From an uncultured Actinomycetes bacterium (GTDB taxonomy: Bacteria; Actinomycetota; Thermoleophilia; UBA2241): a DNA stretch of 64,000 nt. Positions 1 to 64,000 of this stretch are shown piece by piece. The stretch covers positions 608,001-672,000 of the forward strand of contig CAVPVX010000007.1 in NCBI GenBank assembly GCA_963709345.1. The letters are read 5' to 3'. The notes beneath the pieces are model-generated. The model did not search any database and was not told the origin of the DNA. It worked only from the letters and a program-made list of their open reading frames with translations. Both the position numbers and the translations under genes were made by a program. Position 1 is the first letter of the stretch; every line of letters begins with the position of its first letter.

Positions 1-2896
1 CGCCCTGCAGCTCGTGCACCGCCTCCTCGAGCATCTGCGCGTACATCTCGAAGCCGACGGCGGCGACGTGGCCGCTCTGCTCGTCGCCGAGCAGGTTGCC
101 GGCGCCGCGGATCTCGAGGTCGGCCATGGCGATCTTGAAGCCCGCGCCCAGGTCGGTGTGGTCGCTGAGCGTCGTCAAGCGCGCGGCGGCTTCGCTGGTG
201 AGCAGGTCCTCGCTCGGGTACAGCAGGTAGGCGTAGGCGTGCACGTCGCTGCGCCCGATGCGGCCGCGGATCTGGTAGAGCTGCGCCAGGCCCAGCATGT
301 CGGCGCGCTCGACGATCAGCGTGTTGGCGGTCGGGATGTCGATGCCGCTCTCGATGATCGACGTCGTGACGAGGATGTCGGCCTCGCCGGCGAGAAAGGC
401 GAGCATGACCTTCTCCAGGGAGCGTTCGGCCATCTGCCCATGGGCGACGAGGATGCGCGCGTCCGGCGCCAGCTCGCGCACGTGCTCCGCCGCCTGGTCG
501 ATGGTCTCGACGCGGTTGTGCAGGTAGAACGCCTGGCCGTCGCGCGCCAGCTCCTTCTCGACGGCGATGCGCACGAGCTCGTCGCGGTACTCGCCGATGT
601 AGGTGCGGATCTCGTGCCGGCCGCGTGGCGGCGTCTCGATCACGGAGATGTCGCGAATGCCGCTCAAGCTCATCTGCAGCGTGCGGGGGATCGGCGTCGC
701 AGAGAGGCTCATCACGTCCACCTGGAGCTTGAGGTTGCGCAGGAGCTCCTTCTGGCGCACGCCGAAGCGCTGCTCCTCGTCGACCACGACGAGGCCGAGA
801 TCCTTGGGACGGACATCGGTGCTCAGCAGCCGGTGCGTCCCGACCAGCACGTCGAGGCGCCCCGCGGCGAACTCGGCGAGGGACTTGCGCTGCTCCGCCC
901 CCGTGCGGAAGCGCGACACCATGCCTACCTTGACCGGCAGGTCGGCGAACCTCTCCTCGAACGTCATCCAGTGCTGCTCGGCGAGGATCGTCGTCGGGAC
1001 GAGGACGAGCGCCTGCTTGCCGGCCTCCACGGCCTTGAACGCGGCGCGCAGGGCCACCTCCGTCTTGCCGTAGCCCACGTCCCCGCAGATCAGGCGGTCC
1101 ATGGGATGCGGCGCCTCCATGTCGTTCTTGACCTCGTCGATGGCCGCGGCCTGGTCGTCGGTCTCGCCGAAGGCGAAAGTGTCCTCGAGACGACGCATGA
1201 GCTCGCCGTCGGGCGGGAAGGCGTAGCCGGGGATCGCCTGGCGGGAGGCGTAGATCTGCAGCAGTTCACCGGCCATCTCGACGACGGCCGTGCGCGCCCG
1301 CGTCTTCACGGTCTGCCAGTGCGTCCCGCCCAGCTTGTCGAGCGACGGGTTCGCCCCCGACGCGCCGATGTAGCGGCTCACCTTGCCGATCTGGTCGTGC
1401 GGCACGAAGACGCGGTCGTCGCCGCGGAACTCGAGCAGCAGGTAGTCGCGCGTGACGCCGCCGACCGTGCGCGTCTCGATGCCGGCGAAGCGGGCGATGC
1501 CGTGGTCCTCGTGCACCACGTAGTCGCCGAGGCGCACGTCGAAGAAGGTCGTGAGGCGCGTGCCGGCCGCGAAGCGCCGCTCACGCGGCGCCGCGCGGAT
1601 CAGCGCACGCTCGTTGATGACCGCGAGCTTGAGCTGCGACGAGACGAAACCCTCACGCAGCGGCGCCGCGACGAAGTACAGCCCCGGAGCCGCTTCTCCG
1701 CCGCGGTCGAGCTGCTCCGGCGTCACGACCTCGGCCGAAAGGTTGCGCAGCCGGTACGTGGCGCGCTCGGCCTCGCCGGCGTGACGGAAGACGATGAACA
1801 CCCGGTAGTCGTCGCGCACGAGGCGCTGCAGGTCGCGCTCCGCGCCGGCGACGTCACGGGCCGCGAACTGCGGCCGTGAGGCCGCGAACTGGAGCGGCTG
1901 GTCGCGCTTGACGATGTCGAGGTGCGGCGCGCGGACGAGAGCGGCGCGGATGTCGGCGAGCGGCACGTAGAGACGCCGGCGCAGGGCATCCCCCGGCACC
2001 GCCGTCGCGACCTCGGCCTCGAAATCGGCGAGAGCGCGATACGTCTCGTCGGCGTTGTACACCAGCCACGGGATCCCGGCCGCCTCGGCGGCTTCGCCAA
2101 GCGTGGTGAAGCCGCCGGCGAGCGCCGCGAGCGCACGCACGGCGGCGCGGCGCTCGAGCTCCTCCGGAGTCTCGTCGCGGCCGTCGCGTTCCCAGTCAGA
2201 CACCGCCTGCCGCAGGCCGGTGATGTAGTCCGGCTGCGCCGTGTCGGCCTCGAAGGCCGCGTACACCGTCACTCCGGGCAGGGTCCCCGTCGTCCGCTGC
2301 GAGTAGATCGAGAAGGTGCGCAGGCTCTCGACGTCGTCCCCCCAGAACTCGATGCGCAGCGGGTCGCCGAGCGCGGGGTATGCGTCGATCAGGCCGCCGC
2401 GCACGGCGAACTCGCCGCGGCCGCGTACCTGCTCGACGCGCTCGTAGCCGAGCTCCGCGAGGCGTGTCACCGCCGCGTCGAACGCCAGTTCCTCCCCCGG
2501 AGCGAGCCGTAGAGGCCTTGGCTGCAGCTCGAGCGGCAAGAAGCGCTCGAGCAGGGCCACGGCCTCACACACCACCACCGTGCCGGCCGCCAGAGAGGCG
2601 AGGGCCTGCTGGCGCTCGCCGACCACGTGAGGCGAGGGCGCAACGTCCGCTCCGTAGAGCACGCCGCGCGCCGGCAGCACCGGCACGTCGCCGTCGAGGT
2701 ACAGTGAGAGGTCGGCCGCCAGCCGCGTGGCGGTCTCGCCGTCCGGTGCGACCACGACTCGGCTGCCGCCGTCGCGCAGCGCCGCCGCGAGCAGGTACGG
2801 CGCGAAGAAGCTCGGCGCGCACGCAGCCGCGCCGCGCGCCAGGCGCGGCGCGGCTGCGGCGAACGCCTCGTCGTTCAGCAGGTAGTCGAGGAACAC
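1..2896 (-). CDS. mfd: Transcription-repair coupling factor (3' end runs off the window)
   Basis: Not in the ORF track; read manually. GTG at 2896 follows AAGGAGG. The Mfd helicase motif PMDRLICGDVGYGKT near 1102 is in the same frame. CarD-like VVHEDHGIARF region is present. Confidence 0.95.
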   Translation of the reverse strand, partial: MFLDYLLNDEAFAAAAPRLARGAAACAPSFFAPYLLAAALRDGGSRVVVAPDGETATRLAADLSLYLDGDVPVLPARGVLYGADVAPSPHVVGERQQALASLAAGTVVVCEAVALLERFLPLELQPRPLRLAPGEELAFDAAVTRLAELGYERVEQVRGRGEFAVRGGLIDAYPALGDPLRIEFWGDDVESLRTFSIYSQRTTGTLPGVTVYAAFEADTAQPDYITGLRQAVSDWERDGRDETPEELERRAAVRALAALAGGFTTLGEAAEAAGIPWLVYNADETYRALADFEAEVATAVPGDALRRRLYVPLADIRAALVRAPHLDIVKRDQPLQFAASRPQFAARDVAGAERDLQRLVRDDYRVFIVFRHAGEAERATYRLRNLSAEVVTPEQLDRGGEAAPGLYFVAAPLREGFVSSQLKLAVINERALIRAAPRERRFAAGTRLTTFFDVRLGDYVVHEDHGIARFAGIETRTVGGVTRDYLLLEFRGDDRVFVPHDQIGKVSRYIGASGANPSLDKLGGTHWQTVKTRARTAVVEMAGELLQIYASRQAIPGYAFPPDGELMRRLEDTFAFGETDDQAAAIDEVKNDMEAPHPMDRLICGDVGYGKTEVALRAAFKAVEAGKQALVLVPTTILAEQHWMTFEERFADLPVKVGMVSRFRTGAEQRKSLAEFAAGRLDVLVGTHRLLSTDVRPKDLGLVVVDEEQRFGVRQKELLRNLKLQVDVMSLSATPIPRTLQMSLSGIRDISVIETPPRGRHEIRTYIGEYRDELVRIAVEKELARDGQAFYLHNRVETIDQAAEHVRELAPDARILVAHGQMAERSLEKVMLAFLAGEADILVTTSIIESGIDIPTANTLIVERADMLGLAQLYQIRGRIGRSDVHAYAYLLYPSEDLLTSEAAARLTTLSDHTDLGAGFKIAMADLEIRGAGNLLGDEQSGHVAAVGFEMYAQMLEEAVHELQG

Positions 2897-3071
2897 GCGT
2901 GCCTCCTTCGGCAGCCCTCGGCGGGAGCGGCGGGGCCCGCGCTGCTACCGACGGGCACGCCGAACGCCCCGCGCGCCGGTTCTTTGGCATCCGAGCCGGT
3001 CTCCCGGCTCGTCGGGCGGCAGGGTTGAGAGCACATTCTAGCGGATGCGGCGTCCGGCGGCGTGACTGCCG

Positions 3072-4718
3072 TCAGCGGCCGGCACCCGACTCCGGCGCGG
3101 CGGCGTCGCGGATCACGACGACAGCTCTCGCCGGCGCCGTCTGGCGATTCCCCGCCACGTCGTAGGCGCGTCCGGTGACGGTGTAGGCGCCCTCCGGCCA
3201 GCCTGCCGGGAGCATCCAGACGCCACGCTCCCCGACGGCGACCGCCGGGATGCGGCGCTTCAGCAGCAGATCTCCCTCCTCGTCGCGCGCGTCCAGGACG
3301 ACGACGGCGCTGGCGCTGGAGAACGCGGGGTCGCTCAGCGTCCAGCGCACGGACGCCCTTCCCACCCCGCCGGCGTCCGACGCCACGAGGCTCACCCTCG
3401 GTGGCCGCGTGTCGCCTTCGCCGGGAGCGTCGACGAGCGCCTTGAGGCAGACGTTCGAGTGCGCGTCGCCGGCGCGCGTCACGAGGTCGGTCCAGTCGAG
3501 GCCGTCGGCGCTCACGTACGACTGGCCGCGCCCCGCCCGTGGCGCGATGAGCGCCGAGCGGCGCTCCACGGGGACGGGCTGCACCCAGCCGGGAGTCGCG
3601 ACGCGCACAGCGACCACGAACGGACGGCCCGTCTTCACGGCCACCGGCCGCTCGAGCCGCACCGTGTGATACCCCGGCACGGCCACCGTGCCCGCGGCGG
3701 CGACGGGTGCGCGGGCGACGCCGGCGACCGACCCGGCGACCCGGACCTCGTACGCGGTGCCCGGGACGGGTGTGTAGAAGGCGACCGCGGTGACCGCGCC
3801 CGAGCCGGCACAGCGGAAGCGGCTCGCGAACCACGCCCGGTCCTCGCCGAGACCGGTCCAGCTCGAGCGCCCCAGAGCGTCGTACTGGTAGATCGCATCG
3901 AAGTCGTCCGCGGCCGCAACGCGACTGAAGACCGCGAGCGCGTCCCCGAAGCCGGCATCGTGATACGAGATCCAGAAGTAGCCGTCGTCGCCCCAGTCCG
4001 TACCCCAGCTGTTCTTGACGAGGAAGGCGCCGTCGCCGGGTGGCCGGGTCGCGAACCGGGAGGCAGGGTACGCGTCGTCCCAGCCGACACACGAAACGTG
4101 ATGGTCGAGCTCGTCGCGGGTCGAGTAGTAGGAGCGCGTGTCGACGTTCCAGAACCGGAGTTCCTCGTCGGCGTTGTAGTCCATCGCGGCGTCGACCGCG
4201 CCGAAGGTGCACACCGCCCACTTCACGGCGTCGTTGTCGTACGGCCCTTCGCGCGTCGGCAGGAACAGGATCTCCTGGACGTGTCGGACGGCGCGCAGGT
4301 ACTCGGGCGACTCGCCGGGGCGCGGATACGGGTCGTCCCGCTCCAGCACCGGCCCCTCCCAGCGAGCGTAGTACGCCGCCGACAGCTCGCTCGGCGCCAT
4401 GCCCTCGTACTGCAGCAGCGAGCCGGTCTGGTTGGCGAGGTTGTTGACGGAGAAGCCGGGAGCTACTCCCTCAGAACGCAGCAGCGACGACTCGAGCGCG
4501 CCCGTCGCGGCCATGAAGGCGCAGGTGCTGAACCCCTCCTGCTCGCGCACCGCGGTCACGAGGCCCACGTCGCGCAGGTCGTACCGCGCGGGGAACGGGC
4601 CGGCCGGACCCCACGGCGGCACGCCGGCCCGCCCGGCCGTCGGCAGACCGCCGGAGAGCCCGGCGCACAGAGCGACGGCCAGGATGAGAGGCAGCGCCAT
4701 GCGCGCGGAGCGCTTCAC
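3072..4718 (-). CDS. Secreted papain-family (C1A) cysteine peptidase with lectin-like and C-terminal beta-sandwich domains
   Basis: Signal peptide; Q..C (EQEGFSTCAF), His (DHHVSCVGWDD) and Asn (VKNSWGTDWGDDGYFWISY) motifs; IYQYD lectin-like domain. Confidence 0.85.
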   Translation of the reverse strand: MKRSARMALPLILAVALCAGLSGGLPTAGRAGVPPWGPAGPFPARYDLRDVGLVTAVREQEGFSTCAFMAATGALESSLLRSEGVAPGFSVNNLANQTGSLLQYEGMAPSELSAAYYARWEGPVLERDDPYPRPGESPEYLRAVRHVQEILFLPTREGPYDNDAVKWAVCTFGAVDAAMDYNADEELRFWNVDTRSYYSTRDELDHHVSCVGWDDAYPASRFATRPPGDGAFLVKNSWGTDWGDDGYFWISYHDAGFGDALAVFSRVAAADDFDAIYQYDALGRSSWTGLGEDRAWFASRFRCAGSGAVTAVAFYTPVPGTAYEVRVAGSVAGVARAPVAAAGTVAVPGYHTVRLERPVAVKTGRPFVVAVRVATPGWVQPVPVERRSALIAPRAGRGQSYVSADGLDWTDLVTRAGDAHSNVCLKALVDAPGEGDTRPPRVSLVASDAGGVGRASVRWTLSDPAFSSASAVVVLDARDEEGDLLLKRRIPAVAVGERGVWMLPAGWPEGAYTVTGRAYDVAGNRQTAPARAVVVIRDAAAPESGAGR

Positions 4719-4833
4719 ACAGCCCTTCGTTTGGAGTCCGGCGGAGTCACGCCACCACTTATGGTCGGCGCCGCCGGCGAAGTCAAGCGCAGGCTTTCGA
4801 ACGGCCGCGGCGCATCATAGGATGGCGAGCAAG

Positions 4834-6259
4834 ATGGGAGAGACACACAGCGCACATCGACTGGCCGCGCGGGCCGGCGCCCGGACGTTCCGGGTCCGGT
4901 CCGCGCTTTTCGCACTCCTGCTCCTCGCCGCGGCTGCGGCCGGCGGCCTCTTCCCGGCCCGCGCGGCCGCCGGTCTCACCGACAGCATCGACGCCGCTCT
5001 GGCGAAGAGCGGCGTCTCCGCCTCCGGCACCGGCGTCTACATCTGGGATCTCGACGCGGCCCGGCTCGTGTACTCGCGCAACTCCGCCGCGGAGCTCACC
5101 CCAGCCTCGAACATGAAGCTGGTGACCAGCGCCGCGGCGCTCATCGACTGGGGAGGCGTGCACCGCATCCCCACGGACCTGTACACGCCGGACGTACCGG
5201 TGTACGAGGGCGTGCTCTACGGCGACGTGTACCTGCGCGGGCTCGGCGACCCCAGCCTGTCCACTCGCGCCTACCAGCGCCGGGAACTCGACATGACCAC
5301 GGCGTCGTTCGAGACCTTCAGCTGGCGGCTCAAGAAGGATGGCGTCAGAAGGATCCGCGGGCGCGTTCTCGGCGACGCCTCGTGGTTCGACAAGCAGAAG
5401 ACCGTCTCGACCTGGAAGACCCGGCCTGCACCTCGAGTGCGGCCCGCTCTCGGCGCTCTCCGGCAACCAGGGCCTGGACAACGGCAACCGCGTCAGCGTG
5501 CCGGCGACCTGGGCAGCCGGCCTCCTCACGACGTCGCTCCGCGCCGCCGGCGTCAAGGTCACCGGCGACCCCGGCAGCGGCAGGGTGCCCGTCGCGCTGC
5601 GCCTCGCCAAGCGCCAGTACTCGGCGCCGCTCAGCGTCCTCCTCAAGCACATGAACAAGGAGAGCGACAACTTCTTCGCCGAGATGCTCCTCAAGGGCCT
5701 CGGCAAGGACTTCCACGGTGAGGGGAGCACCGCTGCCGGCGCCGAGGCGAGCAGAGAGACGCTGCGAGTCTGCGGCGTCCAGGACGGCACGTACGTCGTG
5801 GAGGACGGCTCGGGCCTGAGCTACGGGAACCGCCTCACCGCGAGGGGGATCGTCACGCTGCTCGGCGCCATGCGCCGGCGGGACGACTTCAAGACCTACT
5901 ACGACTCGCTGGCGATCGCCGGCAAGGACGGGAGTCTGCGCCGGCGGATGCGCGGCACGGCCGCCGCCGGCAACGCCCGCGCCAAGACCGGCACGCTCAA
6001 CATCGCCTCGTGCCTCTCGGGCTACGTCAAGAGCAAGAACGAGCACCGCGTCGCCTTCGCGATACTCCTGAACAGCGACTCGGTGGACGCGGACGCGGCG
6101 TGGAAGGCGCAGGACGCGATCGTCGTGGCCCTCGCCAAGGCGACCCTGACGGGGAGGCGACTGCTGGTGGCCACGCCCAGCCGCCGTCAGCAGGTCGCCT
6201 CAGCGCTGGAGGCGGTTCACGTCGTTGGCGGCGGCCTCCAGCCCGGCGTCAACCCATAG
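4834..6259 (+). CDS. dacB: D-Ala-D-Ala carboxypeptidase/endopeptidase (peptidase S13, PBP4), +1 frameshift near 5420
   Basis: SxxK (PASNMK) lies in the first frame; SxN (ESDNFFAE) and KTG (AKTGTL) lie in the second frame. Confidence 0.88.
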
Positions 6260-6799
6260 CTCGACGGCGTCGGCCGCCGCCGCCACGACCGTGTCGACGT
6301 CCGCCCGGCTCTCGCGAAACGGGCTGAGCACGTAGTCGGCGACCACGTCCGGATCGGTGCTCGGCGGCCGGTCGACGCCGACGCGCAGCCGCGCGTACCC
6401 GGCTCCGACCAGCCCCGTGATGCTCTTGAGGCCGTTGTGACCGCCGCTGCCGCCGCCCTCGAGCAGTCGCAGCCGACCGAACGACAGGTCGATGTGGTCG
6501 TGCACGACGAGCACCGCGCCGAGCGGAACTCTGAGCGCGCGGGCAGCGGCGGCCACGCTGCGGCCCGAGTCGTTCATGAAGGTCGTGGGCTGCAGCAGCA
6601 GGGTCGGCCGGCCGGCGATGGAGCCCTCGGCGCAGCGCCCGTCGAACCCCCGCTTCGCGCGCGGGAAGCCGTGACGCCGCGCCAGTTCCTCGACGACGCG
6701 GTACCCGATGTTGTGCGGCGTGCCCTCGTACGTCGGCCCGGGATTCCCCAGGCCGACGACGAGGCGATCCACGCTCGATGCAGGGCGGAACAGCGCCAC
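6200..6799 (-). CDS. pth: Peptidyl-tRNA hydrolase
   Basis: LVVGLGNPG, HNIG, TFMNDSG and GGHNGLKS motifs; follows rplY. Confidence 0.95.
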   Translation of the reverse strand: MALFRPASSVDRLVVGLGNPGPTYEGTPHNIGYRVVEELARRHGFPRAKRGFDGRCAEGSIAGRPTLLLQPTTFMNDSGRSVAAAARALRVPLGAVLVVHDHIDLSFGRLRLLEGGGSGGHNGLKSITGLVGAGYARLRVGVDRPPSTDPDVVADYVLSPFRESRADVDTVVAAAADAVELWVDAGLEAAANDVNRLQR

Positions 6800-6831
6800 G
6801 ACGCCTCGCAGTCAGGCGGCCCGGCGACTGA

Positions 6832-7507
6832 TCAGGCCTCCGACTCGCCTTCCGCGTCGGCCTTGCCGACGATCTCCGGCTCGGCCTGGCCGGCCTCTGC
6901 TGCCTTCGAGGGCCTCTTCGCCCTCGACGCCCTCTTCCTCCTCGACCTTGCGCGGCGGAAGCACCGAGCAGAGCACTTCGTCCGGGTCGTTGAGGACTTC
7001 GACGCCGTCGGGCACCACGAGGTCCGAGACCTTGGCCGTCTCGTTGACGTCGAGCCCGCTGATGTCGAGCACGAGGTGCTCGGGGATGGCGGTGACGAGA
7101 ACCTTGATCGTGACCTCGCGCCTGGACTCGTCGAGCATGCCGCCTTCCTTGACGCCGACCGACTCGCCCTCGAAGCTCACCGCGACCGCCGTCTCGATGG
7201 TCTCGTCGAGGCGGATCTCCTGGAGGTCGACGTGAGTGACCGTCTGCTTGACGCGGTCGAGCTCAAGCTCCTTCACAATGGTCTTGTGGCCGGTCTTCTC
7301 ACCCTCGACGGTGACGTCGAGGACGGCGCGCGTGCCGGCGCTCGTGCCCAGCGCGTCGCGCAGGGCGTGCGGCTCGATGGAGATGAGGACGGCGTCGTGG
7401 CCGTGCCCGTAGATGACGCCGGGGATGAGCCCCGACTTGCGCAACCGCCTGGTGGCGCGAGAACCGGTGACGTCGCGCTTGTGCACGACGATGCTGACGT
7501 TGTCCAT
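6832..7507 (-). CDS. rplY: 50S ribosomal protein bL25/Ctc (acidic tail frameshifted near 6903)
   Basis: RRLRKSGLIPGVIYG, HVDL and GVKEGG motifs. The typical tail AEAGQAEPEIVGKADAEGESEA* is in the +1 frame and ends at 6832. Confidence 0.92.
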
Positions 7508-7520
7508 GCGTAGTCTCCTG

Positions 7521-8516
7521 CTAGAAGAGCTGATTCTCGCCGGCGAACAATTCGCTCACCGACTCGTCCTCGAACACGTTCTTGATGGTGCGCGCCAAGA
7601 TGTTGGCCACGCTGAGTACCTTGATCTTGGTGTCGTCCGGGGTGAGTTCGACGTGGAGCGTGTCGGTCACCACGACCTCCTTGACGGGCGACCGCCGGAT
7701 GAGCCCGAACGCCGGCCCGCTGAAGATGCCGTGCGTCGCCGTCACGTAGACCTCTTTGGCGCCGTTCTCGTAGAGCGTGTCGACGGCGGCGGTGATGGAG
7801 CCGCCGGTGTCGATCATGTCGTCGACGATGATCGCGATCTTGTCCTGCACGTTGCCGATGAAGTGCATGGTCTCGGCGCGGTTGTGTTCGGGGCGCATCT
7901 TGGTGAGCACGGCGAGGTCGGTGGAGGGCAGGCGGTTGATGAACCGCTTCGCCAGCTTGACGCCGCCGGCGTCGGCGGAGACGGCCACCAGCGGTGTGCC
8001 GCCGAAATCCTTGAAGCGGAAGTAGTCGGCCAGCATGGGCACCGCCGTCATGTGGTCGACAGGCTTCTCGAAGAACCCTTGGATCTGACCCTGGTGGAGG
8101 TCCATCGAGAGGACACGGTCGACGCCTGAGGCCTCGAGCAGCGCGGCGATGAGCCGCGCCGTGATGGGCTCGCGGGCGGCGCTCTTCTTGTCCTGCCGCG
8201 AGTACGGGTAGTAGGGCATCACGGCCGTGATGCGGCGCGCCGAGGCGAGCCGAGCCGCCTGGATCATGATGAGCAGTTCCATCACCTCATCGTTGAGGCG
8301 GTCTTTGGGAGACTGCACGATGAAGGCGTCGGCGCCACGGATGCTCTCGTCGAAGCGGGCGTAGATCTCCCCGTTCGCGAACGTCTTGAGGAGGATCCCG
8401 CCGAGATTGATGCCCAGCTTCTCGGCGATGCGTTCGCCGAGCTCAGGGTTGCTGCGCCCCGAGAACAGCATGAGTCGCTTCTGCGACGTGGTCACGCAGC
8501 AGGAGCTGTCCGCCAC
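7521..8516 (-). CDS. prs: Ribose-phosphate pyrophosphokinase
   Basis: FANGEI, YSRQDKK, DLHQGQIQGFF and VDDMIDTGGS motifs. Confidence 0.97.
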   Translation of the reverse strand: MADSSCCVTTSQKRLMLFSGRSNPELGERIAEKLGINLGGILLKTFANGEIYARFDESIRGADAFIVQSPKDRLNDEVMELLIMIQAARLASARRITAVMPYYPYSRQDKKSAAREPITARLIAALLEASGVDRVLSMDLHQGQIQGFFEKPVDHMTAVPMLADYFRFKDFGGTPLVAVSADAGGVKLAKRFINRLPSTDLAVLTKMRPEHNRAETMHFIGNVQDKIAIIVDDMIDTGGSITAAVDTLYENGAKEVYVTATHGIFSGPAFGLIRRSPVKEVVVTDTLHVELTPDDTKIKVLSVANILARTIKNVFEDESVSELFAGENQLF

Positions 8517-8555
8517 CTCGTCCTCACTTCCGTGTTGGCTGCCGGCCGATTCACG

Positions 8556-8564
8556 ATTGTACCA
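8556..8564 (-). promoter_or_regulatory. Extended -10 promoter (TGgTACAAT) upstream of prs
   Basis: Minus strand reads tttggTACAAT about 40 nt before the prs start. Confidence 0.55.
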
Positions 8565-8646
8565 AAGTAGGCGCGACGCCCGAGCCGGGAGGGCTCACGA
8601 GAGGGACGCCGCTTCGACGCCCCGCCCGCCGGCCCGCCTGCGGCGG

Positions 8647-10077
8647 CTACCGGGCGTCCTCTTTCTGCTCGCGCAGACGCCGCGCGGCACGGCGCTCGGC
8701 GTAGCCCTCGATGTTCTTCTGCTGGTCGCGAGCGACGGCGAGCGCGCCGGCCGGGACGTCGCGGGTGATCACCGAGCCGGCCGCCGTGAAGGCGCCGTCG
8801 CCGATGGTGACCGGCGCCACGATGGTCGTGTCGCTGCCAGTGCGCACGCCGTCGCCGATGGTCGTGGCGTGCTTGTCGTAGCCGTCGTAGTTGGCGGTGA
8901 TGTTGCCGGCGGCGATATTGCTGCCCCGCCCCACGACGGCGTCGCCGACGTAGCTCAGGTGCGGCACCTTGCTGCCCTCGCCGATGCGGCTGTTCTTGAT
9001 CTCGACGAAGGTCCCCGCCTTGGCGCCCTCGGCGAGGACGGTGTTCGGCCGGATGTAGGCGAACGGGCCGACGTTGCATCCCGAGCCGATCACGCACTCG
9101 AGCAGGTGCGAACTGACCACCCGGGCGCGGTCGCCGACGAAGACGTCGCGCAAGAAGCTGCCGGGCCCGATCTCGCCGGCGGCGCCCACAGTGGTGCGCC
9201 CGAGCAGGTGGGTGTTGGCGCGGATGAGCGTGTCGCGGCCGACCTCGACACCCCAGTCGACGAAGGTAGTGCCCGGGTCCTCGACGGTGACCCCGGCGAG
9301 CATCAGGCGCTCGACCAGCCGCCGGCGCATCGCGGCGTTGACCGTGGCGAGCTCGACTCGGGAGTTGACGCCCATGCACATCTCCTCGTCGTCGCTCTCG
9401 AACGAGGCGACCGTGTGCTCGGCGTCGAGGAGCAGGTGGACGACGTCGGTGAGGTACAGCTCACCCTGGGCGTTGTCGCTGCCCAGACGGTCCAGCGCCG
9501 GACGCAGGGCGTCGTCGCGAAAGACGTAGAGGCCCACGTTGATCTCGTCGATGCCGAGCTCGTCGCCGGCGGCGTCCTTGTGCTCGACGATCCGCGCGAC
9601 GCCCCCGGCCGCGTCGCGGACGACGCGGCCGTACTGAGCCGGGTCCTCGAGACGCACAGAGGTGAGCGTCGCGGCCGCGTCGGCGTGGACGTGCCGCTGG
9701 TGAAGGGCGGCGACGAAGGCGCCGTGGACCAGCGGCACGTCCCCGTAGAGGACCATGACGTCGCCGCGGAAGTCGTGCAGCGGCGCCAGTCCCGCGCGCA
9801 CGGCGTCGCCGGTGCCGCGCCGCTCCTGCTGGAGGGCGCGCTCGCAGCCCACGGGGAGGATGTCGGCGATCGTCTCCTGATCAGGGCCCGTGACCACGAC
9901 GATGCGCTCCGGAGACGCGCTCAGCGCCGCGTCGATGACGTAGGCGAGCATGGGGCGCCCGCAGACCTCGTGGAGCACCTTGGGGACGTCGGACTTCATG
10001 CGCGTGCCGAGACCGGCCGCGAGGATGACGACGGCCAGAGGCGGGCGCTTGGCTGCTGCTGTGCTCATGTGGCTCAC
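8647..10077 (-). CDS. glmU: Bifunctional UDP-GlcNAc pyrophosphorylase / glucosamine-1-phosphate acetyltransferase
   Basis: LAAGLGTRMKS, hexapeptide repeats, HLSYVGD and NYDG motifs. Confidence 0.97.
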   Translation of the reverse strand: MSHMSTAAAKRPPLAVVILAAGLGTRMKSDVPKVLHEVCGRPMLAYVIDAALSASPERIVVVTGPDQETIADILPVGCERALQQERRGTGDAVRAGLAPLHDFRGDVMVLYGDVPLVHGAFVAALHQRHVHADAAATLTSVRLEDPAQYGRVVRDAAGGVARIVEHKDAAGDELGIDEINVGLYVFRDDALRPALDRLGSDNAQGELYLTDVVHLLLDAEHTVASFESDDEEMCMGVNSRVELATVNAAMRRRLVERLMLAGVTVEDPGTTFVDWGVEVGRDTLIRANTHLLGRTTVGAAGEIGPGSFLRDVFVGDRARVVSSHLLECVIGSGCNVGPFAYIRPNTVLAEGAKAGTFVEIKNSRIGEGSKVPHLSYVGDAVVGRGSNIAAGNITANYDGYDKHATTIGDGVRTGSDTTIVAPVTIGDGAFTAAGSVITRDVPAGALAVARDQQKNIEGYAERRAARRLREQKEDAR

Positions 10078-10132
10078 CTTGTGGGAGTGACTGTGACCTC
10101 GTGCCGGCGCGGCGAGCCGCGCCTCCTCGTTC

Positions 10133-10207
10133 TGGCTGGGGCGGGAGGATTCGAACCTCCGGATGCCGGGACCAAAACCCGGTGCCTTACCACTTGGCTA
10201 CGCCCCA
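10133..10207 (-). tRNA. tRNA-Gln (TTG)
   Basis: TGGGGCGTAGCCAAGTGGTAAGGCA CCGGG-TTTTGGT-CCCGG ... GGTTCGAATCC ... CCCAGCCA; cloverleaf with encoded CCA; usual position before glmU. Confidence 0.97.
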
Positions 10208-10271
10208 GCGCCCGGCGACCCGGACGCCGTGAGACGACCGGCCGCCCGCCGCGAAGCGGCAGGGCATTCTA

Positions 10272-11171
10272 TCACTCCGCGCCGGGGCCGCGCCGGGGCG
10301 CAGCCGGCTGCAGGTCGGTGACGTACCAGGCGCGGGTGGGCGCCAGCGCCGCCCGCGCCGCCAGCGCCGCCTCCTCGCCGGCGAAGATCCCGAAGGCCGC
10401 GGCGCCGCTCCCAGTCATCGCCGCGGCCGCGGCTCCGGCGCCGCGGAGCCGCTCGATGAGCTCGCCCACCTGCGGCTTTCGGGACACCACACTCGCCTCG
10501 AGGTCGTTGGCGACCAGCGCCGCGACGTCGGCGGCCGTCTCCGCCGAGCGAACGGCGCCCGACAGCCCTCGCACTCTGGGCACGAAATCGCGCACGGTCA
10601 CCTCGGCGTCCTCGTCGCGCCAGCGATACACGGCCGCCGTGCTCAGCCCGAGATCGGGGATCGCGACGACGAGGTGCAGCGCCGGGAGCTCCACCGGCTT
10701 GAGGACCTGGCCGCGGCCCATCGCCAGCTGCGGCCCCGGCCAGAGGAAGAACGGCACGTCGCTGCCCACCGCGACGGCGACCTCGTAGCGGACCCTGAGC
10801 GAGAGATCGAGTGCGAAGAGCTGCTCGACGGCGAGGAGGGTAGCGGCCGCATCCGAGCTGCCGCCGCCCAGCCCGGCGCCCGGCGGCACGCGCTTGTCGA
10901 TGGTCACCCGGACCTCGAAGACGCGGTCGAGGCGCGTCTCGAGCTCGCGGACGAGCTTGGCCGCAAGGTTGTCGGCGCCGGGGGCGACGTCGCAGACGAC
11001 GTCCAGCCCGGCGCCCGGCGTGCGCTCGACCGTGACGTGGTCGGCGAGTGTCACCGGCAGCATCAGCGAGGCGATCTCGTGAAAACCGTCCGGCCGCACC
11101 GGCCCCACGAGCAACGCCAGGTTGAGCTTGGCCGGAGCGGCGATCTCGACGTGAGAGGGCCGCTCGGTCAC
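10272..11171 (-). CDS. ispE: 4-diphosphocytidyl-2-C-methyl-D-erythritol kinase
   Basis: APAKLNLAL, GAGLGGGSSDAA, GSDVPFF and MTGSG motifs. Confidence 0.95.
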   Translation of the reverse strand: MTERPSHVEIAAPAKLNLALLVGPVRPDGFHEIASLMLPVTLADHVTVERTPGAGLDVVCDVAPGADNLAAKLVRELETRLDRVFEVRVTIDKRVPPGAGLGGGSSDAAATLLAVEQLFALDLSLRVRYEVAVAVGSDVPFFLWPGPQLAMGRGQVLKPVELPALHLVVAIPDLGLSTAAVYRWRDEDAEVTVRDFVPRVRGLSGAVRSAETAADVAALVANDLEASVVSRKPQVGELIERLRGAGAAAAAMTGSGAAAFGIFAGEEAALAARAALAPTRAWYVTDLQPAAPRRGPGAE

Positions 11172-11238
11172 GACCCAAGACCTCGAAGCGCGCGGCGGCC
11201 GGCCGGCAGGGCCGCGCCCTGATGGGCTTCAGCCGTCG

Positions 11239-12162
11239 TCATGTGCCCGTCCCCGGCCAGCGGAGCTCCCGGGCGAAGACGAGCCACTGCGGCGGCGTGA
11301 GCTCTTCTGGGCGCGCCGCCTCCGAAAGCCCGAGCTCAACCAGCGCGCGGCGCACGTCGTCGCGAGTGAGGGTGACGCCGGCTCGCGCCGCACCGCCGAG
11401 CGAGTTGCCCAGCGTCTTGCGGCGCTGTCCGAAGCCGAGCCGCACGAGCTGCGCGACCGCGACGTACTCCGAGAGGGCCGGGGGGGCTTCGCCGGCCGGA
11501 TCTCCCGCCACGTCGCCCACCGGCGCGACACGCCGCACGAACGTGACGAAGCTCGACTCGACGCGGGGCTTGGGCCGGAAGGCGGTGGCGGGCACCGGCC
11601 TGACCTTCTCGAGCCGGCAGGCGAGCTGCGTGAGTACCGAAACGGCGGCATAGGCTTTGGTCGACGGCCGCGCGAACAGCCGCTCCCCAAGCTCGCGCTG
11701 CACCATGACCGCCCAGCGCCGCACCGACGGCAGGTCGAAGAGACTGGTCATGACGAGCGGGATGGCGATGTTGTAGGCGAGGTTGGCGACCAGCGCAGTC
11801 GGCGGCGGATCGAGCCCGGCGAGGTCCGCCTTGAGCGCGTCGCCGGCGTGCAGCCGCAGCCGCGGGTCGGCGGCGGAGAGCGCCTCGAGCCGCGGCAGCC
11901 AGCGGCGGTCGATCTCGAAGGCGTGCACAAGCCGGGCCCGCTCGAGCAGCGGCCGGGTGAGCATGCCGCCGGCCGCGCCCACCTCGAGGACGACGTCCTC
12001 GGGGCCGACCGCGGCCTGGTCGACGATGGCGCGCAGGACGTTGGCGTCGACCAGGTGGTTCTGGCCGTACCGCTTCATGGCGTGCGGCCGCGGGGGGCGA
12101 CTACGGTCGCCCGCGGCCGGGCCTCCGCCCGGCGCCGCGTGCCTGCGGCCGAAGTCGCTCAT
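11239..12162 (-). CDS. rsmA: 16S rRNA m6,2A dimethyltransferase (true start may be slightly downstream)
   Basis: KRYGQNHL, VLEVG, ANLAYNI, MVQRE, FRPKPRVES and FGQRRKTL motifs. Confidence 0.93.
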   Translation of the reverse strand: MSDFGRRHAAPGGGPAAGDRSRPPRPHAMKRYGQNHLVDANVLRAIVDQAAVGPEDVVLEVGAAGGMLTRPLLERARLVHAFEIDRRWLPRLEALSAADPRLRLHAGDALKADLAGLDPPPTALVANLAYNIAIPLVMTSLFDLPSVRRWAVMVQRELGERLFARPSTKAYAAVSVLTQLACRLEKVRPVPATAFRPKPRVESSFVTFVRRVAPVGDVAGDPAGEAPPALSEYVAVAQLVRLGFGQRRKTLGNSLGGAARAGVTLTRDDVRRALVELGLSEAARPEELTPPQWLVFARELRWPGTGT

Positions 12163-12186
12163 ACCGGCTCGCCGCCGGCGTTCACG

Positions 12187-12951
12187 TCAACCCGCCGCCT
12201 CGAGCCCGAAGACCCGGCGCGCGTTGGCGGTCGTCAGCGCGGCCAGCTCGTCGTGGCCGGCGTGGCGCACCTCGGCGAGCAGCACGGCCGTGTGCGCCAC
12301 CCAGGCGGGCACATTGCTGTTGCCGCGGTGGGGCACAGGCGTGAGGAACGGAGCGTCGGTCTCGACCAGCAGCCGGTCGTCACGCACGCGGGCGGCCGCA
12401 GCGCGGAGGTCGCCGGCGTTCTTGTAGGTCACGTTGCCGGCGAAACTGCAGTAGTACCCGCGCTCGTTGCACTCGTCGACGTGCCGCGGCAGGGAGAAGC
12501 AGTGCATGACGACGGTCAAGCCGGAGGCCTCGTCGGCCAGCTGCGCCATGGCCTCGTCGCCGGCCTCCCGCACGTGGACGACGAGCGGCAGGTCCACGCG
12601 GCGGGCCAGTTCGATCTGGGCGCTGAAGGCGCGTCGTTGCGCGTCGCGCGGCGACAGGTCGCGGTAGAAGTCGAGACCGCACTCACCGACGGCGACGACG
12701 CGGGGCCTGCGCGCGAGTCTCTCCAGTTCGGCGAGCAGCGCGTCGTCGAGCAGGTGGGCCTCGTGCGGGTGCAGCCCGGCGGTCGCGTACACGTCGCCGT
12801 GCGCGGCGGCGAGAGCCGCCGCCGTGCGGGAACTGGCCGCGTCGATACCGATGGTGACGACGGCGGCCAGGCCGGCGGCCCGCGCTTCTTCGAGCGCCCC
12901 CTCGGGGTCGCCGAGCATCTCCAGGTGGCAGTGGGAGTCGACGAGCATCAT
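12187..12951 (-). CDS. tatD: TatD family hydrolase
   Basis: DSHCHL, GLHPH, GECGLDF, HCFS and ETDAP motifs. Confidence 0.93.
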   Translation of the reverse strand: MMLVDSHCHLEMLGDPEGALEEARAAGLAAVVTIGIDAASSRTAAALAAAHGDVYATAGLHPHEAHLLDDALLAELERLARRPRVVAVGECGLDFYRDLSPRDAQRRAFSAQIELARRVDLPLVVHVREAGDEAMAQLADEASGLTVVMHCFSLPRHVDECNERGYYCSFAGNVTYKNAGDLRAAAARVRDDRLLVETDAPFLTPVPHRGNSNVPAWVAHTAVLLAEVRHAGHDELAALTTANARRVFGLEAAG

Positions 12952-12997
12952 ACGAGGTCCGGGCGGCGCGGCGGGCGGCGAAGGCACCGCAGCCGCC

Positions 12998-14527
12998 TCA
13001 GCCGGCGCCCTCGAGCCGCGGGAAGAGCGACGGGCCGGCAACGACCGTCGCGGGCTTGAGCGCCGCCCAGGTGGCATCCGCGAGCGCCGGGTCGGCGCCG
13101 GCCGGCGGCTGCCCCAGACGCCTGAGGATCTCGACCGCCGTGACGGGGATCACGGGGTACACGGCGAAAGCGACCAGGCGCAGGCCGGCGGCAAGGCCGT
13201 TGAGCGCGGCGTCCAGGCGCGCCGCCTGTGCCTCGTCCTTGGCGAGCTTCCACGGCGCCTCTTCCTCGACGAACCGGTTGAGGCGCCGCACGTACTCCCA
13301 TACGACGTCGAGCGCCGCCGTGACGGCGGTGGCCTCGTAGTGCGCGCAGGCGGCGGCCACCATGGCTTCGCCCTCGCGAGCCACGGCAGTCAAAGCCTCA
13401 CCCTCAGGTCCAACCTTAGGGATGACGCCGGCACGGTACTTCCCGATCATGCTGACGCTCCGGCTGACGAGGTTGCCGAGCTCGTTGGCCAGCTCGTTGT
13501 TGTAGCGGGCGCGCAGGCCCTCGAGGCTGACGTCGCCGTCCTGTCCCAGAGTCACTTCGCGCATGAGGTAGTACCTGAGCGGCTCGGCGCCGAGCTCCTC
13601 GATCACGGCGAACGGGTCGAGCACGTTGCCGCGCGTCTTGCTCATCTTCTCGCCGCCGACGAGCAGGTAGCCGTGGATGAGCTCGCCCGCGGGTAGCTCG
13701 TAGCCGGCGCTCATGAGAAGGGCCGGCCAGATCACCGCGTGGAACTTGAGGATGTCCTTGGCCAGGAAGTGGATCGCCGGCCAGTAGCGCGCCGTGAGGT
13801 CCTCACCGGGGCGCGCGTACGTGAGCGCCGAGAGGTAGTTGATGAGCGCGTCGACCCAGACGTAGATGACCTGCTCGTCGTCCCACGGCACCGGCACGCC
13901 CCACGTGATGCTGGAGCGGCTGATGCTGATGTCCTCAAGGCCCTGCTCGATGAAGGAGAGGGCCTCGTTGTAGCGCGACCTGGGCTTGACGAAGCCCGGG
14001 TTCGCGCGGAAGAAGTCGGCCAGGCGGTCCTGGTACTTGCTGAGCAGGAAGTAGTAGTTCTCCTCCTCGAGCCAGACCGGCTTGCTGCCGTGGTCCGGGC
14101 AGAGGCCCTCCGGCGTCAGGTCGCGCTCGTACCAGAAGCCCTCACAGGCGGTGCAGTACAGACCGCCGTACGTGCGCTTCTCGATGTCGCCGGCGGCCTT
14201 GAGCTTTTCGACAAAGCCCTGCACGAACGCCTCGTGCTCCGGGTCGGTGGTGCGGATGAAGAAGTCGTTGGAGGCGCCGACGGCCGCGGCGAGCGCGCGG
14301 TACCTCGGCGCCAGTTCGTCCACGTGCTGCTGCGGCGTGAGGCCGCGCTCCTCGGCCGCCTGGGCGACCTTGGTGCCATGCTCGTCGGTGCCGGTGAGGA
14401 AGAAGACGTCCTCGCCCTTCTGGCGGTGGTACCGCGCCAGCACGTCGGCGGCGATCGTCGTGTAGGCGTGGCCGTGATGCGGCTCGCCGTTGACGTAGTA
14501 GATGGGCGTGGTGATGTAGGTGCTCAT
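12998..14527 (-). CDS. metG: Methionyl-tRNA synthetase, short form without the C-terminal tRNA-binding domain
   Basis: ITTPIYYVN, HHGH (HIGH variant), GTDEHG, YVWVDAL and KMSKT motifs. Confidence 0.96.
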   Translation of the reverse strand: MSTYITTPIYYVNGEPHHGHAYTTIAADVLARYHRQKGEDVFFLTGTDEHGTKVAQAAEERGLTPQQHVDELAPRYRALAAAVGASNDFFIRTTDPEHEAFVQGFVEKLKAAGDIEKRTYGGLYCTACEGFWYERDLTPEGLCPDHGSKPVWLEEENYYFLLSKYQDRLADFFRANPGFVKPRSRYNEALSFIEQGLEDISISRSSITWGVPVPWDDEQVIYVWVDALINYLSALTYARPGEDLTARYWPAIHFLAKDILKFHAVIWPALLMSAGYELPAGELIHGYLLVGGEKMSKTRGNVLDPFAVIEELGAEPLRYYLMREVTLGQDGDVSLEGLRARYNNELANELGNLVSRSVSMIGKYRAGVIPKVGPEGEALTAVAREGEAMVAAACAHYEATAVTAALDVVWEYVRRLNRFVEEEAPWKLAKDEAQAARLDAALNGLAAGLRLVAFAVYPVIPVTAVEILRRLGQPPAGADPALADATWAALKPATVVAGPSLFPRLEGAG

Positions 14528-14575
14528 GGAGGCTAGTCTATCGCAGGCTCCGGGCGAACGGAGCCTGCGGCCGGT

Positions 14576-15151
14576 TCAGGCGCGGCGCCCGGCCGCCTTC
14601 GCCGCCGCGCCGTACGTCCCGATGCGCTCGCCCAGCGACCAGTACTCGCCCTCGACGTACGCGATCGGCTCGAGGGCGCCGGTCTTGACGCGGCCCTTGG
14701 CGTCGAGCACCTCCTCGTCGTACTGCACCGCCACGATCTCCGCCAGGTACAGATCGTGTGCGCCGAGGTCGAGCTGGTGACGCACGACGCACTCGATGTT
14801 GATCGGGCACTCCTCGATGAGCGGCGCGGCGACCTGCTTCGCCGGCCGCGCCGTGAGACCGAGCTCGGCGAACTTGTCGTGCTCGGCGCCGGACCAGACG
14901 CCGGCGAGGTCGACCTGCTCCAGCTGCCCGGCGCGCGGGATGTTGACGACGAACTCGCGCGCCGCGTCGACCAGACGATGTGAGTGGCGCGACGGTCGGA
15001 TGGCGACGCTCAGCATCGGCGGCTCCGAGCAGACGGTGCCCGCCCAGGCCAGCGTGATGATGTTGTCCTTCTCCTTGCCGTGCCCGGCGACGCTGAGCAG
15101 CACCACCGGTGCCGGCAGCAGCGCCGTCGACGGCTTGCGTTCGATCTTCAC
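14576..15151 (-). CDS. Flavin reductase-like (flavoredoxin family) protein
   Basis: PAPVVL, NIITLAW, EFVVNIP, ECPINIEC and GAHDL motifs; GTG start after GGAGG. Confidence 0.85.
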   Translation of the reverse strand: MKIERKPSTALLPAPVVLLSVAGHGKEKDNIITLAWAGTVCSEPPMLSVAIRPSRHSHRLVDAAREFVVNIPRAGQLEQVDLAGVWSGAEHDKFAELGLTARPAKQVAAPLIEECPINIECVVRHQLDLGAHDLYLAEIVAVQYDEEVLDAKGRVKTGALEPIAYVEGEYWSLGERIGTYGAAAKAAGRRA

Positions 15152-15270
15152 TGAAAGCCTCCTCCGCCGTGCGGTGTGGACGCTCGCTATCGTATCGCAG
15201 GATGAAAATCGCAGAATCACTGGCGTATCGGTGACGGCATTCGTACAATGGCCCGGTCGAAAGGAGCGTC

Positions 15271-15744
15271 ATGCGCAGGCAATCGCTGGACAAGACCGAC
15301 ATCGCCATAATCGGCCACCTGCAGGTCGACGGTCGCCGGGCCTTCACCACCATCGCCAAGGACCTCGGCATCTCCGAGGCGAGCGTGCGCCAGCGGGTCG
15401 CCCGGCTTCTGCGCACCAACGCGATGCAGATCGTCGCCGTCAGCAGCCCTCTCGACCTCGGGCTCATGTGGGCGCAGGTGCACCTGCGCGTCGCGGGCGA
15501 CCGCATCGAGGCCGTGGCCGAAGCGGTCGCCGAACTCCCGCAGGTCGACTACGTGAGCGTCTGCGCCGGCGACGTCGACGTCATCGTCGGCGTCGTCGCC
15601 CGCGACCGGGACGAACTGCACGACGTGCTCGTGAACCACATCCGCACCATCCCCGGCATCGAGCAGGCCGACTTCCTGCTGCACCTCAAGATCCTCAAGG
15701 ACAACTACGAGTGGTCGCCGGGCGAGGCTCCGGCGACAGCCTAG
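15271..15744 (+). CDS. Lrp/AsnC family transcriptional regulator
   Basis: LDKTDIAIIGHLQVDGRR helix-turn-helix plus C-terminal RAM domain. Confidence 0.92.
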   Translation: MRRQSLDKTDIAIIGHLQVDGRRAFTTIAKDLGISEASVRQRVARLLRTNAMQIVAVSSPLDLGLMWAQVHLRVAGDRIEAVAEAVAELPQVDYVSVCAGDVDVIVGVVARDRDELHDVLVNHIRTIPGIEQADFLLHLKILKDNYEWSPGEAPATA

Positions 15745-15757
15745 GGAGGCGAGAGCC

Positions 15758-17143
15758 ATGGGCGACCAGACACGCCCGAACGTGCACACTCCACCGCCGG
15801 GACCGAGGAGCCAGGCGCTGATGAAGCGCGGCGACGAGATCCTGCTCGGCGTGTCGCTCATCGGCGGCTGGCCGCCGAGCCACTTCGTCAGCAGGTACCG
15901 CGACGGCTGGTTCGTCGAGGACGTCGACGGCAACCGCTACATCGACTGGATCAACGGCTGGGCCAGCGCGCCGCTCGGGGGCAACCACCCCGAGTTGGTC
16001 GAGGCCGCCTGCCAGGGCCTCAAGGACTACGGCACCGAGTGCCTCTCGGCCCTGCGCGTGGAGCACCAGTGGCTGCTCGCCGAGAAGCTCCACGAGCTCG
16101 CCCCGGCGCCGCTCACCAAAGTCGTGTACGACACCACCGGCAGCGAAGTGGTGGAGAACGCCGTGCGCATCATGCGTGAGGCCGCCGGCCCTGCTCGCCC
16201 CTTCGTCATCACCTTCCTGGGCAGCTTCCACGGCGGCAACTACGGCACCGGCGCCATGGGCCCGCACAACGCCCACTACAATCACGCCATCGAGCCGTTC
16301 ATGAGCGGCTGGATCAACGTGCCCTTCCCCACCTGCTACCGCTGCCCGTACCACCTCGAGCACCCGGCCTGCAAACTCGCCTGCCTCGACTACATCGAGG
16401 AGATGATCCTCAAGTACAAGGCGACGCCCGACAGCATCGCGGGCGTCAACGTCGAGTTCATCCAGGGCGAGAACGGCGTGCAGATCCCGCCGCCCGAGTG
16501 GCCCAAGGCGCTCTCCGACCTGTGCAGGAAGTACGGCTGGATCCTCTACAACGACGAGGTCCAGGAGGGCGTCGGCCGTACCGGCAAGTGGTTCGCGATC
16601 GAGCACTGGCCCGGCGTCGAGGCCGAGCTGCTCAGCCTGGGCAAGGGCATCAGCGGCGGGCTCATGCCGCTCGCCTGCACGCTCGGCAGCGACCGCATGA
16701 GCGAGCCGGCCGGCGAGTTGTACACAGGCGGGACGTTCGCCGGCAATCCCGCCGCCTGCCTCATGGCGACCAAGCTGCTCGAGATCATCGAGCGCGACAA
16801 GGTGCTCGACAACGTCGCCGAACTCGAGAAGGTCGCCAAGGCCAAGTTCGGCGCGATGAGGGAGAAGTACGAGATCGTCGGCGACGTGCGCGTGATCGGC
16901 GCCTACATGTGCGTCGAGTTCGTCGAGGACAAGGACACGAAGGAGCCGGCGCACGACCTCACCCGCGAGATCGTCTACGCCATGGAGCGCAAGGGCGTGG
17001 TGCCGATCTACGAGCCGGCGTTCAACTACTTCCGTCCGACGCCGGCGCTCAACCAGCCGCCCGAGCTGTTCGCGCTCGGCTGCGACATCGTGGAAGAATG
17101 CGTGGCGGAAGTGAGCAAAGCGCACGCCAAGGGCGTGGCGTAA
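15758..17143 (+). CDS. Class III PLP aminotransferase (GabT/PatA-like)
   Basis: DVDGNRYID, TTGSEVVENA, EFIQGENG, DEVQEGVGRTG and the PLP lysine in LGKGISGG. Confidence 0.9.
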   Translation: MGDQTRPNVHTPPPGPRSQALMKRGDEILLGVSLIGGWPPSHFVSRYRDGWFVEDVDGNRYIDWINGWASAPLGGNHPELVEAACQGLKDYGTECLSALRVEHQWLLAEKLHELAPAPLTKVVYDTTGSEVVENAVRIMREAAGPARPFVITFLGSFHGGNYGTGAMGPHNAHYNHAIEPFMSGWINVPFPTCYRCPYHLEHPACKLACLDYIEEMILKYKATPDSIAGVNVEFIQGENGVQIPPPEWPKALSDLCRKYGWILYNDEVQEGVGRTGKWFAIEHWPGVEAELLSLGKGISGGLMPLACTLGSDRMSEPAGELYTGGTFAGNPAACLMATKLLEIIERDKVLDNVAELEKVAKAKFGAMREKYEIVGDVRVIGAYMCVEFVEDKDTKEPAHDLTREIVYAMERKGVVPIYEPAFNYFRPTPALNQPPELFALGCDIVEECVAEVSKAHAKGVA

Positions 17144-17162
17144 CGCCGGAGGAGAGGAACCG

Positions 17163-18122
17163 ATGACCAGCGAGGAGATGCCGTTCAGCGGCATTGCAAC
17201 CTTCTTCAAGGCCACGCATGTGGCGGCGCCTTCGACGGCTGAGGCCGATGTCGCCGTCATCGGCATCCCCTGGGACCTTGGTACGACCTATCGATCGGGC
17301 GCGCGCATGGGCCCGCGCGCCCTGCGCGAGGCCTCCTCGCTCTGGGGCTTCCAGCGCGACCGGGAGCCTCTTCTGGACGGTGACGCCGGCGTGGAACTGC
17401 TCGGCGGCGTTCGCTGGGCCGACTGCGGCGACGTCGTGATCGGTCCCATGTGGTCGCCGGAGCGCTTCCACAACGCAGTCGTCGAGCGGCTCCTGCCCAT
17501 CATGCGGGAGGGGCTCTTCCCCGTCATACTCGGTGGTGACCACTCGATCACGTACCCTGCGCTCAAGGCAGTGTCGCAGTCTCGTGACGGCGCTCCCTTC
17601 CAGCTCGTCCAGTTCGACACTCATATGGACTATTGGGAAGAGGAGGGTGGCCATCGATTCTCGCACGCGAGTCCGATCATCCGCTCGCACGAGGCCGGCT
17701 GGCTCGCCGGGCTGACGCAGTACGGCATCCGCAACCTCCACACGACCGACGACAACATCGCCTTGGCCAGAAGCCGCGGAGCGCACATCTTCTGGTGCGA
17801 ACAGGCGAAGGACATGCGCGTCGACGAGCTCGTCGAGCATCTCCCCGTGGGCGGCGACGTCTACATCACGTTCGACATCGACGCCCTCGATCCATCGATC
17901 GCGCCGGCCACCGGAACGCCCGAGCCTGGCGGCTTCAGCTACTACGAAGCCAAGGCGATCCTGCTCGCCGTCTGCGCGCGCTGCAACGTGATCGGCCTGG
18001 ACCTCGTCGAGGTGGCGCCGATGTACGACGGTCCCGGCCAGGTCACGTCGCTGCACGGCGCCCGGCTGATCCTCGACACGGTGGGCGCCGTCTTTCGCCG
18101 ACGCGCCGAGCTGCGCCGGTAG
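17163..18122 (+). CDS. speB: Agmatinase / ureohydrolase family protein
   Basis: GARMGP, GGDHS, DTHMD, DIDALDP, TGTPEPGG and DLVEVAP motifs. Confidence 0.82.
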   Translation: MTSEEMPFSGIATFFKATHVAAPSTAEADVAVIGIPWDLGTTYRSGARMGPRALREASSLWGFQRDREPLLDGDAGVELLGGVRWADCGDVVIGPMWSPERFHNAVVERLLPIMREGLFPVILGGDHSITYPALKAVSQSRDGAPFQLVQFDTHMDYWEEEGGHRFSHASPIIRSHEAGWLAGLTQYGIRNLHTTDDNIALARSRGAHIFWCEQAKDMRVDELVEHLPVGGDVYITFDIDALDPSIAPATGTPEPGGFSYYEAKAILLAVCARCNVIGLDLVEVAPMYDGPGQVTSLHGARLILDTVGAVFRRRAELRR

Positions 18123-18361
18123 GGAACTCCTCGTCGGCCGCGCCGCCGGCCCCGGCAGCGCCGATCGTCGTGCGACGCAAGAGGGTCAAGCTGGCGCAAC
18201 GGCAGCCGGCGACGCTTTCGGGCAGCGACCAGGGCAAGATCAGCCGTCTGGCGCGCCGGCTCGAATCCAACGCTCCAGACGATCGGCACTCTCGCCCATG
18301 CGCTGGGCATCGAGGTGTACCTGAGGCCGTGTGGGATCGCGCGGCGAGCAGCTGAGCCGGA

Positions 18362-19816
18362 TCAGTCCGGCAGCAGCACGCTGAACGTCGAGCCCTCGCC
18401 TTCCACGCTGCGTACCTCGAAGCGGCCGCCGACGCGCTCGACGAGGCGCTTGACGATCGAGAGTCCGAGACCATTGCCCTCGAGCTCCCGCGTCTCGGCG
18501 CGCTTCTCGCGAAAGAACTCCTCGAAGAGGCGCGCCAGGTTGTCCGGCTTGATGCCGATGCCGGTGTCGACGACATCGAGACGCAGCCAGCCGTCGTCGA
18601 CGGCGCCGCGGATCGTCACAGCCCCGTCGTCACGATTGTACTTGACGGCGTTGCCGACGAGGTTGCTGAGGAGGAGCTGCAGATCGTCGGCCCGGATCAG
18701 TGCCGGGGGCAGGTCGGCGGCCAGTTCGGTCGTGACCGTCACGCCTCTCTGGGCGCCGCGCTCGCGAGCGAGCTCCACGACCTCCTCCAGGACGGGAGCG
18801 ACCGGGACGAGTTCGGGCTCCTCGCCCTCCGGGGCCTGCTCGCTTCGCGCCAGGGTGAGCAGGTCGCGGATGAGCTCGACCAGATTGTCGATGCGGTGAT
18901 CGGCGCGCGCGACCATCGGGAGGTAGGGATCGAGGTCCTCGCCCAGGCTCTTGTCGGTCACGACCTCGAGCAATCCCTTGATCGATCCGAGTGGGCTCTT
19001 GAGCTCGTGCACCATGGTGCGGATGAAGCGCTGCTTCTCCATCGCGAGGCGCCGGACTTCGCTGATGTCGCTGAGCGTCACGATGCGGCCGCGCGCCGCG
19101 CCGTTTTCGTCGCGGAAGGTGACGATGCTCGCCATCCACGCCTGCTCGCCGATCTCGAGCTGGCGCACGGTGCGGTCTTTCGCCGGCGCCTCAAGGTGCT
19201 CGCAGAGCGGCGCCAGGGCGCCGCCGCCAAGCAGTTCCCGCGCCGGCCGCATGAGCACCTCGTCGTCGCTCGACTCGAGCAGCTCCAGCATCGGCGGGTT
19301 GGCGAGCACGACGTCGCCGTCGCGGTTGACCACGAGCACCGCGTCGCGCAGCGAACTCACCAGGGAGTGCGTCTGCGTCTTCTCCTCGGCCAGAGCGAGC
19401 AGGCTGGCCTCGTGCTCGACGCGCAGGCGCTCCGCGTCGGCGCGCGCCTGCTTGTGCCGCAGCAACGTCGCCACGACTCCGAGAAGGTCGTCTGGGTTGA
19501 ACGGCTTGGGCAGGAAGAAGTCCACACCCTGCCGCGTCGCCGCGATCGCCGTGTCGATGTTCGCGTACGCGGTGATCATGCAGATCATGGCGTCGCAGCC
19601 GCGCTGCTTCATCGTCTGCAGCAGGCTGAGGCCGTCGGTGTCCGGCAGACGGTAGTCGAGCAGCGCGACATCGTAGTCGCGTTCCTCCAGACGCGCAAGC
19701 GCGCCGGCGCCGTCTTCGGCCTCGCCGACCTCGTACCCCTCCATCTCGAGGATGACGCGGATGCCGCTGCGCACGCCGTACTCATCGTCGACGATGAGGA
19801 TGCTGCCTTCGGGCAT
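18362..19816 (-). CDS. Hybrid signalling protein: REC - PAS - histidine kinase
   Basis: ILIVDDE / LLDYRLPD receiver; VLVVNRDG PAS; HELKSPL H-box; NAVKY, DTGIG and GLGL boxes. Confidence 0.92.
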   Translation of the reverse strand: MPEGSILIVDDEYGVRSGIRVILEMEGYEVGEAEDGAGALARLEERDYDVALLDYRLPDTDGLSLLQTMKQRGCDAMICMITAYANIDTAIAATRQGVDFFLPKPFNPDDLLGVVATLLRHKQARADAERLRVEHEASLLALAEEKTQTHSLVSSLRDAVLVVNRDGDVVLANPPMLELLESSDDEVLMRPARELLGGGALAPLCEHLEAPAKDRTVRQLEIGEQAWMASIVTFRDENGAARGRIVTLSDISEVRRLAMEKQRFIRTMVHELKSPLGSIKGLLEVVTDKSLGEDLDPYLPMVARADHRIDNLVELIRDLLTLARSEQAPEGEEPELVPVAPVLEEVVELARERGAQRGVTVTTELAADLPPALIRADDLQLLLSNLVGNAVKYNRDDGAVTIRGAVDDGWLRLDVVDTGIGIKPDNLARLFEEFFREKRAETRELEGNGLGLSIVKRLVERVGGRFEVRSVEGEGSTFSVLLPD

Positions 19817-19845
19817 CGTGATCCCTTCTCTCGTCGTCCCGGCCC

Positions 19846-20280
19846 TCAGGCCTTGGCGGGGTCGCTGGTCGGGTCAGCCTCGCCGAGGACCGCCAGCTCT
19901 TCGATGATCGTGAGCACCTGCTTGCCGGTCACCGGCTTGTCCAGAAAACGTGTGAGGCCCGACCACTCGCGCAGGCCGGCCGCCTCACCGTCGAATCGTG
20001 TCCCCGTCTCGGCCGCCACCCCGCTGAGCATGACTCGCGGGATATGGCGGAGCCGCGCGTCCTTGCCGATCTGGTAGCCCAGCCGGAAGCCATCGTCCAC
20101 CTTCTCCATCATGAGGTCGAGGAAGATGATGCTCGGGGTCTCGTCCTCGAGCAGCGCGAGCGCAGCCTCCGGCGACTCCGCCGTGAGGACCCGATAGCCT
20201 CGGGCCTCGAGGTAGACCTTCTTGCCGTTCAGGAAGTCCCGGTCGTCGTCGACGAAGAGGACGGTCATGGCTTCAGTCAT
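19846..20280 (-). CDS. Single-domain response regulator
   Basis: LFVDDD, FLDLMM and FLDKP motifs; no output domain. Confidence 0.9.
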   Translation of the reverse strand: MTEAMTVLFVDDDRDFLNGKKVYLEARGYRVLTAESPEAALALLEDETPSIIFLDLMMEKVDDGFRLGYQIGKDARLRHIPRVMLSGVAAETGTRFDGEAAGLREWSGLTRFLDKPVTGKQVLTIIEELAVLGEADPTSDPAKA

Positions 20281-20283
20281 GGC

Positions 20284-22386
20284 TCACTCTCCTTGCGGGG
20301 CCTCAGGGCCTTTCGGCCCGGCCCCGGCGTCATTGGGATCGCCGATCATCGTCTTCTGCCCGGTGGCATGCGTACGGGGCAGCTCCACATGGAACGTCGT
20401 ACCGCGATCGGTCTCGCTGTCGAACCAGATGGTCCCGTTGTGCATCTTGACGATCCCGTAGCTTATGGGCAGGCCGAGGCCGGTACCCTTGCCGATGCTC
20501 TTGGTGGTGAAGAAGGGCTGGAAGACCTTGTCGCGGGCGCTCTGCGGGATGCCCGCGCCCTCGTCCCGCACCGACAGGCGGATGCGCCCGGTCTCGGGCA
20601 CCTCGCAGGCACTGACGGACACGGCGCCGTCGCGGCCCTCCATCGCCTCGACGCCGTTCTTCACGAGATTGATGAGGACCTGCGTCATCTGATCGCGGTC
20701 GAGGTCTGCCCGCAGACCCGGGGCCACGTCGACGATCAGCTCGACCGCGTGTCCACTCGGCTCGATGGTCGCGATCGCAGAATCGACCGCCTGACGGACG
20801 ACGGCGAGCACGTCTTCGGTCTGCAGGTGCACGCGGCTCTGGCGGGCGAAGTCGAGCAGGTTACCGACGATCTTCTTGCAGCGCTCGCCCTCTTCCGCGA
20901 CGAGCTTCAGGTCGTGGTCGAGGTCGTCGCGGTCGTTCAGTTTCTTCCCGAGAATGTGGATGTAGAGCAGGATCGTGCTCAGCGGGTTGTTGAGCTCGTG
21001 GGCGACGCCGGCCGCCATCTGGCCCATGCTGGCCAGCTTCTCGGTGTTGATGATGTGCCGGTGCACGTCGCGCAGGTCGCTCCAGGGCACGTTCAGCTCG
21101 GTGCAGACGCGCTCCGCCTGGTCGATCATGAAGGGCAGGCACATCGCGTCCTCCGCCATGCCGCAGTGCACGGCGACGGCCTTGGCCCGGCAGGTCTGGT
21201 AGCCGCACGCGCCGCAGTTGAGCTCGTCTTCGGGGAAGAACTTGTTGGTGCGCGCGAGGATCTCGCGGATCTCGTCCTCGGTCGGCTCGGTGAGGCGCTG
21301 GTCGTCGCTCACGTAGGCGCGGCCGAGCGGCAGGCCGGCGAAGCCCGCACGTGCGTCGTCGATCGGCTCGTCCGCGGCGGCGTCCGCGGCTTCCTGCTCC
21401 CGCCGGCACTCCGCGACGTAGTCGCTCACGCGGCGCTTGCGCAAGAGGCCGGGTTCTGAGGAGTTGATGCCCGGCCCACAGTAGCACCCGCGACACATGA
21501 GAGCCTCGACGAGCAGAGCACGGTCGGTCTCGAGCTCGCCGAGGCTGTCGAGCACCGCGACGGTCTCGTCGTGACCGCTGACCACCAGCACGTCGGGGTC
21601 GAGGATGCCGCGGTCCATGTTGGCGGTCTCGAGCAGGCCGCCGGGCAGCGGGAAGACCCGCGCCCGCCCCGCAGCCGGCTCGTCCCACACGGCCGCCGCG
21701 GCCATCTCCGGGACGACACCCCGTTCGGCCAGCAGGCGGTGTGCCTCCTGGAGCGTCAGGACCTCGTCGATGACGTCCGGCAGCAGCTCGTCGTGGGCCT
21801 CGGCCTTCTTGGCGACGCACGGACCGACGAACACGCAGTTGACCTCGTCGCCGTGAAGACCCTTGACGGCCAGAGCCGCGGCGATCATCGGCGAGACGAT
21901 CGGCACCAGCCGGTCGACGAACTCGGGACGATACTTGCGCACGTACTCCGCCACGGCCGGGCAAGCGGTGGCGATATGGATCCCGGTCGGGTTGGCGGCG
22001 AGATACTCTTCGTAGGCGCGACTCACCAGGTCGGCGCCTTGAGCGACCTCGACGACGTAGTCGAAGCCCGCGGCCTTGAAGGCGCCGACGACCTGCTCCG
22101 GCGGCGCATCGAAGCCGGCGGGGAACGACGGCGCCAGCAGTGCCGCGACCGGTACGTCCTCCTCGAGGAGCCAGGATGCGCGTTCGAGGCCGCTCGCATA
22201 CGTCTTGGCGTTCTGCGAGCACACCAGCGTGCAGTTGCCGCAGGAGATGCAGCGCTCGTGGACCACGACAGCCTGCCCGTCCTCCACGCGGATCGCCTGG
22301 GCCGGGCAGTCGCGGACGCATGTGTAGCAGCGCCGGCAGTTCTGCTTGATCGTCCTGATGACGCCTTCCATGGGAGCCTCCGTCAC
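20284..22386 (-). CDS. Sensory [FeFe]-hydrogenase (group C-type) fused to a histidine kinase
   Basis: N-terminal 2x[4Fe-4S]; H-cluster-like motifs ATACP, GPCVAKKAE and EALMCRGC; FeS domain NCGACGYQTC..C; AHELNNPL H-box and HATPase (FFTTK, GTGLGL). Confidence 0.9.
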   Translation of the reverse strand: MTEAPMEGVIRTIKQNCRRCYTCVRDCPAQAIRVEDGQAVVVHERCISCGNCTLVCSQNAKTYASGLERASWLLEEDVPVAALLAPSFPAGFDAPPEQVVGAFKAAGFDYVVEVAQGADLVSRAYEEYLAANPTGIHIATACPAVAEYVRKYRPEFVDRLVPIVSPMIAAALAVKGLHGDEVNCVFVGPCVAKKAEAHDELLPDVIDEVLTLQEAHRLLAERGVVPEMAAAAVWDEPAAGRARVFPLPGGLLETANMDRGILDPDVLVVSGHDETVAVLDSLGELETDRALLVEALMCRGCYCGPGINSSEPGLLRKRRVSDYVAECRREQEAADAAADEPIDDARAGFAGLPLGRAYVSDDQRLTEPTEDEIREILARTNKFFPEDELNCGACGYQTCRAKAVAVHCGMAEDAMCLPFMIDQAERVCTELNVPWSDLRDVHRHIINTEKLASMGQMAAGVAHELNNPLSTILLYIHILGKKLNDRDDLDHDLKLVAEEGERCKKIVGNLLDFARQSRVHLQTEDVLAVVRQAVDSAIATIEPSGHAVELIVDVAPGLRADLDRDQMTQVLINLVKNGVEAMEGRDGAVSVSACEVPETGRIRLSVRDEGAGIPQSARDKVFQPFFTTKSIGKGTGLGLPISYGIVKMHNGTIWFDSETDRGTTFHVELPRTHATGQKTMIGDPNDAGAGPKGPEAPQGE

Positions 22387-24113
22387 ACTGCCGCCGTATC
22401 GTGCCCGCGGCGGCGGCTCGTGTAGCTGCGATGCAGGAGGCGATGCGAGACCTCGCTCAGCGGGCGCCCGAGGAGGCCCTCGTACAGCGCCCGCAGCTCG
22501 GCGTTCTCGTGCGAGCGCCGAGCCCGGGAGCGCCTGTCCACTTCGTAGAGGCGCTGCAGCCGCTCCTTGATCGCCGCGGCGTCGGTGTCGTAGGGCTGGC
22601 CGCCGCCGCCGATGCAGCCGCCGGGGCAGCTCATCACTTCGACGAAGTGCACCGGCGGATCGGCGCTCAACAGCTCGTCGAGGACGTCCTTGACGCGGCC
22701 GAGACCGTTGACGACGGCGAGGCCGAGCTCGGCCTCACCGGCGCTCACCGCGAACCGGCGCACGCCCTCGGAGCCGCGAGCCTCGCTCACCTTGGGGCCG
22801 CCGGCGAGCTCCTCGCCGGCGGCGAGCAGGTAGGCGGTCCGCAGCGCAGCCTCCATGACGCCGCCGCTGCCGGCGAAGAGGCGACCGGCGCCGCTCGCCT
22901 CGGAGAAGGGCGGGTCGAGCGGCTCCAGCTCGGTCGCGTGCGCGAAATCCACGCCGAACCGGCCCCAGAGGTGCTCCAGTTCACGCGTGGTGAGCACGTA
23001 GTCCACGTCACCGAGGTCTTGTGCCTCGAACTTCTTCGCCGTGCAGGGCATGATCGAGACGACCACGAGCTTGTCCCGGTCGACCCCCGCCCGATCGGGG
23101 TAGATCTCCTTGATCAGCGCGCCGGCCATCTGCTGCGGGCTCTTGCAGGTCGAGAGGTGCGGGATCAACTCCGGGTGGTGTGTCTCGACGAAGTGTACCC
23201 ACGCCGGCGAGCAGCTCGTGAACATCGGCAGCACGCCGCCGTTCTCGATGCGGTCCAGCAGCTCGCTGCCCTCTTCCATGATCGTGAGGTCGGCGGCGAA
23301 GCCGGTGTCGAAGACGGCGTCGAAGCCGACCCGCTTGAGGGAGGAGGCGAGGCGCTCCAGCATTGTGCGCACGCCCTCGCTCTTGCTGTGGCCTTCGAGA
23401 AGCGTCGCCGGCACGGCGGGCGCCACCTGGGCGACGACCACGGTGTCGGGATCCGCGAGCGCGTCGACCACCTCGTCGACCTGGTCGCGTTCGACGATGG
23501 CGCCGGTCGGGCAGACCCGGGCGCACTGACCGCAGAACACGCAGTCGCTGACGTTGAGTCCAAGGCTGAAGCCCGGCGCGACCCTGGTCTGGAAGCCACG
23601 CCCGACGTAGTCGATGGCGCCCACACCCTGGATGTCGTGGCAGACGGTGACGCAGCGGCCACAGAGGACGCACTTGTCGGGGTCGCGCCAGAGTGCCGGC
23701 GAGCTGATGTCCATGGGGTGATGCTTGACCGCCCCGACGTACCGGCGCCGGCGCACGCCGAGGTCGGCGGCGAGATCCGCGAGCTCGCAGTCGCCGCCTC
23801 GCGCGCAGGAGAGGCAGTCCTGCGGATGACTCGCGACCAGCAGTTCCAGGATCGCGCGCCGCGCCTTGAGCACGCGCGGCGTGTGCGTCTGGACGCTGAG
23901 GCCGTCGCGCGCCTCGAGGGTGCAGCTCGTCTGCAGGCGCGGAACGCCCTCGACCTCGACGATGCACAGGCGGCACGAGGCCGACGGTGACGGCGCCCAG
24001 TCAAGGGAACACAGGTGCGGGATCTCGATACCGGCGCGGCGGGCCACCTGCAGGACGGTCTCGCCCTCCGTCACCTCGATCTCTCTGCCGTTGATGGTGA
24101 TGCTCATGGTCAT
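22383..24113 (-). CDS. hydA: [FeFe]-hydrogenase catalytic subunit (group A3-type)
   Basis: [2Fe-2S], His-ligated 4Fe and 2x[4Fe-4S] domains; P1 FTSCSPAW, P2 MPCTAKKFE, P3 EVMSCPGGCIGGGGQP; start MTMSITING. Confidence 0.95.
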   Translation of the reverse strand: MTMSITINGREIEVTEGETVLQVARRAGIEIPHLCSLDWAPSPSASCRLCIVEVEGVPRLQTSCTLEARDGLSVQTHTPRVLKARRAILELLVASHPQDCLSCARGGDCELADLAADLGVRRRRYVGAVKHHPMDISSPALWRDPDKCVLCGRCVTVCHDIQGVGAIDYVGRGFQTRVAPGFSLGLNVSDCVFCGQCARVCPTGAIVERDQVDEVVDALADPDTVVVAQVAPAVPATLLEGHSKSEGVRTMLERLASSLKRVGFDAVFDTGFAADLTIMEEGSELLDRIENGGVLPMFTSCSPAWVHFVETHHPELIPHLSTCKSPQQMAGALIKEIYPDRAGVDRDKLVVVSIMPCTAKKFEAQDLGDVDYVLTTRELEHLWGRFGVDFAHATELEPLDPPFSEASGAGRLFAGSGGVMEAALRTAYLLAAGEELAGGPKVSEARGSEGVRRFAVSAGEAELGLAVVNGLGRVKDVLDELLSADPPVHFVEVMSCPGGCIGGGGQPYDTDAAAIKERLQRLYEVDRRSRARRSHENAELRALYEGLLGRPLSEVSHRLLHRSYTSRRRGHDTAAV

Positions 24114-24118
24114 TCCTC

Positions 24119-26113
24119 TCAGGCGACGGCCAGCACGGCCTGTTTGGGGCAGGCGTCGGCGCAGGCGCCGCAGCCGGTGCACCGGTCGACGATGATGGAG
24201 TGCGCGAACGTGCGCTTGCCGATGATCGCCCCCGACGGGCAGTTCCTGGCGCAAAGGGTGCAGCCGGTGCAGAGTTCGGGGTCGATGTCGTACACGCGCA
24301 GACCCTGGCAGGCGCCGGCCGGGCAGACACCCTCCATGATGTGCGCCTCGTACTCGTCGCGGAAGAAGCGCAGCGTGCTGAGCACGGGGTTCGCGGCCGA
24401 CTGGCCGAGGCCGCAGAGCGACGTCTCCCTGACGACCTCCGCCAGCTCCTCCAGATGGAGGATGCCGCGGAAGCGCTCCAGCCGGCGCAGATCGTCGCCG
24501 ACGGGGCGCTCGGTGATCTCGGTGAGGATCTCGAGCATGCGCGTCGTACCCTCGCGACACGGGGTGCACTTGCCACAGCTCTCGTTGCGGATGAACCCAA
24601 TGAAGAACTTCGCAACGTCGACCATGCAGGAACGCTCGTCCATGACGACCATGCCGCCGGAGCCCATCATCGCGCCGAGCTCCTGGAGTGTCCCGTAGTC
24701 GGTGGCGACGTCGAGCAGATCGTCGGGGATGCAGCCGCCGCTCGGGCCGCCGATCTGGACGGCCTTGATGTGGTGGCCGGCGGGAGCGCCGCCGCCGATG
24801 TCGTAGACGACCTCGCGCAGCGGGACGCCGACCGGGACCTCGACGAGGCCCGTGTTGCGCACGCGGCCGCTGAGCGCGAAGACCTTGGTGCCGGCCGCGT
24901 CGCCGCGGCCGAGGCCCGCGAACCACTCGGCGCCGCCGTTCAGGACGGCCGGGATGTTGGCCAGCGTCTCGACGTTGTTGAGCACGGTCGGGCAGCCGTG
25001 CAGACCGGAGACCGCCGGGTAGGGCGGGCGGGGACGGGGCATGCCGCGCCCACCCTCGATGCTCGCCAGGATCGCCGTCTCCTCGCCGCAGACGAAGGCA
25101 CCGGCGCCCATCTTGATGGTGATGTCGAAGTCGACGAGGCTGCCGAGGATGTTCTTGCCGAGCAGCCCGGCGGCGCGGCACTGCTCGATCGCGTCGCGCA
25201 GCCGCTCTACCGCGAGTGGGTACTCGGCGCGACAGTACACATAGCCCCTGGTCGCGTTGATCGCGTAGGCGGCGACGATCATGCCCTCGACCACCCGGAA
25301 CGGGTCGCTCTCGAGTACGGCGCGGTCCATGAATGCGCCGGGATCGCCCTCGTCGGCGTTGCAGATCAGGTACTTCTGCGCCTTCGGCTGGTCGAGCGCG
25401 ACCTGCCACTTCCGCCCGGTCGGGAAGCCGGCGCCGCCACGCCCGCGGAGGCCGGAGGCGGTGACCTCGTCGCAGACCTCCTGCGGGGTCATCGTCGCCA
25501 GCGCCTTGGCGGCGGCGCGGAAGCCGCCGGCCGCGAGCGCTGCGTCGAGGCTCGCCGGGTCGACGACGCCGCAGTTCTCGAGCACCACCTTCGTCTGGCG
25601 CGCGAAGAACGGGGTCTCGGCGATGGGCGGTACGTCACGGTAGAGCCCGTCGGGATCGTCGTAGCGCCCGAGAAGGAAGCGGTTGCGCAGCTCCCCCCGC
25701 CCGAACACGGCCTCCAGGAACTCGTCGGCGGAGTCGGGACCGAGGTCGCAGTAGCTCAGTCGCACGCCTTCCTCGGTGACCACGTCGACGAAGACCTCGC
25801 GCTGACAGTAGCCGACGCAGCCGGTCTCGAGGATCGGCACGCTGAGCCCGCAGCGCTCGAAGTAGGCCTTCATCTTCGCGATCACCGTGGTCGCGCCGTT
25901 GGCGCGCCCGCAGGTGCCGGCACCGACGAAGACGACCATGCCGTCGCCGCCGAGCCGGGCGCGTGCGAGGCGCCGGGCGCGCTTCGAAGCACATGCCTCG
26001 TCGTCGTGACAGACGGGGCCGCGCTCGATGCAGGCGACCAGGTCGGAGCACGGCGTGGACGGCGCGTGCGTGCAACGGTCGCAGCAGGGCTCCGTGAGCA
26101 GGCTCTCGTTCAT
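24119..26113 (-). CDS. hydB: NuoF-like FMN/NADH-binding hydrogenase beta subunit
   Basis: GLRGRGGAGFPTG, CNADEGDPGAFMDR, FVCGEETA, GGPSGG and ESCGKCTPCREG motifs; C-terminal 2x[4Fe-4S]. Confidence 0.95.
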   Translation of the reverse strand: MNESLLTEPCCDRCTHAPSTPCSDLVACIERGPVCHDDEACASKRARRLARARLGGDGMVVFVGAGTCGRANGATTVIAKMKAYFERCGLSVPILETGCVGYCQREVFVDVVTEEGVRLSYCDLGPDSADEFLEAVFGRGELRNRFLLGRYDDPDGLYRDVPPIAETPFFARQTKVVLENCGVVDPASLDAALAAGGFRAAAKALATMTPQEVCDEVTASGLRGRGGAGFPTGRKWQVALDQPKAQKYLICNADEGDPGAFMDRAVLESDPFRVVEGMIVAAYAINATRGYVYCRAEYPLAVERLRDAIEQCRAAGLLGKNILGSLVDFDITIKMGAGAFVCGEETAILASIEGGRGMPRPRPPYPAVSGLHGCPTVLNNVETLANIPAVLNGGAEWFAGLGRGDAAGTKVFALSGRVRNTGLVEVPVGVPLREVVYDIGGGAPAGHHIKAVQIGGPSGGCIPDDLLDVATDYGTLQELGAMMGSGGMVVMDERSCMVDVAKFFIGFIRNESCGKCTPCREGTTRMLEILTEITERPVGDDLRRLERFRGILHLEELAEVVRETSLCGLGQSAANPVLSTLRFFRDEYEAHIMEGVCPAGACQGLRVYDIDPELCTGCTLCARNCPSGAIIGKRTFAHSIIVDRCTGCGACADACPKQAVLAVA

Positions 26114-26583
26114 GCCGCCTCCTCGGCGTCCGTCGTCACCGCGTCCAGCAGGTCGTCCAGCTTCTGCGCTGTCAGGTGGCCGTAGAACTCGCCGTCCAGC
26201 TTGATCACCGGCGCGATGGAGCAGGCGCCGAGGCAGGCGACCTCGACGACGGTGAAGCGGCCGTCGCCCGAGTTGCCGTCGTCGCGCAGCTTGAGACGCC
26301 GCTTCAGGTGCTGCGCCAGCACCAGACTCTGCTTCACGTGGCAAGCGGTGCCGCGGCAGACCTCGATCACGTGCTCACCGAGCGGCGCGAAGCGGAACTG
26401 GTTGTAGAAGGTGGCCACTCCGAACACCCGGCTCACCGGCGTGCCCAGAGCGCTCGCGACCTTCGCCATCGCCTCGACCGAGACGAAGCCCTCCGCTCCC
26501 TGGATCTCCTGCAGCAGCGGGATCAACTGGTCGCGGGTCAGCTCGTCACCGCGGGTGGCGATGATCATGTCGACCGCGGTCAT
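26110..26583 (-). CDS. hydC: NuoE-like [2Fe-2S] hydrogenase gamma subunit
   Basis: VATFYNQF, CRGTACH and CLGACSIAP motifs. Confidence 0.95.
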   Translation of the reverse strand: MTAVDMIIATRGDELTRDQLIPLLQEIQGAEGFVSVEAMAKVASALGTPVSRVFGVATFYNQFRFAPLGEHVIEVCRGTACHVKQSLVLAQHLKRRLKLRDDGNSGDGRFTVVEVACLGACSIAPVIKLDGEFYGHLTAQKLDDLLDAVTTDAEEAA

Positions 26584-26586
26584 GGG

Positions 26587-27012
26587 TCACGCTTCCTTGG
26601 TCGCCGCGGGCGTGTCGGCGTCGGCGAGCAGCGCGGCGATGGCGTCGGCGAGGTCGGCCAGCTTGACCGGCTTCTCGAAGAACTTGGCGGCCGGCCACTC
26701 GCGGTACATCATCGGCTCGAAGATGTGGGTCTTGGTCTCGAGTTCCTTGGTGAAACCGCTCATGATGATCACCGGGATAGCCTCGGTCTCGGGGTCGTCG
26801 CGGAGCTTGTAGGCGACGTTGAAGCCGTCGGTGTCGTAGTCCATCATGATGTCGAGCACGACGAGGTCGGGCCGCTGCTTCTTCAGTTGCTCTCGCGCCT
26901 CGATGCCGCTGTGGGCCGTGTCCACGGTGTAGCCGCGGGCCTCCAGGAACGCCTTGACGGACGTCACCAGGTCGCGGTCGTCGTCGACCATCAGGATGCG
27001 CTTGGCCTTCAC
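26587..27012 (-). CDS. Single-domain response regulator
   Basis: ILMVDDD, VLDIMM and FEKP motifs; GTG start after AAGGAGGAG. Confidence 0.9.
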   Translation of the reverse strand: MKAKRILMVDDDRDLVTSVKAFLEARGYTVDTAHSGIEAREQLKKQRPDLVVLDIMMDYDTDGFNVAYKLRDDPETEAIPVIIMSGFTKELETKTHIFEPMMYREWPAAKFFEKPVKLADLADAIAALLADADTPAATKEA

Positions 27013-27080
27013 GTCTCTCCTCCTTGGTTGGGCGGCTCCGCCGGTGTCCGCCGGCGCGAGCCGAGTAGTCCCTCTGCTCA

Positions 27081-27098
27081 CAGTGAAACTGTTCACAG
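27081..27098. promoter_or_regulatory. Rex operator upstream of the response regulator-hydCBA operon
   Basis: CAGTGAA-ACTG-TTCACAG versus the Rex consensus TTGTGAA-N4-TTCACAA. Confidence 0.75.
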
Positions 27099-27143
27099 TC
27101 GCCTCGAAAAAAACGCCTTCCTTCTCGCCCGCGCCCGCCCGAG

Positions 27144-27899
27144 TCATGACCGAATCCCCTGCCCCGCCGGCCGGACCGGCGCGGCCTCGGAGTCGGCGCC
27201 CCCCCGAACGCCGGCCACTTCGTCGCCGGCGACCGGGCCGTGCACCAGAAACGAGAGCAACTCGAGCTTGGATGCGATATCCGTGTGTTCTACGTAGCAG
27301 CCCTCGGGCGGCGTGACCCGCTTGGGCACGAAGTTCAGGATCGCGCGCGCGCCGGCCGCGGCGACTCGGTCGACCAACGCCTGGAGACCTTCCGGCCGGG
27401 TGGCGACGACCGCCATGTGGATGTCGAGCTCGCGCAGGACGGTCTCGAGATGGTCGACGTGATAGCAGCGCCGGCCGGCGTACATGCGGCCGACCTTCTC
27501 GGCGTCGACGTCGAAGGCGGCGGCGATATGGAAGCCGCGCTCCTCGAAGCCGCGGTAGGAGAGCAGGGCGCGTCCGAGATCACCGACCCCGAAGAGCGCG
27601 ATGGACTGGGTCTCGTCGGTGCCCATGATGCGGCTGATCGTGCGGCTCATCTGGAAGACGTTGTAGCCGCGGGAGATGTGCCCGAAGGTCCCGAAGGAGG
27701 CGAGGTCACGGCGAAGCTGCGCCGGCGTGACGCCGACGAGCTCGGCAAGCTGCTGGGAGTGGATGTCCTCGACACCGTCAGTGTGGAGCTCCTCCAACAC
27801 CTTCCGATAGACGCTGAGACGCTCGACCGTCTGCAGGGAAACCCGCTTCTCCGGGCGATGCAACTGCTTCGGTGCGGTGCCGCCGGTCTGTTCGCTCAT
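27144..27899 (-). CDS. rex: Redox-sensing transcriptional repressor Rex
   Basis: TVERLSVY, QLRRDLASFG..GYNV, Rossmann GVGDLGRAL and ILNFVP motifs. Confidence 0.95.
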   Translation of the reverse strand: MSEQTGGTAPKQLHRPEKRVSLQTVERLSVYRKVLEELHTDGVEDIHSQQLAELVGVTPAQLRRDLASFGTFGHISRGYNVFQMSRTISRIMGTDETQSIALFGVGDLGRALLSYRGFEERGFHIAAAFDVDAEKVGRMYAGRRCYHVDHLETVLRELDIHMAVVATRPEGLQALVDRVAAAGARAILNFVPKRVTPPEGCYVEHTDIASKLELLSFLVHGPVAGDEVAGVRGGADSEAAPVRPAGQGIRS

Positions 27900-27926
27900 G
27901 CTCAACGGTCCTCCCACGTCTCCTCC

Positions 27927-27962
27927 AGCTGTGACTCTATTCACAGCTCTACGCGCTGTCAA
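27927..27962 (-). promoter_or_regulatory. rex promoter (TTGACA-17-TAGAGT) with a Rex operator over the -10
   Basis: -35 at 27962-27957 and -10 at 27939-27934; palindrome AGCTGTGA-ctctat-TCACAGCT at 27927-27948. Confidence 0.82.
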
Positions 27963-28031
27963 GCGCCTCTGGGGAATCCGCTGGGCAGTCGGGCGCCGGC
28001 GAAGCGAGTGGCGCGCGGAGGGGCTGGTCCG

Positions 28032-28916
28032 CTAGCGGCCGAGAGCCGCCGCCAGAGCGGCGATGGACTCCGGCGGCGTGCCACAGCAACCGCCGACGAT
28101 GCCGGCGCCCAAAGCGGGGTAGCCGGAGACGATCGCGGCGAAGTGCTCGGGGGTTTCCCGGTAGACCGTCTCCCCACCCTCCAGCCGTGGCTGACCGGCA
28201 TTCGGCTGGGCGCAGGTGACGCCGCCGTTGAGCTCGGCGAGCACCGGCACGAGCGCCGTCATCGGCTCGGCGGTGATCTCGCAGTTGCAGCCGACGACGG
28301 CGGCGCCCGCGTCCTTGAGCTCGCGCACAGCCGCCGCGGGGTCGACGCCCATCATGGTGCGAAAGCCCTGGGCGGCCGGCTTGAAGGCCATGCTGGCCAG
28401 AACCGGACGGCCGGCCGCGGCGGCCACCGCCTCCTGGACGGCGATGCGCGCCTCCGTGAGGTCGAACATGGTCTCGACGTTCAGCAGGTCGACACCGCCG
28501 GCGACGAGGGCTTCCGCCTGCTCGGCGAACGTGGCGCGCAGCGCCTCCGGGTCGGCGGCGCCCATCGGCTTGAGCATGTGCCCGCACGGCCCGATGTCGC
28601 CGGCGACGTAGCGGCCCGGGAACTCCCGGTCGCGGACGCCGGTGGCGAGACGCGCGCCGGCTTCGTTGAGCTCCACGGCGCGGGCGGAGAGGCCGTGCGC
28701 CTCGAGACGCATGCCAGTACCGCCGAAGGTGTTGGTATTCACGATGTCGGAGCCGGCGGCGAAGAAACCGCGGTGGATGTCGGCGACCTCGTCGGGGTGC
28801 GAGACGTTCCACTCCTCGGGGCACTCGCCGGCGGCGAAGCCGCGCTCCATGAGCGCGCGCCCGAGGCCACCGTCCAGCAGCAGCGGTCGCTCGGCGATCA
28901 GTGCGAAGAGGTCCAT
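28032..28916 (-). CDS. Homocysteine S-methyltransferase family protein (stand-alone MetH Hcy-binding domain)
   Basis: LLDGG, TNTFG, ETMFD, GCNC, PNAG and GGCCGT motifs (Zn ligands). Confidence 0.9.
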   Translation of the reverse strand: MDLFALIAERPLLLDGGLGRALMERGFAAGECPEEWNVSHPDEVADIHRGFFAAGSDIVNTNTFGGTGMRLEAHGLSARAVELNEAGARLATGVRDREFPGRYVAGDIGPCGHMLKPMGAADPEALRATFAEQAEALVAGGVDLLNVETMFDLTEARIAVQEAVAAAAGRPVLASMAFKPAAQGFRTMMGVDPAAAVRELKDAGAAVVGCNCEITAEPMTALVPVLAELNGGVTCAQPNAGQPRLEGGETVYRETPEHFAAIVSGYPALGAGIVGGCCGTPPESIAALAAALGR

Positions 28917-28962
28917 GCCCGGCAGTCTACCAGACCGGGGGCCGTGGCTCAGGGGCGCGGCC

Positions 28963-29823
28963 TCAAGAGCGCGCCGCCACCTCGCGCGTGAGGCGCTCGG
29001 CCTCGCGGCGCGGCAGGCCGAGGCAGACGTGCAGGGCCGCGGCGGCGTCCCGGCGCGACAAGCCGCGGCCGAGCAGGGTCTCCGCCGCGGCCACCGCGGC
29101 GGGGCGGCGGGCGACGTCCGGGTCGAGTGGCGCTCCGACGTCGATCACCAGGGTGATCTCGCCGCGCACGGCCGCCGTCGGGCCGGCGTCGGGCCCAGGC
29201 ACAGGGTTGCGCTCGCTCAGGTCGAGCAGCGAGCCCCGCACGACCTGCTCGTGCACTTTCGTGAGCTCCCTGCAGATGGCGGCGCGCCCCTCCGGCAGCG
29301 CCGCCGCCAGCACGGCCAGGCTGCGCGCGAGCCGCCGGCCGGTCTCGAACGCGATCACGAGGCCGCCGGAGCGGCGCCACTCGGTGAAGGCGACCTCGAG
29401 CTCGCGCGCGCGGCGCGGAAGATAGCCGACGAAGCGAAAGCCGTCGCCGCCGATGCCGGCGGCGACGAGCGCCGTGAGCACCGCCGACGGCCCCGGAAGC
29501 ACCGTCATCTCCAGGTCTTCAGCAACGACGCGCTCGATGAGGCGCATGCCGGGATCCTGCACGCCGGGCATCCCGGCGTCGGTGACGAGCGCGACCGTGG
29601 ATCCGCCTCGCAGCAGGCGGAGGACCGCGTCGGTCTTCTGCAGTTCGTTGTGCTGGAAGAAGCTGGTAAGCGGGGTGTGGATGGCGAAGTGGCTGAGCAG
29701 CTTCCGCGTCCGCCGCGTGTCTTCGGCGGCGACCAGCTCGGCGTCGCGCAGCGCCTCGAGGACGCGCGGCGACACGTCCCCGAGATTGCCGATGGGGGTG
29801 GCGCATACGTAGAGCATGGTCAT
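28963..29823 (-). CDS. rsmI: 16S rRNA C1402 2'-O-methyltransferase
   Basis: LYVCATPIGNL, AAEDTR, DAGMPGVQDPG and RELTKVHE motifs. Confidence 0.95.
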   Translation of the reverse strand: MTMLYVCATPIGNLGDVSPRVLEALRDAELVAAEDTRRTRKLLSHFAIHTPLTSFFQHNELQKTDAVLRLLRGGSTVALVTDAGMPGVQDPGMRLIERVVAEDLEMTVLPGPSAVLTALVAAGIGGDGFRFVGYLPRRARELEVAFTEWRRSGGLVIAFETGRRLARSLAVLAAALPEGRAAICRELTKVHEQVVRGSLLDLSERNPVPGPDAGPTAAVRGEITLVIDVGAPLDPDVARRPAAVAAAETLLGRGLSRRDAAAALHVCLGLPRREAERLTREVAARS

Positions 29824-30341
29824 CCCTCCCGCAGAAAGCGTTCGATGAAGAGGACGTCGACCTCGCGGCCGCCGACCCGCGCGTGGCGCCGCGCGGTGCC
29901 GACGACCATGAAGCCGAGCGCAAGGTGATACGCGAGCGAGTCGAGGTTGTCGGCGCGCAGGTCGGTGAACACCTTGTCGTAGCCGAGGTCGAGGGCGGCG
30001 GCGAAGGAGGCTCGCGCCAGCGCCGCCCCCACGCCCCGGCGACGGTGAGCAGCGTCGACGTACGTGCCCATGGTCGAGACGTGGTCGAACTCGTGGGTCA
30101 CGAACGTGTTCCACGGGATCACCGTCTGGACGCCGACGACCCCGGCCGCGGGGTCCGTGGCGACGTGCATGAACGCGCGCTCGGGAAGTGCCTCGATGTA
30201 GGCGCGCTCCTCGGCGACGGTGAACGGCGTATCGAGCAGGCTGTGGCGGCCGCCGAGGATGATCGCGTTCAGCACGGCGCCGACTCCGGCGGCGTCGTCC
30301 GGGCCGGCGCGCCTGATCGAGATCCCGGCCGCGGAGCTCAC
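29820..30341 (-). CDS. GNAT family N-acetyltransferase
   Basis: YVDAAHRRRGVG acetyl-CoA motif; N..SLAYH..LGF. Confidence 0.85.
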   Translation of the reverse strand: MSSAAGISIRRAGPDDAAGVGAVLNAIILGGRHSLLDTPFTVAEERAYIEALPERAFMHVATDPAAGVVGVQTVIPWNTFVTHEFDHVSTMGTYVDAAHRRRGVGAALARASFAAALDLGYDKVFTDLRADNLDSLAYHLALGFMVVGTARRHARVGGREVDVLFIERFLREG

Positions 30342-30778
30342 GCCGGCGGCCTGCGAATGACCACCATGATCTCCAGCTCGTCGAACTCGATCGGCCGACG
30401 CCCCCGGACGCCGGCCGCGCCGCCCCAGACGTACGCGATGGGGAACCCGGCCGCTCCCCAAAGCAGGGCGAGCTCGCTGGGCACGTAGCCACACTTGCGC
30501 AGCGGAAGGCTGCGCGGCTCATCCTCGGTCTGCCGCTCCATGTCGCACGCCTCGGTCAGCGTCGCAGAGTCGAAAGCGCCGTGCTCGCTCCCGTCCAGCC
30601 TCGCGGCGTGGGTCATGGGCAGGCCGTGGAGGGCGGTGAGCAAGGACCGCGGCCACGGCGCAACGCCCAGCTCTTCCACGAGGCACTCAGCCTCGCGCAC
30701 GCTGTCGGTGGTGAACGCCTCGTTCGCATACGGAGACGCGCAGCCGTCGAAGGACTCGCGCCAGACACTGTCGGTCAT
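30338..30778 (-). pseudogene. Internally deleted class I SAM methyltransferase remnant
   Basis: N-terminus (W..FD..A..Y..EAFT) and C-terminus (YVPSEL..GF..VWGG..E.MVV) resemble this family; the GxGxG core is missing. Confidence 0.5.
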
Positions 30779-30998
30779 GCTGCTCCAGTCGGAGATCGGC
30801 TCCATTCTTTCAGGAGTGAGCCTGGGGAGCGAGTGGGCGTGCCCTGCCGGGGTGATGAAGACGCGCCCGGCCGGCGCAGGAGGACAACCGCGGCCTGCGC
30901 AGGGAGGGATGCGTCCATGTTCCGACCATCGGCTCTGGGCGCCACGGCCACAACCCCCCTGGGCAGGCGGTGGGGCCGTTGGCGGTAGACTTGCGACC

Positions 30999-31196
30999 AT
31001 GATGGACTGGCCCGCACGCATCGGTACGGCGCGCCCGTCGGACGCCCCCGCCCTGGCCGGCCTCTGCACGGAGCTCGGCTGTCGGTCGCCGGAGGCACAG
31101 TTCCGCGACCGGCTGTGCCTGCTCGCCGATCCCGAGCGGACGCTCCCCGGCTGCCGGACCGTCAAGGACCAGCGCGTCTACGAGTACCTGCCGTGA
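30999..31196 (+). pseudogene. Internally deleted GNAT remnant (65 aa)
   Basis: ARPSDAPALAGL..ELG GNAT start joined directly to a G.RTVKDQRVY GNAT end; TAGACT -10 lies 7 nt before the ATG. Confidence 0.5.
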
Positions 31197-32027
31197 AGCG
31201 CATCGTCCTCGGCGACTGCCTCGACGTGCTGTCCGGGCTGCCCGACGGCTGCGCCCGGCTGATCTACGTCGACCCGCCGTTCAACACCGGCAAGGACGCA
31301 GCGACGCACGCAGTCTCGCACCGTGCGCGACGCACGCGGTGACCGCACCGGCTTCAAGGGCGAACGCTACCGCAGCGAAGTGCTCGGCACGCACGTCGTG
31401 GCCCGACGCCTTCGACGACTACCTCGGCTTCCTGAGGCCGCGGCTCGCGGAGGCGCGGCGCGTCCTTGCCCGGGACGGCTCGCCTCTTCTTCCACATCGA
31501 CCCGCGCGAGGGCCACTACTGCAAGGTGCTGCTCGACGAGGTCTTCGGACGCGACTCGTTCCTCAACGAGATCGTCTGGGCCTACGACTACGGCGGGCGC
31601 ACGCAAGAAGCGCTGGCCGGCCAAGCACGACATGCATCTTCTGGTACGCCCGCGACCCCGCCCGCTACGTCTTCCGCCACGACGACATCGATCGCGTCCC
31701 CTACATGGCGCCCGGCCTCGTCGGCCCCGAGAAGGCCGCCCGCGGCAAGACGCCGACGGACGTGTGGTGGCAGACCATCGTCAGCCCCACCGGCACCGAG
31801 AAGACCGGCTACCCGACGCAGAAGCCTCTCAAGGTCCTCGAGCGCATCGTGCGCGTCCACTCGGATCCCGGCGACCTCGTGCTCGACTTCTTCGCCGGGA
31901 GTGGCACGACCGGCGAGGCGGCGGCGCGTCTCGGCAGGCACTACCTGCTCGTCGACTCCAACCCCGAGGCGGTCCGGGTCATGAGCTCACGGCTGGCGTG
32001 GGACGCTCCCGAGGTCTTCTCGGGTGA
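31193..32027 (+). pseudogene. Orphan N4/N6 site-specific DNA methyltransferase (beta class), at least five frameshifts; 3' end approximate
   Basis: GDCL, YVDPPF, FLNEIVWAY, YPTQKP and DFFAGSGTT motifs are spread over successive frames. Confidence 0.8.
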
Positions 32028-32124
32028 GAGACGCGCGATCGACTCCACGGCCTGCGCAGCCGGAGGCCCGGGAAGCCGCGCGATCGCGCACGGCAGCCCG
32101 ACCCGCGAACGACAGGCGACCCGA

Positions 32125-32170
32125 GACGGCGAAGGGGCCGGCTCCTCACGGAACCGGCCCCTTCGCCGTC
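32125..32170. terminator. GC-rich hairpin between the convergent methyltransferase and ferredoxin genes
   Basis: GACGGCGAAGGGGCCGG ... CCGGCCCCTTCGCCGTC, perfect 17-bp stem. Confidence 0.75.
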
Positions 32171-32188
32171 GGTCTCTGCCGGTTCAGA

Positions 32189-32446
<258 letters not shown>

Positions 32447-32486
32447 TCAAGACGACGAGGAGCCCGGGCCGGGAACCCGGCACCGG

Positions 32487-33522
32487 TCACGTCGTGGAAT
32501 GAGGACCCGGCGACCGTCCGTCGCCCGGGAAGAGCTCCGTGAGCGCCAGCGCGGCGGCGCCGATGAAGCCGGCATCGGCGCCCAGCGCGGCCGGGACGAT
32601 GCGCACGCGGTCGCGCGCCGGAGGCAGGCCGCGGGCGGCGAGGACGCGCCGGGCGGGAGCCAGCAGGAGCTCGCCCGCCGCCGCCGCGCCGCCGCCGATG
32701 ACGACCAGCTCGGGGTCGAAGATGTTGACCAGCGTCACGAGTCCCGCGCCCAGATACTCGCCGGCGCGCTCGACGAGAGCGGCGGCGCCGGCGTCGCCGC
32801 CCAGCGCCAGTTCCGTGAGCAGGCGGCTGTCGACCGCGCTCGCCGGCGGCCAGGGCGCGGCCCAGCGCCGAGTCCGGGTGGGCGCGGGCATGCGCCGCAG
32901 CCGCCGCGCCCATCGCGGTACCGGAAGCGTACGCCTCGAGACACCCCCTGCCGGGACACCCGCCCGGGCAGTCGGGGCCGTCGATGTCCAGGATGATGTG
33001 GCCGAGCTCCGCGGCCGCACCGCTCGCGCCGCGGTACGGACGGCCCCGGCAGATGATGCCGCCGCCGACGCCGGTCCCAAGGGTGAGCATGAGCATCTCG
33101 CTCGTCCCCGCACCGGCGCCGAAGACGTGCTCCCCGACCGTAGCCGCCGTGGCGTCGTTGTCGAGAGCGACGGGCAGCCCGGTGTGGGCGCGCAGGATGT
33201 CGCGCAACGGCACGTCGGCGAGCGGCAGGTTGACCGACTCGATGACGGCGCCGGCGTCGAAGTCGACCATGGAGGCCACCCCGACGCCGATCGCGTCGGC
33301 GTCGCCCGCCGCTGCGAGCCGGTCGACGCAGGCGAGAATGCCGGCCAGACACTCCGCCGACGAAGACTGGCTCGTCGGCGCCACGAACCGTTCGCCCACG
33401 AGCGGCGTCTCCAGCCCGGGAGACGGATGCGCGCCGCGAGCGGGCAGACTCCCGCGCACGAGCGCTCCGGCGACCTTGGTGCCGCCGATGTCGACGCCGA
33501 TGATCGTGTGCTCCGGGCCCAT
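32487..33522 (-). CDS. ROK family sugar kinase (glucokinase-like), frameshift near 32838
   Basis: GVDIGGTK, DNDA, TLGTGVGGG, ELGH and CPGGC..GCLE motifs; the C-terminus DPELVVIGGG..AGFIGAA is in the adjacent frame. Confidence 0.88.
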
Positions 33523-33665
33523 GACGACCCGCAGCTTACCATGGTGTAGACTCGGCACCAGAGGAAGCGCCCGCTCTCGGGCGTGATCAGCTGAAACGCC
33601 GGCGCCCCGCCCCCCGCGACCACCAACGCACCAGGCGTTGCCTCGCGCGCGCGAGGCGCACTCGC

Positions 33666-34856
33666 ATGACGAGACAGGACGACAGAGAAGGGCCGAAGGC
33701 CTACCGGACGTACAAGGCGCGCCGCACCCGGCGCAGCCACGTCGACGACGAGCTCGCCGGAGCACGCCGCGCGCGCGAGCCTCGCCCTCGCAGCCACGAG
33801 GCGAAGGTCGGCCGAGCCTCCGCCGACTACCCGGAGCGCAGCGACAAGGCGTACCACACCTACGGGCCCGCCCCGTCCGGGGGCAAGGGCGGCGGCAAGA
33901 AGAGCAGGCACGGAGGAGGCGGCCGACCGGCCAGACGGCGGCGGCGCTTCCGCTGGTGGTACGTACCCGTGGGCGTCTTCGCGGCCCTGGCGATCGCCGG
34001 CGTCGTCCTCACCGTCCTCGCCTGGCCCGGCTACCAGACCTTCGACCGCGCCGTCGACAAGTCCAACAAGCGCCTCGACAAGAAGACCAAGGCGCGGCTC
34101 GACCCCGACGCCGGCTGGATCTGGCGCAACGGGACCACACTGCTGCTGCTGGGCGTCGACAGCAAGGCGGGTGAGCCCGCCCGCTCGGACACGATCATGC
34201 TGATGCGCTTCAACCCGAAGACTCGCACGATCAACCAGCTCTCCATCCCGCGCGACACGAAGGTCGAGATCCCCGGCCGCGGCACCGGCAAGATCAACAC
34301 CGCGATGTTCTGGGGCGGCCCGTCACTCGCCCTCCAGACCGTGCAGGAGTTCACCGGCATCCCCATCAACCACGTGATGGTCGTCGACTTCAAGGGCTTC
34401 CCCCGCCTCGTCAACGCGGTGGGCGGCGTCGACATGAGGATCCCGAAGACGGTCACGACGACCGCCGGCAGCAACGCCCGGACGGTCGTCTTCAAGAAGG
34501 GCATGCACCACTTCGACGGCAAGTACGCGATGCTCTACGTACGCATCCGTTACGCCGACGACGACTTCCACCGCGCCTCCCGCCAGCAGGCGTTCATCCA
34601 GGCGCTCCAGAAGAAGATCGCGCAGCCGTCAAACGTCACCCGGCTTCCCGAGATCGGCAAGCGGTTCATGAGCGGCGTCGCCACAGATCTGACGACCAAC
34701 CAGATCCTCGAGCTCGCCTACCTCAAGTGGCGCTCCGGCGACGGCAAGAAGATGGTCATGACCGGCACTCCCGGCTGGGAAGGCGGAGTCTCATACGTCT
34801 TCCCGCCCGACGAGGCCACCCGCACCCGCCAGCTCGAGCGCTTCCTCGGCGACTGA
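33666..34856 (+). CDS. LytR-CpsA-Psr (LCP) family phosphotransferase
   Basis: Transmembrane helix; LLLGVDS, RSDTIML, SIPRDT and RIR..DDFHR..RQQ motifs. Confidence 0.92.
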   Translation: MTRQDDREGPKAYRTYKARRTRRSHVDDELAGARRAREPRPRSHEAKVGRASADYPERSDKAYHTYGPAPSGGKGGGKKSRHGGGGRPARRRRRFRWWYVPVGVFAALAIAGVVLTVLAWPGYQTFDRAVDKSNKRLDKKTKARLDPDAGWIWRNGTTLLLLGVDSKAGEPARSDTIMLMRFNPKTRTINQLSIPRDTKVEIPGRGTGKINTAMFWGGPSLALQTVQEFTGIPINHVMVVDFKGFPRLVNAVGGVDMRIPKTVTTTAGSNARTVVFKKGMHHFDGKYAMLYVRIRYADDDFHRASRQQAFIQALQKKIAQPSNVTRLPEIGKRFMSGVATDLTTNQILELAYLKWRSGDGKKMVMTGTPGWEGGVSYVFPPDEATRTRQLERFLGD

Positions 34857-34863
34857 GTCGCGC

Positions 34864-35649
34864 TCAGTACTCCACGGCGACCAGAGCGAGGCCGCGCGCC
34901 GGAGCAGTCTGACCCATGCGCCGGCGCTCCCCGGTCGCCAGGGCTGCGGCGAAGTCGTCGCACGTCGTGCGCCCCTGGCCCACGTCGACCATCGAGCCCA
35001 CGGCCACTCGCACCATGTTGTGCAGGAAGCTGCCGGCGGTGATCTCGAAGCGCCACTCGCCGCCCTCTCCGTCCGGCGTGGGACCCACGCGGCGCCACTC
35101 CGCCGAGAGCACCTCGCGCACGCAGGTGTGGTACATGTGCGCCGACGGGGTGAGAGCGGCGAAGTCGCGGTGGCCGGGCAGCAGCCGCGCCGCCGCCGCC
35201 AGCGCCGCCCCGTCGAGCGCGCCGCGCAGATTCCAGACGAAGGTGCGCTCGGCGACGGGCTTCACCGGAGACGCCCACAGCCGGTAGACGTAGGTGCGCG
35301 AGCGCGCCGCCCTGGCGCTGAAACCGGGCGCCGCCGGTGACACCTTCACAACCGCGACGGCCGGCGGCAGCAGAGCGTTGAGCGACATCCGCAGGCGCTC
35401 CGGCCGGACGTCTCGACGGGCGCAGGAGAACGAAGCCACCTGCGCCCACGCGTGGACGCCGGCGTCCGTCCGGCCGGCGACGCTGAGGCGGACGCTCTCA
35501 CGAAGCACGGTGGCGAGCGCCTCTTCCAGCACGCCTTCGACGGTCCGCTGCCCGGGCTGCTTCGCCCAGCCCCGGAAACCGGTGCCCTCGTACGTCAGAT
35601 CCAGACGCCAGACCGGCGGCGCGTCGCCGCCCCGTGTCGCCTCGCTCAC
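34864..35649 (-). CDS. truA: tRNA pseudouridine(38-40) synthase
   Basis: YEGTGFRGW, AGRTDAGVHA, FLHNMVR and TAPARGL motifs. Confidence 0.95.
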   Translation of the reverse strand: MSEATRGGDAPPVWRLDLTYEGTGFRGWAKQPGQRTVEGVLEEALATVLRESVRLSVAGRTDAGVHAWAQVASFSCARRDVRPERLRMSLNALLPPAVAVVKVSPAAPGFSARAARSRTYVYRLWASPVKPVAERTFVWNLRGALDGAALAAAARLLPGHRDFAALTPSAHMYHTCVREVLSAEWRRVGPTPDGEGGEWRFEITAGSFLHNMVRVAVGSMVDVGQGRTTCDDFAAALATGERRRMGQTAPARGLALVAVEY

Positions 35650-35691
35650 GTGGCCTCCTTGCGGCGTCTCGAGTACAGGATCCCCGGCATC

Positions 35692-36474
35692 CTATACGAG
35701 GAGCCCCACGGCGATGACCGCCGCAGTGAGGGCCAGAAGGACGGCGTCGGCCACTCCGGCGCGCAGCGGGTGCAGCCTCGTCCGGACGATCCCCGGCCGG
35801 TAGCAGCGCGCCTCCATGGCCAGCGCCAGCTCGTCCGCGCGGCGAAAGCTGAGCACGAACAGCGGGACGAGCACGGGCACAAGAGCGCGGGCGCGCCTGC
35901 CGATGCCGCCGCTGCGAAAGTCGGCGCCACGGGCGCGCTGGGCACGCATGATCTGGTCGAGTTCGACGAGCAACGTCGGGATGAAGCGCAGGGCGATCGT
36001 GACCATGAGCGCCAGTTCGTCGGTCGGCACGCGCAGGCGACGGAGCGGCCTGCCCAGCCAGGCGAGACCGTCGGTGAGCGCGATCGGCGGCGTCGTGAGG
36101 GTGAGCACGGAGCCGATCAGGACGAGGACGATGAGCCGTAGACTGAGGAAGGCCGCGAGGTCGAGACCGGCCCACGAGAGCTCAAAGATCCAGAAGCTGA
36201 AGAAGGGCACCCCGGGAGCGAAGAGCACCTGGGCGAGAAAGGTGAAGCCGACCAGCCACAGGAGCGGCCGCACGGCGCGCCAGAACCAGGCCGCAGGGAC
36301 ACCGCTGAGCGCGAAGGCAGCCGCGCCGGCGCCGGCGAACACGAGCAGCCCCGCGTAGGAGTCGCGCACGAACAGCGCCACCGCGAGCACGCTGACGGCG
36401 ACGAACTTGGTGCGAGGGTCGAGACGGTGGATCGGCGACGTGCCCGGGTAGTATTGGGCGATGGTCGCCTTCAC
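35692..36474 (-). CDS. ecfT: ECF transporter transmembrane component T
   Basis: HRLDPRTK, ALRFIP, AQRARG and AMEARCY motifs. Confidence 0.93.
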   Translation of the reverse strand: MKATIAQYYPGTSPIHRLDPRTKFVAVSVLAVALFVRDSYAGLLVFAGAGAAAFALSGVPAAWFWRAVRPLLWLVGFTFLAQVLFAPGVPFFSFWIFELSWAGLDLAAFLSLRLIVLVLIGSVLTLTTPPIALTDGLAWLGRPLRRLRVPTDELALMVTIALRFIPTLLVELDQIMRAQRARGADFRSGGIGRRARALVPVLVPLFVLSFRRADELALAMEARCYRPGIVRTRLHPLRAGVADAVLLALTAAVIAVGLLV

Positions 36475-37337
36475 GACAGGAGTTCGGCGGCCGCGGCGGC
36501 CGTTCGGGGAGCTTCACGAGGGTCGCGCCCGAGGCGCCGCCACAGCGTGACCAACAAGGGCTCGCGCAGGCGGTTCGCAGCGAGCAGACGGGCGCCGGCG
36601 TCACCGAAGTCCCAGGCGCCGACGCTCACCACGCGCCCCTCGTCGAGGAGGAGCAGCTCGTCGCAAAGCGCCCAGGCGAGGTCGATGTCGTGCGTCGCGA
36701 GCACCAGCGTCACCCCGCCGTCCTTGAGCCGCCGCAGGATGTGCACAAGCTCGCGCCGCGTCTGAGGGTCGAGGCTCACGAAAGGCTCGTCGAGCAAGAG
36801 CAGACGAGGCTTCATCGCGAGCACGCCGGCCAGGGCGAGCCGCCGCTGTTCGCCCCCGGAAAGCGTGTACGGGTGGCGGTCGCCGAAGTCCGCCGGCGGC
36901 AGCCCCGACAGATCCATCGCCGCATCGACCGCAGCCGTGACATCGGCGTCGGACCAGCCCAGACGACGCGGACCAAAGGCCACGTCCTCCTTCGCCGTCG
37001 CCGCGAAGAGCTGCAGCTCGGGCGCCTGGAACACGAGGCCGACCTCACGGCGCAGCTCCGCGTGGCCCGACTCACCAGAGGCACACCCGTCGAGGAAGAC
37101 GACGCCGGACTCGGCCTCGTCGAGTCCGCGCACGACCTGCAGAAGCGTCGACTTGCCGGAGCCTGACGCCCCCAGCAACGCCAGCGACCCGCCGGCGGCC
37201 AGCTCGAAGCTCACGTCGCGAAGGGCGGGTATCGCACGCCGCCCCTCGCTGTAGGAGAAGCCGACACCGCGGCAAGCGACGGCTATGCCGGGCGGCGAGC
37301 CTCCCCGGCCGGCCGGTGCCGAGGACCTCTGGCTCAC
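36471..37337 (-). CDS. ecfA2: ECF transporter ATPase A2
   Basis: GASGSGKST, FQAPELQLF, LSGGEQRR and LDEP motifs. Confidence 0.9.
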   Translation of the reverse strand: MSQRSSAPAGRGGSPPGIAVACRGVGFSYSEGRRAIPALRDVSFELAAGGSLALLGASGSGKSTLLQVVRGLDEAESGVVFLDGCASGESGHAELRREVGLVFQAPELQLFAATAKEDVAFGPRRLGWSDADVTAAVDAAMDLSGLPPADFGDRHPYTLSGGEQRRLALAGVLAMKPRLLLLDEPFVSLDPQTRRELVHILRRLKDGGVTLVLATHDIDLAWALCDELLLLDEGRVVSVGAWDFGDAGARLLAANRLREPLLVTLWRRLGRDPREAPRTAAAAAELLS

Positions 37338-38188
37338 GACGGCCCCTGCAGAGCGCCGACGAGATCGTCCAGCGTCAGCGGCAACGGGCCGTCGAGACGG
37401 CGCCCGCGGCCGGCGAGCTCGAGCGCGACCTCACCGGCCGCGGGCAGCCCGAGACCCAGACGCCGCACCAGAGCGCCGTCGCCGAAGAGACCGGCGGCGG
37501 CGCCCGCGTACACGACAGACCCGCGTTCGAGCGCCAGCGCGCGGTCGGCGCCGGGCACCTCGTCCATCTCCTGCGTGACGAAGACGATCGCGAGGCCGCC
37601 GTCCCGCAGCGCCGCGACGGCCTCGAGCACCTCTTCGCGGCCCGCCGGGTCGAGCATCGCCGTCGGCTCGTCCAGCACCAGCACCTTCCGCGGCACGGCC
37701 AGGACGCCCGCCAGCGCCGTGCGCTGCTTCTGGCCGCCGGAGAGCAGGTGCGGCTCGCGGCGGCGCAGGTCGCCCAGCCCGAACCTCTCAAGCATCTCGT
37801 CGACCCGGGCCCGCATGTCGGCCGGCGGCCAGCCGAGGTTCTCGAGGCCGAAGGCTATGTCGTCCTCCACGCAGTCGGCGACCAGCTGGTTCTCGGGATT
37901 CTGGAAAAGGACGCCCACGTCTCGCCGCGCCCCGAACCTGCCATCCTCGCTCAGCAGGTCGTGCCCGACGGCGACGGCGCGACGCGCGAAGGCGGCCTTC
38001 TCGAGGCCGCCCAGGATACGCGCCAGCGTGGACTTGCCGGAGCCGTTGGCGCCCACGACGGCGAGTGTCCGCCCGGCCTCGACCACCAGGGAGAGGTCGG
38101 CGAGCGCGTCGGCGCGCGCGCCGGCGTACCGGTAGTGCAGACCGGCGATGTCGACGAGCGGAGGTGAGCTGGGCAGAGGCGGGATCAT
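37334..38188 (-). CDS. ecfA1: ECF transporter ATPase A1
   Basis: GANGSGKST, FQNPENQ, LSGGQKQR and DEPTAMLDP motifs. Confidence 0.92.
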   Translation of the reverse strand: MIPPLPSSPPLVDIAGLHYRYAGARADALADLSLVVEAGRTLAVVGANGSGKSTLARILGGLEKAAFARRAVAVGHDLLSEDGRFGARRDVGVLFQNPENQLVADCVEDDIAFGLENLGWPPADMRARVDEMLERFGLGDLRRREPHLLSGGQKQRTALAGVLAVPRKVLVLDEPTAMLDPAGREEVLEAVAALRDGGLAIVFVTQEMDEVPGADRALALERGSVVYAGAAAGLFGDGALVRRLGLGLPAAGEVALELAGRGRRLDGPLPLTLDDLVGALQGPS

Positions 38189-38282
38189 ACGAGCCGAAGC
38201 TTATCGCATCGTCCACGGCGGCCCGGCCGTCCCGGCCGGCATGGCCACCGGATGCCTCGCCGGCCGCTGCGATGGGAGCGGA

Positions 38283-38331
38283 ACCATGAGCGACGGGGCG
38301 GGCCCTTCGAGCCCGCCCCGTCGCTCATGGT
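38283..38331. terminator. Long perfect hairpin closing the hdr-like operon
   Basis: ACCATGAGCGACGGGGCGGGC-ccttcga-GCCCGCCCCGTCGCTCATGGT, 21-bp stem. Confidence 0.75.
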
Positions 38332-38342
38332 CATTGGGTACT

Positions 38343-38381
38343 GCCGACGGACGGCGCGACCGCGCCGCGAGATCGTCAGCC
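38343..38381 (-). promoter_or_regulatory. Putative bacterial SECIS element after the UGA of the FmdB-like gene
   Basis: UGA-G-GCUGACG-aucucg-CGGCGC-GGUC-GCGCCG-uc-CGUCGGC; the GGUC apical loop starts 20 nt after the UGA. Confidence 0.65.
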
Positions 38382-38582
38382 TCAGCCGAACCCGCTGCTG
38401 CGCTGCGGAGCGCCGCACGACGGATCCGAGAGGGCGCCGTTGCGGAAGAAGCTCGCGAGCGTCTGCCGCACATGCTGCGAGCGACACTCGGGACAGCGCT
38501 TCTGTTTGTCGCGTATCGCGACCCGCGTCAGAACCTCGAACGTGTGGCCGCAGTCCTTGCAGATGAGATCGATGTGCGCCAT
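38376..38582 (-). CDS. FmdB-family zinc-ribbon protein, probable C-terminal selenocysteine (GFG-U-G)
   Basis: CKDC..CPEC zinc ribbon; TTC GGC TGA GGC TGA followed by a SECIS-like hairpin. If the UGA is a stop, the gene ends at 38382. Confidence 0.8.
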
Positions 38583-38616
38583 GGGCGGTGCCTGCTCCTT
38601 GGGTGAGTCGGGGGCG

Positions 38617-39099
38617 TCAGATGAACAGGTTGACGTTGGCCTCGTCGGCCTTTCCGAGGTAGGCCGCCACGCCCTCGAACTCGATGTCGTCGATGAGCTC
38701 CTCCTTCGTGAAGCCCAGGATGTCCATCGAGAGCGTGCAAGCGACGAACTCCACGCCCATCTCGCGGGCGCTGTCGAAGAGCTCCTCGAGCGACATTCCG
38801 CCGGCGTCCTTTGTGGCCTTCCTCATCATGGGACTGCCGGCTCCGGCGAAGTTCATCTTGGAGAGTCCGAGCTTCTTCGTGCCCTTGGGCATCATCCGGC
38901 CGAACATCGACTGAAGCGTAGACTTCTTGGCCTCGGTCGGGACCTTCTCCGGCTTGCGGAGGATGTTCAGACCCCAGAAGGTGCAGAAGATCGTGACGTC
39001 GTCGCCCATAGCGGCGGCGCCGTTGGCGATGATGAGTGCCGCCATCACCTTGTCGAAGTCGCCACTGAACAGGATGATCGTCTTCTTGGTCGTGTCCAC
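38617..39099 (-). CDS. DsrE/DrsE_2-family sulfur-relay protein
   Basis: FSGDFDK, IIANGAAAMG, FCTFWGL and ACTLSMD (conserved Cys) motifs. Confidence 0.9.
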   Translation of the reverse strand: MDTTKKTIILFSGDFDKVMAALIIANGAAAMGDDVTIFCTFWGLNILRKPEKVPTEAKKSTLQSMFGRMMPKGTKKLGLSKMNFAGAGSPMMRKATKDAGGMSLEELFDSAREMGVEFVACTLSMDILGFTKEELIDDIEFEGVAAYLGKADEANVNLFI

Positions 39100-39163
39100 T
39101 CCAGCACCTCCAGTGCTGTCCGTTTGTTGCCTTTCGAGACCGGGGGCCTGCGCGGGCCCTGCC

Positions 39164-40150
39164 TCAGGAGGCGGATGCCTCGCGCAGGTACTCGGAGATA
39201 TCCTTGAACCGCATGGTGTCGCCGGCGGCGGTACTCAGGTTGACGAAGCACATGGGGCACATCGTGACGCACTCGGGCGCGGCGGCTCGCAGCTGCTCGA
39301 CGCGCTTCTGCGCGTTGGCGGCCGCCTTCTGCGGGTAGAGTGACTCGACGGGGCCGCCGCAGCACCAGGTCTGGCGACCCGCGTACTCCGGGTCGAGGAC
39401 GGTGACGCCGGCGGCCGCAAGCAGCTCGCGCGGCTCGTCGACGACGCCCTCGTAGCGGGCGAAGACGCAGGAGTCGTGCAGCACGACTTCAGCGGGGGAG
39501 ATGCCGGCGCGTTTGCCGCCGCTTCCGTTGCCGCCGAAGTCCCTCTCCGCCAGCACCTCGAGGTAGCTCTTCACCTCGACGTCGTACCCCTTGAGGATCT
39601 TGGGATACACGGTGCGAAGCATCGTCGTGGTGTGCGGGTCGACGGTGATCACGGTCTTCACGGCGTGCTTCTTGAACACCGCGTGGACCTTCTTGGCGTG
39701 CTCGACGACGACCTCGTCGAGCCCGAGATCGTAGGCCAGGGCGCCCGAGTACAGGTCGTCCTCGTAGAGAGCGCCGAACTCGACGCCGGCGTCGCGGAGC
39801 AGATGCACGACATTGATCGGCACCTGATCGTAGCGGGCGCGCTCCTTCGCCGAGGGGCGCGCCATGAACGCCGAGATGTTGACGAACCGGTTCACCTTTC
39901 GACCGAGGCCGGTGTACTTGGCCAGCCATGAGTCGCCGAACTTCACCTCGGCCTTGACGAGGCCTTCGATGTACGGGATGAGCTGGTACATCATCCCCGT
40001 GTAGAGCACGGTCGCGCCGCCGCGCGGGAGGCCGAGGCCCTCGGTCCACTTGGTCGCCACCTTGGGGGACAGCGGCAGCACCGACTTGCGCAGGCGCAGG
40101 TTGTCGCCGAGGATGCCGATCACGTCGCCGGTCGGGAGAGGCATCGTCAT
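39164..40150 (-). CDS. CCG-domain Fe-S protein (HdrB/HdrD-like) with only the C-terminal CCG intact
   Basis: HDSC..WCCGG..MCPMC; the first repeat is degenerate (YTGM, DLYSG, VDPHT). Confidence 0.85.
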   Translation of the reverse strand: MTMPLPTGDVIGILGDNLRLRKSVLPLSPKVATKWTEGLGLPRGGATVLYTGMMYQLIPYIEGLVKAEVKFGDSWLAKYTGLGRKVNRFVNISAFMARPSAKERARYDQVPINVVHLLRDAGVEFGALYEDDLYSGALAYDLGLDEVVVEHAKKVHAVFKKHAVKTVITVDPHTTTMLRTVYPKILKGYDVEVKSYLEVLAERDFGGNGSGGKRAGISPAEVVLHDSCVFARYEGVVDEPRELLAAAGVTVLDPEYAGRQTWCCGGPVESLYPQKAAANAQKRVEQLRAAAPECVTMCPMCFVNLSTAAGDTMRFKDISEYLREASAS

Positions 40151-40461
40151 CCCTCCCCGTGGCCGAACGTCGTACGGACGATGTGATGCCGGAGCGTGCG
40201 CACGTTCTCGGCGATGTGTACGCCGGACGGGCAGTTCTCCTCGCACATCTTGCACAGCAGACAGGAGAAGACGCTCTCCGTCTCCTCCCGAACCTTGTCC
40301 TCCATGCCGAGAAGCACGTGGCGGAACAGCTTGCGCACCTCGACGTCGACACCCATCGGGCAGATGGCGGAGCACACCCCGCAGTTCATGCAGGCGTCGG
40401 CGTTGAACTCATCAGAGCACGCCAGTTCCGTCGCCAGCCCGGGGTTCACGAGAGCAGTCAT
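40147..40461 (-). CDS. HdrC-like 2x[4Fe-4S] protein
   Basis: CMNCGVCSAICP and CLLCKMCEENCP. Confidence 0.88.
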   Translation of the reverse strand: MTALVNPGLATELACSDEFNADACMNCGVCSAICPMGVDVEVRKLFRHVLLGMEDKVREETESVFSCLLCKMCEENCPSGVHIAENVRTLRHHIVRTTFGHGEG

Positions 40462-40751
40462 TTGCCCTCCCTCTCCACCACTTGATAGCGGTAGTAGCCG
40501 TCGTCGGTGACTTCTTTGATCTCGGCGAGCCAGCCGTACTTGCGCAGGCCCATGACCCAGAACATCACCTCATGGGTCGGGCGCTCGACGGCGGCCGCGA
40601 TCTCGGGCACCGTGAGCGGTCCGTCTTCAAGCGCTGCGAGGATGCGGCGGCGCATGACCTGCTCGTCGCGGACGACCTCACGGACGTCGCGTTGTCCTGG
40701 AGCGGCGTCCCGGATCACGGGTCGCCGGCCTGACCCGGTGGTCTGCGTCAT
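40458..40751 (-). CDS. Small winged-helix protein within the hdr operon
   Basis: ILAALEDGPLTVPEIA...GLRKYG...YYRY; overlaps both neighbours. Confidence 0.8.
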   Translation of the reverse strand: MTQTTGSGRRPVIRDAAPGQRDVREVVRDEQVMRRRILAALEDGPLTVPEIAAAVERPTHEVMFWVMGLRKYGWLAEIKEVTDDGYYRYQVVEREGK

Positions 40752-42487
40752 GAGCAGCTCACCTCCATCATGCCGTCGATCATCGATCTGATCTGGGCGT
40801 CGGTGTAGCCCTGCAGGTCGGTCGCGTCCACGGGGCAGACGGGCACGCAGCCGCCGCAGCCCTTGCACGCCGTCTTGATGACCTGCGCCACCTGTTTGCC
40901 GTCCATCTCGACCTGCTCGATGGCGTCGTAGGGACACGCCTCAAGACACTTGCCGCACCAGGTGCAGGCGGCGGTGTCGACGATGGCGACCATCGGGTCG
41001 AGCTCGGCGTAACCGCGCTTGAGCATGGCGCCACTGTGCGTGACGGCGGCGAGGCCGCTGGCGACCGCCTCGGCCGAGTTCTTCGGCGACTGGCAGGAGC
41101 CACAGATGGTGACGCCGTCCACGATGGTCTCCACCGGGCGCAGCTTGGGGTGGATCTCGTTGTAGAAGCCGTCGTTGCCGACCGGCAGCTTGAGTACGCT
41201 GACGAGCTCGCCGTTCTCGCGCGGTACCATGCCGGTGACGAGCACGACGAGGTCGGCGGGTATGGCGACTTCTTCGCCCCCGGTGAGCAGGTCCTTCGTG
41301 GTGACCTTGAGACCGCCGGACGGGAGCTTCTCCACCTCCGGCGGTTCGTCGTCCGGCATGCGCAGATACAGCGAGCCCTTCTCACGCGACTCGTTCCAGA
41401 GCAGCTCGTACTTGCCGTAGGTGCGGATGTCGCGGTAGAGGTGGTACTGGCGCAGTCCGGCGAGGCCCTTCTCGGCCGCCTTGAGCGCAGCGTGCACGGC
41501 GGCTGTGCAGCAGTAGCGCGAGCAGTAGGTGTGAGCGCCTTCGACGCTCTCGTCCTGGCGACTGCCGACGCAGTAGATGTAGGCGATGGTCTTGACGGGC
41601 CGGCCGTTGTACTCGAGCGAACCGGCCGCTTCATCCACCATCTTCTTGAACTCCGGCAGAGTGACGACACCGTCCAGGCCGTAGCCGAACTCGCCGGCCG
41701 CCGGCTCGTAGGTGTCCGCGCCGGTGGCGACGATGATCGAGCCCACGTCGACCTGGACGGTCTCGAGCTGCTCGCCGTGGATGGCGATCGTCACCTGGTT
41801 GTTGCCGAAGCTGCCGCTCTTGGCCATCAGCTCGGCGTTCGTGTACACGGTGATCGCCGGATGAGCGCGCACCTTCTCTTCGAGGGTCGCGATCAGCTCG
41901 GCGCCCTTGCGCTCGTTCGGGTACATCTCGGCGAATCCGGCGACGCGGCCGCCGAGCTGCGGCTCCTTCTCGACGAGGAATACGCCGAGGCCGATCTCGG
42001 CCAAGCCGAGGGCGGCGCGCAGGCCGGCCACCCCGCCGCCCACCACAAGGCTTCTCGGCGTCGTCTCGACGACGATCGGCTCGAGCGGCTCGGTGAGGCG
42101 CGTCCGGTTGATTCCGGCGCGGACGAGCCGCACCGCCTTCTCGGTCGCGCCCGTATGGTCGTCGGTGTGCGTCCACGAGCACTGCTCGCGGACGTTGACC
42201 TGCGTGTACTGGAACGGGTTCATGCCGGCGCGCTTGGCCACGTCACGGAAGGTGACCGTGTGCAGCTTGGGCGAGCACGAGGCGACGACGAGCGCGTCGA
42301 GGCCCTGCTCCTCCGCGTCCTGCACGATCTCCTGCTGGGTCGCGTCGGAACAGGTGAACATGGCGGAGCGGGCGACGACGACGTCGTCGTCTCCCTTGAT
42401 CTCCTCGACGACCTTGTCGACGTCGACGTAGTCGCCGATGTTGCCGCCGCACTGACAGACGTACACGCCGATCTTGCGGCCGCTCAT
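40748..42487 (-). CDS. hdrA: Heterodisulfide reductase subunit A-like flavoprotein
   Basis: IGVYVCQCGGNI, ASCSP, NVREQCSW, GGGVAG, CVGSR, CSRYCC and HPKLRP motifs; C-terminal 2x[4Fe-4S]. Confidence 0.92.
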   Translation of the reverse strand: MSGRKIGVYVCQCGGNIGDYVDVDKVVEEIKGDDDVVVARSAMFTCSDATQQEIVQDAEEQGLDALVVASCSPKLHTVTFRDVAKRAGMNPFQYTQVNVREQCSWTHTDDHTGATEKAVRLVRAGINRTRLTEPLEPIVVETTPRSLVVGGGVAGLRAALGLAEIGLGVFLVEKEPQLGGRVAGFAEMYPNERKGAELIATLEEKVRAHPAITVYTNAELMAKSGSFGNNQVTIAIHGEQLETVQVDVGSIIVATGADTYEPAAGEFGYGLDGVVTLPEFKKMVDEAAGSLEYNGRPVKTIAYIYCVGSRQDESVEGAHTYCSRYCCTAAVHAALKAAEKGLAGLRQYHLYRDIRTYGKYELLWNESREKGSLYLRMPDDEPPEVEKLPSGGLKVTTKDLLTGGEEVAIPADLVVLVTGMVPRENGELVSVLKLPVGNDGFYNEIHPKLRPVETIVDGVTICGSCQSPKNSAEAVASGLAAVTHSGAMLKRGYAELDPMVAIVDTAACTWCGKCLEACPYDAIEQVEMDGKQVAQVIKTACKGCGGCVPVCPVDATDLQGYTDAQIRSMIDGMMEVSCS

Positions 42488-45255
42488 GCCTTCACCTTCA
42501 CTTTCGACTCTTCCGCGACTTTCGCTCTCTCCAGATGAGCAGCGGCCTGTGCGACCGCGGCGCCCGCGTGGAGAATGGAGTCGGGGATGTCCTTGGCCCC
42601 GGCGGCCGCGCCCGCGACGAACACGCCGGGGAGGTTGGTGCGGCCGGGGTCCATGTCTTCGTCGGCTTCGCCGACGTAGTAGTAGTCGTCGAGCGCCAGG
42701 GCCTCGCCGGCGCCGTCGAAAAGCTCGGCGACGCCGCGACCGGGCTGGACGCCGACCGCGAGCACGACCATGTCGTGCTCCGTCTCGACGAGCGCGCTGC
42801 CGTTCTCGATGTCCTCGTAGCGGAGCGTGAGGTTGCCTTCGTCGGTCTCGGTGATACCCGAGACGCGGCCCTTCACGAAGTTGGCGCCCATGTCTTTGGC
42901 CTGCTCGTAGAACTCGTCGTACCCCTTGCCCACGGAGCGTACGTCGATGTAGTAGACGGTGACGTCGGCGAGCGGCAGGGCGCCCATGATGAGCTGGTTC
43001 TGCTTGACCGAGTACATGCAGCAGATCTTGGAGCACAGCGGGTTGTCCACGGTGTCGTCGCGGGACCCGGTGCACAGGATGTAGGCGATGTTGTCCGGCA
43101 CCTTGCCGTCGCTGGGGCGAAGCACGGCGTTGTACGGCCGGGTCGGCGCCAGCAGGCGGTCCATCTGCATGCCGGTGACGACGTTCTTGTAGCGGCCGAA
43201 TCCGTACTGCGGCTTCGCGTCGGCCGGGAAGAGGTTGAAGCCCGTGGCCAGGACCACGCTGCCGAACTCCGCCTCGATCTCCTTCTCGCGCATGCTGAAG
43301 TCGATGCAGTCGGCGGGGCAGATGTCCACGCACGCGTGGCACTCGGAGCAGACACCGCAGTCGAGGCAGCGGCTCGCGCTGTGCAGCGCCTCTTCCTCGG
43401 TCATCGTCTGCTCGTCCTCGTAGAACTCGCCCGGCGCAAGTGTCACGGTCTCCCGCGGGTTGAGAGGCTCGATGCGGCTGTACGTCGCCTGCCGCCTCAG
43501 AACGGCCTCCTTGTCCACCATCGGCAGAGGGCCGTCGAATGCCGCGGGATCCAGCTCCAGGCCCTGGAGGAAGCGGTCGATCATGAAGGCCGCCCGCCAG
43601 CCCTGGCCGGCGGCGGAAGTGATCATCGAGGGGCCGGAGACGACGTCGCCGGCGGCAAACACGCGAGGCACGCTGGTCTGCAGGGTGCCCGGATCCGCCT
43701 TGATCGTCCCGGTGCTGTTGATGGGGAGACCGAAGGCGCCCGCGTCGGGTCTCATGCCCGCGGCGACGACCACGAGGTCGCACTCAAGGCTTCCGAGGGT
43801 CTCGTCCTCATACTGCGGGCTGAAGCTGCCCTCCTCGTCGAACACCGAGACGCAACGCAGGAGCTCGACGCTGCGCACGGCGTCGCCGCCGCTGAACTGA
43901 CGCACCCCGCACGAGTTCTGGAAGGCGACGCCCTCCTGGCGAGCCTCCTCGACCTCCCAGGCATGCGCGGGCATCTGCTCGTGGGCTTCGAGGCTCGCCA
44001 CCTGTACCGATGCGGCCTTCAGCCGCAGCGCGGTGCGCGCCGCATCGAGGGCGACGTTGCCGCCTCCGACCACAACGACACGCTTGCCCTCGACGTCCAG
44101 CTCTTCGCCAAGCTTGGCGGCGCGGAGGAAGTCGGCGGAGCGCATGACGCCGCGAAGATCCTCGCCGGGCACGCCGAGCTTCGTGCCGAGGTGCGTACCC
44201 ACAGCCACGAGCACGGCGTCGTAGCCTGCCTCCTTCAACTCGTCCAGATCCTCGACGCGCGAGTCCGTCTCTATCACCACGCCGGCCGCCGTCACATTCG
44301 CGAGGTCCTGGTCGACGACTTCGTTCGGGAGGCGGTACGGCGGGAGCGCCAGACGCAGCAGACCACCCGGCTGAGACGCGGCTTCGAAGACCTTCACCCC
44401 GTAGCCCTTGCGGGCCAGATGCCAGGCCGCGGTCACACCGGCCGGGCCGGAGCCGATCACCGCCACCTTCTTACCGTTGGGATCCGCGATCTTGACGCTC
44501 GTCTCGCCCTTGGCGTAGTGAGTGTCTGCGATGAAGCGCTTGAGGCGGCGGATGGAGAGGGATCCCTCCAGATCGCCCCGCATGCACTCAGCCTCGCACG
44601 GGGCGTAGCACGCCCGGCCGAGGCTGCCGACCAGCGGCGTCGCCTCGCAGACAAGGTCGAACGCCTTCTCGTACTCGCCGCTGCGTATGAGCGCGACATA
44701 GCCGTGCGCCTTGATGCCCGCAGGGCACTCGTAGCTGCACGGCGAGACGCCCTCGCGGCTGATCACGGCCTTCTTCGGCACCGCCTGGGGGAAGGCGATG
44801 TACGCCGCCCGCCGCGACACCATGTCGGCGTTGAACTCGTCGGGGACGGCGACGCTGCAGGCCATCTCGCACTGGCGACAGCCGGTGCAGGCGACCTCGT
44901 CGACGTATTTCGGCTTCTGCAGGATCCGGGCGTGATAGGTGCCGTCGCCGTTGGCGCGGATGCCCTCGACCTCGGCGTACGTGAGTACGTCGATGTTGGG
45001 GTGGTGGATGGTCGCGGCCATCTTGGGGGTGGAGATGCAGCTGGCGCAGTCGAGCGTCGGGAACACCTTGCTGAGCAGGATCATCTTGCCGCCGACGCTG
45101 GCGTCCTTCTCGACGACGAGGACCTTGTAGCCCATGTCGCCGAGCTTGAGCGCCGACTCCATACCGCCGATGCCGCTGCCGACCACCAGAGCGTCGTACT
45201 TGAGCGCTGCACCTTCGGCGCCCCGCTCGATAGCTTCGCTTCGTTGGCTGTTCAT
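42484..45255 (-). CDS. HdrL-like protein: HdrA with an inserted GltD-type NAD(P)H oxidoreductase module
   Basis: GSGIGG, FPTLDCASC and an inserted ferredoxin; CPAG, GRACYAPCE, GSGPAG, GGGNVALD and RCLDC; then CTGSR and CSKICCMYSVK. Confidence 0.9.
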   Translation of the reverse strand: MNSQRSEAIERGAEGAALKYDALVVGSGIGGMESALKLGDMGYKVLVVEKDASVGGKMILLSKVFPTLDCASCISTPKMAATIHHPNIDVLTYAEVEGIRANGDGTYHARILQKPKYVDEVACTGCRQCEMACSVAVPDEFNADMVSRRAAYIAFPQAVPKKAVISREGVSPCSYECPAGIKAHGYVALIRSGEYEKAFDLVCEATPLVGSLGRACYAPCEAECMRGDLEGSLSIRRLKRFIADTHYAKGETSVKIADPNGKKVAVIGSGPAGVTAAWHLARKGYGVKVFEAASQPGGLLRLALPPYRLPNEVVDQDLANVTAAGVVIETDSRVEDLDELKEAGYDAVLVAVGTHLGTKLGVPGEDLRGVMRSADFLRAAKLGEELDVEGKRVVVVGGGNVALDAARTALRLKAASVQVASLEAHEQMPAHAWEVEEARQEGVAFQNSCGVRQFSGGDAVRSVELLRCVSVFDEEGSFSPQYEDETLGSLECDLVVVAAGMRPDAGAFGLPINSTGTIKADPGTLQTSVPRVFAAGDVVSGPSMITSAAGQGWRAAFMIDRFLQGLELDPAAFDGPLPMVDKEAVLRRQATYSRIEPLNPRETVTLAPGEFYEDEQTMTEEEALHSASRCLDCGVCSECHACVDICPADCIDFSMREKEIEAEFGSVVLATGFNLFPADAKPQYGFGRYKNVVTGMQMDRLLAPTRPYNAVLRPSDGKVPDNIAYILCTGSRDDTVDNPLCSKICCMYSVKQNQLIMGALPLADVTVYYIDVRSVGKGYDEFYEQAKDMGANFVKGRVSGITETDEGNLTLRYEDIENGSALVETEHDMVVLAVGVQPGRGVAELFDGAGEALALDDYYYVGEADEDMDPGRTNLPGVFVAGAAAGAKDIPDSILHAGAAVAQAAAHLERAKVAEESKVKVKA

Positions 45256-45692
45256 GCGGTCGCCTTCCGGGTCGTCGGTCCCAAGCCGGAGAGGGACTCC
45301 GAGTATTCGTGCATGTAGTTGGTGAAGGGCTCCGCGCAGACGGAACAGATCGCGGCCATGCGCACTCTCTGCGGCTCGTAGCCCCTCTCGACCAGCAGTG
45401 CCTGCGCGTCCATCATGATCTTGGCGGTGCGCTGGCTGCAGTCGGGCAGGAACGCGCACTCCTCGCCGTCGGCGGCGATGAAGACTCCGTCGAAACCCTG
45501 CTCCATGGCGTAGAGGATCCAGCTCGGCTTGATACCACTGGTGCACGGAACGCTGATCACCATGACCTTGGGCGAGTAGTGCATGTGCGAACTGCCGGCC
45601 AGGTCGATGCCCGGGTCGGAGATGTTGTTGGTGCTGAAGACCAGGATGCGCGGGGAATATGCCTGATCGTCGAGTGCGGCAGTCTCGGCCAT
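45252..45692 (-). CDS. MvhD/FlpD-like Fe-S subunit (atypical Cys pattern)
   Basis: ILVF....SDPGIDLAG, VPC, GFDGVF and RVRM motifs; N-terminal CxxC absent, C-terminal CSVC present. Confidence 0.85.
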   Translation of the reverse strand: MAETAALDDQAYSPRILVFSTNNISDPGIDLAGSSHMHYSPKVMVISVPCTSGIKPSWILYAMEQGFDGVFIAADGEECAFLPDCSQRTAKIMMDAQALLVERGYEPQRVRMAAICSVCAEPFTNYMHEYSESLSGLGPTTRKATA

Positions 45693-45694
45693 CG

Positions 45695-45946
45695 TCACTT
45701 CATCTTCTTCACGAAGAGGCGCATGAAGCCCGGCTCCTCGACCACGCCCAGATACTCGTGACCCATCTTCTTGGACCACGCCGGGAGGTCCTTGGTCGTG
45801 CCGCTGTCGGTCGCCTGGACCTCCATCACGCCGCCTACGGAGACGCTGGGAATGCCCTTCTTGGCGGCCAGGATGGGACCAGGGCACGAGGTGCCTCGCG
45901 CGTCGACGACTTTCTCTACCTGGATGTTGGCGAGGTCTTCGGACAT
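45695..45946 (-). CDS. tusA: TusA/SirA family sulfur carrier
   Basis: VDARGTSCPGP (CPxP persulfide Cys) and D.G...DLPAW motifs. Confidence 0.92.
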   Translation of the reverse strand: MSEDLANIQVEKVVDARGTSCPGPILAAKKGIPSVSVGGVMEVQATDSGTTKDLPAWSKKMGHEYLGVVEEPGFMRLFVKKMK

Positions 45947-45990
45947 GATGGTCTCCTTCGTGCTTGCTAGACTGGATTCGACGCTTGTGC

Positions 45991-46008
45991 TTGTGATTTC
46001 TTTCTCAA
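45991..46008. promoter_or_regulatory. Rex-like operator upstream of tusA
   Basis: TTGTGAT-TTCT-TTCTCAA, two mismatches to TTGTGAA-N4-TTCACAA, in an AT-rich intergenic patch. Confidence 0.65.
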
Positions 46009-46083
46009 TCCAAGGGCCGGTGAGCCCCTCTTCAATGTGCTGACGGAGCGGTGTCCTGCCGCGTGGCCGGCGGCTTCGGTGTC

Positions 46084-46512
46084 TCACACCTGAGGCGCCA
46101 CCGGCGCATCCGGCGCCCCAGTCCCATCCGGCCGGGCACGCGCGGCATCGAGGAACTCGGCGACCTGCAGCGATTCACCCTGTGCGACGTGCTGCTCCAC
46201 CAGCGCCTCGCGGATGAGGGCGCACGCCTCCATGAATTTGCGGTTCGTGACGCGGTAGTACACGGTCTGAGCCTCTTTGCGCGACGCCACGAGCCGGCGC
46301 TCTTTGAGCACGCGCAGGTGCTGCGAGACGTTGTGGACCGAGATACCGACCTCCTCGGCGAGGTCGCCCACGCACTTCTCCTCGTCGCAGATGGCGTGCA
46401 GGATCGCCTGACGATGCTCGTTCGCGAGAGCCCGACAGAGGTCTGCATGCATCCGAAAGAGCGGCTTGAGATCCGGCGCGGCGGGCGTGTCACTGTCGTT
46501 GCATACTTGCAT
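46084..46512 (-). CDS. ArsR/SmtB family transcriptional regulator
   Basis: ALANEHR..IL, CVGDLA, VSQHLRVL and VYYR motifs; Cys residues in several helices. Confidence 0.92.
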   Translation of the reverse strand: MQVCNDSDTPAAPDLKPLFRMHADLCRALANEHRQAILHAICDEEKCVGDLAEEVGISVHNVSQHLRVLKERRLVASRKEAQTVYYRVTNRKFMEACALIREALVEQHVAQGESLQVAEFLDAARARPDGTGAPDAPVAPQV

Positions 46513-46516
46513 ACTT

Positions 46517-46564
46517 ACATATATACGCTATAGATGTCGCGCCGTCAAGTGCAGTCATTCACAA
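46517..46564 (-). promoter_or_regulatory. arsR promoter (TTGACG-17-TATATA) with an ArsR-type inverted repeat and a Rex-like box
   Basis: ACATATATA-cgc-TATAGATGT at 46517-46537; minus strand TTGTGAA-TGAC-TGCACTT at 46564-46547 overlaps the -35. Confidence 0.65.
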
Positions 46565-46678
46565 GCCTGGCGCGCGCGTATTCTCGCCCGCCGGGCGGCG
46601 AGCTCGGTGTGCGTCCTGGGCGCCTTCTCCCACAGGCGCTCCCGCATCCGGCGCCGTGGCCGGCCCGGCAACGCAAGA

Positions 46679-46709
46679 GGGGCGGGCGGCCCTTCCGGCC
46701 GCCCGCCCC
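46679..46709 (-). terminator. Terminator hairpin after rplQ
   Basis: GGGGCGGGCGGCC-loop-GGCCGCCCGCCCC followed by TCTTGCGTT on the minus strand. Confidence 0.7.
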
Positions 46710-46738
46710 CCAAACAAGGGACGTCTGTCTGCTGCGCG

Positions 46739-47089
46739 CTACACCAGCTCGATGTACGCCTGCTCGCTGCCGTCGCCGGGGCGCGGGCCGAGCTTGATGA
46801 TGCGCGTGTACCCGCCGTGACGGTCGGCGTAGCGAGGCGCCACGTCGTTGAACAGCTTGTACACGATCTTCTTGTTGCGCAGCATGGCGATCGCCTGACG
46901 GCGCGCGTGCAGATCGCCGCGCTTGCCCAGCGTGATGGCCTCTTCGACCATCGGGCGGACTTCCTTGGCGCGCGCTACGCCGGTCTTGACCTTCTCGTGC
47001 TCGAGGACCTGGCAGGCGAGACCCGACAGCAGCGACCGCCGCTGGTCGGGAGCCATGTTGAACTTGCGGCCTGAGTTCTGATGGCGCAT
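46739..47089 (-). CDS. rplQ: 50S ribosomal protein bL17
   Basis: MRHQ...GGYTRIIKLGPRPGDG. Confidence 0.96.
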   Translation of the reverse strand: MRHQNSGRKFNMAPDQRRSLLSGLACQVLEHEKVKTGVARAKEVRPMVEEAITLGKRGDLHARRQAIAMLRNKKIVYKLFNDVAPRYADRHGGYTRIIKLGPRPGDGSEQAYIELV

Positions 47090-47090
47090 G

Positions 47091-48038
47091 TTACTCGTCA
47101 CCCCGCAAAGAGAGCCCGCGCTCGATGAGCTTTTCCTTGACCTCGTCGATGCTCTTCTTGCCGAAGTTCGGGATGTTGAGCAGCTCGGCCTCTGTCTTGG
47201 AGACCAGGTCGCCGACGGTCTGGATACCCTCGCGCTTGAGGCAATTGTAGGAACGGACGCCGAGCTCGAGCTCCTCGATGAGCACGTCGTCCATGCCGCC
47301 TCCGACCTGCATGGAGTCAAGCCCCTCGATCGGGAGCTCCTCGCTGGAACGCGTGCGGTCGGGGTCGGTGAAGATCGACATCCGGTCGACGAGGATCTCG
47401 GCGGCTTCCCTCAGCGCCTCTTCGGGCAGGAGAGCACCGTTGGTCGTGATGTCGAGTATGAGCTTGTCGTAGTCTGTACGCTGGCCGACACGGGCGCTCT
47501 CGACGTGGTACGAGACACGCTTGATGGGGCTGAAGATCGAATCCATCGGAATGACCCCGATGACCGTCTCCGGCGTCTTGTTGCCCTCAGCCTGCACGTA
47601 GCCCGTACCGCGCCTGACGGTGATCAGCATCTCGATGGCGCCGCCGTCGGAGAGCGTCGCGATCTGATGATCCGGGTTGAGGATCTCCAGCTCCGCCGGG
47701 ATGTCGACGTCGGCGGCCACGACCTTGCCGGGCTTGTCCTTGTACAAGCGGACCTGGACCTCGTCGAGCTCACCATGCAGGCGGCAGACGAGCTCCTTGA
47801 GGTTCAGGATGACGTCGGTGACGTCTTCCTTGACGCCCTTGACGGTGGTGAACTCGTGGGCGACGCCTTCGATCTTGACTGAACTGACGGCTGCGCCCTC
47901 GAGCGACGACAGCAGGACCCGGCGCAGCGCGTTGCCGAACGTATGCCCGAAACCGCGATCGAGAGGCTCGACCTCAAAGCGCGCGCGGTTGCCGGCGAGC
48001 TGCTCGCGGGTGATGTTGGGCATCTGAAACTGTAGCAA
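47091..48038 (-). CDS. rpoA: RNA polymerase alpha subunit
   Basis: [22 protein letters not shown] and VRSYNCLKR motifs; TTG start after AGGAGG. Confidence 0.97.
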
Positions 48039-48084
48039 CTGGCCTCCTGTAGACTCTTCGCCGCGGGTTAGCTGCTGCAGCGGA

Positions 48085-48705
48085 TTATTTGGAGTACAGC
48101 TCGACGATGAGCTGCTCCTGCACCGGGGCGTCGATCTCGTCGCGCTCGGGAGCGCGCAGGACCTTGCCGGTGAGGTTGTCATGGTCGACCAGGAGCCACG
48201 GCGAGACCGACGACGTGAGATCGGTCGCGGCGCGCACGGTCTCGACGGCCTTGCTGTTGGAGCGCATCGCCACCACGTCGTCAGGGCGGACCTGGTACGA
48301 CGGGATGTCGACCTTCTTGCCGTTGACGGTGAAGTGGGCGTGGCACACCAGCTGACGCGCCTGGCGCCTCGATGCGCCGAAGCCGAGGCGGTACACGACA
48401 TTGTCGAGCCGCATCTCAAGGATGCGCAGAAGGTTCTCGCCGGTGATGCCGTCCTTGCGGCTGGCCATCACGTAATACCGGTGGAACTGCTTCTCGAGCA
48501 CCTGGTAGTAGCGGCGCGCCTTCTGCTTCTCACGCAACTGCAGAAGGTACTCACTCTGCTTGATGCGGCCGCGGCCGTGCTCCCCCGGCGGGTACGAGCG
48601 CCGCTCTACCGCGCACTTGTCCGTGAGGCACCGCTCGCCCTTGAGAAAGAGCTTCTCAGCCTCGCGGCGACACTGCTTGCACTGTGCTGACGTATCTTTC
48701 GCCAC
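48085..48705 (-). CDS. rpsD: 30S ribosomal protein uS4
   Basis: [22 protein letters not shown] and IVELYSK motifs. Confidence 0.97.
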
Positions 48706-48715
48706 GTAGACCTTC

Positions 48716-49114
48716 CTAGACCCTGCGACGCTTGCGCGGGCGGCAGCCGTTGTGCGGCACCGGCGTCACGTCTTTGACACTGATGATCTCGAGGCCGGCG
48801 GCCTGCAGCGACCGCACGGCGGTCTCGCGGCCCGAACCCGGGCCACGCACGAAGACCTCGACCTTCTGGAGACCCTGCTCCATGCCCTTCTTGGCGCATG
48901 ACTCCGCCGTCACCTGTGCGGCGAACGGCGTGCTCTTGCGCGAACCCTTGAAGCCGACCGATCCGGCGCTCTCCCACGCGATGACGTTGCCCTCTTTGTC
49001 GGTGAGCGTCACCAGCGTGTTGTTGAACGACGTCTTGATGTGCGCCTGGCCGACGGCGATGTTCTTGCGGACCTTGCGCCGCTGACGACCCTTGGCTCTC
49101 TGAGGCTTAGCCAC
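48716..49114 (-). CDS. rpsK: 30S ribosomal protein uS11
   Basis: RKSTPFAAQ and [12 protein letters not shown] motifs. Confidence 0.97.
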
Positions 49115-49143
49115 TCTGCTCTACTCCTCCGCTACTGGTGCGG

Positions 49144-49515
49144 TCACTTCTTGCGCTTGCCGCTGATCGTCCTCTTCGGACCCTTGCGAGAGCGCGCGTT
49201 GGTGCGCGTGCGCTGCCCGTTCACCGGCATGCCGCGACGGTGGCGGATGCCCCGGTAGCAGCCGATGTCCATGAGCCGCTTGATGTTCTGGGAGCGCTCG
49301 CGGCGCAGGTCGCCCTCGACCGTGACTTCACGGTCGATGGCGTCGCGGAGCCGGATGATCTCCTCTTCGGTGAGATCACGCACCTTGGTGTTCGGGTCGA
49401 TGCCCACGACACCGAGGACCTTGTTGGACGTCGACCGCCCGACACCGTAGATGTACGTGAGACCGATCTCGACCCGCTTCTGCGGCGGGATGTTGACGCC
49501 TGAGATACGTGCCAT
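49144..49515 (-). CDS. rpsM: 30S ribosomal protein uS13
   Basis: MARISGV and GQRTRTNAR motifs. Confidence 0.97.
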
Positions 49516-49521
49516 GCGGAC

Positions 49522-49635
49522 TTACCCCTGCCTCTGACGATGACGCGGGTTCGAGCAGATCACCTGCACGGTACCGCGCCGGCGGATGATCTTGCACTTC
49601 TCGCACATCTGCTTGACTGAAGCTCTTACCTTCAT
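49522..49635 (-). CDS. rpmJ: 50S ribosomal protein bL36
   Basis: Manual translation [37 protein letters not shown]; below the ORF-track size cutoff. Confidence 0.96.
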
Positions 49636-49707
49636 CGGTGATCCTCGCTTGTGCACGCGGTGCGCCTGAGGCCCCGCGCGCCGCCTCCGGGCGACCGCGC
49701 GCGGCCG

Positions 49708-49929
49708 CTACTTGAACCGGTACGTGATCCTGCCCCTGCTGAGGTCGTAGGGCGACAGTTCCACCTTGACCCTGTCTCCGGGCAGGATGCGGATGTAGTT
49801 CATGCGCATCTTGCCGGAGATGTGGGCGAGCACTTCGTGGTTGTTGTCGAGGTGAACGCGGAACATCGTGTTCGGCAACGCCTCGACAACCTCGCCCTCG
49901 ATCTCGATGGCTTCTTCTTTGTTCGCCAT
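49708..49929 (-). CDS. infA: Translation initiation factor IF-1
   Basis: [10 protein letters not shown] and [17 protein letters not shown] motifs. Confidence 0.97.
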
Positions 49930-49961
49930 GCTCCCTACTCGTCGACAGACAGCGGCCTGAC

Positions 49962-49970
49962 ATACTACCA
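49962..49970 (-). promoter_or_regulatory. Internal extended -10 promoter (TGgTAGTAT) before infA
   Basis: Lies in the map-infA intergenic gap. Confidence 0.5.
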
Positions 49971-50042
49971 TAAACCATGGGGCCCACAAACCCCACCATC
50001 CACGGCGGCGCGGCGGCCGAGGCCCGCGCCGTTCCCACGACG

Positions 50043-50816
50043 CTACACCGCTGCGCCACCATTCTCCGACCGGCGGCGCGTGAACACCCGCGGCGCCTTC
50101 TTGCCGACGCCCACCGTGTGCTCGAAGTGCGCCGAGAGCGAACCGTCGGCGGTGTGGATGGCCCACCCGTCGTCCGCGACGACCACCTCGTGCCCGCCGG
50201 CGTCGACCATCGGCTCGATGGCGAAGACCATGCCCTCCTCGAGTCGCGGGCCGCGCCCGGGATCCCCGTAGTTGGGGATCTGCGGGTCTTCGTGCATCTC
50301 CTTGCCCACACCGTGCCCGACCAGCGAGCGCACCACGCTGAAGCCCGCGGCCTCGACCACTTCCTGGATCGCATGCGAGATGTCACCCAACCGGCGGCCG
50401 TCTCGACACTCCGCGAGTCCGGCCTCCAGCGACTCCGCCGTCACCTCGGCCAGGCGGCGCGCCTCGGCTTCGACGAAGCCGATGAGGAGCGTTTGAGCCG
50501 AGTCGGCGATGTAACCGTCGAGCGTCACCCCGACGTCCAGGCTGAGCAGGTCTCCCTCCGCCACGCGATAGTCGCCGGGGATCCCGTGCACGACCATGTC
50601 GTTCGGCGAGGCGCAGATCGAGCCCGGAAAGCCCTGGTAGCCGAGGAACGTCGGGGTCCCGCCGCGCTCCCTGATGAAACGCTCGGCGAGCGCGTCCAGT
50701 TCCCCGGTCGTCATGCCCGGCCGAGCCGCGTCCGCAAGCGCGTCGAGGCAGTCGGCGAGGATCGCACCGGCAGCTGCGATCTTAGCGAGCTCGGTTGCCG
50801 ACCTGCGGACGATCAC
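50043..50816 (-). CDS. map: Type I methionine aminopeptidase
   Basis: VVHGIP, GHGVG, HEDP, AIEPM and SAHFEHTV motifs. Confidence 0.96.
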
Positions 50817-50822
50817 GCGGTG

Positions 50823-51491
50823 TCAGTCACCGGAGAGGATGCGCTCGACGTGCGCGTAAACGTCATCCGGCATCTTCCCGCCGCCGAACACGCTGTCGAG
50901 CACGTGGCGCTCCGTGTAGTACTCGACGAGAGGGGCGGTCTGCCGCTCGTACACCTCGAGCCGGTTGCGTACGGTCTCCTCGTTGTCATCGGCGCGCTGG
51001 ACGAGGGTGCCGCCGCAGGCGTCGCAGATGCCGTCCGCTTCCGGCGGATCGAAGGTCACGTTGTAGGGCTTGCCGCAGGCGCCGCACGACCGTCGGCCGG
51101 CGAGTCGCTCCACCAGTTCATCGGCGGGAACGTCGATGAGCACGACGTGAGTGATGGCCCTGCCGGCCTCCGCGAGTATCCCGTCGAGGCGCTCGGCCTG
51201 GGCGATGGTGCGCGGGAAGCCGTCGAGCAGAAAGCCCTCGCGAGCGTCCGGCTCGGCCAGCCGCTCCCGGACCACACCGATCACGACTTCGTCGGGGACG
51301 AGAGAGCCGGAGTCAATGTGCTTCTGCGCTTCACGACCCATGTCGGTGCCATTGGCAACGGCGTCACGCAGCATCTCACCGGTCGAGATGTGCGGAAGTC
51401 CGTATGCCGCCACGATACGCTCGGCCTGCGTCCCCTTTCCGGCGCCGGGGGCGCCGAGGAGGACGATGTTGCGTGCTGTCGGCCGTGTCAT
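50823..51491 (-). CDS. adk: Adenylate kinase (zinc lid)
   Basis: GAPGAGKGTQA and LDGFPRT motifs; CxxC..CxxC lid. Confidence 0.97.
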   Translation of the reverse strand: MTRPTARNIVLLGAPGAGKGTQAERIVAAYGLPHISTGEMLRDAVANGTDMGREAQKHIDSGSLVPDEVVIGVVRERLAEPDAREGFLLDGFPRTIAQAERLDGILAEAGRAITHVVLIDVPADELVERLAGRRSCGACGKPYNVTFDPPEADGICDACGGTLVQRADDNEETVRNRLEVYERQTAPLVEYYTERHVLDSVFGGGKMPDDVYAHVERILSGD

Positions 51492-51498
51492 CGCACTC

Positions 51499-52764
51499 CT
51501 ACTTGAGGAAGCCCTCGTAGTGCCGCATGAGGAGTTGAGCTTCCATCTGCCGCATGGTGTCGAGCGCCACGCCGACGACGATCAGGAGCGAGGTGCCGCC
51601 GAAGTAGAACGGCACATTGACCGGCGGGCGCGACAGCAGCCAGGGCAGCACCGCCAGGGAGGCCAGGAAGAGGGCCCCTGGGAAGGTGAGCCGCGTCAGG
51701 ATACGGTCGAGGAACTCGGCCGTGGGCCGGCCGGGGCGCACACCAGGGATGAACCCGCCGTACTTCTTGAGATTGTCGGCCTGGTCGATCGGGTTGAACG
51801 TCACGGCCGTGTAGAAGTACGTGAAGATGATGATGAGGATGGCCTCGCCGATGATGTACAGGACCGTGCTCGGCCCGAACATCCGCGTGAACCACCCACC
51901 GATGCCGTCGGTGCCCAGGAACTGCGCGAACGTGGGCACGATCATCATCACCGACGAGGCGAAGATGACGGGGATCACGCCAGCCATGTTCACCTTGAGC
52001 GGGATGAACGTGCTGGTACCGCCCATCATGCGGCGCCCCACGACGCGCTTGGCGTACTGCACCGGGACGCGGCGCTCACCGGTCGTGATCCAGATGACCC
52101 CGACGACGACGGCCAGGGCGATGATGCCGAAGAGAAGGATCGGGAGCAGGCTCATCGTGAACAACTGCGCGGCGCCCGACGGGATGCTCGAGACGATACT
52201 GATGAAGATGATGATCGACATGCCGTTGCCGATGCCCCGCGCAGTGATGAGCTCGCCGAGCCACATGACCATCACGGCGCCGGCGACCAGGCTCGTGATG
52301 ATGAGCGCCGCCCGCCACCAGTTGAGGTCCGGCAGGGCATTGTACTGGCGGAACAGGGCGATGTAGCCCACCGACTGTACGAGCGAGAGGGCCACGGTGA
52401 GCCAGCGCGTGTACTTGGTGATCTGCTTCTGGCCCTGCTCGCCCTCTTTGGCCAGCTCCTCGAGCTTGGGAATCACGACGGTGAGGAGCTGCATGATGAT
52501 CGACGCGGTGATGTACGGCATGATGCCGAGCGCAAAGACGGCGACGCGCGCGAGCGCGCCGCCTGAGAACAGGTCAAGGAACCCGACGACCCCGGCTCCA
52601 CCCTCCTCGAAGAACTGCTTGAGCGCGCCGATGTCGATACCCGGGACGGGCACGTACGCGCCGAACCTGTAGATCGCCACCATCCCCGCCGTGAAGAGGA
52701 GCTTCGTGCGAAGCTCCGGGATCATCCAGGCGTTGGTGAGCGACTGCCACAGCTTGTTGTTCAC
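51499..52764 (-). CDS. secY: Preprotein translocase SecY
   Basis: LGIMPYITASII, GIGNG, IPGVRPG and GGTSLLI motifs. Confidence 0.97.
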   Translation of the reverse strand: MNNKLWQSLTNAWMIPELRTKLLFTAGMVAIYRFGAYVPVPGIDIGALKQFFEEGGAGVVGFLDLFSGGALARVAVFALGIMPYITASIIMQLLTVVIPKLEELAKEGEQGQKQITKYTRWLTVALSLVQSVGYIALFRQYNALPDLNWWRAALIITSLVAGAVMVMWLGELITARGIGNGMSIIIFISIVSSIPSGAAQLFTMSLLPILLFGIIALAVVVGVIWITTGERRVPVQYAKRVVGRRMMGGTSTFIPLKVNMAGVIPVIFASSVMMIVPTFAQFLGTDGIGGWFTRMFGPSTVLYIIGEAILIIIFTYFYTAVTFNPIDQADNLKKYGGFIPGVRPGRPTAEFLDRILTRLTFPGALFLASLAVLPWLLSRPPVNVPFYFGGTSLLIVVGVALDTMRQMEAQLLMRHYEGFLK

Positions 52765-52786
52765 AGCCCCATCCCCCCGACGCGTT

Positions 52787-53263
52787 TCAGAGGAGCTCGG
52801 CCTTGCCGCCGGCCGCCTCGATCTTCTCGACGGCGCTGCGAGAGTACATGTGGACGCGGACGTTCAGCGCCACAGGGAGCTCTCCACCGCCGAGCACCTT
52901 GATCGGCGTGCGCGTGTTCTTGACTATGCCCTTGGCGACGAGCGCTTCCGGGGTGACCTCGTCACCGGCCGAGAAGGCGTTCGCCAGCCGGCCGACGTTG
53001 ACCGGCACCGCAAAGGTCCGGAACGGGCCGATCGGCATGCTCTTCTTCATGTGGGGCCCGCGAAGTTTGCCGAGACGCATGTAGAGCGGCATCTGGCCGC
53101 CTTCGTAGCCCGGGCGCACACCTCCGCCGGAGCGGGCATTGTATCCCTTGTGCCCCTTGCCCGACGTCTTGCCCTGGCCGGAGCCCTTGCCGCGACCGAG
53201 ACGCTTGGTCGCTTTGGTCGAGCCGGGGTTGGGGCGCAGGTTATGGAGTCCTAGTTCAGCCAT
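52787..53263 (-). CDS. rplO: 50S ribosomal protein uL15
   Basis: GRGKGSG and EGGQMPL motifs. Confidence 0.96.
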   Translation of the reverse strand: MAELGLHNLRPNPGSTKATKRLGRGKGSGQGKTSGKGHKGYNARSGGGVRPGYEGGQMPLYMRLGKLRGPHMKKSMPIGPFRTFAVPVNVGRLANAFSAGDEVTPEALVAKGIVKNTRTPIKVLGGGELPVALNVRVHMYSRSAVEKIEAAGGKAELL

Positions 53264-53264
53264 G

Positions 53265-53459
53265 TCACGACTTCTTCGCTGCCGGGCGCACCTCGAGGAG
53301 GTACGCGACCTTGTTCACCATGCCGCGGATCACGGGGGTGTCCTCGTGGACCACGGTGTGACGGATCCTCTTCAGGCCGAGGGCGCGAAGCGTGCCGCGG
53401 TGATCGGGCTTGCGACCGATCGCGCTCTTGACCTGGGTGATCTCGAGGTAGCTCGTCAT
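53265..53459 (-). CDS. rpmD: 50S ribosomal protein uL30
   Basis: [18 protein letters not shown]. Confidence 0.95.
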
Positions 53460-53464
53460 ACGCC

Positions 53465-54025
53465 TCAGGCCTCCTTGGCGGGAGCGGCGGCCTCTGCGGC
53501 CTCCGGCACACGCTGGTCGAGGCCGAGCACCTGGGCCACCGAGATGCCGCGCAGGCGCGCCTGGCCCTCGGGCGTCTTCAGGGACTGGAGCCCCGCGACG
53601 GTGGCACGCACCAGGTTGATCGGGTTCGTCGTGCCGAGCGACTTGGTCAGGATGTCGCGCACGCCGGCGAGCTCGAGCACGGCGCGAACGCCGCCGGCGG
53701 CGATGACGCCGGTACCCGGCGCGGCCGGCTTGAGCAGCACGCGCGCCGCACCGAAGCGGCCCGTCACCTGATGGGTGGTCGTCGTGCCGTTGTAGCGGGG
53801 CACGGTGAACAGGTTCTTCTTCGCGTCTTCGATCGCCTTCTGGATCGCCAGCGGCACTTCGCGCGCCTTGCCGTAGCCGGCGCCCACATGACCGTTCTCG
53901 TCACCGACGACGACCAGAGCCGTGAAGGAGAACCGCCGGCCGCCTTTGACGACTTTGGCGACGCGGTTGATGTCGACGACGCGCTCTTTGAGCTCGTTGC
54001 CTTCGCTGAATGATCCTCTAGCCAC
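53465..54025 (-). CDS. rpsE: 30S ribosomal protein uS5
   Basis: [15 protein letters not shown]. Confidence 0.97.
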
Positions 54026-54043
54026 GGGGTCCTATTCTCCTTG

Positions 54044-54397
54044 TCAGAAAACCAGGCCGCCCTCGCGGGCGCCCTCGGCGAGAGCCTTGACTCGGCCGTG
54101 ATACAGATAGCCTGAGCGATCGAACACGACGCGCTCGACGCCCTTGTCTTTGGCCCTCTGCGCCAGAAGCTCGCCGACTCTCTTGGCGACCTCGGCCTTC
54201 TTGAGCCCGGCGCCGTCGATCTCGGCGGAGCGGGCGGCGACGATCGTCGCCGCGGCGCCGTCGTCGACGAGCTGGGCGTAGATCGCGCGGTTCGAGCGGA
54301 ACACCGAGACGCGCGGGCGCTCGGTCGTACCCTCGATGCGCCCGCGGATGCGGCGCTTGCGCCGGGTGCGGGCTTCTCTGATGCTTTGTACGCTCAT
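54044..54397 (-). CDS. rplR: 50S ribosomal protein uL18
   Basis: [16 protein letters not shown]. Confidence 0.96.
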
Positions 54398-54429
54398 CTT
54401 CTGGTCGTTCCTCTTCTCTCAGGCAGCGC

Positions 54430-54963
54430 CTAGGCGCGCTTGCCGACCTTGCGCTGGACGTACTCGCCGGAGTACCGGATGCCCTTGCCCTTGTACGGCT
54501 CGGGCGGCCGGACGGACCGCACCTTGGCGGCGATCTCGCCGACGACCTGCTTGTCGATACCCTTCACGACGACCACGGTGGCCTGCGGCGTCTCGAAGAC
54601 GATGTGCTCCGGCGGCTCGATGAGCACCGGGTGACTGTAGCCGACCAGCAGCTCGAGGTCGTTGCCCTTGAGGCTGGCGCGGTAGCCGACGCCCACGATC
54701 TCGAGACGCTTCTCGAAACCGTCGGTGACGCCGGTCACCATATTGGCTATCAGCGTGCGCGTGAGTCCGTGCAGCGAGCGATGCTGACCGCTGTCGGTGG
54801 GTCGCTTGACCGCGATGACGCCGTCGGCGACCTCGACGATCATCTCGCGCGGGACCCTCTGGGTGAGTTCACCCTTCGGGCCTTTCACTGTGACGACGGC
54901 GTTGTCGTACTTGAAGTCCACGCCGTCGGGCAGCGGGATGGGTGCTCTTCCGATCCTCGACAT
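54430..54963 (-). CDS. rplF: 50S ribosomal protein uL6
   Basis: MSRIG and RPPEPYKGKGIRY motifs. Confidence 0.97.
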   Translation of the reverse strand: MSRIGRAPIPLPDGVDFKYDNAVVTVKGPKGELTQRVPREMIVEVADGVIAVKRPTDSGQHRSLHGLTRTLIANMVTGVTDGFEKRLEIVGVGYRASLKGNDLELLVGYSHPVLIEPPEHIVFETPQATVVVVKGIDKQVVGEIAAKVRSVRPPEPYKGKGIRYSGEYVQRKVGKRA

Positions 54964-54972
54964 GTGCCGTCC

Positions 54973-55371
<399 letters not shown>

Positions 55372-55384
55372 GATCCTCGCCTCC

Positions 55385-55570
55385 TCACCAGCTCGACTTG
55401 GTCAGACCGGGGATGACGCCCTGGTGCGCGACCTCGCGCAGGCAGATGCGGCAGAGCCCGAACTTGCGGTAGTACGCACGCGGCCGACCGCATCGCTGGC
55501 AGCGGTTGTACTCGCGCGTCTTGTAGCGCTGCTTGCGCCCGGCTTTCACCACGAGGGATGTCTTGGCCAT
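55385..55570 (-). CDS. rpsZ: 30S ribosomal protein uS14 (zinc type Z)
   Basis: RCQRCGR..LCRIC. Confidence 0.95.
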
Positions 55571-55583
55571 GCTTCAGATGCTC

Positions 55584-56132
55584 CTAGTTCGAACGGAACG
55601 GCATGCCGAGCTTGGTCAGCAGAGCACGCCCCTCCTCGTCCGTCTTGGCGGTCGTCGTGATCACGATGTTGAGACCGCGGAACTCCTCCACCGAGTCGTA
55701 GTCGATCTCGGGGAAGATCGTCTGCTCGCGCACGCCCATGGCGAAGTTGCCACGACCGTCGAACTGGTCCGGCGAGATGCCGCGGAAGTCGCGGATGCGC
55801 GGCAGCGCGATGGACACGAGACGGTCGATCATCTCGTACATACGCTCACCGCGCAGCGTCACGCGACAGCCGATGGACATGCCCTCGCGGAGCTTGAAGC
55901 TGGCGATCGACCGGCGCGCCTTGGTGATGGCCGGCCGCTGGCCGGCGATCAGAGCGAGCTCCTCGACGGCTTCGTCCAGCAGCTTCGCATTGGTCTTCGC
56001 CTCACCGACACCCATGTTGAGGGTCACCTTGGTGACGCGAGGGACCTCCATCACGTTGTGATAGCCGAGCTCCTCTTTGAGCTCGGGCACGATCTCGCTG
56101 AAATACTTTTCCTTGAGCCTGGCCATCGTCAC
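55584..56132 (-). CDS. rplE: 50S ribosomal protein uL5
   Basis: [15 protein letters not shown] and FDGRGN motifs. Confidence 0.97.
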
Positions 56133-56471
56133 TTACGCCTTGTCGATGTCTTTGCCGCAATTCTCGCGACGGCACTTGCGGACCTTGCCGCCACCCTCGA
56201 GCAGCCGGTACCCCACGCGGGTGGGCTGGCCGCAGGCGGGGCAGACGACCATCACGTTCGACACATCGATGGGCGCCTCGCGCTCGATGACTCCGCCTTG
56301 CGGGTTCTTCTTCGGGTTGGGCTTGGTGTGCTTCTTGACCATGTTGAGCCGCTCGAGGAAGACGCGACCCTTCTCGGTGTCGACGCGCATCACCTTGCCG
56401 GTCTTGCCGGATTCCTTGCCGCTGACGACCTTGACCTGGTCGCCCTTCTTCACCTTGATCTTGCTCATCAC
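56133..56471 (-). CDS. rplX: 50S ribosomal protein uL24
   Basis: [12 protein letters not shown] and EAPIDVSNV motifs. Confidence 0.96.
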
Positions 56472-56836
56472 AGCACCTCAGGAGCGAGCGACACGATCTT
56501 CATGAAGTTCTTCTCGCGCAGCTCGCGAGCGACGGGACCGAAGATGCGGGTCCCTCGCGGGTTGTTCTGGTTGTCGATGAGGACGGCGGCGTTCTCGTCG
56601 AACGCGATGTAGGTGCCGTCTTTGCGACCGTATTCCTTCTTGGTACGCACGATGACCGCGCGCACGACTTCGCCCTTCTTCACGCTGCCGCCGGGCGTGG
56701 CGACCTTGACGGTACCGACGATGATGTCGCCGACCGTGCCGTAGCGCCGCCTGGAGCCGCCACGGATCCGGATACAGAGGATCTCGCGCGCGCCCGTGTT
56801 GTCGGCGACTCGTAGTCTGGACTCAACCTGGATCAT
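56468..56836 (-). CDS. rplN: 50S ribosomal protein uL14
   Basis: VADNTGA and [12 protein letters not shown] motifs. Confidence 0.97.
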
Positions 56837-56857
56837 TTGCTTCCTCTGCCGGCTTTC

Positions 56858-57313
56858 TTACTTGGCCTTCTCGAGTATCTCGAGGAGGCGCCAACGCTTC
56901 ATCGCGCTCAGCGGACGCGTCTCGACGACTCTCACGAGATCGCCGACGCCGGCCGCGTTCTGCTCATCATGGGCGTGGAGCTTGCTCGAGCGGCGAACGA
57001 CCTTGCCGTACCGCTTGTGCGTCTGCGCCACGTCGATGCGTACCACGATCGTCTTGTCCATGCCGTCGCCGACGACGATGCCGCGACGTTCCTTGCGACC
57101 CGGCACCTTCTCGGGCGCCTTGCGCTCGGCCTTCGCCTTGCCACGCGCCGCCGAGACCTTCTTCGCCGGCTTGACGGCGGGAGCGGCGGTCTTCTTGGCG
57201 GCGGTCTTCTTGGGGGCCGCCTTCTTCGCTGTGGCCTTCTTGGCCGCCGGCTTGCGCGCCGCGGACTGCTTCTGAGCGGGCTTGCCGCTGTCTGTCTTCT
57301 TCGTCGTTGCCAT
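56858..57313 (-). CDS. rpsQ: 30S ribosomal protein uS17 with Lys/Ala-rich N-terminal extension
   Basis: MDKTIVV, HDE and ETRPLS..KRW motifs. Confidence 0.95.
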
Positions 57314-57528
57314 CAGGCTTCACCACCGGCTGCCTTGCGTACACGCTCGCGTTCGGCCTGCATGGTGAGCAGGCGAGCGATCTCGCGGCGCGTCGCGTTC
57401 AATTGATGCGGGTTGTCGAGCTGCCCGGTGGCGTGCTGGAAGCGCAGGTTGAAGAGCTCCTTACGCGTATCCTTGAGGCGCACGACGAGCTCGTCGTCGG
57501 AGAGCTCCCGGAGCTTGCTAGCCTTCAA
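57313..57528 (-). CDS. rpmC: 50S ribosomal protein uL29
   Basis: [14 protein letters not shown]. Confidence 0.96.
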
Positions 57529-57943
57529 AGAGACTGCCCTCCCTCGTCACGAACTTACACTTGATGGGCAGCTTGTGCGCCGCCAGGCGCATGGCCTCGC
57601 GAGCCACCGGCTCGCTCACGCCGGCCAGCTCGAACATGACTTTGCCCGGCTTGACCACGGCCACCCACGACTCAGGCGATCCCTTGCCGCCGCCCATACG
57701 CGTCTCGGCGGCCTTGCGGGTGATCGGCTTGTGCGGGAAGACGTTGATCCAGACCTTGCCGCCACGCTTGATATGGCGCGTCATGGCGATACGAGCGGCC
57801 TCGATCTGGCGGTTCGTTATCCAGCCGCGGTCCATCGCCTTGAGTCCGAACTGCCCGAACTCGACGCTGGTGCCGCCCTTGGCGGTGCCGGCCATACGAC
57901 CGCGCATCTGTTTTCTATGCTTGACTCTCTTCGGCAGGAGCAT
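57518..57943 (-). CDS. rplP: 50S ribosomal protein uL16
   Basis: QIEAAR, RMGGGKG and HKLP motifs. Confidence 0.97.
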
Positions 57944-57961
57944 CGTCTACGTCCTCTCCCG

Positions 57962-58939
57962 TCAGCTCTGCTCGGTCTTGGGCGCGTCGGGCTTGGTCTC
58001 AGGCTTTGGCGCGTCGGCCGGCTTGGCCGAGCGGTTCGGGGCCTGACGACCCATCGGTGCCTTGGGGCCCACGGACGGCCGCTGGCCGCCGGGACCGCGA
58101 TTCTGGCCGCCGGGACCACGCCCGGGACCGCCGGGACCACGACCCGGGCCGCCGGGACCACGCCCGGGACCGCCGGGACGACCGCCGCCAGCTCCGCCGG
58201 GGCGCCCCCCGCCGGGGCCGTCGCGGCGAGGACCGCGCCGGTCGCGGCCGCGGTCGTCGCGGCGCTGGTCGTCGCGCTCCTGGCGGGCCTTGGCCTCGTC
58301 CATCGGGTAACCTTCGGGCAGGATCTCGCCCTTGTTGATCCAGACCTTCACGCCGATGCGGCCGAACGTCGTTCGAGCCTCACGGAACCCGTAGTCGATG
58401 TCGGCGCGAAGTGTGTGCAGCGGTACGCGGCCTTCACTGTAGTGCTCGTTGCGCGCCATCTCCGCGCCGCCCAGACGACCGCCGCAACGGACGCGCATGC
58501 CGGCGGCCCCGGAGCGCATGGCGCTCGTGAGGGCGCGCTTCATGGCGCGACGGAAGCTGACGCGGTTCTCGAGCTGCTCGGCGATGGACTGGGCGACCAG
58601 CACCGCGTCGAGCTCAGGACGCTTGACCTCGATGATGTTCACCTGGACGTTCTTGTGCGTCATGCCGTGAATCTCTTTGCGCAAGGCGTCGACCTCCGAC
58701 CCGCTCTTGCCGATCACGATGCCCGGCCGAGCGGTGTGGATGTCGATGGTGATGTTGTTCTTGTCCTTACGGATGATGATCCGCGAGAGACCGGCGTGAG
58801 AGAGCTTCCCCAGGATGTGCTCGCGGATGTGCTCGTCCTCGGCCAGGAACTCCTTGAACTCTTTCTCCGTGTACCAGTGCGACTTCCAGTCGTGGATGAT
58901 GCCGACGCGGAAGCCGCCCGGATGCACCTTCTGGCCCAT
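57962..58939 (-). CDS. rpsC: 30S ribosomal protein uS3 with Gly/Pro/Arg repeat tail
   Basis: [15 protein letters not shown] and [14 protein letters not shown] motifs. Confidence 0.97.
58085..58225. repeat. 21-bp tandem repeats encoding (GPGGPGR)n in the uS3 tail
   Basis: gccgggaccacgcccgggacc-like units repeated several times. Confidence 0.85.
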
Positions 58940-59283
58940 TAGGAACGGCCCTCCCTCTGATCGACCGCGACGGTGATATGACTGCTGCGCTTGCGGATGC
59001 GATTGACGCGGCCCATCGCGCGGAACTGCCACCGCTTGAGGGTAGGACCCTCATCGACGCGAATTTCCTTGACGTACAGGTCATCAGCCGAGAGGGCATT
59101 GTTGTGCTCGGCGTTCGCGACGGCGGAATCGAGCACCGCGGCGACGACACGAGCGGAGTTACGGTTGGCGAAGAAGAGCGTGCTGCGGGCCTCGGCCACG
59201 GACTTGCCGCGGATGAGGTCGGCCGCCTCGCGCGCCTTGCGCGGGGCCACCCTGACGTACTTCGCCTGTGCTCTGACTGCCAT
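58939..59283 (-). CDS. rplV: 50S ribosomal protein uL22
   Basis: SAVANA, EGPTLKR and SHIT motifs. Confidence 0.96.
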
Positions 59284-59289
59284 TCCTGC

Positions 59290-59568
59290 TTACCTTCTCG
59301 CCGAGCGGTCGCCCTTGATGTGACCGCGGAACGTCCGGGTGAGCGCGAACTCTCCCAGTTTGTGACCGACCATCGATTCGCTGATGAAGATGGGCACGTG
59401 CTTGCGCCCGTCGTGAACGGCGATGGTGTGACCGACCATGTCGGGGAAGACTGTGGATGCCCGCGACCAGGTCTTGATCATCTTCTTCTGGCCGGCGGCG
59501 TTCATCTGCTCGATGCGCTTGATGAGGCGCTCGTCGACGAACGGACCCTTCTTTGCTGACCTGCTCAA
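59290..59568 (-). CDS. rpsS: 30S ribosomal protein uS19
   Basis: KKGPF, TWSR and GHKLGEF motifs. Confidence 0.97.
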
Positions 59569-59583
59569 AAGGTGCCTCCTGCC

Positions 59584-60422
<839 letters not shown>

Positions 60423-60423
<1 letters not shown>

Positions 60424-60710
60424 TACCTGCCCTCGAAGAATTCGATCTTGTCGCCGGGCGCCAGCTGCACAACGGCCTTCTTCCAGGCCGAGGTACGCCC
60501 CTTGGTGACTCCGCGGCGCTTCGGCTTGGGACGGATGTTCGCGGTGGCGACGCCCACGACCGTGACGCCGAACAGCTGCTGGACAGCCTGTGCGATCATC
60601 GTCTTGTGCGCGTCGGGATGCACCTCGAACGTGTACCGGCCGTGGTCTATCTGCGCGTAGCTCTTCTCGCTGATGATCGGCCGGATGATGATCTTCTCTG
60701 CTTCAACCAT
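60423..60710 (-). CDS. rplW: 50S ribosomal protein uL23
   Basis: PIISEK and WKKAVV motifs. Confidence 0.95.
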
Positions 60711-60713
60711 GAC

Positions 60714-61790
60714 TCACGCCTCGTTCAGGGCGGCGAACGCCTTCTCGGTGAAGACCAGCGAGCGGGCACGAAGCACCTGCTCGGTGGACAGGGCGGCCAC
60801 CTCCGACGCCTCGGCGTACGGGAGGTTGCGGACCGACTTCGCGACTGTAGGCTCGTCGTGCGTGACGATGAGCACCGGCGCCGCGATGTCGAGGTTGACG
60901 AGGAACTCGTCGACGGTGCGGGTGCTCGGCTCCGCCAGATCCAGGCCGGCGGCCACGAACACGCGCCCGTTCTCCGCCCGGTCGCTGAGAGCCATGGCGA
61001 GAGCCTGGCGCACGACCTTGCGATTGACCTTGATGGCGAAGCTGCGCGGCTGCGGCCCGAAGGCGATGCCACCGCCCACGCGCACGGGGGACTTGACGCT
61101 GCCGGCGCGCGCACGGCCGGTGCCCTTCTGGCGGTAGAGCTTGGCGGTGGAGCCACTGACCTGGCCGCGCGTCTTGCTCGACGCCGTGCCCCGGCGACGT
61201 GCGGCCTGCTCGGCGCGCACGACGAGGTGAAGCGTGTTGACGTCGGCGGGCACGCCGAAGCGATCTTCCGCCAGCTTGCGCGTCTCCAGTTCCTTGCCCG
61301 AGAGATCCACCACAGTCGCGACCCCGGCGGCGCCGCGGCGCGGCTCCGGCGTGGTCTTCTCGGCGGCGGCGGGCTTCGGCGGGCGCTCGGCCACGAGCTT
61401 CTCGGCCGGCGGCGCGGCCTTCCCGGCGGCCGGTTTCTTGGCGGCGGCCTTCTTGGCGGCGGGCTTCGCAGCCGTGGCCTTCTTGGCAGCGGGCTTCTTC
61501 GCCGGCTTCGCAGCGGCTGCCGACTTATCGGCGGCCGGCTCGGCCTTCTCGGCCGCGGGCTTGGCGGCCGGCTTCTTCGCGGCCGGCTTCTTCGCGGCCG
61601 GCTTCTTCGCGGCCGGCTTCTTCGCGGCCGGCTTGTCGACGGCCTTGTCGGAGGCGCCCGTCTCGGCCTGAGCCTTCTTTGCCGCGGGCTTGCGCGCGGC
61701 AGACTTCGCGGCGGCCGGCTCGGTCTCGGTCTTCTCGGGCGCGGCGGCGGCCTCGACGTCTGATGTGTTCTTGATCTCGTCGGCGGTCAC
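60714..61790 (-). CDS. rplD: 50S ribosomal protein uL4 with long PAAKK-rich N-terminal extension
   Basis: [12 protein letters not shown] and [10 protein letters not shown] motifs; GTG start right after rplC. Confidence 0.93.
61560..61635. repeat. 15-bp tandem repeat (KPAAK)n in the uL4 extension
   Basis: ggccggcttcttcgc repeated four times, plus degenerate copies. Confidence 0.9.
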
Positions 61791-61792
61791 TG

Positions 61793-62407
61793 CTACCTAC
61801 CCTTGATGACGACGACGGAGTTCTTGGCGCCCGGAACGGAGCCCTTGATGAGGAGCAGGTTGTTCTCGACGTCACGGCGGACGATCTTGAGTCCCTGCTG
61901 CGTGACGCGTTCCGCTCCCATGTGCCCACTCATGCGCATGCCCTTGAAGACACGGGCCGGATACGCGCTGGCGCCGATAGAACCCGGCTGGCGGACGTTG
62001 TGCGAACCGTGAGTCTCAGGGCCGCGGGAGAAGTTGTGCCGCTTGATGGTGCCCTGGAACCCCTTGCCCTTGCTCACGCCGGCGACGGTGACGGCTTGGC
62101 CATCCTCAAACGCCTCTACAGTGACGGTGTCGCCGACCTTGAGGTCGCCGGCGCCGTCGAACTCCGCGAGGTGACGCATGCCGTGCTTGAGGCCGGCCTT
62201 CTTGAGATGGCCGAGCTCGGGCTTGCTGATGTGCTTGTCCTTACACTCCTCGAAGGCGAGCTGGACGGCCTCGTAGCCGTCGCAATCGAGAGTGCGCACC
62301 TGTGTGACAGGGCACGGCCCAGCCTGCACGACAGTCACGGCGATCACATTGCCGTCGTCGTCGAACAGCTGGGTCATCCCCATCTTTTTGCCGATGATAC
62401 CTGTCAT
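61793..62407 (-). CDS. rplC: 50S ribosomal protein uL3
   Basis: GKKMGMTQ, GKGFQG and HGS..R.PGSIG motifs. Confidence 0.97.
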   Translation of the reverse strand: MTGIIGKKMGMTQLFDDDGNVIAVTVVQAGPCPVTQVRTLDCDGYEAVQLAFEECKDKHISKPELGHLKKAGLKHGMRHLAEFDGAGDLKVGDTVTVEAFEDGQAVTVAGVSKGKGFQGTIKRHNFSRGPETHGSHNVRQPGSIGASAYPARVFKGMRMSGHMGAERVTQQGLKIVRRDVENNLLLIKGSVPGAKNSVVVIKGR

Positions 62408-62411
62408 CGCT

Positions 62412-62720
62412 CTACAGCTTGATCTCGATGTGGACACCGGCCGGCAGATCGAGACGCATCAACTGGTCGACGGTCTTGGGCGTCGGCTGATGGATGTCGA
62501 TGAGCCGTTTGTGCGTGCGGATCTCGAAGTGCTCGCGGGAGTCCTTGTCCTTGAACGGGCTCTTGATCACGCAATACACGTTCTTCTCTGTCGGGAGCGG
62601 CACGGGACCAGAGATGGTCGCGCCACTGCGCTGCGCCGTTTCCACGATGGACTGCGCGCTGCGCTCGATCTGCTCCGGATCGTAAGACTTCAACCTTATG
62701 CGAATCTTCTGCTGAGCCAC
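62412..62720 (-). CDS. rpsJ: 30S ribosomal protein uS10
   Basis: IRIRLK, GPVPLPT and RTHKRLIDI motifs. Confidence 0.97.
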
Positions 62721-62808
62721 TCTAGCCTTCTCTGTCCTGTTCACGTGGCCGGGCGTGTCGCGCACGCAGGCGTGCTGGGAGCACGCCCGACCCAATCTGA
62801 TCCTGTGC

Positions 62809-64000
62809 CTATTCGATGATCTTGGTGATAGCGCCGGCGCCCACAGTGCGGCCGCCTTCACGGATGGCGAAACGCAGACCCTCGTCCATGGCGATCGGCG
62901 TGATGAGTTTGACTTCCATCACCGTGTTGTCGCCCGGCATGACCATCTCGACACCCTCCTCGAGGGTGATGACGCCGGTCACGTCGGTCGTGCGGAAGTA
63001 GAACTGCGGACGATAGCCGTTGAAGAACGGCGTGTGGCGGCCGCCCTCGTCCTTGGAGAGGACGTACACCTGGGTCAGGAAGTGCGTGTGACCAGTGATG
63101 CTGCCGGGCTTGCAACAGACCATGCCGCGCTCGACCTCTTCGCGCTTGGTGCCGCGCAGCAGCACACCGACGTTGTCGCCGGCACGTCCCTCGTCGAGCA
63201 GCTTACGGAACATCTCGACGCCGGTGACTGTGGTCTTCATGGGCTTTTCGCGCATACCGACGATCTCGATCTCCTCGCCGACCTTGACGATGCCGCGCTC
63301 GACACGGCCGGTGGCGACGGTGCCGCGACCGGTGATCGTGAAGACGTCCTCGACAGGCATGAGGAACGGCTTGTCGACGTCGCGCTCGGGCTGGGGAAGA
63401 TACGAGTCCAGAGCGTCGGTGAGCTCCAGGATGCTCTTGCACCACTCGCAGTCTTCCTTGCCGCAGCCGCACTCGAGGGCCTTGAGGGCCGAGCCCTTGA
63501 TGACCGGCAGATCGTCGCCCGGGAACTCATACTCGCTGAGCAACTCGCGGACTTCCATCTCGACGAGTTCGATGAGCTCGGGGTCGTCGACCAGGTCGAC
63601 CTTGTTCATGTAGACGATGATGTTCGGCACGTTGACCTGATGCGCCAGGAGGATGTGCTCGCGGGTCTGCGGCATGGGGCCGTCGTCCGCGCCCACCACG
63701 AGGATCGCCGCATCCATCTGGGCGGCGCCGGTGATCATGTTCTTGATGTAGTCGGCGTGGCCCGGGCAGTCGACGTGAGCGTAGTGGCGCTTCTCGGTCT
63801 CGTACTCGACGTGCGCGGTAGCGATGGTGATGCCGCGCTCGCGCTCTTCCGGCGCCTTGTCGATCATGTCGAACGCGGTGAACTCCGTGTTGCCACCGCG
63901 GTTGTGCAGCACGAGCGTGATCGCAGCGGTGAGTGTGGTCTTGCCATGGTCGACGTGACCGATGGTGCCCACGTTCATATGGGGCTTGCTGCGGTCAAAC
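62809..64000 (-). CDS. tuf: Elongation factor Tu (5' end beyond the window)
   Basis: [21 protein letters not shown] and GGRHTPFF motifs. Confidence 0.98.

Follow-up and report, generated by a model that had tools for sequence, protein, structure and literature searches.

The zinc-ribbon gene and its neighbours

A short gene for an FmdB-family zinc-ribbon protein lies on the minus strand of the window, by which we mean the whole 64-kb stretch of DNA that was analysed (Table 1). The ribbon protein belongs to this family by a domain of some 50 residues at its N-terminus, in which two CxxC motifs occur, and by scores above both curated cut-offs, namely 40.2 bits against 34.4 for PF09723 (Zn_ribbon_8) in the Pfam scan and 40.2 against 31.3 for TIGR02605 in the NCBIfam scan. 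Its zinc ligands are Cys 8, 11, 30 and 33 (motifs C8xxC11 and C30xxC33), which are invariant in the alignment of orthologues together with Cys56, a residue of the tail that forms part of a CGAP motif. A total of 32 homologues were found in the databases, and searches of the ESM Atlas and of PDB sequences returned generic FmdB or zinc-ribbon matches only. Judged from the two family scores, the AAGGAG ribosome-binding site and these homologues, the ribbon ORF is a real gene. The FmdB/Zn_ribbon_8 family is widespread and has, to our knowledge, no established function; none was assigned to it by the Pfam and NCBIfam scans or by the database names of the homologues.

In the AF2 model of the ribbon protein, residues 1-48 are folded and residues 49-66 form a coil, with a pLDDT of 47 across the last block, so that the tail appears unstructured. 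The protein thus consists of a four-cysteine zinc ribbon and, behind it, an unstructured tail about 20 residues long that carries Cys56 and a proposed selenocysteine, Sec67.

The upstream neighbour is a DsrE2-like gene whose product reaches 81.8 bits with the NCBIfam DsrE2 model, under the cut-off of 210. Upstream of it lies a cluster of seven genes on the same strand with ArsR-, TusA- and Hdr-like members, in which all the Hdr matches fall under the NCBIfam equivalog cut-offs. Among the relatives described below, the immediate partner of the ribbon gene is in 14 of 15 loci a small ferredoxin-type ORF with a stop overlapping the ribbon ATG, and most of the relatives show a translationally coupled 65-residue 4Fe-4S ferredoxin together with a cysteine-dioxygenase-type cupin, under an ArsR-type regulator.

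Table 1. Positions of the annotated features in the window, with the cluster genes in order of transcription
Feature	Position	Strand	Evidence and remarks
FmdB-family zinc-ribbon CDS, annotation-style end	38385..38582	(-)	66 codons, MAHIDLICKDCGH...CGAPQRSSGFG; ORF list, Pfam, TIGR02605
AAGGAG ribosome-binding site of ribbon gene	38595..38600	(-)	direct sequence reading; 12 nt before ATG
Phe codon before proposed Sec site	38390-38388	(-)	sequence
Gly codon before proposed Sec site	38387-38385	(-)	sequence
First TGA, proposed Sec67	38382..38384	(-)	TGA kept in 16/16 orthologues, 3/3 paralogues
GGC, proposed Gly68	38379..38381	(-)	GGC in 18/19 genes; GGT in L013, synonymous
Second TGA, proposed true stop, within hairpin lower stem	38376..38378	(-)	in-frame stop 1-2 codons on in 19/19
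SECIS-like two-part hairpin	38343..38380	(-)	fold; bacterial SECIS model fit; conserved, covarying
Hairpin lower stem	38374-38380 with 38343-38349	(-)	7 pairs, one G.U
Hairpin upper stem	38362-38368 with 38351-38357	(-)	6 G-C pairs and one G.U
Hairpin apical loop GGUC	38358-38361	(-)	20 nt between UGA and loop
DsrE2-like protein (DrsE_2), upstream neighbour	38620..39099	(-)	Pfam PF13686, E = 4e-60; ends 34 nt before ribbon ATG
Same-strand cluster upstream	39164..46512	(-)	Pfam and NCBIfam scans; seven genes
ArsR-type HTH, first in cluster	46087-46512	(-)	Pfam/NCBIfam
TusA-like, second in cluster	45698-46087	(-)	Pfam/NCBIfam
MvhD/FlpD-like, third in cluster	45255-45887	(-)	Pfam/NCBIfam
GltD/HdrA-like fusion, fourth in cluster	42487-45546	(-)	Pfam/NCBIfam
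HdrA-like, fifth in cluster	40748-42487	(-)	Pfam/NCBIfam
HdrC-like, sixth in cluster	40147-40461	(-)	Pfam/NCBIfam
HdrB-like (CCG), seventh in cluster	39164-40150	(-)	Pfam/NCBIfam

The TGA-GGC-TGA end and the hairpin behind it

On the minus strand the ribbon gene ends ...AGC GGG TTC GGC TGA GGC TGA CGA TCT CG CGGCGC GGTC GCGCCG TC CGTCGGC. A sequence-only reading of this DNA had described a TTC GGC TGA GGC TGA end followed by a two-part hairpin with a GGUC loop 20 nt past the first UGA, and both were found as described. The orthologue set comprises the window and 15 loci from Thermoleophilia/Actinomycetota MAGs (L001-L015), 16 in all, and three genes of a second ribbon family form a paralogue set, which gives 19 genes at the DNA level. 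All 19 genes share a common layout of TGA, GGC or GGT, zero or one further codon (TGC, TGT, CGC or CTC), an in-frame stop and the hairpin. The resulting tails are U-G-stop in twelve genes, U-G-C-stop in five (the cysteine codon being TGC in four and the synonymous TGT in one), U-G-R in one and U-G-L in one, and the final stop is TGA in 18 genes and TAG in a single one (L007). Homologues ending in TAA or TAG without a conserved hairpin, which the sequence-only reading had named as evidence against itself, number none of the 19, as every gene has TGA-GGY, a second stop within two codons and the hairpin.

Control rates were taken from the same DNA. A total of 262 genes were called in the window and the 15 loci, and they end in TGA (168, or 64%), TAG (78) or TAA (16). 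Of the 168 genes with a TGA end, 17 (10%) continue with a GGN codon and 13 (8%) have a second in-frame stop within two codons, three of the genes in each group being ribbon genes. A third zinc-ribbon family present in nine loci served as an internal control; it ends in TGA in seven and TAG in two of them, and none of its genes combines TGA-GGN with a second in-frame stop.

Folding of positions 38260-38400 (minus strand) with RNAfold returned exactly the two-part hairpin, plus a perfect second hairpin further downstream, at -88.7 kcal/mol (z = -5.5), and none of 200 shuffled sequences folded as well. The bacterial SECIS model, as given in section 5 of PMC13188914, has a loop of 3-9 nt, a stem of 4-16 bp, a G in the first two loop positions, a spacing of 16-37 nt and a dG of at most -7.5 kcal/mol. 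The window element fits this model with a dG of -12.8 kcal/mol, a spacing of 20 nt, a loop of 4 nt and a stem of 7 bp, and 17 of the 19 elements fit it with a contiguous stem, L005 and L010 having one C.A mismatch each. Some hairpin of the SECIS-model type was also found after 31 of the 168 TGA-ending genes, only three of the 31 being ribbon genes. Taken alone the hairpin is weak evidence, because a GC-rich hairpin after TGA is not rare in the same DNA. With the thresholds narrowed to a dG of at most -11 kcal/mol and a spacing of 18-21 nt, only those three ribbon genes were left, with none of the 165 other TGA-ending genes. It is the conservation of the hairpin, not its mere presence, that puts the element beyond chance.

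In pairwise comparison the 16 orthologues are 56-67% identical across their last ten codons; the figure is 100% for the TGA, 96% for GGY, 52% for the spacer, 87.5% for the 18-nt hairpin and 30% for the sequence after it, and the hairpin is therefore kept better than the coding sequence. Of 133 cells, 98.5% are paired. Compensatory changes were observed in three of the seven hairpin pairs, with a covariation score that was reached by none of 500 shuffles. A lower helix of varying sequence surrounds the conserved upper hairpin in 15 of the 19 MFE folds. Counted from the U of the UGA, 15 genes have a GGUC or GGUU loop that begins at +22 to +24. The remaining four (L004, L006-L008) have a GUC loop beginning at +23 to +25.

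The element tracks the 3' end of the ribbon gene and not the gene downstream of it, which differs between loci (ecfA in the window, a RACo-like gene in L006). In L005, L007, L012 and L015 a CDO-like gene lies 63-85 nt past the first TGA of the ribbon gene, and with co-oriented genes downstream the element must lie inside an operon in these relatives. The window contains a single copy of the exact hairpin. Copies of the hairpin motif away from ribbon genes were found only in antisense orientation within a large gene in L002 and L005, and were set aside. A looser hairpin pattern gave 34 matches, of which 15 lie away from ribbon genes; a TGA occurs 13-26 nt upstream of six of these 15, counted in any reading frame, and none of the 15 has the TGA-GGN-stop layout.

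No SECIS family of Rfam was found in the gathering scan of the window, which returned tRNA only, or in a scan of positions 38200-38600 at E <= 10, in which the miRNA and sRNA matches fall on the second hairpin and were rejected as chance. No intrinsic terminator was detected at either hairpin in a scan of positions 37900-39300, and no T-run follows the stems.

Probable selenocysteine and the rival readings of the first TGA

The shared layout of all 19 genes, the conservation and compensatory changes of the hairpin and its fdhF-like loop and spacing together support the proposal of a hidden selenoprotein made by the sequence-only reading. On this sequence evidence the ribbon gene probably encodes a 68-residue selenoprotein in which the first TGA specifies selenocysteine, and not a protein of 66 residues. 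UGA67 would be decoded by SelB with Sec-tRNA(Sec), and SelB would be recruited by the SECIS hairpin directly after the codon, with its GGUC loop 20 nt on and with the Gly68 codon and the true stop held in its lower stem. Gly68 would then be added and translation would end at the second UGA, while some of the relatives would add Gly-Cys, Gly-Arg or Gly-Leu. Since the Sec codon has just one or two more codons after it, such a SECIS would lie almost wholly in untranslated RNA. Where selenocysteine is not inserted, the 66-residue form ending in GFG would result.

The main rival takes the first TGA as a real stop and the hairpin as some other 3' RNA element, such as a terminator or attenuator of the 'I-shaped' actinobacterial kind, a structure that stabilises the RNA against 3' exonucleases or a site bound by a protein, with GGC-TGA kept as part of the structure. 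The hairpin is GC-rich and directly past the stop, TGA is the commonest stop in this DNA, and the GGCUGA stretch is paired by the lower stem in 15 of the 19 folds, all of which would suit such an element, as would the lack of Sec machinery in the DNA covered and of cysteine in close homologues. Ends in F-[GST] are also frequent in the wider family, in which 31 of 103 small representatives end in [FY]G, several of them of a low-GC 'MPIYEY' type, and ten in F[ST], so that a genuine C-terminus at FG would not be unusual as such. Against termination stand the negative terminator scan and the missing T-run, the position of the element between co-oriented genes 63-85 nt apart in relatives, and the presence in the window, 45 nt downstream, of another hairpin of much greater strength that could end the transcript. 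Terminators moreover conserve shape, and not 87.5% of their sequence with flanks at 30%. A structural role for GGC-TGA accounts neither for the second in-frame stop that all 19 genes have within two codons nor for the codon-like look of the changes in between (GGC/GGT, TGC/TGT). We consider a real stop rather unlikely on this balance.

The same conserved features, including the second in-frame stop, would also be expected if the hairpin promoted a programmed read-through that needs no selenium, with Trp, Cys or Arg inserted by a near-cognate tRNA to give a minor form longer by two or three residues. Tryptophan does occur naturally at the site in P0008 and P0181 (two sequences from one cluster, reading ...GYSWG). 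However, the loop sequence and spacing of the hairpin fit the SelB-type model, two extra residues with an ordinary amino acid have no evident function, and we know of no bacterial precedent for a hairpin that drives UGA read-through to add two residues. We regard this explanation as very improbable. The notion that TGA is a sense codon of an alternative genetic code, or that the pattern is an assembly artefact, has nothing in its favour beyond the read-through pattern itself; the former is contradicted by the 168 of 262 called genes that end in TGA and the latter by recurrence in 16 independent assemblies, and the chance of either being correct is negligible.

Some observations count against the selenocysteine reading, among them the tryptophan at the site, the frequent F-[GST] ends and the missing Rfam match given above. 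No tRNA-Sec was found in the window, which has a single tRNA (Gln), or in the 15 loci, and SelA, SelB and SelD had no match among 223 ORFs searched with NCBIfam models (150 at E <= 1e-20 and 73 at E <= 1e-40). This absence says little because only about 300 kb spread over 16 genomes were covered, made up of 64 kb from the source genome and up to 20 kb from each of the relatives. The ORF calling used a GC3 filter; it missed genes in L009 and L013, two loci of lower GC, and within the window there were gaps around 22.4-24.1, 28.9-29.8, 30.5-32.2 and 32.4-33.7 kb. No further TGA-interrupted genes were found in the DNA of the window and the loci. Eleven candidates were rejected as adjacent genes or wrong frames. 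An MbdU-like ORF in L011 was set aside too; it matches only the N-terminal half of a model named 'double selenoprotein' and lacks an in-frame Sec.

Cysteine was found at the Sec position in none of the 32 orthologue clusters and none of the 17 paralogue clusters. An aligned cysteine occurs only in two distant single representatives, P0044 (...TFGCGGPPLS) and P0139 (...GGCGMRF), where the G-C-G falls in a low-complexity region, and a word-index search returned no relatives of P0044. No cysteine-containing clade emerged from a HMMER search of 1.84 billion representatives with the read-through protein (TGA=C) or from word-index searches with the paralogue and P0044. The sequence-only reading had also expected standard gene callers to truncate the protein, and 31 of the 32 orthologue clusters and all 17 paralogue clusters do end at [FY]G; if the Sec reading is true, these database copies are truncated.

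The gene context offers a tentative suggestion for the role of the tail, which may act as a mobile redox or chalcogen-carrying arm served by the neighbouring iron-sulfur and sulfur-relay proteins and may, as the sequence-only reading proposed, be a substrate for the Hdr-like complex. Its chemistry could involve a selenenylsulfide between Cys56 and Sec67, a bond from Sec67 to Cys69 where the tail is U-G-C, or an adduct of the persulfide type. The arm might be serviced by the TusA-, DsrE2- and HdrABC-like proteins in the window and by the coupled 65-residue ferredoxin and the cupin in most of the relatives. A bolder version, which we hold to be doubtful, would make the Cys/Sec tail a physiological 'heterodisulfide', an encoded swinging arm whose selenenylsulfide, or a sulfur adduct borne by the selenol, would be reduced by the HdrB/C-like proteins in the window or the coupled ferredoxin in relatives, and would take [FY]G-ended FmdB proteins across bacteria alike as truncated selenoproteins.

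If true, a conserved Sec near the C-terminus would mark the FmdB tail as the business end of the protein and point to redox or chalcogen-transfer chemistry, and the swinging-arm reading would give this long-unexplained family a function. The ribbon proteins would then form a new selenoprotein family in Thermoleophilia (Actinomycetota), a class for which a literature search by class and genus names returned no paper on selenoproteins. They would also be a clear-cut example from nature of a SECIS in bacteria that lies almost wholly outside coding sequence.

Comparison with known systems

The GGUC that the sequence-only reading had placed in the E. coli fdhF loop was located in NC_000913.3, where it occupies +22..25 counted from the U of UGA codon 140, which encodes Sec. 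Like the fdhF SECIS, the window element is a stem-loop that follows the UGA directly and has a GGUC loop from +22, and its lower helix reaches back toward the UGA as in bacterial SECIS elements. The fdhF SECIS carries a bulged U, whereas the upper stem of the ribbon element is a regular G-C helix of 7-8 bp without one. The fdhF element also lies in coding sequence whereas the ribbon element is almost wholly past the true stop, and SelB binding is only putative here.

The animal thioredoxin reductases have a C-terminal redox centre of Gly-Cys-Sec-Gly, and penultimate Sec-Gly tails of this kind had been cited in the sequence-only reading. The likeness is loose. Both have Sec as the last residue but one, before Gly, on a flexible tail, but in the ribbon protein Gly precedes the Sec, no cysteine is adjacent and the nearest one lies 11 residues upstream. 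The Sec would have to pair with Cys56 or, where the tail is U-G-C, with Cys69. The ribbon protein is furthermore a 7-kDa zinc ribbon and not a flavoenzyme.

In sulfur relays of the sHdr type, TusA, DsrE-type proteins and a swinging-arm carrier feed an Hdr-like complex. The ArsR-, TusA-, DsrE2-, HdrA-, HdrB- and HdrC-like genes directly upstream of the ribbon gene resemble these systems. The differences are that no lipoate-binding protein was seen, that all Hdr and DsrE2 matches are sub-cut-off, and that a small ferredoxin-type ORF is the immediate partner in 14 of 15 relatives.

Members of the FmdB family (TIGR02605 / COG2331) with Sec have already been catalogued, under the GOS metagenome entry 'Putative regulatory protein, FmdB family' (Zhang & Gladyshev 2008, PMC2398784; also PMC9312934, PMC13188914). 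According to PMC2398784 and PMC13188914, this selenoprotein is represented by two reads and has its Sec within the motif that binds zinc, CxxU (given as U/CxxU or UxxU). In contrast, the four cysteines of the window ribbon are all encoded by Cys codons and invariant in the alignment, and the proposed Sec is penultimate in the tail. The accessible parts of the selenoprotein catalogues place Sec in FmdB proteins only inside CxxC and list no C-terminal Sec; Haft & Tolstoy 2025 lies outside this coverage and could bear on the novelty. No C-terminal Sec in the FmdB family is described in the BSepDB paper or in the wider selenoprotein and zinc-ribbon literature that was searched. Within the reach of these sources, Sec in the CxxC motif of the family is known already and the proposed penultimate C-terminal Sec would be new.

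The families with C-terminal Sec described by Haft and co-workers are UXX-star 1 and 2 and KCU-star (NF041114, NF041211, NF033934), as listed in PMC13188914. The ribbon protein has no sequence relationship to these families, and NF041114, NF041211, NF041212 and NF033934 gave no match to the read-through ribbon proteins in NCBIfam release 20, where TIGR02605 is their sole meaningful match (the window protein at E <= 0.01 and four relatives at E <= 10). The ribbon protein does resemble the UXX-star and KCU-star families in that its proposed Sec lies 1-3 residues from the C-terminus, a position for which the SECIS must be in 3' untranslated RNA, and its tail motif G[FY]G-U can be compared with the GxGU that PMC13188914 gives for UXX-star family 2.

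The zinc-ribbon gene and its 3' hairpins

A cluster of same-strand genes in the window ends with the gene for an FmdB-type zinc-ribbon protein (the ribbon), which scores 40.2 bits against Pfam Zn_ribbon_8 (cut-off 34.4) and 40.2 against TIGR02605 (cut-off 31.3). The 3' end of the gene reads TCG TGC GGC GCT CCG CAG CGC AGC AGC GGG TTC GGC TGA GGC TGA, and with the first TGA decoded as selenocysteine (Sec, U) the tail becomes SCGAPQRSSGFG-U-G-stop. Directly 3' of this tail lies a two-part hairpin with a lower stem GCUGACG/CGUCGGC and an upper stem GCGGCGC/GCGCCGU, whose GGUC loop begins 20 nt after the UGA. Both the tail and the hairpin had been put forward in a sequence-only reading and were recovered as described by sequence and fold. 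The exact hairpin occurs only once in the window. A second hairpin, likewise unique in the window, sits 45 nt farther downstream and may be the real transcript end; a T-run was found neither after the two hairpins (sequence and terminator scan) nor on either side of the second.

Coordinates of the features annotated in the window and in related loci
Feature	Position	Strand	Description
Cluster including the ribbon	38376-46512	-	Between rplQ (46742-47320) and ecfA-ecfA'-ecfT-truA
Ribbon ORF	38385-38582	-	66 codons, FmdB-type zinc ribbon, AAGGAG ribosome-binding site upstream
Second hairpin	38283-38331		Perfect inverted repeat between ribbon gene and ecfA; 21-nt arms (repeat search), 24 bp (fold)
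Hydrogenase-kinase fusion	20287-22734	-	[FeFe]-hydrogenase large-subunit-like domain fused to HisKA/HATPase histidine kinase
Ferredoxin-like ORF	L001-L013, L015, e.g. L011:9804-9998		Conserved, 65 residues (MIxVNVHACPQNHPCPA...CTDCGACTxVC), just upstream of ribbon ATG
Third ribbon family	L003, L005, L006, L008, L010, L011, L012, L014, L015 (e.g. L011:7504)	+ at L011	Small zinc ribbon

A control set of 262 called genes of at least 90 codons was taken from the window and 15 related loci (L001-L015); the stop is TGA in 168 of them, TAG in 78 and TAA in 16. Some downstream hairpin fitting the published bacterial SECIS model, with the criteria set out in section 5 of PMC13188914, was found for 31 of the 168 TGA-ending genes; the hairpin alone is therefore not beyond chance and the case rests on comparison with relatives. 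A dG of -11 kcal/mol or lower together with a spacing of 18-21 nt was observed for only three of the TGA-ending genes, all of them ribbon genes extended upstream by the gene caller.

Conservation of the codons and the hairpin in relatives

A word-index search with the ribbon returned 32 protein clusters at 59-85% identity; of these, 25 have a length of exactly 66 residues and 31 terminate in [FY]G. The 15 loci, found by a scan of genome contigs, all belong to MAGs labelled Thermoleophilia, Actinomycetes or Actinomycetota. At the DNA level TGA follows G-[FY]-G in the window and in all loci with the exception of L014, which ends GGG before TGA. GGC comes next in 15 of the 16 orthologues, with L013 having GGT instead; nine then stop at once, and the others carry one more codon before the stop, namely TGC (L001, L006, L007, L008), TGT (L004), CGC (L012) or CTC (L014). 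The final stop is TGA in all orthologues but L007 (TAG). The L015 ribbon is frameshifted mid-gene (10001-10200), either by an assembly error or as a pseudogene, with TGA GGC TGA and the hairpin intact at its 3' end. Database entries P0034, P0036, P0038, P0046 and P0055 seem to be frameshifted read-throughs of this DNA motif too.

Three more genes were found with the hairpin pattern (L006 at 11004, L011 at 10518 and L014 at 283 on the minus strand). Their products form a second FmdB family (MALYDFVC...SSGCGAPxxSPFG), clearly distinct from the first, and the genes carry TGA GGC TGA with the same hairpin; all 17 database clusters of this family end in [PG]FG though the linker length varies. TGA-GGY and the hairpin were thus observed in 19 of 19 genes, and homologues ending in TAA or TAG without a hairpin, which the sequence-only reading had named as evidence against itself, were not found among them. 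An internal control is provided by a third family of small zinc ribbons (VEPRQxRCxxCQ...CPxCGSxDVGxCW), whose long tails are rich in Gly and Arg and whose genes stand at a distance of a few kb from those of the FmdB ribbons: its stops are TGA in seven and TAG in two of nine loci, none with TGA-GGN and a second in-frame stop. The same 14-nt hairpin core also occurs antisense in a large homologous gene shared by L002 (4904-4917) and L005 (9843-9856), on the minus strand of both loci; there it lies 13 nt past a TGA whose frame is non-coding, and it was judged a chance or antisense match.

Among the 16 orthologues, pairwise identity is 56-67% over the last ten codons, 100% at the TGA, 96% at GGY, 52% in the spacer, 87.5% in the 18-nt hairpin and 30% over the 30 nt after it. 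Standard pairs fill 98.5% of the 133 cells in the alignment of 19 hairpins, with compensatory changes at three of the seven pairs (e.g. CGACGC/GCGUCG in L013). The observed covariation score was reached by 0 of 500 shuffles, a figure that is not a probability because the aligned sequences are related, and slid controls collapse. The published SECIS model was passed with a contiguous stem by 17 of the 19 elements; those of L005 and L010 have one C.A mismatch each. A lower helix encloses the conserved upper hairpin in 15 of 19 MFE folds, its 3' strand varying between loci yet still pairing with the GGCUGA region.

Probable Sec reading of the first TGA and its alternatives

Comparison with relatives lends good support, short of proof, to a ribbon tail that contains Sec. 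Were the first TGA a plain stop, the hairpin would be a 3' RNA element with another job, for instance in termination or stability. A ribbon ending at FG would be normal in the wider family, since F-[GST] termini are common there (31 [FY]G and 10 F[ST] among 103 small representatives). However, a terminator or stability hairpin needs no second in-frame stop, yet one lies within two codons in all 19 ribbon genes as against 13 of the 168 TGA-ending control genes, three of these 13 being ribbon genes. Neither does it need the codon-like variation seen after TGA (GGC/GGT, TGC/TGT) or the near-identical sequence seen across two paralogous families. The element is intra-operonic in relatives, where a CDO-type cupin gene lies 63-85 nt past the first TGA (L005, L007, L012, L015), and it tracks the ribbon 3' end whatever follows, be it ecfA in the window or, for the L006 paralogue, a RACo-like gene. 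We therefore regard a plain stop as unlikely.

Selenium-free read-through of the UGA is less likely still, its sole positive support being a natural ...GYSWG variant (P0008, P0181), and an alternative code with TGA as a sense codon is excluded because of the stop usage of the called genes. As regards Sec decoding, tRNA-Sec, selA, selB and selD were not seen in the window (64 kb of the genome) or in up to 20 kb per relative, and no other TGA-interrupted gene was found in the window and the 15 loci. Cys occupies the proposed Sec position in no close homologue (32 orthologue and 17 paralogue clusters); an exhaustive HMMER search with TGA read as Cys aligned G-C-G there only in the distant single representatives P0044, without relatives in a follow-up word-index search, and P0139. 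L011:5844-6590 aligns with profile positions 32-269 of 468, the N-terminal half, of the NCBIfam model 'metal-binding double selenoprotein MbdU' (E = 2e-50); it was rejected as an MbdU-like selenoprotein, being short with no in-frame Sec codon.

Gene neighbourhood, predicted structure and known selenoproteins

The window cluster encodes, in order, an ArsR-type regulator, TusA-like, MvhD-like, GltD/HdrA-like fusion, HdrA-like, HdrC-like, HdrB-like (CCG domain) and DsrE2-like proteins and the ribbon, with all Hdr and DsrE2 matches under the NCBIfam equivalog cut-offs. The ecfA-ecfA'-ecfT-truA genes usually come directly after the ribosomal-protein operon. The usual order in relatives, pieced together from partial scans with no single locus displaying all six genes, is OsmC-like (opposite strand; identified in six loci), ArsR (six), YgaP-like membrane domain (two; L005 and L010), 65-residue 4Fe-4S ferredoxin, ribbon and CDO-type cupin (seven). 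The TGA of the upstream ORF overlaps the ribbon ATG (CTGATG) in 14 of 15 loci, and this ORF was identified as a ferredoxin in eight of the 14. The window ribbon has no adjoining ferredoxin gene, and the sole small ferredoxin of the window (32192-32416) has 35% identity across 40 residues. Hdr-like genes also occur upstream in L007, L011 and L015. Elsewhere in the window, the hydrogenase-kinase fusion looks like a sensory hydrogenase; nearby are response regulators, a NuoF-like plus NuoE-like protein and a Rex-type regulator (27147-27962).

In an AlphaFold2 model built with a 33-sequence alignment, residues 1-48 form the ribbon and a short helix (mean pLDDT 80), and residues 49-66 are without secondary structure, confidence falling to 47 over the last block. 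Cys56 of the CGAP motif is invariant in the ribbon cluster alignment. Based on the predicted tail structure and the neighbouring genes, the tail may plausibly act as a mobile Cys/Sec arm, with iron-sulfur and sulfur-relay proteins servicing it.

Selenoprotein catalogues already include the FmdB family, on the basis of two GOS reads in which Sec occupies the zinc-binding motif (CxxU, given as U/CxxU or UxxU; PMC2398784, PMC9312934, PMC13188914), a feature not found in the ribbon. In the ribbon the probable Sec lies by the C-terminus instead. None of the literature searched (Haft & Tolstoy 2025 lies outside it) reports a Sec at the C-terminus of an FmdB-family protein. PMC13188914 lists families whose Sec lies close to the C-terminus (UXX-star, KCU-star); their NCBIfam models do not match the ribbon proteins. 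The GGUC loop that the sequence-only reading gave for E. coli fdhF was confirmed on NC_000913.3, where Sec is codon 140 and the loop starts at +22; 15 of the ribbon genes have a GGUC or GGUU loop whose start lies at +22 to +24, and L004 and L006-L008 a GUC loop whose start lies at +23 to +25.
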